Of a DNA stretch of 32,449 nt, positions 1-32,449 are shown in pieces. Source of the stretch: a virus; UHGV virus genome UHGV-1397781. The stretch is one strand, 5' to 3'. How positions within the stretch are numbered: the first letter of the stretch is position 1; the number at the start of each line of letters is the position of its first letter. Made by a program: the position numbers and the translations under genes. Below the pieces are notes generated by a model. That model was not told the origin of the DNA and searched no databases. It saw only the letters and a program-made list of their open reading frames with translations.

Positions 1-55
1 ATGCTGGATTGAACATATCAAAATCAGGCAATTACACAAATCTATGTACAGGCTC

Positions 56-110
56 CATTGCTTATCAATTTGTTGCAACGAACAGGTCACTATCAGTCAA
101 AATAAAATCA
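56..110. promoter_or_regulatory. attL P' arm (Int arm-type and IHF binding region); sequence left of ~55 diverges from the canonical lambda core region
   Basis: cattgcttatcaatttgttgcaacgaacaggtcactatcagtcaaaataaaatcattatttgatttc matches my recollection of the lambda attP P' arm; bases 1-55 do not resemble the lambda core GCTTTTTTATACTAA. Confidence 0.5.
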
Positions 111-1181
111 TTATTTGATTTCAATTTTGTCCCACTCCCTGCCTCTGTCATCACGATACTGTGATGCCATGGTGTCCGACTTATGCCCGAGAAGATGTTG
201 AGCAAACTTATCGCTTATCTGCTTCTCATAGAGTCTTGCAGACAAACTGCGCAACTCGTGAAAGGTAGGCGGATCCCCTTCGAAGGAAAGACCTGATGCT
301 TTTCGTGCGCGCATAAAATACCTTGATACTGTGCCGGATGAAAGCGGTTCACGACGAGTAGATGCAATTATGGTTTCTCCGCCAAGAATCTCTTTGCATT
401 TATCAAGTGTTTCCTTCATTGATATCCCGAGAGCATCAACATGCAATGTTGTTGGGATGGCAATTTTTACGCCTGTTTTGCTTTGCTCGACATAAAGATA
501 TCCATCTACGATATCAGACCACTTCATTTCGCATAAATCACCAACTCGTTGCCCGGTAACAACAGCCAGTTCCATTGCAAGTCTGAGCCAACATGGTGAT
601 GATTCTGCTGCTTGATAAATTTTCAGGTATTCGTCAGCCGTAAGTCTTGATCTCCTTACCTCTGATTTTGCTGCGCGAGTGGCAGCGACAGGGTTTGTTG
701 TTATATGGCCTTCAGCTATTGCCTCTCGGAATGCATCGCTCAGTGTTGATCTGATTAACTTGGCTGACGCCGCCTTGCCCTCGTCTATGTATCCATTGAG
801 CATTGCCGCAATTTCTTTTGTGGTGATGTCTTCAAGTGGAGCATCAGGCAGACCCCTCCTTATTGCTTTAATTTTGCTCATGTAATTTATGAGTGTCTTC
901 TGCTTGATTCCTCTGCTGGCCAGGATTTTTTCGTAGCGATCAAGCCATGAATGTAACGTAACGGAATTATCACTGTTGATTCTCGCTGTCAGAGGCTTGT
1001 GTTTGTGTCCTGAAAATAACTCAATGTTGGCCTGTATGGCTTCAGTGATTGCGATTCGCCTGTCTCTGCCTAATCCAAACTCTTTACCCGTCCTTGGGTC
1101 CCTGTAGCAGTAATATCCATTGTTTCTTATATAAAGGTTAGGGGGTAAATCCCGGCGCTCATGACTTCGCCTTCTTCCCAT
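111..1181 (-). CDS. int: Tyrosine site-specific integrase, lambda Int type
   Basis: 356-aa ORF starting MGRRRSHERRDLPPNLYIRNNGYYCYRDPRTGKEF, recognised as lambda Int; ATG at 1179-1181. Confidence 0.97.
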   Translation of the reverse strand: MGRRRSHERRDLPPNLYIRNNGYYCYRDPRTGKEFGLGRDRRIAITEAIQANIELFSGHKHKPLTARINSDNSVTLHSWLDRYEKILASRGIKQKTLINYMSKIKAIRRGLPDAPLEDITTKEIAAMLNGYIDEGKAASAKLIRSTLSDAFREAIAEGHITTNPVAATRAAKSEVRRSRLTADEYLKIYQAAESSPCWLRLAMELAVVTGQRVGDLCEMKWSDIVDGYLYVEQSKTGVKIAIPTTLHVDALGISMKETLDKCKEILGGETIIASTRREPLSSGTVSRYFMRARKASGLSFEGDPPTFHELRSLSARLYEKQISDKFAQHLLGHKSDTMASQYRDDRGREWDKIEIK

Positions 1182-1377
1182 TTCTGATCCTCTTCAAAAG
1201 GCTACCTGTTACTGGTCGATTTAAGTCAACCTTTACCGCTGATTCGTGGAACAGATACTCTCTTCCATCCTTAACCGGAGGAGGGAATATCCTGCACTCG
1301 CGTACCCATCGACGAACTGTTTCAAGGCTTCTTGGGCGTCGCTGGCGTGCGTTCCACTCCTGAAGTGTCAAGTACAT
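1159..1377 (-). CDS. xis: Excisionase
   Basis: 72-aa ORF MYLTLQEWNARQRRPRSLETVRRWVRECRIFPPPVKDGREYLFHESAVKVDLNRP, recognised as lambda Xis; its 3' end overlaps the int start as in lambda. Confidence 0.95.
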   Translation of the reverse strand: MYLTLQEWNARQRRPRSLETVRRWVRECRIFPPPVKDGREYLFHESAVKVDLNRPVTGSLLKRIRNGKKAKS

Positions 1378-1597
1378 CGCAAAGTCTCCGCAATTACACG
1401 CAAGAAAAAACCGCCATCAGGCGGCTTGGTGTTCTTTCAGTTCTTCAATTCGAATATTGGTTACGTCTGCATGTGCTATCTGCGCCCACAGCATCCAGTG
1501 GTCATAGCAGTCGCTGATGTTCTCGGCTTCGATAACTCTGTTGAATGGTTCTCCATTCCATTCACCTGTGACTCGGAAGTGCATTTATCATCTCCAT

Positions 1598-1621
1598 AAA
1601 AAAAACTCGCCGTAGCGAGTT
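1598..1621 (-). terminator. Candidate rho-independent terminator for leftward transcription, between the accessory block and xis
   Basis: Stem aactcgc/gcgagtt with loop cgta at 1604-1621; on the minus strand it is followed by a T-run (plus-strand A-run 1598-1605). Confidence 0.45.
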
Positions 1622-1796
1622 CAGATAAAAGAAATCCCCGCGAGTGCGAGGATAGTTATTCATTGTCGATATTTACATTTATTTCGAATATCTTTACTGG
1701 GTAATCGCCAAAGTCATATATTTTTTATTCTGTTTTATAAGCACTACCAAGTACTGCTTATTACAAATAAGAAAAGGCTGAAAAAAATATTTAAGG

Positions 1797-1814
1797 CCAC
1801 AACTGTGGCCCTAA
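1797..1814 (-). terminator. Candidate terminator hairpin just downstream of the LprI-like gene
   Basis: ggccac-aact-gtggcc hairpin directly after the stop at 1821; the minus strand is T-rich immediately after the stem. Confidence 0.4.
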
Positions 1815-1820
1815 ATTTAC

Positions 1821-2519
1821 TTACGGCACTGCGTTAATCAGATTACAAATACCTCTTTTGGCAGGGTCTGAATTCAACTTCTGAAAATTGGCGTTCAACA
1901 TAGCCGTGTGTAAGTGATTCTCAACCTCAAAGAATAGGTCGATTTTGCCCTCTTTGGCTGCCTGTTTCTTCCAAATATTCACTTGGTCATCAGCAATACG
2001 ACTAGCGCAAGTGAACAAGAACGAACTGCCTCTAGGAATGGATGTCGTGCTGTAATACTCACCATCTACTTCTACATATTTAGCTCGGAATGACTCTAAG
2101 GTTAGCTTATTGCCGTTCTTGACCGACTTAGCTTCTGCCTTACTTGTATCTTCCTGCTCTTTAGAATGTTTCTGCGCCGACGTGGGTATGTCATTGGCCG
2201 CTGTTACGCTGACTGAACTCCCCAAACCTTTGAGGCCATTAATTTGGATAAGATAAGCCAGCTCCAGAGCCTTATTATCAGTGAGTTTTCCACGCATATT
2301 TACCCACTGACGTTGAACCATTTTTAGGGTGTCTGCGTTCTCTGGGTTTCCTTTGAGGGCACTAGAATAGGCAGAGCTAAGCTGTTCGTCTAATTTTGAC
2401 AGACGTTCGTTCTCGCAGATTTTATGTTCGATTGCTGTCGAAGCCTTTTGGCAGTCAAAGCTGGCTGCAAATGCACCCGGCGATGCCACTAACAATGATG
2501 CCAGTAGGATATTTTTCAT
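1821..2519 (-). CDS. Secreted DUF1311/LprI-like protein (signal peptide plus Cys-containing N-terminal domain), accessory gene
   Basis: Start chosen at MKNILLASLLVASPGAFAASFDCQ (ATG 2517-2519) with GGAG Shine-Dalgarno 4-5 nt upstream; hydrophobic signal peptide; pattern FDCQKAS..C..E..L..QL...Y.....QRQW..R resembles the DUF1311/LprI N-terminal domain; an in-frame upstream ATG exists at 2546. Confidence 0.55.
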   Translation of the reverse strand: MKNILLASLLVASPGAFAASFDCQKASTAIEHKICENERLSKLDEQLSSAYSSALKGNPENADTLKMVQRQWVNMRGKLTDNKALELAYLIQINGLKGLGSSVSVTAANDIPTSAQKHSKEQEDTSKAEAKSVKNGNKLTLESFRAKYVEVDGEYYSTTSIPRGSSFLFTCASRIADDQVNIWKKQAAKEGKIDLFFEVENHLHTAMLNANFQKLNSDPAKRGICNLINAVP

Positions 2520-2649
2520 ATTCACTCCATAAATACAAAAGCGCATTACTATAGCACTTAACCGATCGCTTATCTCGCCCGTTCGTCATTCTTATCTAAC
2601 CAGAACATGCGACTGCCACAGCACATGTCGAGGATTGCTGCATGTCCAG

Positions 2650-3198
2650 TCACTGGTTGCCTCCTTTGCGAAGCTGGGCGGCTAACTCATCACATATGTG
2701 CGTCAAAGAGCAAAGTTTGATTGATGGATGTTCGCGCATCATCTCCACCCCCTGCGCCCGTACTTCAGCCAGGAAAGCATCGGTGGCTGGCATATTTCCT
2801 GTTGCCTTCATGGCCTCCAAAATAACCAGAACACCATCTCTCCCAATCTCCTCGCAGATAACCTCGGTGCTGTCGCCAACAACATCGCAGAATTCCTGAA
2901 CTGCTTTACGAGCCAGCTCATTCTCCGCCGCCAGCGCCGAAAACTTCTCGTGTGCCAACTTAACAGCTGCATCAGCCTGCTTAATTGACTCAGTCGCTTT
3001 CTGGTGGTCTTCGGCCAGCCCTGCTAAATCAGCCTCCAGTTCGGCTAGGCGTTCATTTAATGCATCTCGTTCATCCAGTAGAGCCAGCACAACCTGAGGT
3101 GTGACTTTCATACGAAATGCCAGCAATTTTTGAGGTGTTGCTACTGTTTCAATTGCTACTGCCGCCTCACGCAGTGCCTGAGAGTTAATTTCGCTCAC
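2650..3198 (-). CDS. Acidic coiled-coil protein, tentatively Ead/Ea22-like
   Basis: 182-aa ORF in the position lambda uses for ea22; apparent GTG start at 3196-3198 overlapping the upstream stop (GTGA) with GAGAGG Shine-Dalgarno; Leu/Ala/Glu-rich heptad-like stretches. Confidence 0.45.
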   Translation of the reverse strand: MSEINSQALREAAVAIETVATPQKLLAFRMKVTPQVVLALLDERDALNERLAELEADLAGLAEDHQKATESIKQADAAVKLAHEKFSALAAENELARKAVQEFCDVVGDSTEVICEEIGRDGVLVILEAMKATGNMPATDAFLAEVRAQGVEMMREHPSIKLCSLTHICDELAAQLRKGGNQ

Positions 3199-3416
3199 TT
3201 CGAACCTCTCTGTTTACTGATAAGTTCCAGATCCTCCTGGCAACTTGCACAAGTCCGACAACCCTGAACGGCCAAGCGTCTTCGTTCATCTATCGGATCG
3301 CCACACTCACAACAATGAGTGGCAGATATAGCCTGGTGGTTCAGGCGGCGCATTTTTATTGCTGTGTTGCGCTGTAATTCTTCAATTTCTGATGCTGAAT
3401 CAATGATGTCTGCCAT
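3195..3416 (-). CDS. DksA/TraR-family C4 zinc-finger protein
   Basis: 73-aa ORF with C-x2-C ... C-x2-C spacing (CCECGDPIDERRRLAVQGCRTCASC) typical of TraR/DksA zinc fingers. Confidence 0.7.
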   Translation of the reverse strand: MADIIDSASEIEELQRNTAIKMRRLNHQAISATHCCECGDPIDERRRLAVQGCRTCASCQEDLELISKQRGSK

Positions 3417-3514
3417 CTTTCATTAATCCCTGAATTGTTGGTTAATACGCTTGAGGGTGAATGCGAATAATAAAAAAGGAGCCTGTAGCTCCCTGATGAT
3501 TTTGCTTTTCATGT

Positions 3515-3730
3515 TCACCGTTCCTTAAAAACGCCGTTTAACATGCCGATTGCCAGGCTTAAATGAGTCGGTGTGAATCCCATCAGCGTTACCGTTTCGC
3601 GGTGCTTCTTCAGTACGCTACGGCAAATGTCATCGACGTTTTTATCCGGAAACTGCTGTCTGGCTTTTTTGATTTCAGAATTAGCCTGACGGGCAATACT
3701 GCGAAGGGCGTTTTCCTGCTGAGGTGTCAT
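3515..3730 (-). CDS. Small hypothetical protein, tentatively lambda orf61-like
   Basis: Start placed at internal MTPQQENALRSIARQ (ATG 3728-3730); position matches lambda orf61 between orf63 and ea22; assignment is from memory and uncertain. Confidence 0.4.
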   Translation of the reverse strand: MTPQQENALRSIARQANSEIKKARQQFPDKNVDDICRSVLKKHRETVTLMGFTPTHLSLAIGMLNGVFKER

Positions 3731-3806
3731 TGAACAAGTCCCATGTCGGCAAGCATAAGCACACAGAATATGAAGCCCGCTGCCAGAAAAATGCATTCAG
3801 TGGTTG

Positions 3807-3998
3807 TCATACCTGGTCTCTCTCATCTGCTTCTGCTTTCGCCACCATCATTTCCAGCTTTTGTGAAAGGGATGTGGCTAACGTATGAAATTCTTCGTCT
3901 GTTTCTACTGGTATTGGCACAAACCTGACTCCAATTTGAGCAAGGCTATGTGCCATCTCAATACTCGTTCTTAACTCAACAGGAGATGCTTTGTGCAT
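3807..3998 (-). CDS. Lambda orf63-like protein
   Basis: 63-aa [40 protein letters not shown] with GGAG Shine-Dalgarno; synteny with lambda orf63. Confidence 0.55.
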   Translation of the reverse strand: MHKASPVELRTSIEMAHSLAQIGVRFVPIPVETDEEFHTLATSLSQKLEMMVAKAEADERDQV

Positions 3999-4159
3999 AC
4001 CGTCTCCCGTTTATTATTTATCTTCTCAGCCAGCCGCTGTGCTTTCAGTGGATTTCTGATAACAGAAAGGCCGGGAAATACCCAGCCTCGCTTTGTAACG
4101 GAGTAGACGAAAGTGATCGCGCCTACCCGGATATTATCGTGAGGATGCGTCATCGCCAT
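3971..4159 (-). CDS. Lambda orf60a-like protein
   Basis: 62-aa [29 protein letters not shown] immediately upstream of exo, overlapping the orf63 start and the exo end as in lambda; GGGGAG Shine-Dalgarno. Confidence 0.5.
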
Positions 4160-4830
4160 TGCTCCCCAAATACAAAACCAATTTCAGCCAGTGCCTCGTC
4201 CATTTTTTCGATGAACTCCGGCACCATCTCGTCAAAACTCGCCATGTACTTTTCATTCCGCTCAATCACGACATAATGCAGGCCTTCACGCTTCATGCGC
4301 GGGTCATAGTTGGCAAAGTACCAGGCATCTTTTCGCGTCACCCACATGCTGTACTGCACCTGGGCCATGTAAGCCGACTTTATGGCCTCGAAACCACCGA
4401 GCCGGAACTTCATGAAATCCCGGGAGGTAAACGGGCATTTCAGCTCAAGGCCGTTGCCGTCACTGCATAAACCATCGGGAGAGCAGGCGGTGCGCATACT
4501 TTCGTCGCGATAGATGATCGGGGATTCAGTAACATTCACGCCGGAAGTAAACTCAAACAGGGCTCTGGCGTCATTCTCGTACTGTTTTCCCCAGGCCAGC
4601 GCCTTAGCGTTAACTTCCGGAGCCACACCGGTGCAAATCTCAGCCAGCAGGGTGTGAAAGTAGGACATTTTCATGTCAGGCCACTTTTTACCGGAGCGGG
4701 GTTTTGCTATCACATTGTGAACTTCTGAAGCCGTGATGACGCCGAGTCGTAATTTGTTCCACGCATCATCTCCCTGTTCGACAGCTCTCACGTCGATCCC
4801 GGTACGCTGCAGGATAATGTCCGGTGTCAT
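4150..4830 (-). CDS. exo: Lambda exonuclease (Red-alpha)
   Basis: 226-aa [27 protein letters not shown]... recognised as lambda Exo; ATGA overlap with the bet stop. Confidence 0.97.
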
Positions 4831-5612
4831 GCAGCCACCTTCTGCTCAGAGGCTTTCTGTTTCAGGAATCCAAGAGCTTTCACTGCTTCGGCCTGTGTCA
4901 GTTCTGACGATGCGCGAATGTCGCGGCGAAATATCTGGGAACAGAGCGGCAATAAGTCGTCATCCCATGTTTTATCCAGGGCAATCAGCAGAGTGTTAAT
5001 CTCCTGCATGGTTTCATCGTTAACCGGAGTGATGTCGCGTTCCGGCTGACGTTCTGCAGTGTATGCGGTATTTTCGACAATGCGCTCGGCTTCATCCTTG
5101 TCATAGATACCAGCAAATCCGAAGGCCAGACGGGCACACTGAATCATGGCTTTATGACGTAACATCCGTTTGGGATGCGACTGCCACGGCCCCGTGATTT
5201 CTCTGCCTTCGCGGGTTTTGAATGGTTCGCGGCGGCATTCATCCATCCACTCGGTAACGCAGATCGGATGATTACGGTCCTTGCGGTAAATCCGGCATGT
5301 GCAGGATTCATTGTCCTGCTCAAAGTCCATGCCATCAAACTGCTGGTTTTCATTGATGATACGGGACCAGCCATCAACGCCCACCACCGGAACGATGCCG
5401 TTCTGCTTATCAGGGAAGGCGTAAATTTCTTTCGTCCACGGATTAAGGCCGTACTGGTTGGCGACGATCAACAATGCGATGAACTGCGCATCGCTGGCAT
5501 CACCTTTAAATGCCGTCTGGCGAAGAGTGGTGATCAGTTCCTGTGGGTCGACAGAATCCATGCCGACACGTTCAGCCAGCTTCCCAGCCAGCGTTGCGAG
5601 TGCTGTACTCAT
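4827..5612 (-). CDS. bet: Bet single-strand annealing protein (Red-beta)
   Basis: 261-aa [51 protein letters not shown] recognised as lambda Bet. Confidence 0.97.
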
Positions 5613-5617
5613 CCGTT

Positions 5618-6034
5618 TTATACCTCTGAATCAATATCAACCTGATGGTGAGCAATGGTTTCAACCATGTACCGGATGTGTTCTGCCATGCGCTCCTGAA
5701 ACTCAACATCGTCATCAAACGCACGGGTAATGGCTTTTTTGCTGGCCCCGTGGCGTTGCAAATGATCGATGCATAGCGATTCAAACAGGTGCTGGGGCAG
5801 GCCTTTTTCCATGTCGTCTGCCAGTTCTGCCTCTTTCTCTTCACGGGCGATCTGCTGGTAGTGACGCGCCCAGCTCTGAGCCTCAAGACGATCCTGAATG
5901 TAATAAGCGTTCATGGCTGAACTCCTGAAATAGCTGTGAAAATATCGTCCGCGAAATGCCGGGCTGATTAGAAAAACAGGGAAGGGGGGTAGTGAATGCT
6001 TTTGCTTGATCTCAGTTTCAGTATTAATATCCAT
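5618..6034 (-). CDS. gam: Gam, RecBCD inhibitor
   Basis: 138-aa [64 protein letters not shown] recognised as lambda Gam (long form). Confidence 0.95.
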
Positions 6035-6132
6035 TTTTTATAAGCGTCGACGGCCTCACGAAACATCTTTTCATCGCCAATAAAAGTGGCGATAGTGAAT
6101 TTAGTCTGGATAGCCATAAGTGTTTGATCCAT
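5968..6132 (-). CDS. kil: Kil, host cell-division inhibitor
   Basis: Internal start [34 protein letters not shown] (ATG 6130-6132) inside the 96-aa ORF; overlaps the cIII 3' end by 32 nt and the gam 5' end, as in lambda; exact C-terminal extent relative to lambda is uncertain. Confidence 0.7.
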
Positions 6133-6265
6133 TTTTTGGGACTCCTGGCTGATTAAGTATGTCGATAAGGCGTTTCCATCCGTCACGTAATTTACGGGTG
6201 ATTCGTTCAAGTAAAGATTCGGAAGGGCAGCCAGCAACAGGCCACCCTGCAATGGCATATTGCAT
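6101..6265 (-). CDS. cIII: cIII, inhibitor of FtsH-mediated cII degradation
   Basis: Not in the ORF track (under 60 aa). Manual reverse-complement translation from ATG 6263-6265 gives [54 protein letters not shown], stop at 6101-6103. Confidence 0.85.
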   Translation of the reverse strand: MQYAIAGWPVAGCPSESLLERITRKLRDGWKRLIDILNQPGVPKNGSNTYGYPD

Positions 6266-6337
6266 GGTGTGCTCCTTATTTATACATAACGAAAAACGCC
6301 TCGAGTGAAGCGTTATTGGTATGCGGTAACGCCGCGC

Positions 6338-6706
6338 TCAGGCGGCTTTGATAGTCATATCATCTGGATCAAATATTCCTGATGTATCGATATCGGTAAT
6401 TCTTATTCCTTCGCTACCATCCATTGGAGGCCATCCTTCCTGACCATTTCCATCATTCCAGTCGAACTCACACACAACACCATATGCATTTAAGTCGCTT
6501 GAAATTGCTATAAGCAGAGCATGTTGCGCCAGCATGATTAATACAGCATTTAATACAGAGCCGTGTTTATTGAGTCGGTATTCAGAGTCTGACCAGAAAT
6601 TATTAATCTGGTAAAGTTTTTCCTCTGTCATTACGTCATGGTCGATTTCAATTTCTATTGATGCTTTCCAGTCGTAATCAATGATGTATTTTTTGATGTT
6701 TGACAT
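6338..6706 (-). CDS. ea10: Lambda Ea10 protein
   Basis: 122-aa ORF MSNIKKYIIDYDWKASIEIEIDHDVMTEEKLYQINNFWSDSEYRLNKHGSV recognised as lambda Ea10. Confidence 0.85.
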   Translation of the reverse strand: MSNIKKYIIDYDWKASIEIEIDHDVMTEEKLYQINNFWSDSEYRLNKHGSVLNAVLIMLAQHALLIAISSDLNAYGVVCEFDWNDGNGQEGWPPMDGSEGIRITDIDTSGIFDPDDMTIKAA

Positions 6707-6877
6707 CTATTCATATCCTCACAGATAAAAAATCGCCCTCATACTGGAGGGCAAAGAAGATTTCCAATAATCAGAACAAGTCGACTCCTGTTTAGTTACG
6801 AGCGACATTGCTCCGTGTATTCACTCGTTGGAATGAATACACAGTGCAGTGTTTATTCTGTTGTTTGCGTGAAAATG

Positions 6878-6896
6878 AAACCCGCCTGAGCGGGTT
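6878..6896 (-). terminator. Candidate terminator hairpin at the 3' end of the novel AT-rich gene
   Basis: aacccgc-ctga-gcgggtt perfect 7-bp stem overlapping the stop codon; minus-strand sequence after the stem is tcattttcacg. Confidence 0.4.
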
Positions 6897-7764
6897 ATGA
6901 CCACTTTTTGTTTGGATTTCGTTGGTGAGCGTGGTTTACAGGATTATTTGATATACCCCATAACTCTGACTCGCTTATCTCTACACGAGAGAAAGACCTG
7001 CTTTCTTTCAGTTCTTTTATAAACCTAGAACCTACGATGACATCTATTGTCCCAGAAAGTTCTTGTAAAAGATCTTTGTTTTTTCTGAGGAAGAAAACAT
7101 CTTCTTTATATTTAATTTTTACATAGAATTTATTCTGTATTTTTAATATATCAAAGCATGGCAGATATCTATATCCCTCATGCTTTCGCCACTGCTTAAC
7201 AATTATAACATCTCTTTCATTTACTGCATTAATCAGCCCAAGACCAAGTATAGGTATGAATATTCTATTGTCTGCCGAAAGCGTACAATTATTACCACCA
7301 GGCAAATATGTATAAATCATGTCGGAATTTTTATACGCATCAACGAATGCACGTAAGAATCGTACATATTTTTGCCATCCGTTTATACCAAATTTACCAT
7401 ATAAGTATTCTTTATTTGTTAGAAGAAAACTATTTGTATCAGGAGCCTTATCTACAGACCTGTCGATAAGATCTCCAACTACGTTTACAAAGTCAAAGAC
7501 AGAGTTTAATAAGAACAATTGTCTTTCAGTCGGGCGAATTTCAATTATGTAGCCTGGATGAAGACGATATTGCATCTGCTTACGAAGTATGCTGAACGCT
7601 TGGGTCCGGGCATCTGAAAGCAACTTCCTGTCGCCATCGCCGTGAGCATTGTTTCTAATAAAACTGATATAATTTGCTAATTTTTCAGCCTCTTTTTTGT
7701 GTTTTTTTCGCTCTGATGCCGAGTCTATTGGTTTTGGTATGGACTTGTAATCAATTTTCTTCAT
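6895..7764 (-). CDS. Hypothetical 289-aa protein, AT-rich cargo gene at the ral/sieB position; function unknown
   Basis: Long ORF with no lambda counterpart I recognise; start placed at MKKIDYK (ATG 7762-7764) with GAGGT Shine-Dalgarno 5 nt upstream; an alternative ATG at 7774-7776 overlaps the N stop (ATGA); composition visibly more AT-rich than flanking lambda genes. Confidence 0.65.
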   Translation of the reverse strand: MKKIDYKSIPKPIDSASERKKHKKEAEKLANYISFIRNNAHGDGDRKLLSDARTQAFSILRKQMQYRLHPGYIIEIRPTERQLFLLNSVFDFVNVVGDLIDRSVDKAPDTNSFLLTNKEYLYGKFGINGWQKYVRFLRAFVDAYKNSDMIYTYLPGGNNCTLSADNRIFIPILGLGLINAVNERDVIIVKQWRKHEGYRYLPCFDILKIQNKFYVKIKYKEDVFFLRKNKDLLQELSGTIDVIVGSRFIKELKESRSFSRVEISESELWGISNNPVNHAHQRNPNKKWS

Positions 7765-7772
7765 TACGTACC

Positions 7773-8096
7773 TCATGCCAATGGAATGGATTTCCCTTTA
7801 ACCTTTTGTCTTCCTTGACAAGTTATACCGAACTCACTTGGCTTGCTATACCAAACTCGATGATTCTTGCGCTCAATACGTTGCAGGTTGCTTTCAATCT
7901 GTTCGTGGTATTCAGCCAGCACCGTAAGGTCTATCGGATTCAGTGCGCTTTCTACTCGTGATTTCGGTTTGCGATTCAGCGAGAGAATAGGGCGGTTAAC
8001 TGGTTTTGCGCTTACCCCAACCAACAGGGGATTTGCTGCTTTCCATTGAGCCTGTTTCTCTGCGCGACGTTCGCGGCGGCGTGTTTGTGCATCCAT
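7773..8096 (-). CDS. N: Antitermination protein N
   Basis: Internal start MDAQTRRRERRAEKQAQWKAANPLLVGVSAKPVNRPILSLNRKPKSRVESALNPIDLTVLAEYH (ATG 8094-8096), recognised as lambda N. Confidence 0.92.
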   Translation of the reverse strand: MDAQTRRRERRAEKQAQWKAANPLLVGVSAKPVNRPILSLNRKPKSRVESALNPIDLTVLAEYHEQIESNLQRIERKNHRVWYSKPSEFGITCQGRQKVKGKSIPLA

Positions 8097-8254
8097 CTGG
8101 ATTCTCTTGTCAGTTAGCTTTGGTGGTGTGTGTGAGTCGTAGTCCTGAACGAAAACACCCCACGATTGGCTCATTTGCAGCTAATCCGGATTCGCACTTC
8201 CGGCCAATGCTTCGTTTCGTATCACACACCCCAAAGCCTTCTGCTTTGAATGCT

Positions 8255-8284
8255 GCCCTTCTTCAGGGCTTAATTTTTAAGAGC
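8255..8284 (-). promoter_or_regulatory. nutL (boxB hairpin 8255-8269, boxA-like 8276-8284)
   Basis: Minus strand reads ggctcttaaaaattaa-gccctgaagaagggc, matching lambda nutL boxA/boxB with one boxA mismatch. Confidence 0.85.
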
Positions 8285-8330
8285 CTCACCTTCAATGGTG
8301 GTTAGTGCGTCCTGCTGATGGCTTAAAATT

Positions 8331-8398
8331 ACAAGAAAGATTGTATGTTGTAAACAAGAAATATTGTAAAAATGGGCGTGAAAAACAAAATCCATTGT
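8331..8398 (-). promoter_or_regulatory. OL operator cluster of 434 type (OL1 8331-8344, OL2 8354-8367, OL3 8385-8398) with the pL promoter
   Basis: Three 14-bp ACAA-n6-TTGT operators: acaagaaagattgt, acaagaaatattgt, acaaaatccattgt. Confidence 0.8.
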
Positions 8399-8448
8399 TT
8401 TTAAACGGAAAATAGTTTGTTTTTTGGTTGTCGAAATTGAGGTGAGGA

Positions 8449-9801
<1,353 letters not shown>

Positions 9802-9809
9802 GACATTCC

Positions 9810-9841
9810 CGCTCTTACACATTCCAGCCCTGAAAAAGGGC
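9810..9841 (+). promoter_or_regulatory. nutR (boxA 9810-9817, boxB 9827-9841)
   Basis: cgctctta ... gccctgaaaaagggc, the lambda nutR boxA and boxB hairpin. Confidence 0.85.
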
Positions 9842-9920
9842 ATCAAATTAAACCACACCTATGGTGTATGCATTTATTTGCATACATTCAATCAATTGTT
9901 ATCTAAGGAAATACTTACAT

Positions 9921-10214
9921 ATGGTTCGTGCAAACAAACGCAACGAGGCTCTACGAATCGAGAGTGCGTTGCTTAACAAAATCGCAATGCTTGGAACTGA
10001 GAAGACAGCGGAAGCTGTGGGCGTTGATAAGTCGCAGATCAGCAGGTGGAAGAGGGACTGGATTCCAAAGTTCTCAATGCTGCTTGCTGTTCTTGAATGG
10101 GGGGGCGTTGACGACGACATGGCTCGATTGGCGCGACAAGTTGCTGCGATTCTCACCAATAAAAAACGCCCGGCGGCAACCGAGCGTTCTGAACAAATCC
10201 AGATGGAGTTCTGA
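9921..10214 (+). CDS. cII: CII transcriptional activator
   Basis: Internal start MVRANKRNEALRIESALLNKIAMLGTEKTAEAVGVDKSQISRWKRDWIPKF (ATG 9921, AAGGA Shine-Dalgarno). Confidence 0.95.
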   Translation: MVRANKRNEALRIESALLNKIAMLGTEKTAEAVGVDKSQISRWKRDWIPKFSMLLAVLEWGGVDDDMARLARQVAAILTNKKRPAATERSEQIQMEF

Positions 10215-10246
10215 GGTCATTACTGGATCTATCAACAGGAGTCATT

Positions 10247-11146
10247 ATGACAAATACAGCAAAAATACTCAACTTCGGCAGAGGTAACTTTGCCGGACAG
10301 GAGCGTAATGTGGCAGATCTCGATGATGGTTACGCCAGACTATCAAATATGCTGCTTGAGGCTTATTCGGGCGCAGATCTGACCAAGCGACAGTTTAAAG
10401 TGCTGCTTGCCATTCTGCGTAAAACCTATGGGTGGAATAAACCAATGGACAGAATCACCGATTCTCAACTTAGCGAGATTACAAAGTTATCCGTCAAACG
10501 GTGCAATGAAGCCAAGTTAGAACTCGTCAGAATGAATATTATCAAGCAGCAAGGCGGCATGTTTGGACCAAATAAAAACATCTCAGAATGGTGCATCCCT
10601 CAAAACGAGGGAAAATCCCCTAAAACGAGGGATAAAACATCCCTCAAATTGGGGGATTGCTATCCCTCAAAACAGGGGGACACAAAAGACACTATTACAA
10701 AAGAAAAAAGAAAAGATTATTCGTCCGAGAATTCTGGCGAATCCTCTGACCAGCCAGAAAACGATCTTTCTGTGGTTAAACCGGATGCTGCAATTCAGAG
10801 CGGCAGCAAGTGGGGGACAGCAGAAGACCTGACCGCCGCAGAGTGGATGTTTGACATGGTGAAGACTATCGCACCATCAGCCAGAAAACCGAATTTTGCT
10901 GGGTGGGCTAACGATATCCGCCTGATGCGTGAACGTGACGGACGTAACCATCGCGACATGTGTGTACTGTTCCGCTGGGCATGCCAGGACAACTTCTGGT
11001 CCGGTAACGTGCTTAGCCCGGCCAAACTCCGCGACAAGTGGACCCAGCTCGAAATCAACCGTAACAAGCAACAGGCAGTCGTGACAGCCAGCAAACCAAA
11101 ACTCGACCTGACAAACACAGACTGGATTTACGGGGTGGATCTATGA
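10247..11146 (+). CDS. O: Replication initiator O
   Basis: 299-aa ORF MTNTAKILNFGRGNFAGQERNVADLDDGYARLSNMLLEAYSGADLTKRQFKVLLAILRKTYGWNKPM recognised as lambda O. Confidence 0.97.
   Translation: MTNTAKILNFGRGNFAGQERNVADLDDGYARLSNMLLEAYSGADLTKRQFKVLLAILRKTYGWNKPMDRITDSQLSEITKLSVKRCNEAKLELVRMNIIKQQGGMFGPNKNISEWCIPQNEGKSPKTRDKTSLKLGDCYPSKQGDTKDTITKEKRKDYSSENSGESSDQPENDLSVVKPDAAIQSGSKWGTAEDLTAAEWMFDMVKTIAPSARKPNFAGWANDIRLMRERDGRNHRDMCVLFRWACQDNFWSGNVLSPAKLRDKWTQLEINRNKQQAVVTASKPKLDLTNTDWIYGVDL
10594..10725 (+). repeat. ori-lambda: four O-binding iterons followed by an AT-rich unwinding region, inside the O gene
   Basis: Repeats atccctcaaaacgaggg, atcccctaaaacgaggg, atccctcaaattggggg, atccctcaaaacaggggg, then aaaagacactattacaaaagaaaaaagaaaag. 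Confidence 0.9.
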
Positions 11147-11844
11147 AAAACATCGCCGCACAGATGGTTAACTTTGACCGTGAGCAGATGCGTCGGATCG
11201 CCAACAACATGCCGGAACAGTACGACGAAAAGCCACAGGTACAGCAGGTAGCGCAGATCATCAACGGTGTGTTCAGCCAGTTACTGGCAACTTTCCCGGC
11301 GAGTCTGGCTAACCGTGACCAGAACGAACTGAACGAAATCCGCCGCCAGTGGGTTCTGGCTTTCCGGGAAAACGGGATCACCACAATGGAACAGGTTAAC
11401 GCAGGAATGCGCGTAGCCCGTCGGCAGAATCGACCATTTCTGCCATCACCCGGGCAGTTTGTTGCATGGTGCCGGGAAGAAGCATCCGTTATCGCCGGAC
11501 TGCCAAACGTCAGCGAGCTGGTTGATATGGTTTACGAGTATTGCCGGAAGCGAGGCCTGTATCCGGATGCGGAGTCTTATCCGTGGAAATCAAACGCGCA
11601 CTACTGGCTGGTTACCAACCTGTATCAGAACATGCGGGCCAATGCGCTTACTGATGCGGAATTACGGCGCAAGGCTGCCGATGAACTGACCTGTATGACA
11701 GCGCGAATTAACCGTGGTGAGACGATACCTGAACCAGTAAAACAACTTCCTGTTATGGGCGGTAGACCTCTAAATCGTGCACAGGCTCTGGCGAAGATCG
11801 CAGAAATTAAAGCTAAGTTCGGACTGAAAGGAGCAAGTGTATGA
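11143..11844 (+). CDS. P: Replication protein P (DnaB helicase loader)
   Basis: 233-aa ORF MKNIAAQMVNFDREQMRRIANNMPEQYDEKPQVQQVAQIINGVFSQLL recognised as lambda P; ATGA overlap with the O stop. Confidence 0.97.
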   Translation: MKNIAAQMVNFDREQMRRIANNMPEQYDEKPQVQQVAQIINGVFSQLLATFPASLANRDQNELNEIRRQWVLAFRENGITTMEQVNAGMRVARRQNRPFLPSPGQFVAWCREEASVIAGLPNVSELVDMVYEYCRKRGLYPDAESYPWKSNAHYWLVTNLYQNMRANALTDAELRRKAADELTCMTARINRGETIPEPVKQLPVMGGRPLNRAQALAKIAEIKAKFGLKGASV

Positions 11845-12131
11845 CGGGCAAAGAGGCAATTATTCATTACCTGGGGACGCATAATAGCTTCTGTGCGCCG
11901 GACGTTGCCGCGCTAACAGGCGCAACAGTAACCAGCATAAATCAGGCCGCGGCTAAAATGGCACGGGCAGGTCTTCTGGTTATCGAAGGTAAGGTCTGGC
12001 GAACGGTGTATTACCGGTTTGCTACCAAGGAAGAACGGGAAGGAAAGATGAGCACGAACCTGGTTTTTAAGGAGTGTCGCCAGAGTGCCGCGATGAAACG
12101 GGTATTGGCGGTATATGGAGTTAAAAGATGA
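11841..12131 (+). CDS. ren: Ren protein
   Basis: 96-aa ORF MTGKEAIIHYLGTHNSFCAPDVAALTGATVTSINQAAAKMARAGLLVIEGKVWRTVYYRF recognised as lambda Ren; ATGA overlap with the P stop. Confidence 0.9.
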   Translation: MTGKEAIIHYLGTHNSFCAPDVAALTGATVTSINQAAAKMARAGLLVIEGKVWRTVYYRFATKEEREGKMSTNLVFKECRQSAAMKRVLAVYGVKR

Positions 12132-12204
12132 CCATCTACATTACTGAGCTAATAACAGGCCTGCTGGTAATCGCAGGCCTTTTTATTTGGGGGAGAGGGA
12201 AGTC

Positions 12205-12645
12205 ATGAAAAAACTAACCTTTGAAATTCGATCTCCAGCACATCAGCAAAACGCTATTCACGCAGTACAGCAAATCCTTCCAGACCCAACCAAACCAATC
12301 GTAGTAACCATTCAGGAACGCAACCGCAGCTTAGACCAAAACAGGAAGCTATGGGCCTGCTTAGGTGACGTCTCTCGTCAGGTTGAATGGCATGGTCGCT
12401 GGCTGGATGCAGAAAGCTGGAAGTGTGTGTTTACCGCAGCATTAAAGCAGCAGGATGTTGTTCCTAACCTTGCCGGGAATGGCTTTGTGGTAATAGGCCA
12501 GTCAACCAGCAGGATGCGTGTAGGCGAATTTGCGGAGCTATTAGAGCTTATACAGGCATTCGGTACAGAGCGTGGCGTTAAGTGGTCAGACGAAGCGAGA
12601 CTGGCTCTGGAGTGGAAAGCGAGATGGGGAGATCGGGCTGCATGA
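12205..12645 (+). CDS. ninB: NinB recombination protein
   Basis: Internal start MKKLTFEIRSPAHQQNAIHAVQQILPDPTKPIVVTIQERNRSLDQNRKLWACLGDV recognised as lambda NinB. Confidence 0.9.
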   Translation: MKKLTFEIRSPAHQQNAIHAVQQILPDPTKPIVVTIQERNRSLDQNRKLWACLGDVSRQVEWHGRWLDAESWKCVFTAALKQQDVVPNLAGNGFVVIGQSTSRMRVGEFAELLELIQAFGTERGVKWSDEARLALEWKARWGDRAA

Positions 12646-13169
12646 CTATCAAATCAAATACGCCAGCACACGACAAGGACTGCTGGCAAACGCCGCTTTG
12701 GCTTTTTGATGCACTGGATATTGAGTTTGGATTCTGGCTGGATTCGGCAGCGAGCGACAAAAATGCTCTGTGTGCTCACTGGCTAACTGAGGCCGACGAC
12801 GCGCTCAATTCTGAGTGGGTAAGCCACGGTGCAATCTGGAATAACCCACCGTACAGCAATATCAGGCCGTGGGTGGAAAAAGCCGCTGAGCAGTGCATAC
12901 AACAGCGACAGACGGTAGTTATGCTTGTGCCAGAGGATATGTCAGTCGGATGGTTCAGCAAGGCTCTGGAGAGTGTCGACGAAGTTCGCATTATCACTGA
13001 TGGACGGATTAATTTTATCGAACCATCGACAGGGCTGGAGAAGAAGGGAAACAGCAAAGGCTCCATGCTGCTGATTTGGCGACCGTTCATCAGTCCTCGA
13101 CGGATGTTTACTACCGTATCCAAAGCGGCATTGATGGCGATCGGGCAGGGCGTCAGGAGGGCGGCATGA
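12642..13169 (+). CDS. Orphan phage-type DNA N6-adenine methyltransferase
   Basis: Start [26 protein letters not shown] (ATG 12642, ATGA overlap with the ninB stop); NPPY catalytic motif ([10 protein letters not shown]); occupies the lambda ninC position. Confidence 0.75.
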
Positions 13170-13342
13170 GGCGACAGCGACGAAGTTTCACCGACATCAT
13201 CTGCGAAAACTGCAAATACCTTCCAACGAAACGCTCCAGAAATAAACGCAAGCCAATCCCAAAAGAATCTGACGTAAAAACCTTCAATTACACAGCTCAC
13301 CTGTGGGATATCCGGTGGCTAAGATATCGTGCGAGGAAATGA
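13166..13342 (+). CDS. NinD/NinE-like small Cys-containing protein
   Basis: [58 protein letters not shown]; ATGA overlap with the methyltransferase stop; unsure whether the homolog is named ninD or ninE. Confidence 0.75.
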
Positions 13343-13686
13343 CAATGGATTATTCACAGTTAAGTGATTTTGAAATTAACAGAATGGTAGGAGACATAAT
13401 TTTTAAAGGCCTTTGGGCAAGTAAACCGGAAACATCAGGGAATAACACCAACAAATGGTATTACGGAAATGCTGATACAACTTTTGAGCCATTAAATCAT
13501 TTGCCTGACTACTGCAATGATCCGAGCGCTTCATGGCCGATTATTGAGAAATACAGGATTTCTATCTTAGACCAGTTAACTGAATGGTGTGTGGATGCAA
13601 AAGGCGTAAGCCCAATATTTGATACCAGACCTCTCCGCGCCGCCATGATTGTCTTTCTCCTGATGCAGGAGGCCAATAATGCTTAG
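13339..13686 (+). CDS. Hypothetical nin-region protein
   Basis: ORF starting [24 protein letters not shown]; ATG 13339 overlaps the upstream stop (ATGA); an alternative ATG at 13345 has a GAGGA Shine-Dalgarno; no recognised family. Confidence 0.5.
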
Positions 13687-13873
13687 CCCATCTCAATCCC
13701 TTCAATACCTGAAAGGAAGCATAGAGCGGGCTTCAATGTGCACAGAGTGGATTCTATCTAGGTTTAGCGCATACAGAAGATTGCCGGTAAAGGGCATGCC
13801 AAGCAAGTCGATGCTGCATATGCAAAAGAATGCGCGCTGGAAGGTATGGCGAGAACACAGGTTATCTGGCTGA
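13679..13873 (+). CDS. Small hypothetical protein with NinF-like N-terminus and divergent C-terminus
   Basis: First ~18 residues [18 protein letters not shown] resemble lambda NinF, the remainder does not; the other forward frames are closed, so this is not a simple frameshift. Confidence 0.4.
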
Positions 13874-13892
13874 AAGAGGGGGTTATTAAGGC

Positions 13893-14255
13893 GTGAATAC
13901 CTACAGCATCACATTACCCTGGCCTCCGAGCAATAACCGCTACTACCGGCATAATCGCGGGCGCACGCACATCAGCGCAGAAGGGCAGGCATACCGTGAT
14001 AACGTCGCCCGAATCATTAAAAACGCAATGCTGGATATCGGCCTGGCTATGCCTGTGAAAATCCGCATTGAGTGCCACATGCCGGATCGCCGTCGCCGTG
14101 ACCTGGATAATCTGCAAAAAGCCGCTTTTGACGCACTCACTAAAGCAGGTTTCTGGCTGGATGATGCTCAGGTCGTTGATTACCGCGTTGTGAAGATGCC
14201 TGTTACCAAAGGTGGGAGGCTGGAACTGACCATCACCGAAATGGGGAATGAATGA
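13893..14255 (+). CDS. rusA: RusA Holliday-junction resolvase
   Basis: 120-aa [101 protein letters not shown] recognised as RusA. Confidence 0.95.
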
Positions 14256-14392
14256 TGTTTGAGTTTAATATGGCAGAACTTCTTCGCCACCGCTGGGGGC
14301 GTCTGCGCTTATATCGTTTCCCCGGTTCTGTTTTGACCGATTACCGAATACTGAAGAATTACGCCAAAACCCTGACAGGAGCAGGAGTATGA
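14252..14392 (+). CDS. ylcG: YlcG-like small protein (46 aa)
   Basis: Not in the ORF track. Manual translation from ATG 14252 (ATGA overlap with the rusA stop) gives [46 protein letters not shown]. Confidence 0.75.
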
Positions 14393-14477
14393 AGTCAGAG
14401 ATAACAATCAACTAATACTGTTTTGTTGATTTTTGCTTGTAATTGGCGTTTTGGTCTGATTTTTGTGGAGTAAGTTG

Positions 14478-14861
14478 ATGCGTGATATTCAGATGGTTCT
14501 TGAGCGTTGGGGAGCGTGGGCGGCTAATAATCATGAAGATGTGACCTGGTCGTCCATTGCCGCCGGTTTTAAGGGATTAATTCCTTCAAAAGTAAAATCT
14601 CGCCCGCAATGTTGTGACGATGACGCGATGATCATTTGCGGGTGCATGGCCCGTCTGAAAAAGAACAACAGCGATTTGCACGATTTATTAGTAGATTATT
14701 ATATAGTCGGTATGACATTCATGTCACTGGCAGGTAAGCATTGCTGCTCTGATGGTTATATCGGGAAAAGGTTACAAAAGGCTGAGGGCATAATTGAAGG
14801 GATGTTAATGGCATTAGATATCCGGTTAGAGATGGATATCGTTGTTAATAACTCTAATTAA
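14478..14861 (+). CDS. Q: Late-gene antiterminator Q, DLP12 QuuD / phage 82 type
   Basis: Internal start [60 protein letters not shown] (ATG 14478, GGAG Shine-Dalgarno). Confidence 0.9.
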
Positions 14862-15049
14862 TACGCCAATTATTTACTAAAAGTTATTAAAAATGGGGCG
14901 TTGAAACGCCCCCAAAAATAAAGGGTAATATATAACAGAAGGTTTATATAGTTAGAAGCAAGGTTGTGCTTCTAAAGGAAGTGGCTTGAGGGAGCCACTT
15001 ATATGTTGGGGAGGCAAAGCCTCCCACAACATATCTTTTAGTAATCAAA
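14862..15049. promoter_or_regulatory. Structured intergenic region between Q and the antisense porin: candidate pR'/qut/tR' and/or porin 3' terminators
   Basis: Four consecutive hairpins: ggggcg-ttgaaa-cgcccc (14895-14912), agaagca-aggttg-tgcttct (14954-14973), agtggct-tgaggg-agccact (~14980-15000), ggggaggc-aaa-gcctccc (~15005-15029, followed by cttttag); promoter elements not confidently placed. Confidence 0.35.
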
Positions 15050-16132
15050 TTAGAACTGGTAAACCATACCTACAGCAACGATATCATCGGTAGCAACGCC
15101 AGATGCTTTCGTGAAATCGCTCTTATCAATCAGGTTGATTTTGTAGTCAACAAAAGTGGACATATTTTTGTTGAAGTAATAGGTTGCACCTACATCAACA
15201 TATTCAACCAGGTCCTGATCACCCCAAACACCCAAGTCTTTTCCTTTAGAATGCAGGTAAGCAACGGATGGACGCAGGCCGAAGTCGAACTGATATTGTG
15301 CAACAGCTTCGAAGTTTTGTGCTTTGTTGGCAATATGGTTATTACCAAAAACAGTCATGTTCTGGGTTTCAGAATAGGTGGTGGCCAGATAGATGTTGTT
15401 CGCATCATATTTCAGACCAGCTGCCCATACTTCAGCATTTTGACCAGAAGCATTCAGACCGTTGTTACCGTAGATAACCTGATTATTAGCGCGATCAGAT
15501 TTAGCATAGGTTGCACCCACGCCGAATCCTTCATACTCATAAGTAGTTGAGAAACCGAAACCATCGCCATTAGCTTCAGTTACTTCATTTCGGTCATTTT
15601 TGCCCTGATACTGAGCTGCAAAGTTCAGGCCATCAACCAGACCAAAGAAGTCGTTGTTACGATAAGTTGCAACACCAGTGGTGCGACCAGTCATGAACAC
15701 ATCTGTTTGGGTCCAGGTATCGCCACCGAATTCTGGCAGAACGTCAGTCCACGCACCGATGTCGTATGCTACACCGTAGTTACGGCCGTAATCGATTGAG
15801 CCGTAGTCACCGAATTTCAGGCCTGCAAATGCAAGACGGGTTTTGTCTTTGGAGGAACCTTGAGATTCAGCGCGGTTGCCTTTGAATTCATATTCCCACT
15901 GACCGAAACCAGTCAGTTGATCGTTGATTTGGGTTTCACCTTTGAAGCCAAGACGGGCATAAGTAGTATCACCATCATCTGCATCATTAGAGGAGAAGTA
16001 GTGCTTAGCATTAACTTTCCCGTACAGATCCAGCTTGTTACTGTCTTTATTATAAATTTCAGCTGCCTGAGCAGACATCGCCATCAGTACTGATGCAGCT
16101 ACAGCAGAAATTGCCACTGTTAATTTTTTCAT
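15050..16132 (-). CDS. nmpC: OmpC/OmpF-family outer-membrane porin (NmpC/Lc-like), prophage-encoded
   Basis: 360-aa ORF with signal peptide [23 protein letters not shown], porin hallmarks ([25 protein letters not shown]-terminal YQF); sits between Q and the lysis genes on the opposite strand, as nmpC does in DLP12. Confidence 0.93.
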
Positions 16133-16560
16133 CGTGAGCCCTTTTTTTTGAACTATTATTAAAAAATGATGTCACTGCGCGATAAATATTCATCTAATCA
16201 ATGTGATTATTTCAAGATGTAAGTTTTGGTTTCTCGTTTGATTTGTGAAGTAGATCTCTATTTTTATCTGAACTTTTTTCTATCGAATCCTATTCATAGC
16301 TCTTGGCTGAATAAAAATAAATCTATTAGCCAATTTATATTAACGGCTGTTATTTATAAGTGCTCTATAATTTGAAGGTTCAATTTAAATCGGCTAAAAA
16401 TAACACTGGAAATTATTTGTTGGTTATTTGTTGAGATTTGCTTATGTATTTGTAGTGGTGTTTTCAATACTCGGTAGCATTCTCGCAAATATCATTTAGT
16501 GGTTTACGTACGTAAAAAATTGGTTATGCTGTTAAGAGTGGTTACTTCGTCACACAGCTT

Positions 16561-16592
16561 AAACCCGCCGTCGAGCGGGTTTTTCCATTTTT
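16561..16592 (+). terminator. Candidate rho-independent terminator (possible tR') about 110 bp upstream of the holin gene
   Basis: aaacccgc-cgtcga-gcgggttt stem-loop followed by ttccatttttt on the plus strand. Confidence 0.45.
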
Positions 16593-16705
16593 TGAGTCTC
16601 GATATTAGCTGATAACCCAATACCTGAGTTATTCACTGACTCCGAGTCTGTTACGTTTCGTAGTATTCCCTCAATTTACACCCGCTTTGTCTGCGAGGTG
16701 GGGTT

Positions 16706-16921
16706 ATGAAATCCATGGATAAGTTAACAACGGGTGTCGCCTATGGCACCTCAGCAGGTAGTGCCGGGTACTGGTTTTTACAGCTGCTAGATAAAGTCAC
16801 GCCCTCACAGTGGGCGGCAATTGGAGTGCTGGGTAGCCTGGTATTTGGCCTGCTGACGTACCTGACAAACCTTTATTTCAAGATTAAAGAAGATAAGCGT
16901 AAGGCTGCGAGAGGTGAATAA
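16706..16921 (+). CDS. S: Class II holin, phage 21 S21 pinholin type
   Basis: 71-aa [74 protein letters not shown]; M-K-S-M dual-start motif. Confidence 0.9.
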
Positions 16922-17418
16922 TGTCGCCATCATTACGCAAGGCTGTAGCAGCTGCTATTGGTGGTGGGGCTGTTGCCATAGCGTCTGTGCTCATCACTGG
17001 TCCGAGTGGTGACGATGGTCTGGAAGGTGTCAGCTACATACCATATAAAGATATTGTTGGTGTATGGACTGTATGTCACGGGCATACAGGAAAAGACATC
17101 ATGCTCGGTAAAACGTATACCAAAGCAGAATGCAAAGCACTCTTGAATAAAGACCTTGCCACTGTCGCCAGACAAATTAACCCGTACATCAAAGTCGATA
17201 TACCGGAAACAACGCGCGGCGCTCTTTACTCATTCGTTTACAACGTGGGTGCTGGCAATTTCAGAACATCGACGCTTCTTCGCAAAATAAACCAGGGCGA
17301 TATCAAAGGCGCATGTGATCAGCTACGTCGCTGGACATATGCTGGCGGTAAGCAATGGAAAGGTCTCATGACTCGTCGTGAGATTGAGCGTGAAATCTGT
17401 TTGTGGGGTCAGCAATGA
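16921..17418 (+). CDS. R: SAR endolysin (lysozyme with N-terminal signal-anchor-release domain)
   Basis: 165-aa ORF with hydrophobic Gly/Ala-rich N-terminus ([20 protein letters not shown]) followed by a lysozyme-like domain; start overlaps the holin stop. Confidence 0.9.
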
Positions 17419-17876
17419 ACAGAGTAACCGCGATTATCTCCGCTCTGGTTATCTGCATCATCGTCTGCCTGTCATGGGCTGTTAATCATTACCGTGATAA
17501 CGCCATTACCTACAAAGCCCAGCGCGACAAAAATGCCAGAGAACTGAAGCTGGCGAACGCGGCAATTACTGACATGCAGATGCGTCAGCGTGATGTTGCT
17601 GCGCTCGATGCAAAATACACGAAGGAGTTAGCTGATGCGAAAGCTGAAAATGATGCTCTGCGTGATGATGTTGCCGCTGGTCGTCGTCGGTTGCACATCA
17701 AAGCAGTCTGTCAGTCAGTGCGTGAAGCCACCACCGCCTCCGGCGTGGATAATGCAGCCTCCCCCCGACTGGCAGACACCGCTGAACGGGATTATTTCAC
17801 CCTCAGAGAGAGGCTGATCACTATGCAAAAACAACTGGAAGGAACCCAGAAGTATATTAATGAGCAGTGCAGATAG
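17415..17876 (+). CDS. Rz: Rz i-spanin
   Basis: Start [19 protein letters not shown] (ATG 17415, ATGA overlap with the endolysin stop); N-terminal transmembrane segment then coiled-coil. Confidence 0.9.
17635..17817 (+). CDS. Rz1: Rz1 o-spanin lipoprotein, embedded in the +1 frame of Rz
   Basis: 60-aa [27 protein letters not shown] with lipobox (VVGC) and proline-rich segment [15 protein letters not shown], wholly inside Rz. Confidence 0.85.
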
Positions 17877-17907
17877 AGCTGCCCATATCGATGGGCAACT
17901 CATGCAA

Positions 17908-18201
17908 TTATTGTGAGCAATACACACGCGCTTCCAGCGGAGTATAAATGCCTAAAGTAATAAAACCGAGAAATCCATTTACGAATGTTTGCTGGGTTTC
18001 TGTTTTAACAACATTTTCTGCGCCGCCACAAATTTGGGCTGCATCAACAGTTTTCTCCTGTCCAATTCCCGAAACGAAGAAATGATGGGTGATGGTTTCC
18101 TTTGGTGTTACTGCTGTCGGTTTGTTTCCAACAGTAAACGTCTGTTGAGCACATCCTGTAATAAGCATTGCCAGAGCGGCAGAAAACAACATTTTTTTCA
18201 T
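17908..18201 (-). CDS. bor: Bor lipoprotein (serum-resistance lysogenic conversion factor)
   Basis: Internal start MKKMLFSAALAMLITGCAQQTFTVGNKPTAVTPKETITHHFFVSGIGQ (ATG 18199-18201, AGGA Shine-Dalgarno), recognised as lambda Bor. Confidence 0.9.
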   Translation of the reverse strand: MKKMLFSAALAMLITGCAQQTFTVGNKPTAVTPKETITHHFFVSGIGQEKTVDAAQICGGAENVVKTETQQTFVNGFLGFITLGIYTPLEARVYCSQ

Positions 18202-18367
18202 CTTATTATCCTGCATTGTTAAAAACGGCAGAATCCTATGTGACAACAATTAAACGATAGTTAAATGGATTGATGAAAATTAAAACTATATAGGTGGATG
18301 CTCAGCCTATTGGAGGAGGGGGGCACTCAGAATCCTGTGGAATGAAATAAACCGCTCTATCTGTCCA

Positions 18368-18592
18368 TTACCCTTTTAGCTGCGCTGTATCGTCGCCGTA
18401 TTCCCGCATTAACCATGACCGTAGCCCGACGGGGAATTCCTTCTGCGTGAGTGTGCGGGAATAATCAAAAACGATGCACACCGGGTTTTTACCGCGTTTA
18501 TGGTTCGCGGGGGTGTCCCTCATGCTCGCCAGTCCTGTGCGGGGGTGGAAGAAACAGGACGTGTATTCAGGTCTGTGTGACTGTGGTCGCAA
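18368..18592 (-). CDS. Hypothetical ORF between bor and cos
   Basis: 74-aa ORF in a region where lambda also carries a small conserved ORF; no functional evidence. Confidence 0.3.
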   Translation of the reverse strand: MRPQSHRPEYTSCFFHPRTGLASMRDTPANHKRGKNPVCIVFDYSRTLTQKEFPVGLRSWLMREYGDDTAQLKG

Positions 18593-18677
18593 GACTTTTG
18601 TCGTTCAGCTATTAAATCCCATTACGAAGTAGACCAGAACGGCCAACGGGTCCTTTCCGGCGATCCGACAGGTTACG

Positions 18678-18689
18678 GGGCGGCGACCT
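18678..18689. other. cos site: cosN 12-nt cohesive end GGGCGGCGACCT (cosQ to the left, cosB to the right)
   Basis: acgggtcctttccggcgatccgacaggttacg-gggcggcgacct-cgcgggttttcgctatttatgaaaattttccgg matches the lambda genome ends. Confidence 0.92.
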
Positions 18690-18866
18690 CGCGGGTTTTC
18701 GCTATTTATGAAAATTTTCCGGTTTAAGGTGTTTCCGTTCTTCTTCGTCGTAACTTAATGTTTTTATTTAAAATACCCCCTGAAAAGAAAGGAAACGACA
18801 GGTGCTGAAAGCGGGCTTTTTGGCCTTTGTCGTTTCCTTTCTCTGTTTTTGTCCGTGGAATGAACA

Positions 18867-19386
18867 ATGGAAGTCAACAAAAAGCAGCTGGCTGACATTT
18901 TCGGTGCGAGTATCCGTACCATTCAGAACTGGCAGGAACAGGGAATGCCCGTTCTGCGAGGCGGTGGCAAGGGTAATGAGGTGCTTTATGACTCTGCCGC
19001 CGTCATAAAATGGTATGCCGAAAGGGATGCTGAAATTGAGAACGAAAAGCTGCGCCGGGAGGTTGAAGAACTGCGGCAGGCCAGCGAGGCAGATCTCCAG
19101 CCAGGGACTATTGAGTACGAACGCCATCGACTTACGCGTGCGCAGGCCGACGCACAGGAACTGAAGAATGCCAGAGACTCCGCTGAAGTGGTGGAAACCG
19201 CATTCTGTACTTTCGTGTTGTCGCGGATCGCAGGTGAAATTGCCAGTATTCTCGACGGGATCCCCCTGTCGGTGCAGCGGCGTTTTCCGGAACTGGAAAA
19301 CCGACATGTTGATTTCCTGAAACGGGATATCATCAAAGCCATGAACAAAGCAGCCGCGCTGGATGAACTGATACCGGGGTTGCTGA

Positions 19387-19412
<26 letters not shown>
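18867..19412 (+). CDS. nu1: Terminase small subunit Nu1
   Basis: 181-aa ORF MEVNKKQLADIFGASIRTIQNWQEQGMPVLRGGGKGNEVLYDSAAVIKWYAERD recognised as lambda Nu1. Confidence 0.97.
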
Positions 19413-23093
<3,681 letters not shown>

Positions 23094-23113
<20 letters not shown>

Positions 23114-24413
23114 TCTCCCGCATATTGCCAGCATGGCTTTTAATGAGCCGCTGATGCTTGAACCCGCCTATGCGCGGGTTTTCTTTTGTGCGCTTGCAGG
23201 CCAGCTTGGGATCAGCCGCCTGACGGATGCGGTGTCCGGCGACAGCCTGACTGCCCAGGAGGCACCCGCGACGCTGGCGTTATCCGTTAATGATGACGGA
23301 CCACGACAGGCCCGCAGTTATCAGGTCATGAACGGCATCGCCGTGCTGCCGGTGTCCGGCACGCTGGTCAGCCGGACGCGAGCGCTGCAGCCGTATTCGG
23401 GGATGACCGGTTACAACGGCATTATCGCCCGTCTGCAACAGGCTGCCAGTGACCCGATGGTGGACGGCATTCTGCTGGATATGGACACGCCCGGCGGAAT
23501 GGTGGCAGGGGCATTTGACTGCGCTGACATCATCGCCCGTGTGCGTGACATAAAGCCGGTATGGGCGCTGGCCAATGACATGAACTGCAGCGCAGGTCAG
23601 CTGCTTGCCAGTGCCGCCTCCCGGCGTCTGGTCACGCAGACCGCCCGGACAGGCTCCATCGGCGTCATGATGGCTCACAGTAATTACGGTGCTGCGCTGG
23701 AGAAACAGGGCGTGGAAATCACGCTGATTTACAGCGGCAGCCATAAGGTGGATGGCAACCCCTACAGCCATCTTCCGGATGACGTCCGGGAGACACTGCA
23801 GTCCCGGATGGATGCAACCCGCCGGATGTTTGCACAGAAGGTATCGGCATATACCGGCCTGTCCGTGCAGGCTGTGCTGGATACCGAGGCTGCAGTGTAC
23901 AGCGGTCAGGAGGCCATTGATGCCGGACTGGCTGATGAACTTGTTAACAGTACCGATGCGATCACCGTCATGCGTGATGCACTGGATACACGTAAATCCC
24001 GTCTCTCAGGAGGGCGAATGACCAAAGAGACTCAATCAACAACTGTTTCAGCCACTGCTTCGCAGGCTGACGTTACTGACGTGGTGCAAGCGACGGAGGG
24101 CAAAAATGCCAGCGCGGCGCAGCCGGATGTGAACGCGCAGATCACCGCAGCGGTTGCGGCAGAAAACAGCCGCATTATGGGGATCCTCAACTGTGAGGAG
24201 GCTCACGGACGCGAAGAACAGGCACGCGTGCTGGCCGAAACCCCCGGTATGACCGTGGAAACGGCCCGCCGCATTCTGGCAGCTGCACCACAGAGTGCAC
24301 AGGCGCGCAGTGACACTGCGCTGGATCGTCTGATGCAGGGGGCACCGGCACCGCTGGCTGCAGGTAACCCGGCATCTGATGCCGTTAACGATTTGCTGAA
24401 CACACCAGTGTAA
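23094..24413 (+). CDS. C: Prohead protease / head protein C
   Basis: GTG start at 23094 after GAGGAGGAG Shine-Dalgarno, 20 nt inside the end of B; TAELRNLPHIASMAFNEPLMLEPAYARVFF; 439 codons. Confidence 0.93.
23808..24413 (+). CDS. nu3: Scaffolding protein Nu3 (in-frame internal start within C)
   Basis: In-frame ATG at 23808 (MDATRRMFAQKVSAYTG), 714 nt after the C start, corresponding to the lambda C/Nu3 nested arrangement. Confidence 0.75.
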   Translation: MDATRRMFAQKVSAYTGLSVQAVLDTEAAVYSGQEAIDAGLADELVNSTDAITVMRDALDTRKSRLSGGRMTKETQSTTVSATASQADVTDVVQATEGKNASAAQPDVNAQITAAVAAENSRIMGILNCEEAHGREEQARVLAETPGMTVETARRILAAAPQSAQARSDTALDRLMQGAPAPLAAGNPASDAVNDLLNTPV

Positions 24414-24422
24414 GGGATGTTT

Positions 24423-24755
24423 ATGACGAGCAAAGAAACCTTTACCCATTACCAGCCGCTGGGCAACAGTGACCCGGCACATACGGCAACCGCGCCCGGC
24501 GGATTGAGTGCGAAAGCGCCTGCAATGACCCCGCTGATGCTGGACACCTCCACCCGTAAGCTGGTTGCATGGGATGGCACCACCGACGGTGCTGCCGTTG
24601 GCATTCTGGCGGTTGCTGCTGACCAGACCAGCACCACGCTGACGTTCTACAAGTCCGGCACGTTCCGTTATGAGGATGTGCTCTGGCCGGAGGCTGCCAG
24701 CGACGAGACGAAAAAACGGACCGCGTTTGCCGGAACGGCAATCAGCATCGTTTAA
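24423..24755 (+). CDS. D: Head decoration protein D
   Basis: [43 protein letters not shown] with AAGGGA Shine-Dalgarno. Confidence 0.95.
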
Positions 24756-24772
24756 CCTTACCCTTCATCACT

Positions 24773-24797
24773 AAAGGCCGCCTGTGCGGCTTTTTTT
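24773..24797 (+). terminator. Terminator-like hairpin between D and E
   Basis: aaag-gccgc-ctgt-gcggc-ttttttt followed by a second T-run just before the E start codon. Confidence 0.4.
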
Positions 24798-24810
24798 ACG
24801 GGATTTTTTT

Positions 24811-25836
24811 ATGTCGATGTACACAACCGCCCAGCTGCTGGCGGCAAATGAGAAGAAATTTAAGTTTGATCCGCTGTTTCTGCGTCTCTTTTTCCGTGAG
24901 AGCTATCCCTTCACCACGGAGAAAGTCTATCTCTCACAAATTCCGGGACTGGTAAACATGGCGCTGTACGTTTCGCCGATTGTTTCCGGTGAGGTTATCC
25001 GCTCCCGTGGCGGCTCCACCTCTGAATTTACACCGGGATATGTCAAGCCCAAGCATGAGGTGAATCCGCAGATGACCCTGCGTCGCCTGCCGGATGAAGA
25101 TCCACAGAATCTGGCGGACCCGGCTTACCGCCGCCGTCGCATCATCCTGCAGAACATGCGAGACGAAGAGCTGGCCATTGCTCAGGTCGAAGAGATGCAG
25201 GCAGTTTCTGCCGTGCTTAAGGGCAAATACACCATGACCGGTGAAGCCTTCGATCCGGTTGAAGTGGATATGGGGCGCAGTGAGGCAAATAACATCACGC
25301 AGTCCGGCGGTACGGAGTGGAGCAAGCGTGACAAGTCCACGTATGACCCGACCGACGATATCGAAGCCTACGCGCTGAACGCCAGCGGTGTGGTGAATAT
25401 CATCGTGTTTGATCCGAAAGGCTGGGCGCTGTTCCGTTCCTTCAAAGCCGTCAGGGAGAAGCTGGATACCCGTCGCGGCTCTCATTCCGAGCTGGAGACA
25501 GCGGTAAAAGACCTGGGCAAAGCGGTGTCCTATAAGGGAATGTATGGCGATGTGGCCATCGTCGTGTATTCCGGACAGTACGTGGAAAACGGCGTCAAAA
25601 AGAACTTCCTGCCGGACAACACGATGGTGCTGGGGAACACTCAGGCACGCGGTCTGCGCACCTATGGCTGCATTCAGGATGCGGACGCACAGCGCGAAGG
25701 CATTAACGCCTCTGCCCGTTACCCGAAAAACTGGGTGACCACCGGCGATCCGGCGCGTGAGTTCACCATGATTCAGTCAGCACCGCTGATGCTGCTGGCT
25801 GACCCTGATGAGTTCGTGTCCGTACAACTGGCGTAA
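24811..25836 (+). CDS. E: Major capsid protein E
   Basis: Start MSMYTTAQLLAANEKKFKFDPLFLRLFFRESYPFTTEKVYLSQIPGLVNMALYVSPIVSGEV (ATG 24811). Confidence 0.97.
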   Translation: MSMYTTAQLLAANEKKFKFDPLFLRLFFRESYPFTTEKVYLSQIPGLVNMALYVSPIVSGEVIRSRGGSTSEFTPGYVKPKHEVNPQMTLRRLPDEDPQNLADPAYRRRRIILQNMRDEELAIAQVEEMQAVSAVLKGKYTMTGEAFDPVEVDMGRSEANNITQSGGTEWSKRDKSTYDPTDDIEAYALNASGVVNIIVFDPKGWALFRSFKAVREKLDTRRGSHSELETAVKDLGKAVSYKGMYGDVAIVVYSGQYVENGVKKNFLPDNTMVLGNTQARGLRTYGCIQDADAQREGINASARYPKNWVTTGDPAREFTMIQSAPLMLLADPDEFVSVQLA

Positions 25837-25877
25837 TCATGGCCCTTCGGGGCCATTGTTTCTCTGTGGAGGAGTCC

Positions 25878-26276
25878 ATGACGAAAGATGAACTGATTGC
25901 CCGTCTCCGCTCGCTGGGTGAACAACTGAACCGTGATGTCAGCCTGACGGGGACGAAAGAAGAACTGGCGCTCCGTGTGGCAGAGCTGGAAGAGGAGCTT
26001 GATGACACGGATGAAACTGCCGGTCAGGACACCCCTCTCAGCCGGGAAAATGTGCTGACCGGACATGAAAATGAGGTGGGATCAGCGCAGCCGGATACCG
26101 TGATTCTGGATACGTCTGAACTGGTCACGGTCGTGGCACTGGTGAAGCTGCATACTGATGCACTTCACGCCACGCGGGATGAACCTGTGGCATTTGTGCT
26201 GCCGGGAACGGCGTTTCGTGTCTCTGCCGGTGTGGCAGCCGAAATGACAGCGCGCGGCCTGGCCAGAATGCAATAA
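25878..26276 (+). CDS. FI: DNA packaging protein FI
   Basis: Start MTKDELIARLRSLGEQLNRDVSLTGTKEELALRVAELEEELDDTDE (ATG 25878, GGAGGAG Shine-Dalgarno). Confidence 0.93.
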   Translation: MTKDELIARLRSLGEQLNRDVSLTGTKEELALRVAELEEELDDTDETAGQDTPLSRENVLTGHENEVGSAQPDTVILDTSELVTVVALVKLHTDALHATRDEPVAFVLPGTAFRVSAGVAAEMTARGLARMQ

Positions 26277-26287
26277 CGGGAGGCGCT

Positions 26288-26641
26288 GTGGCTGATTTCG
26301 ATAACCTGTTCGATGCTGCCATTGCCCGCGCCGATGAAACGATACGCGGGTACATGGGAACGTCAGCCACCATGACATCCGGTGAGCAGTCCGGTGCTGT
26401 GATACGTGGTGTTTTTGATGACCCTGAAAATATCAGCTATGCCGGACAGGGCGTGCGCGTTGAAGGCTCCAGCCCGTCCCTGTTTGTCCGGACTGATGAG
26501 GTGCGGCAGCTGCGGCGTGGAGACACGCTGACCATCGGTGAGGAAAACTTCTGGATAGACCGGGTTTCGCCGGATGATGGCGGAAGCTGTCATCTCTGGC
26601 TTGGGCGTGGCGTGCCGCCTGCCGTTAACCGTCGCCGCTGA
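26288..26641 (+). CDS. FII: Head-tail connector protein FII
   Basis: GTG start at 26288, ADFDNLFDAAIARADETIRGYMGTSATMTSGEQSGAVIRGVFDDPENISYAGQGVRVEG. Confidence 0.93.
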   Translation: MADFDNLFDAAIARADETIRGYMGTSATMTSGEQSGAVIRGVFDDPENISYAGQGVRVEGSSPSLFVRTDEVRQLRRGDTLTIGEENFWIDRVSPDDGGSCHLWLGRGVPPAVNRRR

Positions 26642-26652
26642 AAGGGGGATGT

Positions 26653-27231
26653 ATGGCCATAAAAGGTCTTGAGCAGGCCGTTGAAAACCTCAGCCGTATC
26701 AGCAAAACGGCGGTGCCTGGTGCCGCCGCAATGGCCATTAACCGCGTTGCGTCATCCGCGATATCGCAGTCTGCGTCACAGGTTGCCCGTGAGACAAAGG
26801 TACGCCGGAAACTGGTAAAGGAAAGGGCCAGGCTGAAAAGGGCCACGGTCAAAAATCCGCAGGCCAGAATCAGGGTTAACCGGGGGGATTTGCCCGTAAT
26901 CAAGCTGGGTAATGCGCGGGTTGTCCTGTCCCGCCGCAGGCGTCGTAAAAAGGGGCAGCGTTCATCCCTGAAAGGTGGCGGCAGCGTGCTTGTGGTGGGA
27001 AACCGTCGTATTCCCGGCGCGTTTATTCAGCAACTGAAAAATGGCCGGTGGCATGTCATGCAGCGTGTGGCCGGGAAAAACCGTTACCCCATTGATGTGG
27101 TGAAAATCCCGATGGCGGTGCCGCTGACCACGGCGTTTAAACAGAATATTGAGCGGATACGGCGTGAACGTCTTCCGAAAGAGCTGGGCTATGCGCTGCA
27201 GCATCAACTGAGGATGGTAATAAAGCGATGA
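26653..27231 (+). CDS. Z: Tail completion protein Z
   Basis: 192-aa ORF MAIKGLEQAVENLSRISKTAVPGAAAMAINRVASSAISQSASQVARETKVRRKL. Confidence 0.95.
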   Translation: MAIKGLEQAVENLSRISKTAVPGAAAMAINRVASSAISQSASQVARETKVRRKLVKERARLKRATVKNPQARIRVNRGDLPVIKLGNARVVLSRRRRRKKGQRSSLKGGGSVLVVGNRRIPGAFIQQLKNGRWHVMQRVAGKNRYPIDVVKIPMAVPLTTAFKQNIERIRRERLPKELGYALQHQLRMVIKR

Positions 27232-27623
27232 AACATACTGAACTCCGTGCAGCCGTACTGGATGCACTGGAGAAGCATGACACCGGGGCGACGCTTTTTG
27301 ATGGTCGCCCCGCTGTTTTTGATGAGGAAGATTTTCCGGCAATTGCCGTTTATCTCACCGGCGCTGAATACACGGGCGAAGAGCTGGACAGCGATACCTG
27401 GCAGGCGGAGCTGCATATTGAAGTTTTCCTGCCTGCTCAGGTGCCGGATTCAGAGCTGGATGCGTGGATGGAGTCCCGGATTTATCCGGTGATGAGCGAT
27501 ATCCCGGCACTGTCAGATTTGATCACCAGTATGGTGGCCAGTGGCTATGACTACCGGCGCGACGATGATGCGGGCCTGTGGAGTTCAGCCGATCTGACTT
27601 ATGTCATTACCTATGAAATGTGA
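27228..27623 (+). CDS. U: Tail terminator protein U
   Basis: 131-aa [57 protein letters not shown]; ATGA overlap with the Z stop. Confidence 0.95.
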
Positions 27624-27630
27624 GGACGAT

Positions 27631-28371
27631 ATGCCAACACCAAATCCTCTGGCACCGGTGAAAGGGGCCGGGACCACACTGTGGGTTTATAACGGGAGCG
27701 GCGACCCTTATGCAAACCCGCTTTCAGACAATGACTGGTCGCGTCTGGCAAAGGTTAAAGACCTGACGCCCGGCGAACTGACCGCTGAGTCCTATGACGA
27801 CAGTTATCTCGATGATGAAGATGCGGACTGGACCGCGACCGGACAGGGGCAGAAATCTGCCGGAGATACCAGCTTCACGCTGGCGTGGATGCCCGGAGAG
27901 CAGGGGCAGCAGGCGCTGCTGGCGTGGTTTAATGAAGGTGATACCCGTGCCTATAAAATCCGCTTCCCGAACGGCACGGTCGATGTGTTCCGCGGCTGGG
28001 TCAGCAGTATCGGTAAGGCGGTGACGGCGAAGGACGTGATCACCCGCACGGTGAAAGTCACCAACGTAGGACGTCCGTCGATGGCAGAAGATCGCAGCAC
28101 GGTAACAGCGGCAACCGGTATGACCGTGACGCCAGCCAGCGCTTCCGTAGTGAAAGGGAAGAGCACCACGCTGACCGTGGCATTCCAGCCGGAAGGCGCA
28201 ACCGACAAGAGCTTCCGTGCGGTGTCAGCGGATAAAACAAAAGCCACCGTGTCGGTCAGTGGTATGACCATCACCGTGAAAGGTGTTGCTGCAGGCAAGG
28301 TCAACATTCCGGTCGTATCCGGTAATGGTGAACTTGCTGCGGTTGCAGAAATCAACGTCACCGCCAGTTAA
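27631..28371 (+). CDS. V: Major tail tube protein V (with C-terminal Ig-like domain)
   Basis: Start [50 protein letters not shown] (ATG 27631, GAGGA Shine-Dalgarno). Confidence 0.95.
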
Positions 28372-28386
28372 TCCGGAGAGTCAGCG

Positions 28387-28809
28387 ATGTTCCTGAAAAC
28401 CGAATCATTTGAACATAACGGTGTGACCGTCACGCTTTCTGAACTGTCAGCCCTGCAGCGTATTGAGCATCTCGCCCTGATGAAACGGCAGGCAGAACAG
28501 GCGGAGTCAGACAGCAACCGGAAGTTTACTGTGGAAGACGCCATCAGAACCGGCGCGTTTCTGGTGGCGATGTCCCTGTGGCATAACCATCCGCAGAAGA
28601 CAAAGCAGCCTTCCATGAATGAAGCCGTTAAACAGATTGAGCAGGAAGTGCTTACCACCTGGCCTACAGAGGCAATTTCTCATGCTGAAAACGTGGTGTA
28701 CCGGCTGTCCGGTATGTATGAGTTTGTGGTGAATGATGCCCCTGAACAGGCAGATGACGCCGGGCCAGCAGAGCCTGTTTCTGCGGGAAAGTGTTCGACG
28801 GTGAGCTGA
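28387..28809 (+). CDS. G: Tail assembly chaperone G
   Basis: 140-aa ORF MFLKTESFEHNGVTVTLSELSALQRIEHLALMKRQAEQAESDSNRKFTVEDAIR. Confidence 0.95.
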   Translation: MFLKTESFEHNGVTVTLSELSALQRIEHLALMKRQAEQAESDSNRKFTVEDAIRTGAFLVAMSLWHNHPQKTKQPSMNEAVKQIEQEVLTTWPTEAISHAENVVYRLSGMYEFVVNDAPEQADDAGPAEPVSAGKCSTVS

Positions 28810-29225
28810 GTTTTGCCCTGAAACTGGCGCGTGAGATGGGGCGACCCGACTGGCGCGCCATGCTTGCCGGGATGTCATCCACGGAGTATGCCGACTGGCA
28901 CCGCTTTTACAGTACCCATTATTTTCATGATGTTCTGCTGGATATGCACTTTTCCGGGCTGACGTACACCGTGCTCAGCCTGTTTTTCAGCGATCCGGAT
29001 ATGCATCCGCTGGATTTCAGTCTGCTGAACCGGCGCGAGGCTGACGAAGAGACTGAAGATGATGTGCTGATGCAGAAAGCGGCAGGGCTTGCCGGAGGCG
29101 TTCGTTTTGGCCCGGACGGGAATGAAGTTATCCCCGCTTCCCCGGATGTGGCGGACATGACGGAGGATGACGTAATGCTGATGACAGTATCAGAAGGGAT
29201 CGCAGGAGGAGTCCGGTATGGCTGA
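28387..29225 (+). CDS. T: G-T tail assembly chaperone fusion, made by -1 frameshift at 28785-28791
   Basis: T frame (28791-29225) encodes MFDGELSFALKLAREMGRPDWRAMLAGMSSTEYADWHRFYSTHYFHDVLLDMHF, recognised as lambda gpT; it has no independent Shine-Dalgarno-led start. Confidence 0.85.
28785..28791 (+). promoter_or_regulatory. Programmed -1 ribosomal frameshift slippery site GGGAAAG (G to G-T fusion)
   Basis: Heptamer G GGA AAG at the 3' end of G, with the T reading frame open in -1 from this point. Confidence 0.85.
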
Positions 29226-31632
29226 ACCGGTAGGCGATCTGGTCGTTGATTTAAGTCTGGATGCGGCCAGATTTGACGAGCAGATGGCCAGAGTCAGGCG
29301 TCATTTTTCCGGTACGGAAACTGATGCGAAAAAAACAGCGGCAGTCGTTGAACAGTCGCTGAGCCGACAGGCGCTGGCTGCACAGAAAGCGGGGATTTCC
29401 GTCGGGCAGTATAAAGCCGCCATGCGTATGCTGCCTGCACAGTTCACCGACGTGGCCACGCAGCTTGCAGGCGGGCAAAGTCCGTGGCTGATCCTGCTGC
29501 AACAGGGTGGTCAGGTTAAGGACTCCTTCGGCGGGATGATCCCCATGTTCAGGGGGCTTGCCGGTGCGATCACCCTGCCGATGGTGGGGGCCACCTCGCT
29601 GGCGGTGGCGACCGGTGCGCTGGCGTATGCCTGGTATCAGGGCAACTCAACCCTGTCCGATTTCAACAAAACGCTGGTCCTTTCCGGCAATCAGGCGGGA
29701 CTGACGGCAGATCGTATTCTGGCCCTGTCCAGAGCCGGGCAGGCGGCAGGGCTGACGTTTAACCAGACCAGCGAGTCACTGACGGCGCTGGTGAATGCCG
29801 GTGTGCGTGGTGGTGAGCAGTTTGAGGCGATCAGCCAGAGTGTGGCGCGTTTCTCCTCTGCATCCGGCGTGGAGGTGGACAAGGTCGCTGAAGCCTTCGG
29901 GAAGCTGACCACAGACCCGACGTCGGGACTGACAGCGATGGCACGTCAGTTCCATAACGTGACGGCGGAGCAGATTGCGTATGTTGCTCAGTTGCAGCGT
30001 TCCGGAGATGAAGCCGGGGCATTGCAGGCGGCGAACGAGGCCGCAACGAAAGGGTTTGATGACCAGACCCGCCGCCTGAAAGAGAACATGGGCACGCTGG
30101 AGACCTGGGCAGACAGGACAGCACGGGCATTCAAATCCATGTGGGATTCGGTGCTGGATATTGGTCGCCCGGACACTGCCCAGGGAATGCTGGAGAAAGC
30201 AGAAAAGGCTTTTGATGAGGCGGACAAAAAATGGCAGTGGTATCAGAGCCGGAGCCACCGGCGCGGTAAAACCTCAGCATTTCTTGCCAATCTCCGGGGA
30301 GCATGGGAGGACAGAGCGAATGCGCAACTTGGGCTTTCAGCCGCCACGTTGCAGGCCGATCTTGAAAAGGCCAGAGAGATGGCAGCAAAGGACTGGGCCG
30401 AGTCTGAGGCATCACGGCTGAAATATACCGAAGAGGCGCAGAAGGCTTACGAACGCCTGCAGACGCCGCTGGAGAAATATACCGCCCGTCAGGAAGAACT
30501 GAACAAGGCACTGAAAGACGGGAAAATCCTGCAGGCAGATTACAACACGCTGATGGCGGCGGCGAAAAAGGATTATGAAGCGACGCTGAAAAAGCCGAAA
30601 CAGTCCGGCGTGAAGGTGTCTGCGGGCGATCGTCAGGAAGACAGTGCTCATGCTGCCCTGCTGACGCTTCAGGCTGAACTCCGGACGCTGGAGAAGCATG
30701 CCGGAGCAAATGAGAAAATCAGCCAGCAGCGCCGGGATTTGTGGAAGGCGGAGAGTCAGTTCGCGGTACTGGAGGAGGCGGCGCAACGTCGCCAGCTGTC
30801 CGCACAGGAGAAATCCCTGCTGGCGCATAAAGATGAGACGCTGGAGTACAAACGCCAGCTGGCTGCACTTGGCGACAAGGTTACGTATCAGGAGCGCCTG
30901 AACGCGCTGGCGCAGCAGGCGGATAAGTTCGCACAGCAACAACGGGCAAAACGGGCAGCCATTGAGGCGAAAAACCGGGGGCTTACTGACCGGCAGGCAG
31001 CGCGGGAAGCCACAGAACAGCGCCTGAAGGAACAGTATGGCGATAATTCGCTGGCGCTGAATAACGTCATGTCAGAGCAGAAAAAGACCTGGGCGGCTGA
31101 AGACCAGCTTCGCGGGAGCTGGATGGCAGGCCTCAGGTCCGGCTGGAGTGAGTGGGAAGAGAGCGCCACGGACAGTATGTCGCAGGTTAAAAGTGCAGCC
31201 ACGCAGACCTTTGATGGTATTGCGCAGAATATGGCGGCGATGCTGACCGGCAGTGAGCAGAACTGGCGCAGCTTCACCCGTTCCGTGCTGTCCATGATGA
31301 CAGAAATTCTGCTTAAGCAGGCAATGGTGGGGATTGTCGGGAGTATCGGTAGCGCCATTGGCGGGGCTGTTGGTGGCGGCGCATCCGCATCAGGCGGTAC
31401 AGCCATTCAGGCAGCTGCGGCGAAATTCCATTTTGCAACCGGAGGATTTACGGGAACCGGCGGCAAATATGAGCCAGCGGGGATTGTTCACCGTGGTGAA
31501 TTTGTCTTCACGAAGGAGGCAACCAGCCGAATTGGTGTCGGCAACCTGTACCGCCTGATGCGGGGCTATGCGGAAGGTGGTTATGTGGGCGGGCTGAAGG
31601 CATTAATTTTAATCAGAACAATCACGTGGTGA
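29218..31632 (+). CDS. H: Tail tape-measure protein H, apparently truncated by a frameshift near the 3' end
   Basis: 804-aa ORF MAEPVGDLVVDLSLDAARFDEQMARVRRHFSG recognised as lambda gpH; the frame terminates at 31632, but the +1-shifted frame from about 31605 to 31769 still encodes gpH-like C-terminal sequence. Confidence 0.85.
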   Translation: MAEPVGDLVVDLSLDAARFDEQMARVRRHFSGTETDAKKTAAVVEQSLSRQALAAQKAGISVGQYKAAMRMLPAQFTDVATQLAGGQSPWLILLQQGGQVKDSFGGMIPMFRGLAGAITLPMVGATSLAVATGALAYAWYQGNSTLSDFNKTLVLSGNQAGLTADRILALSRAGQAAGLTFNQTSESLTALVNAGVRGGEQFEAISQSVARFSSASGVEVDKVAEAFGKLTTDPTSGLTAMARQFHNVTAEQIAYVAQLQRSGDEAGALQAANEAATKGFDDQTRRLKENMGTLETWADRTARAFKSMWDSVLDIGRPDTAQGMLEKAEKAFDEADKKWQWYQSRSHRRGKTSAFLANLRGAWEDRANAQLGLSAATLQADLEKAREMAAKDWAESEASRLKYTEEAQKAYERLQTPLEKYTARQEELNKALKDGKILQADYNTLMAAAKKDYEATLKKPKQSGVKVSAGDRQEDSAHAALLTLQAELRTLEKHAGANEKISQQRRDLWKAESQFAVLEEAAQRRQLSAQEKSLLAHKDETLEYKRQLAALGDKVTYQERLNALAQQADKFAQQQRAKRAAIEAKNRGLTDRQAAREATEQRLKEQYGDNSLALNNVMSEQKKTWAAEDQLRGSWMAGLRSGWSEWEESATDSMSQVKSAATQTFDGIAQNMAAMLTGSEQNWRSFTRSVLSMMTEILLKQAMVGIVGSIGSAIGGAVGGGASASGGTAIQAAAAKFHFATGGFTGTGGKYEPAGIVHRGEFVFTKEATSRIGVGNLYRLMRGYAEGGYVGGLKALILIRTITW

Positions 31633-31769
31633 TTCAGAACGACGGTACGAATGGTCTGCCAGGTCCACAGATGATGAAGGCAGTGTATGACATGGCCCGC
31701 AAGGGTGCCCGTGATGAAATTCAGGCACAGATGCGCGATGGTGGTCTGTTCTCCGGAGGTGAACGATGA
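31605..31769 (+). other. Out-of-frame remnant of the gpH C-terminus
   Basis: Alternative frame reads NFNQNNHVVIQNDGTNGLPGPQMMKAVYDMARKGARDEIQAQMRDGGLFSGGER and ends in an ATGA overlap with the M start codon. Confidence 0.6.
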
Positions 31770-32095
31770 AGACCTTCCGCTGGAAAGTGAAGCCCGGTAT
31801 GGATGTGGCTTCGGCCCCTTCCGTCAGGAAAGTGCGCTTTGGTGATGGCTATTCCCAGCGAGCGCCTGCCGGGCTGAATGCCGACCTGAAAACGTACAGC
31901 GTGACGCTTTCTGTTCCCCGTTGGGAGGCCACGGCGCTGGAGTCGTTTCTGGCTGAGCACGGGGGCTGGAAAGCCTTTCTGTGGACGCCGCCTTATGAGT
32001 GGCGGCAGATAAAGGTGACCTGCGCAAAATGGTCGTCGCGGGTCAGTATGCTGCGTGTTGAGTTCAGCGCAGAGTTTGAACAGGTGGTGAACTGA
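31766..32095 (+). CDS. M: Tail tip assembly protein M
   Basis: 109-aa ORF MKTFRWKVKPGMDVASAPSVRKVRFGDGYSQRAPAGLNADLKTYSVTLSVPRWEA. Confidence 0.95.
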   Translation: MKTFRWKVKPGMDVASAPSVRKVRFGDGYSQRAPAGLNADLKTYSVTLSVPRWEATALESFLAEHGGWKAFLWTPPYEWRQIKVTCAKWSSRVSMLRVEFSAEFEQVVN

Positions 32096-32449
32096 TGCAG
32101 GATATCCGGCAGGAAACACTGAATGAATGCACCCGTGCGGAGCAGTCGGCCAGCGTGGTGCTCTGGGAAATCGACCTGACAGAGGTCGGTGGAGAACGTT
32201 ATTTTTTCTGTAATGAGCAGAACGAAAAAGGTGAGCCGGTCACCTGGCAGGGGCGACAGTATCAGCCGTATCCCATTCAGGGGAGTGGTTTTGAACTGAA
32301 TGGCAAAGGCACCAGTACGCGCCCCACACTGACGGTTTCTAACCTGTACGGTATGGTCACCGGGATGGCGGAAGATCTGCAGAGTCTGGTCGGTGGAACG
32401 GTGGTCCGGCGTAAGGTTTACGCCCGTTTTCTGGATGCGGTGAACTTCG
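32095..32449 (+). CDS. L: Tail tip protein L, 5' portion only (truncated by the window end)
   Basis: ATG at 32095 overlapping the M stop; manual translation MQDIRQETLNECTRAEQSASVVLWEIDLTEVGGERYFFCNEQNEKGEPVTWQGRQYQPYPIQ; not in the ORF track because no stop lies within the window. Confidence 0.85.
   Translation, partial: MQDIRQETLNECTRAEQSASVVLWEIDLTEVGGERYFFCNEQNEKGEPVTWQGRQYQPYPIQGSGFELNGKGTSTRPTLTVSNLYGMVTGMAEDLQSLVGGTVVRRKVYARFLDAVNF

Follow-up and report, generated by a model that had tools for sequence, protein, structure and literature searches.

The window, a viral genome of 32,449 nucleotides (UHGV-1397781), is that of a lambda-like phage and shares 99.9% identity with Escherichia phage ev099 over positions 1400-3300. 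On the minus strand, between xis and an Ea22-like gene, it carries a gene for a protein with an LprI (DUF1311) domain (Table 1); beyond the Ea22-like gene come a DksA-like zinc-finger gene, exo, bet and gam. Homology to lambda (97-98%) ends at 1659 and restarts at 3154, so the insert replaces ea8.5 and most of ea22. The preliminary description of this DNA had placed the gene next to xis, in the slot of the ea8.5/ea22-type accessory genes. The accessory slot is confirmed and ea8.5 is fully replaced, but a short ORF shared with lambda intervenes on the xis side and an Ea22-like gene is kept as a mosaic on the other.

Table 1. Features at and around the LprI gene, in coordinates of the window; an empty cell means that no strand was given
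Feature	Position	Strand	Details
int	111..1181		From the ORF list and comparison with ev099
xis	1159..1377		From the ORF list and comparison with ev099
ORF common to lambda	1417..1584		55 codons; between xis and the LprI gene
Lambdoid-prophage cassette	1622..2670	-	Includes an AT-rich non-coding spacer, 1660..1780
Intrinsic terminator	1779..1816	-	12-bp stem, 4-nt loop, then ATTTTTTT; from a terminator scan
Core mobile module	1781..2588	-	Terminator, CDS, ribosome-binding site and promoter-like region
CDS of the LprI-domain protein	1821..2519	-	232 aa plus stop codon TAA at 1823..1821
Orphan C-terminal domain	1824..2111	-	Codons 137-232; short helix, β-hairpin and three long helices in the model
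Disordered polar linker	2112..2219	-	Codons 101-136; pLDDT <50
LprI/DUF1311 helical domain	2220..2465	-	Codons 19-100; helices 29-36, 38-57, 59-76 and 82-99
Sec-type signal peptide	2466..2519	-	Codons 1-18, MKNILLASLLVASPGAFA; predicted, read by eye
Shine-Dalgarno sequence GGAG	2528..2525	-	5 nt upstream of ATG 2519
Candidate extended -10 element TGcTATAGT	2548..2556	-	29 nt upstream of the ATG; conserved in SSU5
Ea22-like gene, mosaic	2650..3198		Retained beside the LprI gene

Gene, transcription signals and cassette

The longest ORF reading, 1821..2546 on the minus strand, comprises 241 codons. Translation almost certainly begins farther in, at ATG 2519, to give the 232-residue protein proposed earlier: RefSeq places the start of gp35 of phage ev099 at the same ATG, all homologues begin M-K-N/K, and the strong GGAG Shine-Dalgarno sequence that had been reported is present and is invariant in the copies of SSU5 and E. 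coli strain M1. We rejected the 241-residue reading from ATG 2546, which has no ribosome-binding site, disagrees with the MKN start of RefSeq and of all homologues, and begins 2 nt past the candidate -10 element, upstream of the transcription start that we infer near 2541. Over its whole length the protein has a dN/dS of 0.17 against its SSU5 homologue. It is well supported that the gene is real and under selection, and that its product is a predicted Sec-exported, soluble periplasmic protein.

The terminator hairpin (1816..1789) begins 5 nt past the stop codon on the same strand as the gene, and its GGCCAC/GTGGCC stem is kept in SSU5. A terminator scan and the fold energy (-17.6 kcal/mol; z = -4.07 against shuffles) agree on this element, in keeping with the own-strand hairpin and T-run described before. 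At the other end of the gene, the candidate extended -10 element reads TGaTATAGT in SSU5, and the sequence diverges further upstream. The associated -35 sequence is weak (GAGATA, 3/6), the pattern TGNTATART, expected 1.2 times in the two strands of the 32 kb, occurs 3 times, and a generic promoter scan did not call the candidate -10 region. Judged from its sequence and conservation, TGcTATAGT is plausible as a weak autonomous promoter. The gene would also be read during lytic growth, because it has the same orientation as the pL operon.

We compared boundaries across 31 IMG/VR viral loci, SSU5 and E. coli strain M1. Among lambdoid prophages, which differ in integrase and upstream genes, one end of the cassette recurs at 1587 or 1622 and the other at 2670, 2686 or 2790. 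Among SSU5-type elements the shared segment ends at 1781 and 2576-2588, so that one end of this core lies 8 nt outside the terminator hairpin and the other ~32 nt upstream of TGcTATAGT; the core module has 82-83% nucleotide identity to these phage-plasmids (loci L036-L042 and L002). The cassette thus delimited measures 0.8-1.05 kb and has sharp ends, and its G+C content is slightly below that of its neighbours. Movement of the gene as a compact unit between lambdoid prophages and SSU5-type phage-plasmids is well supported.

In these respects the cassette resembles the morons, autonomous accessory-gene cassettes of lambdoid phages of which bor and lom are examples: it has its own terminator and a promoter-like element, its presence varies among related phages and its boundaries are discrete. 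The proposal that the gene is autonomous cargo, first raised from its architecture, is strengthened by the sharp cassette boundaries in many backbones and by the conserved extended -10 element, and the locus very probably encodes an exported LprI-domain protein carried by a moron-like cassette. The same phage carries moron-type envelope genes, a porin and bor.

Domain structure of the protein

The signal peptide, as judged by eye, has a lysine at position 2 (K2), a hydrophobic core and A-x-A at -3/-1, with predicted cleavage after A-F-A and before A-S. Homologues keep the signal and continue with the motif A-S-F-D-C. The export signal of the preliminary description is therefore a typical predicted Sec signal that is conserved in homologues; a lipoprotein reading was rejected, as the lipobox cysteine is absent.

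The sole Pfam hit of the protein is to LprI (PF07007), at residues 23-78, with 26.7 bits (E 7.7e-6) against a curated gathering cut-off of 22 bits; the alignment spans profile positions 1-70, which is 70/106 of the profile. PF07007 is also carried by 11 relatives for which precomputed Pfam assignments exist, and the conserved residues of the domain are C23, C35, D44, Y51, Q69, W72 and R76. An AlphaFold2 model based on 25 sequences predicts a four-helix N-domain over residues 19-99 (pLDDT 82-90). The modelled domain matches two DUF1311-type crystal structures, 3GI7 (Pseudomonas putida PP0307) and 6AR7 (Burkholderia thailandensis), with which it shares the same helical fold. A phmmer search of the whole protein against PDB sequences returned nothing meaningful, and a profile built from close N-domain relatives had no match among PDB sequences. 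The DUF1311/LprI assignment, originally read from a cysteine pattern, thus holds by both the Pfam score and the predicted structure, but the pattern itself is only half there. The first pair is present as C23/C35, whereas the second, which in most close relatives has the form N-x-C-x-D-x-x-C, is replaced by GKLTDNKA, as it is likewise missing in a few relatives (P0137 and P0186). With the DUF1311 family the protein shares predicted secretion, the A-S-F-D-C...C start and the D/Y/Q/W/R motif positions; unlike the family norm, it adds a linker and a conserved orphan C-terminal domain.

This C-terminal domain is structured over residues 141-230 of the AlphaFold2 model and, when modelled alone, reaches a pLDDT of 91.3 and a pTM of 0.82; its conserved residues are G153, C171, N209 and C225. 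Pfam searches assign it to no family, just as had been anticipated, and we found no relative of it by sequence or by fold. A word-indexed search with a C-domain profile, which is a weak test, returned only fragments of the same family, and the idea that the domain is a degenerate duplicate of LprI was rejected (hhalign probability 0.1%). Nothing above threshold came from NCBIfam, where the hits to CpoB, A1S_1983 and mevalonate kinase were noise, and the PADLOC defence models gave no match.

Selection acts very differently on the parts of the protein. Measured against the SSU5 homologue, dN/dS is 0.10 in the N-domain and 0.07 in the C-domain, which is the most constrained part, and 1.14 in the linker, which varies in length and sequence among homologues. 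From these values it follows that the linker evolves neutrally and that the protein consists of two functional domains on a neutral tether. That the domains would fold independently as helical units around a flexible linker is well supported by the models. Equally well supported by the sequences is a conserved cysteine pair in each domain, C23/C35 and C171/C225, which would suit disulfide bonding in the periplasm.

Relatives and the lysozyme-inhibitor name

The protein matches PHROG 4675, a family annotated as of unknown function, over its full length (E 7.8e-94). Close relatives (73-81% identity) lie on ~110-kb contigs of Salmonella, Citrobacter, Enterobacter and Klebsiella that represent SSU5-type phage-plasmids, and are named in their sources either "DUF1311 domain-containing" or "lysozyme inhibitor LprI family protein". 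A full-length copy is present in 124/5426 complete E. coli genomes, the carriers including avian and other animal-associated strains. An exhaustive HMMER search retrieved 5021 representative proteins at E <= 0.001, nearly all of them matching in the N-domain only, with both domains common to about seven 50%-identity clusters; a search for related loci with the single protein found close relatives only. Relatives of the N-domain are fused to ankyrin repeats, CHAT protease domains, tandem LprI copies or unknown regions. This promiscuity as an N-terminal module with many fusion partners suggests that the LprI domain may be a general scaffold or binding domain.

A phage collection contained 154 matching records, mostly from virulent T4-like phages, with Aeromonas (65), Escherichia (49; the sampled rows mostly Krischvirus/RB49-like) and Klebsiella (24) as hosts. 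The Aeromonas and Klebsiella phage proteins match PHROG 4675 across both domains, and those of Krischvirus retain the N-domain but end in a C-terminus of another type (PHROG 14799). The genes for primase gp61 and dCTPase gp56 flank the gene in three T4-like lineages. The presence of full-length relatives in the early-gene regions of virulent T4-like phages is well supported, and the "host-directed cargo" of the preliminary description fits poorly with full-length homologues in phages that are strictly virulent.

Identification of the protein as LprI is not new, since it is already in RefSeq, where the near-identical ev099 protein and also the SSU5 and E. coli proteins bear the name "lysozyme inhibitor LprI family protein". 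In 2006, RB49 ORF260c had been flagged for a Pfam match to DUF1311 that was weak and not significant (0.2; PMC1524935). In the literature we found no published functional test of any phage member.

Lysozyme inhibition, which had been put forward as a possible function, turns out to be a family name rather than a demonstrated property of the LprI domain (PMC7933661). In M. tuberculosis LprI (Sethi et al. 2016, as described in PMC7933661), lysozyme resistance can be conferred by an additional MliC domain alone, to which the activity of the protein is plausibly due, and the LprI domain itself is without experimental support as an inhibitor. The window protein shares with M. tuberculosis LprI the LprI domain and an envelope location, but the latter is a lipoprotein with MliC; since the window protein has neither lipobox nor MliC domain, inhibitor activity is not transferable by name. 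Pfam searches at E up to 10 gave no match to an MliC (PF09864), PliC or Ivy-type domain. The proven lysozyme inhibitors (MliC/PliC, Ivy, PliG and PliI) have a β-rich domain from which a loop is inserted into the active site, whereas the model of the window protein is helical except for one β-hairpin.

Other members of the family offer different parallels. Salmonella ScwA, as far as it can be compared by description, is likewise a soluble periplasmic LprI-domain protein tied to the control of peptidoglycan hydrolases. It has four conserved cysteines in two disulfides, raises the levels of the lytic transglycosylase MltD and causes lysis on prolonged overproduction, and its deletion leaves lysozyme susceptibility unchanged (PMC7933661). 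Unlike the window protein, it is chromosomally encoded, and its LprI domain is C-terminal (residues 185-271 of 275). In E. coli O157 (EHEC), the DUF1311 protein Etsi4 rescues the periplasmic toxicity of the T6SS effector Etse4 (PMC12981562), and in Pantoea and Salmonella Dublin LprI-domain genes are neighbours of genes for T6SS effectors of lysozyme-like or transglycosylase type (PMC9796082, PMC8867033, PMC12135965). These T6SS immunity proteins, putative ones in Pantoea and Salmonella Dublin, counter cell-wall toxins that act in the periplasm; they resemble the window protein in belonging to the LprI family and in having a signal peptide, which in the window protein is predicted, but are single-domain proteins of about 146-149 aa. 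Etsi4, which itself scores under the Pfam cut-off (18.7 bits), has no pairwise similarity to the window protein (BLASTP E 8.7), and no effector gene is adjacent to the LprI gene here or in the SSU5 and T4-like contexts. Taken across these cases, the LprI domain is best described as a secreted helical binding module, of which several members, not all, deal with peptidoglycan hydrolases.

New here are the division of the protein into two domains, of which the C-domain is an orphan under strong constraint; the extent of the cassette, the candidate promoter and the spread over temperate and virulent phages; and the caution that the functional name "lysozyme inhibitor" has not been earned. LprI/DUF1311 is a very large family of secreted domains whose inhibitor name is thinly supported, and the two-domain phage version, being compact, strongly selected and present in temperate and lytic phages alike, is handy for learning what the LprI domain binds.

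Possible targets and comparison with Spackle

Phage proteins that act early and in the periplasm are known to serve in superinfection exclusion and in the control of lysis. We put the probability that the protein is an antagonist of a peptidoglycan hydrolase at roughly 0.4. The published links of LprI/DUF1311 proteins to antagonism of cell-wall-targeting enzymes speak for this role; the findings on M. tuberculosis LprI and ScwA, the promiscuity of the LprI domain, the missing second cysteine pair, the weak promoter and the negative PADLOC result speak against it. The protein would bind and neutralise a peptidoglycan-degrading enzyme in the periplasm, the most likely target being the wall-piercing lysozyme or transglycosylase of incoming phages. 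A wall enzyme of this kind is the likeliest candidate because the gene is kept by temperate and strictly lytic phages alike, and a benefit during infection is likelier than one confined to the lysogen because full-length copies occur in the early-gene blocks of strictly lytic T4-like phages. The outcome would be superinfection exclusion, analogous but not homologous to that of T4 Spackle. In the lysogen the gene would be transcribed from its own weak extended -10 promoter, and during lytic growth by N-antiterminated read-through from pL, while the terminator would prevent constitutive transcripts from running on into xis and int. A role specifically in superinfection exclusion is a tentative proposal, with the odds against it. 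More tentative again is the wider suggestion that PHROG 4675 is an unrecognised class of periplasmic superinfection-exclusion proteins common to lambdoid, SSU5-type and T4-like phages, in which the LprI domain would neutralise the incoming muramidase and the C-domain would add a second contact or specificity.

The protein could instead be cargo for lysogenic conversion, a periplasmic orphan immunity protein or lysozyme inhibitor that shields the lysogen from animal lysozyme or from T6SS muramidases. A cassette with a promoter-like element and a terminator in an accessory slot would suit such a role, as would the presence of porin and bor in the same phage, the avian and other animal-associated E. 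coli among the carriers, and the fact that LprI proteins have been proposed, and once shown, to confer T6SS immunity (PMC12981562, PMC9796082, PMC8867033). We nevertheless consider it unlikely: the strictly virulent T4-like phages that have full-length homologues have no lysogen to protect, there is neither an effector gene alongside nor similarity to Etsi4, MliC, PliC and Ivy-type domains are missing, and ScwA showed no role in lysozyme resistance (PMC7933661). Resident peptidoglycan hydrolases would be a different kind of target, with the protein regulating or buffering them in the manner of ScwA or acting as a safety catch on the phage's own SAR endolysin against premature lysis. At 16706..17418 the phage encodes an S21-type pinholin and an endolysin (16921..17418) whose N-terminal SAR segment is R21-like and whose lysozyme domain is PF00959, and the LprI gene lies on the path of the early pL transcript; this endolysin is exported before lysis, membrane-tethered and held inactive. 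T4-like phages, however, which also carry the gene, use a cytoplasmic endolysin with a canonical holin. The effects of the LprI-domain protein ScwA on MltD and, after prolonged overproduction, on lysis (PMC7933661) argue for this role, but its LprI domain sits at the C-terminus of a different architecture, and on balance we hold the role to be improbable.

It may also be that the LprI domain is a mere secreted scaffold or tether and that the orphan C-domain acts on something other than peptidoglycan hydrolases and unrelated to them, such as a receptor, a porin, a DNA-entry component or a component of envelope stress or signalling. The fusion of LprI domains to many unrelated C-terminal modules is consistent with this, as are the low dN/dS and orphan fold of the C-domain and the different C-terminus that accompanies the N-domain in Krischvirus. 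The N-domain is equally constrained, though, and positive evidence for the alternative targets is missing, which makes this reading unlikely too. A chance ORF or a decaying, functionless remnant has a negligible probability and is effectively refuted by selection and conservation: both domains are under purifying selection, homologues are conserved across phages of Enterobacterales and Aeromonas, the signal peptide, ribosome-binding site and terminator are intact, and the structure models are confident.

Should antagonism of an incoming hydrolase prove true, the protein would be an independently evolved functional analogue of T4 Spackle and would provide the first defined activity of an isolated LprI/DUF1311 domain. 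Blocking of the cell-wall enzymes of incoming phages would amount to a new exclusion mechanism, and exclusion of this kind would be relevant to host-range failures in phage therapy and to the immunity that prophages confer on E. coli, Salmonella and Klebsiella. If there is no such blocking, the case is a useful warning about current automatic annotation.

T4 Spackle (gp61.3), an early periplasmic protein, is a small helical bundle with disulfide bonds and acts as an inhibitor of the gp5 tail lysozyme (PMC7677548). Like Spackle, the window protein is phage-encoded, predicted to be exported and helical, and has a conserved cysteine pair, and its homologues in T4-like phages belong to the same early block; the Spackle gene of RB14 lies between genes 41 and 61, one slot from the PHROG 4675 position. 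The two proteins have no sequence similarity and no fold similarity, and the window protein has two domains and three times the size. Two Spackle queries matched 131 and 921 phage records, among which Aeromonas phages are essentially absent, yet 65 Aeromonas phage records carry the family of the window protein; Aeromonas T4-like phages have this family and no detectable Spackle. This pattern is compatible with functional substitution for Spackle but is weak evidence of it, given how short and divergent Spackle is and that both proteins occur in Klebsiella phages. Some Klebsiella T4-like phages carry Spackle together with a PHROG 4675 member, indicating that the two are not simply interchangeable.

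Terminators and flanks of the LprI cassette

The cassette, the mobile module carrying the gene for the LprI protein (a putative periplasmic LprI/DUF1311 two-domain protein), is separated from xis by a 55-codon ORF that is flanked by three terminator-like hairpins. Lambda also has these hairpins because the surrounding DNA is 97% identical to lambda. Together with the cassette's own intrinsic terminator, they bring the count to four in the 430 nt preceding xis and int. The AT-rich spacer, which contains no ORF and shows no homology to lambda, moves with the cassette in lambdoid prophages and is missing from SSU5-type elements.

Immediately upstream of the cassette core is a short stretch whose match adjoins SAM-dependent methyltransferase genes in approximately 350 E. 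coli genomes, with O157:H7 and O111 strains frequent among the sampled rows. The stretch may be a recombination linker common to accessory modules. The neighbouring Ea22-like gene is lambda-like (98%) only in its first approximately 15 codons (3154..3198), and the remainder is unrelated in DNA to lambda ea22 except for a 39-bp patch.

Features of the phage genome and of one homologous locus
Feature	Coordinates	Strand	Remarks
Terminator-like hairpins with T-runs (3)	1408..1427, 1603..1622, 1634..1653	(-)	Leftward strand
AT-rich non-coding spacer	1660..1780		35-37% G+C
86-bp stretch immediately upstream of cassette core	2565..2650		93-94% identity to E. coli sequences
Ea22-like gene, PF13935	2650..3198	(-)	Mosaic
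Lambda_thermo, RF01804, cIII thermoregulator element	6220..6278	(-)	Rfam, 88.5 bits
ORF, 293 aa	6895..7776	(-)	Starts at stop of N-like antiterminator gene (7773..8174)
ORF, 158 aa	8449..8925	(-)	Directly downstream of cI-like repressor
OmpC/NmpC-like porin gene, 360 aa	15050..16132	(-)	Own signal peptide
Lysis cassette, phage-21 type	16706..18249		S21-like pinholin, SAR endolysin, nested Rz/Rz1
LprI-protein homologue in L006 (Aeromonas phage Aswh_1, T4-like)	4025..4627 (of L006)		Among baseplate wedge genes

Lysis and porin genes

This lysis cassette belongs to the phage-21 type rather than the lambda type. Its pinholin is 71 aa long, and its endolysin joins an R21-like N-terminal signal-anchor-release (SAR) segment to a PF00959 lysozyme domain. 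The endolysin gene is followed by nested Rz/Rz1 and then by a gene for a Bor-like lipoprotein, encoded on the other strand. The presence of an exported lysozyme and the putative periplasmic LprI protein in one phage may or may not be coincidental.

The porin gene has the Q antiterminator region on one side and the lysis genes on the other, and its orientation is opposite to that of the late operon. Its equivalent in the closely related Escherichia phage ev099 is annotated as 'porin OmpD', and the gene appears to be a second accessory gene of this phage directed at the envelope.

Further ORFs and the cIII element

Neither of the two ORFs of 293 and 158 aa has a Pfam family. For the region matching the 293-aa ORF, the ev099 annotation gives shorter hypothetical genes, and the two genomes appear to differ here. 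The 158-aa ORF, next to a cI-like repressor (8850..9482) with HTH and Peptidase_S24 domains, occupies the slot that holds rexAB in lambda and an NYN-domain gene in ev099, and is a candidate for a role in exclusion or defence. The cIII thermoregulator element is the sole Rfam match across the window.

A T4-like homologue among baseplate genes

In Aeromonas phage Aswh_1 the LprI-protein homologue is inserted between the gp8 and gp9/10 baseplate wedge genes and is oriented against both, whereas in other T4-like phages the homologue lies in the early gp61-gp56 block.

Follow-up and report, generated by a model that had tools for sequence, protein, structure and literature searches.

The lambdoid prophage of virus genome UHGV-1397781 carries, between ea10 and N, a gene whose 289-amino-acid product is composed of two unlike parts: a C-terminal peptide of the type with which the Nun protein of phage HK022 arrests RNA polymerase, and a much larger N-terminal head that is predicted to fold as a TnpB/Cas12-like module without a nuclease. 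We hold with about even confidence the reading that combines these parts into a modular arrest factor of the Nun kind, which would be directed by its TnpB-like head, spare its own phage and exclude competing phages.

The window, by which we mean the whole stretch of DNA that was analysed (32,449 nucleotides), has a 434 immunity region and displays the gene order int-xis...exo-bet-gam-kil-cIII-ea10-[gene]-N-(pL)-hex-cI(434)-cro-cII-O-P, while in lambda the interval between N and ea10 holds sieB, orf28 and ral in place of the gene. This synteny confirmed what an earlier note, made from the sequence alone, had recognised as a lambda-like backbone with the gene in lambda's ral/sieB interval. The locus contains the following features:

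6895..7764, minus strand: coding sequence for the protein of 289 aa, with the stop codon at 6895-6897; homolog of CPT_434_48 of phage 434 and of E. coli WP_001383906.1
7765..7776, minus strand: four additional in-frame codons, read from the sequence, from an upstream ATG (ATGA overlap with the N stop codon)
7773..8096, minus strand: N, lambda-type antiterminator of 107 aa, directly upstream of the gene and overlapping it; proposed source of self-protection
8255..8269, minus strand: boxB hairpin of nutL, GCCCTGAAGAAGGGC, of the lambda type; phage 434 has nutL annotated at the corresponding site
6879..6896, minus strand: terminator-like hairpin over the stop codon of the gene, the first terminator-like site of the pL transcript
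6733..6754, minus strand: second terminator-like hairpin; a terminator is annotated at the equivalent position in phage 434

Counted from its first ATG, which shares bases with the N stop codon, the open reading frame at 6895..7776 (minus strand) encodes 293 aa. The 289-aa form results from a start at the second ATG (7764), which is preceded at a distance of 5-8 nt by GAGG, coincides with the position at which the alignment of all homologs starts, and is annotated as the start, together with a ribosome binding site, on the phage 434 record. Since the Shine-Dalgarno sequence of this start lies within 7765..7776, beside the overlap with the N stop codon, translational coupling of the gene with N is likely. 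The G+C content across the gene is 0.32-0.35, compared with 0.45-0.53 in exo-bet-gam and in N, and the dip in the profile is confined to the gene; overall, the gene has a G+C content of 0.352 against 0.506 for the entire window. The earlier description of an AT-rich 289-aa ORF with its own Shine-Dalgarno sequence (GAGG) and an alternative ATG on the N stop codon (ATGA) was thus accurate, as was that of a hairpin over the stop codon, which is terminator-like (6896-6879, minus strand). The probability of 293 stop-free codons at this composition is approximately 4e-10 (our own arithmetic from base frequencies), and the gene product, which has a pI of 9.65, is conserved in other phages with 41-68% identity. 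Judged from its sequence, the gene is real and its ORF no chance event.

Terminator prediction on the coding strand from pL to the gene found none, though Rho-dependent sites may be present. The gene should thus share an immediate-early transcript with N ahead of the first terminator and not need N antitermination, so that the earlier proposal of transcription under N antitermination is probably wrong. A sigma-70 promoter belonging to the gene was considered and rejected: five promoter-like matches were found where 5.1 were expected, and the best one lies over the start codon. An Rfam scan near the gene had as its sole match the cIII thermoregulator (6220-6278). An adjacent guide-like RNA was also rejected, as there was neither an Rfam match by the gene nor an intergenic region conserved across the loci.

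The C-terminal region is defined by two features:

6898..6939, minus strand: Nun-type RNA polymerase arrest peptide VNHAHQRNPNKKWS, residues 276-289, corresponding to residues 96-109 of HK022 Nun
6725..6940, minus strand: stretch of DNA matching HK022 at 94-96% identity, from the 3' end of nun into the region beyond it; in HK022 the match is interrupted by IS903

All 14 residues of the tail are identical to Nun 96-109, as present in the Nun chain of the cryo-EM structure 6ALG. The match to PHROG 5632 (Nun-like) is confined to residues 274-293 of the 293-aa form (profile positions 93-112), and the tail alone aligns with Nun in BLASTP. In the elongation complex only residues 87-109 of Nun are ordered, and all known arrest determinants are located there (Kang et al. 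2017, PMC5386594); R102 is paired with the C-terminal carboxylate, K106, K107 and W108 are lodged in a pocket that lies between hybrid and downstream DNA, the R94A substitution strongly weakens binding, and N103A behaves approximately as the wild type (PMC5386594). The tail residues V, N, H, A, H, R, K, K and W are invariant in family members that share 68%, 49%, 42% and ~37% identity, and the residues invariant over five lineages include the equivalents of Nun N97, H98, H100, R102, K106, K107 and W108. Between the loci L003 and L004, 7 of 13 tail codons differ, all of them synonymously, while the window tail differs from those of other lineages by 6-7 synonymous and 3 non-synonymous codons, with its three amino-acid changes falling on the equivalents of Nun Q101, N103 and N105. 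With its invariant residues and mostly synonymous codon change, the tail is, on the codon evidence, under purifying selection in this family. Conservation does not extend to the equivalents of Nun H93 and R94 (NN in the window protein), which counts against full functional equivalence. Tail and linker (residues 247-289) are predicted by AF2 to be disordered, as expected of a threading peptide.

The mosaic joint coincides with the first tail codon, and upstream of it there is no DNA similarity to HK022. The block composed of the tail and its downstream region is also present in Kapi1 and PA28. As read from these DNA comparisons, the tail and terminator block is a recombination joint common to lambdoid phages, and its 94-96% identity to HK022 points to a recent exchange of the tail region by recombination in the E. 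coli lineage.

With CPT_434_48 of phage 434 (OL657226) the protein shares 96.9% identity; on the basis of a BLASTp match to HK022 Nun, the depositors had called CPT_434_48 'Nun C-terminal peptide-containing protein'. The GenBank record thus already points to Nun, and the gene is hence not wholly unknown; the term 'uncharacterised', used earlier, holds insofar as scans of the protein with Pfam, NCBIfam and PADLOC gave no model match, but it overlooks the Nun peptide flagged in the phage 434 record. The E. coli RefSeq annotation reads 'hypothetical protein', the protein is not mentioned in the genome announcement of phage 434 (PMC9119081), and in the literature searched no paper was found that discusses it. 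PHROG 12139 (unknown function) matches the protein over its full length (E=3e-203). PADLOC-DB 2.0 matches neither the window protein nor any of three distant relatives, a Pfam scan of 26 family members gave scattered chance-level matches only, with TnpB models matching none, and the family profile found nothing meaningful among PDB sequences. Matches to D-Ala-D-Ala ligase in the PDB sequence search (E ~0.08), which neither fold search supports, were judged to be due to chance. No enzymatic domain was found, in agreement with the earlier inspection by eye, which had seen no catalytic motif.

Among 5,426 complete E. coli genomes the gene was found in 93, always on the chromosome, while the flanking N/ea10 DNA is present in ~2,270. 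The slot is therefore variable, a point that the earlier note had suggested testing, and this cargo is rare in it. The close family is small, with five clusters among 5.8 billion proteins, and approximately 7 of the 34 copies on viral contigs are frameshifted or truncated, which indicates that the gene is dispensable.

The structured part of the protein, ahead of the tail, is subdivided as follows:

7561..7764, minus strand: basic N-terminal helical hairpin, residues 1-68 (helices 16-38 and 43-65), AF2 pLDDT 82-95
7099..7560, minus strand: core predicted as the WED domain of TnpB/Cas12 with the REC helical insertion, residues 69-222
6940..7098, minus strand: residues 223-275, a long helix (223-255) and then a linker that is acidic and disordered, from AF2 and the alignment

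AlphaFold models were obtained from a 16-sequence alignment (pLDDT 74 and 68), and the AF2 model of the window protein (pLDDT 74, pTM 0.70) is confident over residues 5-220. Residues 1-68 contain 17 lysines and arginines against 8 aspartates and glutamates; the hairpin that they form is limited to phage-type members of the family, the BREX-type relatives being without it. The core is predicted to comprise strand beta1 (72-77), four helices (80-145) and a beta-sheet (152-217) with a helix at 183-196, and a WED beta-barrel with an inserted helical REC lobe is present in the model. Residues 223-275 contain the motif ELKESRSFSRVEIS, which is common to distant relatives. In the Foldseek search Cas12 proteins occupied the top four positions with a best E of 0.04, no match being found at E<=0.001. 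When the family profile was aligned by hhalign with a profile of 67 TnpB N-termini, the two were collinear over 140 columns (query 67-222, TnpB 2-176) with a score of 27.1 (P=0.0032, at an HH probability of only 10%), compared with scores of at most 19.4 for 40 column shuffles and 11.0 for the reversed profile. The RuvC domain with its D-E-D triad is absent, the WED part being followed by no more than one helix and the disordered tail (residues 223-289), and Pfam OrfB_IS605 has no match. The zinc ribbon is missing as well, with no match to Pfam OrfB_Zn_ribbon and a sequence too short to hold one. Taken together, the fold-search and profile results make the WED+REC fold of the head well supported at the level of prediction, and its common ancestry with TnpB likely.

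A cryptic arginine-rich motif of the N/Nun type was considered in residues 17-32 (SERKKHKKEAEKLANY, compare RRAEKQAQW of N) and rejected. The segment is lysine-rich and not arginine-rich, the aromatic residue of the AEK..A.W/Y pattern is not conserved (Y32 is replaced by C or V in homologs), and as a boxB binder the segment is further disfavoured in that it remains unaligned by BLASTP and PHROG and lies inside the confidently folded helical hairpin.

The gene was found next to antitermination systems of two kinds. In four lineages (window/434, L006, L003 and L046) it is located 0-12 nt after a lambda-type N with the ARM ...RRR..RAEKQ..WK.ANPLLVG, and lambda-type boxB hairpins are present. L004 and L047 possess no N, and the gene is the first one after a cI-like repressor; the intergenic region is 74% identical to that between cI and nun of HK022, with near-identity just downstream of pL, where putL lies (position of putL taken from PMC9378689). 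By its gene order and flanking DNA, the gene occupies the nun slot in L004 and L047. True Nun was found directly after a 21/933W-type N in Kapi1, PA28 and Lambdavirus PDP110P1, the last of which was examined as a deliberate challenge to the idea that proteins with a Nun tail never act on the nut type of their own phage; the idea survived. The Nun of PA28 is under-annotated as a protein of 45 aa. L003 contains, right after the long gene, an uncalled ORF of 102 aa in which this same tail is joined to a different arginine-rich motif (KGRRRALRMQQRRD), so that the long gene, true Nun and this ORF represent three kinds of head on one tail.

Relatives of the head are found well beyond phages. A profile search of 1.84 billion representatives returned 27 proteins. 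The distant relatives (210-470 aa) have residues ~70-270 in common with the window protein, including the motif EL..S..ySRvdF, and end in another, strongly conserved C-terminal peptide, ...V.GGLPSLGKRR. These GGLPSLGKRR-type proteins (P0011-P0039, of 220-290 aa; E of 1e-19 to 1e-4 with the head profile) come from Betaproteobacteria and metagenomes and are encoded on chromosomes, outside phage early operons; the AlphaFold model of one of them is likewise TnpB-like. Two relatives are located between brxC and pglX in BREX operons, where the neighbours BrxA, BrxB, BrxC and PglX match PADLOC at E=0 to 1e-73, a Paraburkholderia relative is located directly upstream of Pycsar effector and cyclase genes, and others are found near MZB/UvrD genes or near NYN, RelA-SpoT and PLD genes. 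Judged by these contexts and by the differing tail peptides, the head family recurs in defence neighbourhoods and can exchange its C-terminal peptide. A match to GGLPSLGK in Paraburkholderia ferrariae (L053), limited to the tail, was dropped, as it does not lie in a substantial ORF.

In the mechanism that we propose, the disordered tail VNHAHQRNPNKKWS would thread into the active-site cleft of the elongating E. coli RNA polymerase and block translocation, in the manner of its identical counterpart in HK022 Nun. The structured body of ~220 residues would act as the targeting head, in place of the arginine-rich boxB-binding motif of Nun, with the basic helical hairpin and the RuvC-less WED+REC module binding a nucleic-acid feature of the target transcription complexes; the ligand may be a nascent RNA structure or duplex DNA. 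We infer the arrest activity, and with it the jamming of the polymerase, from the identity of the tail to Nun and from the selection that acts on it, while the modelled fold suggests a nucleic-acid-binding head that would localise the protein to particular transcription complexes. Given the 14-residue identity to the arrest segment of Nun, Nun-like jamming of transcription elongation is the likely mechanism, as opposed to a generic abortive-infection toxin. The single-gene abortive-infection or exclusion cargo suggested earlier is partly supported: the slot, the foreign composition and the guess of exclusion agree with these findings, the kind of activity less so. The phage's own early transcription would be spared because it is N-modified at lambda-type nut sites or, in HK022-type relatives, modified by put RNA, and further because the head would not recognise lambda boxB. 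Self-protection by N or put is plausible by analogy: the C-terminus of lambda N occupies the same cavity, beside the upstream DNA, and follows the hybrid, and Nun-dependent termination is overcome by put-modified polymerase (PMC8632103). Exclusion of competing phages is the most likely biological role. The location of the gene in the early lytic operon counts against this role, exclusion in its classical form needing expression in the lysogen.

A host shut-off factor of the lytic cycle is another explanation, one that we regard as rather unlikely. Here the protein would be made with N right after induction or infection and arrest host transcription in general, N- or put-modified complexes being immune, and the head would raise the affinity for elongation complexes generally, with no phage specificity. 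Co-transcription and probable translational coupling with N, ahead of the first terminator, fit such a role, and so does the behaviour of Nun, which alone at high concentration arrests any elongation complex (non-specific Kd ~300 nM) and is toxic when overproduced (PMC5386594); N and put, in addition, occupy or modify the same region of the polymerase (PMC8632103). However, a conserved and structured head of 220 residues exceeds the needs of unspecific arrest, its relatives are located in bacterial defence islands and not in lytic modules, and the close relative lambda grows well with ral and sieB in the interval instead of the gene.

The tight linkage of the gene to N in four lineages, and the terminator hairpin over its own stop codon, could also be taken to indicate a regulator of the phage's own pL transcription, a brake with a Nun tail that would restrict leftward early transcription or set its timing, for instance by opposing N at particular sites. 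We consider this improbable, as the gene is missing from lambda and from most lambdoid prophages with the same N (the flanks of ~2,270 E. coli genomes against 93 with the gene), is often decayed, and is also present in N-less, put-type phages. Little probability is likewise left for a tail that is a functionless by-product of recombination, with the body alone acting in DNA- or RNA-binding exclusion, in anti-restriction or, for anti-defence, as a decoy of the BREX-associated relatives. In its favour are the mosaic joint, which falls precisely on the first codon of the tail and from which the high DNA identity to HK022 runs onward, the existence of body relatives with a wholly different tail, and the BREX-embedded location of some of these, so that the phage copy could be a mimic; nevertheless, the tail is kept in proteins of 41-49% identity with other codons and an excess of synonymous changes, unlike a neutral relic. 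An RNA-guided arrest factor, in which the TnpB-like head would retain a guide RNA and with its help bring the Nun tail to DNA or RNA of complementary sequence, is very improbable in spite of a predicted fold related to the RNA-guided TnpB/Cas12 proteins and the precedent of nuclease-dead TnpB/Cas12f derivatives that control transcription (PMC12259091), because the RuvC domain and zinc ribbon that help to hold the omega RNA in TnpB are absent, no conserved non-coding region is found by the gene (intergenic gaps of 23-46 nt in L004 and L007-L010), and the region downstream of the window gene is common to plain nun and has no Rfam match.

Compared with the literature searched, the new elements of the preferred reading, a Nun-type arrest factor with an exchanged head, are the predicted nuclease-less TnpB/Cas12-like head and the relatives with another peptide inside BREX operons and beside Pycsar, as well as the selection on the tail across divergent lineages, the equivalence to the nun slot, and the rule by which tail-bearing genes are paired with the type of antitermination. 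Nun has so far been treated as a one-off, a small protein of one phage (HK022) directed against one rival (lambda); here selection maintains that polymerase-jamming peptide on a wholly different and much larger head. If the reading is true, arrest by a threading peptide would be a modular strategy, in which heads are swapped to choose targets and the N- or put-modified polymerase of the phage itself is spared. It would also represent a further exaptation of TnpB, in which RuvC was lost and an effector peptide acquired, and provide a concrete lead for the unexplained gene embedded in BREX operons. The idea is testable, as phage 434 encodes the protein, and Nun assays, Nun-resistant rpoC alleles and a cryo-EM framework exist.

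A broader and rather speculative extension is that the head of the phage-type proteins and that of the GGLPSLGKRR proteins are both nuclease-less, TnpB-derived modules that deliver short 'plug' peptides into host machines, the peptide in lambdoid phages being the Nun tail. Were it true, lambdoid phages would own a programmable arrest weapon, directed by sequence or structure and conceivably RNA-guided, and the head carrying GGLPSLGKRR would be an accessory of BREX and other defence islands in bacteria. Nun would then be one member of a wider class with an interchangeable head and an arrest tail, three of whose heads would be those of true Nun, the window gene and the Nun-like L003 ORF with its arginine-rich motif.

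Among known systems, the closest comparison is with HK022 Nun (P18683; 6ALG chain N; PHROG 5632). Both genes are located in the leftward early operon by pL and have downstream DNA in common, and in both proteins a disordered acidic linker precedes the tail. In contrast, Nun has 109-112 aa and is largely disordered, whereas the window protein has 289 aa with residues 5-220 confidently folded in the predicted model; Nun begins with an arginine-rich boxB-binding motif, in place of which the window protein has its predicted TnpB-like head; and the window protein occurs alongside a lambda-type N, which true Nun never does in any phage examined. Lambda SieB, Ral and RexAB and other N-proximal cargo share the interval and the AT-rich moron character, but SieB, Ral and RexAB have no sequence or predicted structural relationship to the window protein and differ in mechanism. 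The GGLPSLGKRR proteins share the head and the motif ahead of the tail with the phage type, while they lack the N-terminal hairpin and carry the other C-terminal peptide. With TnpB/Cas12 (ISDra2 TnpB 8H1J; RdCas12n 9UDI) the window protein has the predicted WED+REC lobe in common, but it is without RuvC, zinc-ribbon/TNB, transposon ends and a recognisable guide-RNA locus, and its similarity in sequence is marginal. The TldR repressors and dCas12f-sigmaE represent the same concept, a TnpB-type recognition module repurposed to control RNA polymerase; they retain the RuvC fold and the guide RNA and act by roadblock or by sigma-factor recruitment (compare PMC12259091), whereas in the window protein RuvC is gone and the proposed effector is a peptide that would thread into the polymerase.

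The Nun tail also occurs in a second, shorter gene beside the long gene. In L003, a phage-type lineage carrying the long gene, an uncalled ORF of 102 aa is located immediately 3' of it (9037-9345, + strand). The protein it encodes is short and Nun-like; it combines the Nun tail VVNHAHQRRPNKKWS with a differing arginine-rich motif, GQKTSKGRRRALRMQQRRD, so that two Nun-tailed genes stand in tandem behind a lambda-type N. In phage PA28 (KP682381; 2192-2545, + strand), the annotated 45-aa hypothetical protein represents the 3' portion of a complete nun ORF of about 110-117 aa, which has the SRDRRRIARWEKRIAY motif and is closely preceded by a 933W-type N. The same N-then-nun order was found in Kapi1 and, unannotated, in Lambdavirus PDP110P1 (2201-2545).

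Decayed or rearranged copies of the long gene were found as the protein P0009 and on the IMG/VR contigs L039-L045. P0009 is a 96-aa fusion joining residues 1-23 of Bet to residues ~217-289 of the 289-aa protein; frameshifts leave an ORF of 226 aa in four viral contigs, and three others carry only residues 106-289.

Distant relatives of the TnpB-like head, ending in GGLPSLGKRR, are found in defence contexts, including those on the following metagenome contigs:

7001-7831, 7001-7867 and 4390-5256 (contigs L007-L010): TnpB-like gene

These contigs carry BREX-like operons with the order BrxA-BrxB-BrxC-[TnpB-like protein of 276-288 aa ending in GGLPSLGKRR]-PglX; beyond PglX come two unknown genes, of 376 and 423 aa, plus a 610-aa HSP70-family protein. 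This BREX composition is unusual. In Paraburkholderia sp. EG287B (9001-11276), a relative of this type has the Pycsar effector PycTM and a nucleotide cyclase directly downstream of it, and in Dechloromonas the genes upstream of such a relative encode MZB and UvrD-helicase domains.

Two further features of the window are the following:

6220-6278, minus strand: lambda cIII thermoregulator element (Rfam RF01804, 88.5 bits)
8449-8925, minus strand: counterpart of 434 hex, an ORF between cI and pL

The first is located upstream of cIII, as expected. The block downstream of nun in HK022 is conserved in the window, where it is uninterrupted; in HK022 it contains a copy of IS903 (1613-2669), and the two window-HK022 alignments flanking this element overlap by 9 bp, which is consistent with a target duplication.

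Repressor protection is the annotated role of the hex product, whose start is disputed; its length is given as 103 aa in RefSeq and 134 aa in the 434 record, against 158 aa for the raw ORF. When read from an internal Met, its start resembles a signal peptide, which would be odd for a cytoplasmic protein protecting the repressor. In the stretch separating hex from N (8097-8448, minus strand), no intrinsic terminator was predicted on the coding strand, so transcription from pRM may run on into N and the Nun-tailed gene in a lysogen. Such read-through could express the Nun-tailed gene in the prophage state, a state in which expression of HK022 nun is known.

Follow-up and report, generated by a model that had tools for sequence, protein, structure and literature searches.

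The window, a stretch of 32,449 nucleotides, is a JGI metagenome contig (Ga0495776_037987, sample 3300045988) that carries the left 32 kb of a lambda-like E. coli prophage in prophage order, from int to L. Its tail operon contains V, G, T, H, M, and L in order, all full length except H (L is cut by the window end). The reading frame of the tape-measure gene H stops early and leaves 133 bp (31633–31765) non-coding ahead of M, an arrangement that the initial annotation had reported and that the ORF list bears out (Table 1). The question that this locus raises is whether H was truncated by an indel, whether the break is a sequencing or assembly error, or whether H is expressed here as two forms. 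The answer that we consider very probable is that a real 28-bp deletion, which took codons 793–801 and one further base, has recently disabled H in a tail-defective prophage of the lambda family. An ordinary, recently disabled prophage gene is thus the most likely explanation, rather than a new expression mechanism.

Table 1. Positions of the features discussed, numbered along the window.
Feature	Position	Strand	Basis or remark
Terminal bases of IS256-like IS1414, abutting the prophage within the lambda-type attL P' arm	1..55		
Truncated tape-measure ORF (H')	29218..31632	+	804 aa (792 native plus 12 out-of-frame residues), then TGA; ORF list
Deletion junction, single remaining GGCGG microhomology copy	31588..31592		28 bp (GGCGGTGCCGGAAGTCCGGCGCAGATGC) missing relative to intact relatives
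Orphaned 3' coding segment of H, -1 frame	31593..31769	+	58 codons plus TGA; equivalent to lambda gpH 796–853
Out-of-frame tail of H' (LKALILIRTITW) and premature TGA stop (31630–31632)	31594..31632	+	Translation
GTG GTG A, a pair of GTG codons read in the orphan frame	31626..31632	+	Second GTG overlaps the H' stop as GTGA (31629); possible restart
Codons equivalent to lambda gpH 818–849	31659..31754	+	Match to the 32-residue chain 9e7m_Ha
Gene M, intact	31766..32095	+	109 aa; ORF list; Pfam Phage_min_tail across the full profile length

A second frame, with codon starts divisible by 3, has no stops from 31500 to 31769 and reads ...AEGINFNQNNHVVIQNDGTNGLPGPQMMKAVYDMARKGARDEIQAQMRDGGLFSGGER up to its stop codon; its TGA (31767–31769) overlaps the ATG of M (31766–31768) as ATGA, so the open frame and the overlap described earlier are both present in the sequence. 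The codon starts of H lie at 1 mod 3 and those of the conserved C-terminal segment at 0 mod 3. The second frame is therefore the -1 (or +2) frame and not the +1 frame of the initial annotation, as expected from the loss of 28 (27 + 1) bases, and its homology begins at approximately 31590–31593 instead of about 31605. The proposal that this frame encodes the gpH C-terminus was supported by 2 alignments. The orphan segment (58 codons from 31593) matched lambda gpH residues 800–853 in PDB 8iyk (E = 1e-23), with matches to the same residues of the lambda tape measure in PDB 8iyl/8k35, and a tblastn alignment with residues 801–859 of an intact E. coli H gave 98.3% identity. Because of these alignments, we regard the second-frame homology as not being due to chance. 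Downstream, M has its own GGAGG 7–12 nt upstream of the ATG, so that coupling to H may not be required for it to be expressed. Since M is also 100% identical to that of a relative, no polar effect on M is expected.

Alignment of the site with phage PhiR63_1 (98.5% identical), lambda, PhiR29_1, and PhiR47_2 revealed 28 consecutive bases missing between 31587 and 31588, which identifies an indel, one of the causes of the H truncation proposed at the outset, as a single 28-bp deletion; the alignments with E. coli prophages (2 in number) agree with this. The closest intact H that we found is that of E. coli isolate 07-4299 (NZ_CP027462.1), which served as the reference for the H–M comparison. Over the whole H–M region (~2.9 kb), the window differs from this reference by 11 substitutions and one 28-column gap at 31587, with no further indel in the pairwise alignment. 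Re-insertion of the 28 bp restores an uninterrupted 859-aa H with 4 residue differences from the relative. The orphan segment carries one substitution compared with this relative, a G-to-A change at 31762 that replaces Gly by Glu at residue 858, a number too small for an assessment of relaxed selection.

The ancestral sequence, read in both PhiR63_1 and E. coli 07-4299, is GTG-GGCGG-TGCCGGAAGTCCGGCGCAGATGC-GGCGG-GCTG, and the window has GTG-GGCGG-GCTG; the deletion therefore took one GGCGG copy and the 23 bp between the copies. In other words, a 5-bp direct repeat flanked the deleted segment (31587/31593) on either side in the ancestor, and one copy of it is left, as is characteristic of slipped-strand or microhomology-mediated deletion. 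The 2 ancestral copies are situated in a G+C-rich, self-complementary stretch whose single-stranded DNA fold has an energy of -12.7 kcal/mol (z = -2.7). A specific hairpin formed by the palindrome GCCGGAAGTCCGGC in the deleted segment was considered and rejected. This palindrome is absent from the predicted minimum-energy DNA fold, and we therefore describe the stretch as structured and claim no specific hairpin. We infer from the repeat arrangement that replication slippage or a microhomology-mediated event between the 2 GGCGG copies, 23 bp apart, produced the deletion.

A sequencing or assembly artefact, with the 28 bp still there in the actual DNA, might be suspected from the G+C-rich, self-complementary nature of the deleted segment and from the metagenomic origin of the window. 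However, the identical 804-aa product was found on 11 contigs from NCBI, ENA, and JGI, representing several samples and assemblers (NCBI GCA_900536485.1, three ENA assemblies with MEGAHIT- and SPAdes-style names, and the JGI contig itself), all of which contain the junction. A 26-mer junction search of JGI/ENA metagenome contigs yielded one further record, ULVV01025656.1, which is 100% identical to window positions 19331–32394 (13 kb). The records are not copies of one assembly, because the contigs differ elsewhere: contig L008 has 82 differences from the window, of which 81 lie upstream of H, the change-over falling between 29253 and 29321, and contigs L005, L006, and L007 are mutually different in L, K, and I, with 85 substitutions in K/I between L005 and L006. 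Such mosaic flanks could have arisen because lambdoid prophages recombined or because the metagenome contigs are chimeric. The same junction thus recurs in at least 6 records from different samples and assemblers, including contigs that differ elsewhere, and a 5-bp repeat should be unable to collapse a de Bruijn graph at k = 127 or 141. The sequencing or assembly error envisaged by the initial annotation is therefore extremely unlikely. The occurrence of one junction on contigs with different surroundings indicates an allele that is real and shared by descent.

The allele is absent from the larger collections searched. A 45-bp query, designed so that all its 28-mers include the deletion junction, had no match in 5,426 complete E. 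coli genomes. Each of the 40 best matches among E. coli genomes extends over 629 bp, compared with 601 in the window. The same spans were found, in two pieces, for all 40 of the phage records listed. The junction was not found among 50,697 phage records (0 of the 10 records that matched the junction query hold it), and the junction 35-mer had no match in IMG/VR or the GTDB species representatives. These searches indicate that the allele is rare and lineage-restricted. In the 4 phage records retrieved, H is intact and overlaps M. The same frame structure in functional relatives, which would have spoken against a disabling mutation, was not found, the inspected cultured lambdoid records having an intact H that overlaps M. 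Proteins of 43–51 aa in the same 90% cluster, named "tape measure, partial," were considered as possible signs of recurrent splits of H. These proteins have arbitrary start residues, and most have "partial" in their source names, so that they look like contig-edge fragments.

In the window, the ribosome would leave the native frame at the junction, read 12 codons out of frame, and stop at the premature TGA; the last 58 codons of H lie untranslated in the -1 frame. A tblastn search with the intact 859-aa H showed that H' retains native residues 1–792, to which the out-of-frame residues are appended; H' contains ...GGYVGGLKALILIR. Relative to the ancestral protein, residues 793–801 are deleted and residues 802–859 are in the -1 frame. 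The truncation by an indel suggested by the initial annotation therefore stands, and its figure of about 50 residues describes the net shortening (859 to 804), whereas the loss of native sequence is 67 residues (793–859). H' remains recognizable as a lambda-family tape measure by the profile cut-offs, with scores of 238 bits for PF06791 (TMP_2; cut-off 30.2), 75.9 bits for PF09718 (Tape_meas_lam_C; cut-off 23), and 409.7 bits for TIGR01541 (cut-off 104.75), and H occupies the expected position between the G/T chaperone genes and M. However, H' lacks a complete C-terminus in one frame, with the gpI-docking helix and the overlap with the M start. Because the match to TIGR01541 extends no further than position 308 of the 332 in the profile and residues 801–859 align only in the -1 frame, the alignments identify H as a disrupted member (a pseudogene-like allele) of the lambda tape-measure family.

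The lost region is the one that contacts the tail tip in lambda. In the lumen of the lambda tip, residues 818–842/849 of gpH make up a coiled coil of three helices that the gpI trimer supports (PMC10721106). In lambda, gpH is cleaved into gpH* (~residues 1–710) and gpHC, and a fragment of residues 818–849 remains bound to gpI; this cleavage takes place after tail assembly (PMC12617516). H' loses the segment equivalent to the part of gpH that is resolved in the tip, the 818–849 helix included, and the break is located within gpHC, past the cleavage region and ahead of the structured helix. Removal of the last 30 residues from the tape measure of the lactococcal phage TP901-1 led to heads without tails (PMC5099701). 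By this analogy, and with the need for the C-terminus in lambda itself taken from the structure together with the analogy, H' is probably unable to dock on the tip initiator and the prophage is probably tail-defective. Without the C-terminal helix, tail tubes would not be nucleated, because the tape measure would be unable to dock on the tip initiator; the prophage would then make heads and few or no infectious particles.

The remainder of the prophage is largely intact. All 55 of the other genes compared with relatives align over their full length (L up to the window end), and H alone is split. The genes compared include int, xis, exo, bet, gam, kil, cIII, repressor, cro, cII, O, P, the nin genes, Q, the porin and lysis genes, Nu1, A, W, B, C, D, E, FI, FII, Z, U, V, G, T, M, and L. 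A second lesion is located at the left end. Window positions 1–58 are 100% identical to a multi-copy sequence that occurs at up to 20 places per genome and 587 times on plasmids, and that adjoins an annotated IS256-like IS1414 transposase gene. In relatives integrated beside ybhC, the P' arm comes after the lambda attL core GCTTTTTTATACTAA. Prophage homology in the window does not start until base 56, within this arm, and the core and ~25 bp of the arm present in a relative are not adjacent there. An IS between the attL core and the arm sites should impair excision. The deletion in H and the IS1414 in attL are 2 lesions that fit early decay, and the suggestion of a possibly defective prophage gains support from both, the defectiveness itself being deduced from them. 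The prophage would persist by vertical inheritance in its E. coli lineage, with IS1414 in the attL arm.

Several observations sit less easily with a recently disabled gene. The 55 other genes compared are full length, and decay is evident nowhere beyond H and the IS; the presence of the same allele in differing flanks could mean that it has spread by recombination; and natural cleavage in lambda leaves the C-terminal helix on a polypeptide of its own (gpHC), so that a split protein is not absurd a priori. A split tape measure would consist of H', ending at the TGA at 31630–31632, and a peptide of 46 or 32 residues restarted at GTG 31629 or ATG 31671, which would carry the whole gpI-docking helix, assemble in trans, and mimic gpH*/gpHC. 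The GTGA stop/start overlap is present, the orphan ORF corresponds to lambda residues 808–853, gene callers in other assemblies predict a 46-aa ORF from the GTGA site, and the predicted restart product contains MIQNDGTNGLPGPQMMK. The gpI-bound existence of residues 818–849 as a separate fragment after natural cleavage of gpH (PMC12617516), the intactness of all other compared genes, and the occurrence of the allele in several samples and mosaic flanks also fit this arrangement. However, there is no Shine-Dalgarno sequence within 20 nt upstream of the GTG codons, and GTG GTG A merely represents, in another frame, the conserved Val-Val codons of ...NNHVVI..., which are present in all relatives. 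Because lambda cleavage follows tail assembly, it is probably through the covalent link that the tape measure reaches the tip. The arrangement occurs in none of the 5,426 complete genomes or of the cultured phages searched, and the mosaic flanks are possibly metagenome chimeras or the result of prophage gene conversion. We therefore consider a split tape measure of this kind very unlikely. Its working form, in which H' (1–792) measures the tail and the 46-residue GTGA-restart peptide supplies the gpI-docking coiled coil in trans, is highly improbable; if it did work, siphophage tails would be able to assemble without a covalent connection from the tape measure to its tip anchor.

Correction during translation is the other route by which the C-terminus could be made. 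A -1 shift anywhere in 31500–31632 would rejoin both frames, and if some ribosomes slipped there (for example tRNA-Leu on U_UUA at 31608–31611), the product would be a near-full-length H without 9 residues of a variable Gly-rich linker. This linker differs strongly between lambda and the H family of the window, the -1 frame is open across the whole overlap, the TTTT at 31607–31610 is a weak one-tRNA slip site, and a leaky phenotype is conceivable because few copies of H are needed per tail. By contrast, no X XXY YYZ heptamer occurs in the H frame in 31480–31632, where only the partial runs A ATT TTA and T TTA ATC are found, and the scan for slippery heptamers and long homopolymers gave nothing canonical, the TTTT run being the only one. 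Background slippage without a programmed site is very low. The arrangement is neither shared nor conserved in any relative, including related functional genomes, and the G-T slippery site GGGAAAG is present in the same operon at 28785. We consider translational correction very unlikely. The expression of H as two forms, raised by the initial annotation, thus finds neither a heptamer nor a relative with the same frame structure, and a recently disabled H is the explanation that we retain.

For annotation, H should be marked as disrupted; gene callers in other assemblies have instead recorded a shortened tape measure with a separate hypothetical gene of 46 aa behind it. The prophage should be scored as probably tail-defective. 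The locus also illustrates neatly, in a natural setting, how slippage can delete the DNA between 5-bp repeats. Beyond annotation, it has little wider significance, with one exception. Because the gene is broken past the gpH cleavage region but ahead of the tip-bound helix, the allele could be a ready-made construct for asking whether lambda tail assembly requires this helix to be covalently attached. The 2025 structure paper on Ur-lambda left the essentiality of the cleavage and the role of gpHC open (PMC12617516).

Comparison with known systems places the locus as follows. Lambda H (gpH, 853 aa) and its 859-aa E. coli prophage variant share with the window H the position in V-G-T-H-M-L, the T/H overlap, the G-T heptamer, and the TMP_2, Tape_meas_lam_C, and TIGR01541 families. 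The window H differs in lacking 28 bp, with the last 67 native residues deleted or out of frame. The ATGA overlap of H and M belongs, in the window, to an untranslated frame. In lambda gpH*/gpHC (pb2/pb2C in T5), as in the window, the tip-bound helix is apart from the bulk of the tape measure. In mature lambda, it lies on a separate polypeptide produced by post-assembly proteolysis of the full-length protein at ~residue 690–710, whereas the break in the window is genetic, falls at residue 792, precedes assembly, and leaves a downstream piece that is putative. The lambda G-T programmed -1 frameshift lies in the same operon, and a -1 shift would be needed for H too, but the break in H has neither heptamer nor conservation and was made by a deletion observed only in the lineage of the window. 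The closest likeness is to decaying lambdoid prophages of E. coli, in which a frameshift in a structural gene and an IS at the attachment site accompany an otherwise intact prophage. There is no difference of substance from these, and the window, with an ordinary event of a well-known kind, a frameshift by deletion in a lambdoid prophage, is one more example.

The truncated H allele is identical in different samples, and the sequence that flanks it differs among them. Upstream of H, the contig L008 differs from window 26218–29253 by 81 substitutions in FI–T; downstream of H, comparison of three further contigs with the same truncated product (L005, L006, and L007) at locus 6359–7564 revealed 85 substitutions in K/I. 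These differing flanks reflect either recombination among lambdoid prophages or chimeric metagenome contigs. A G-to-A substitution at window 31762, which replaces the penultimate Gly of H (GGGR) with Glu (GGER), is confined, among the sequences compared, to the lineage that bears the H deletion. The substituted site is located in the untranslated orphan frame, that is to say, the 3′ segment of H cut off from its reading frame, 4 nt upstream of the M start codon.

At the left end of the contig (window 1–58), the first ~55 bp come from the terminus of an IS256-like element, IS1414, which is inserted in the P′ arm of the lambda-type attL. Neither the attL core nor the initial ~25 bp of the P′ arm adjoins the prophage at this end of the window. 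The insertion probably blocks excision by Int/Xis, and it is probably also the reason why the contig ends at this point.

Features of the window other than H are listed in the table below. The product of the OmpC-like porin gene is 99.7% identical to a copy annotated as ompC in a related prophage, and the gene looks like a lysogenic-conversion (moron) gene.

Positions of additional features in the window
Feature	Position	Strand	Remark
133-aa ORF	7773–8174	−	candidate N by position; roughly at the place of N in the E. coli Jnd12 prophage
Q antiterminator	14478–14858		
OmpC-like porin gene (360 aa)	15050–16132	−	between Q and the lysis genes
ORF	17908–18249	−	fills mosaic-patch space
ORF	18768–19307	−	fills mosaic-patch space
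G ORF	28387–28809		
Lambda G–T programmed −1 slippery heptamer GGGAAAG	28785–28791		in the G/T ORF overlap
T ORF	28791–29225		

Compared with its closest left-arm relative, the prophage of E. coli Jnd12 (L013), the window carries a mosaic patch at 17415–18860, in which an Rz-like gene has only 68% identity to that of the relative, and the Rha, DUF1398, and YlcI genes of the Jnd12 prophage have no counterpart. The annotation of the Jnd12 prophage gives its N antiterminator (9481–9673 of L013) as a pseudogene with a frameshift; its portal gene is interrupted by another integrase-bearing element. The lesions of these 2 related prophages differ.
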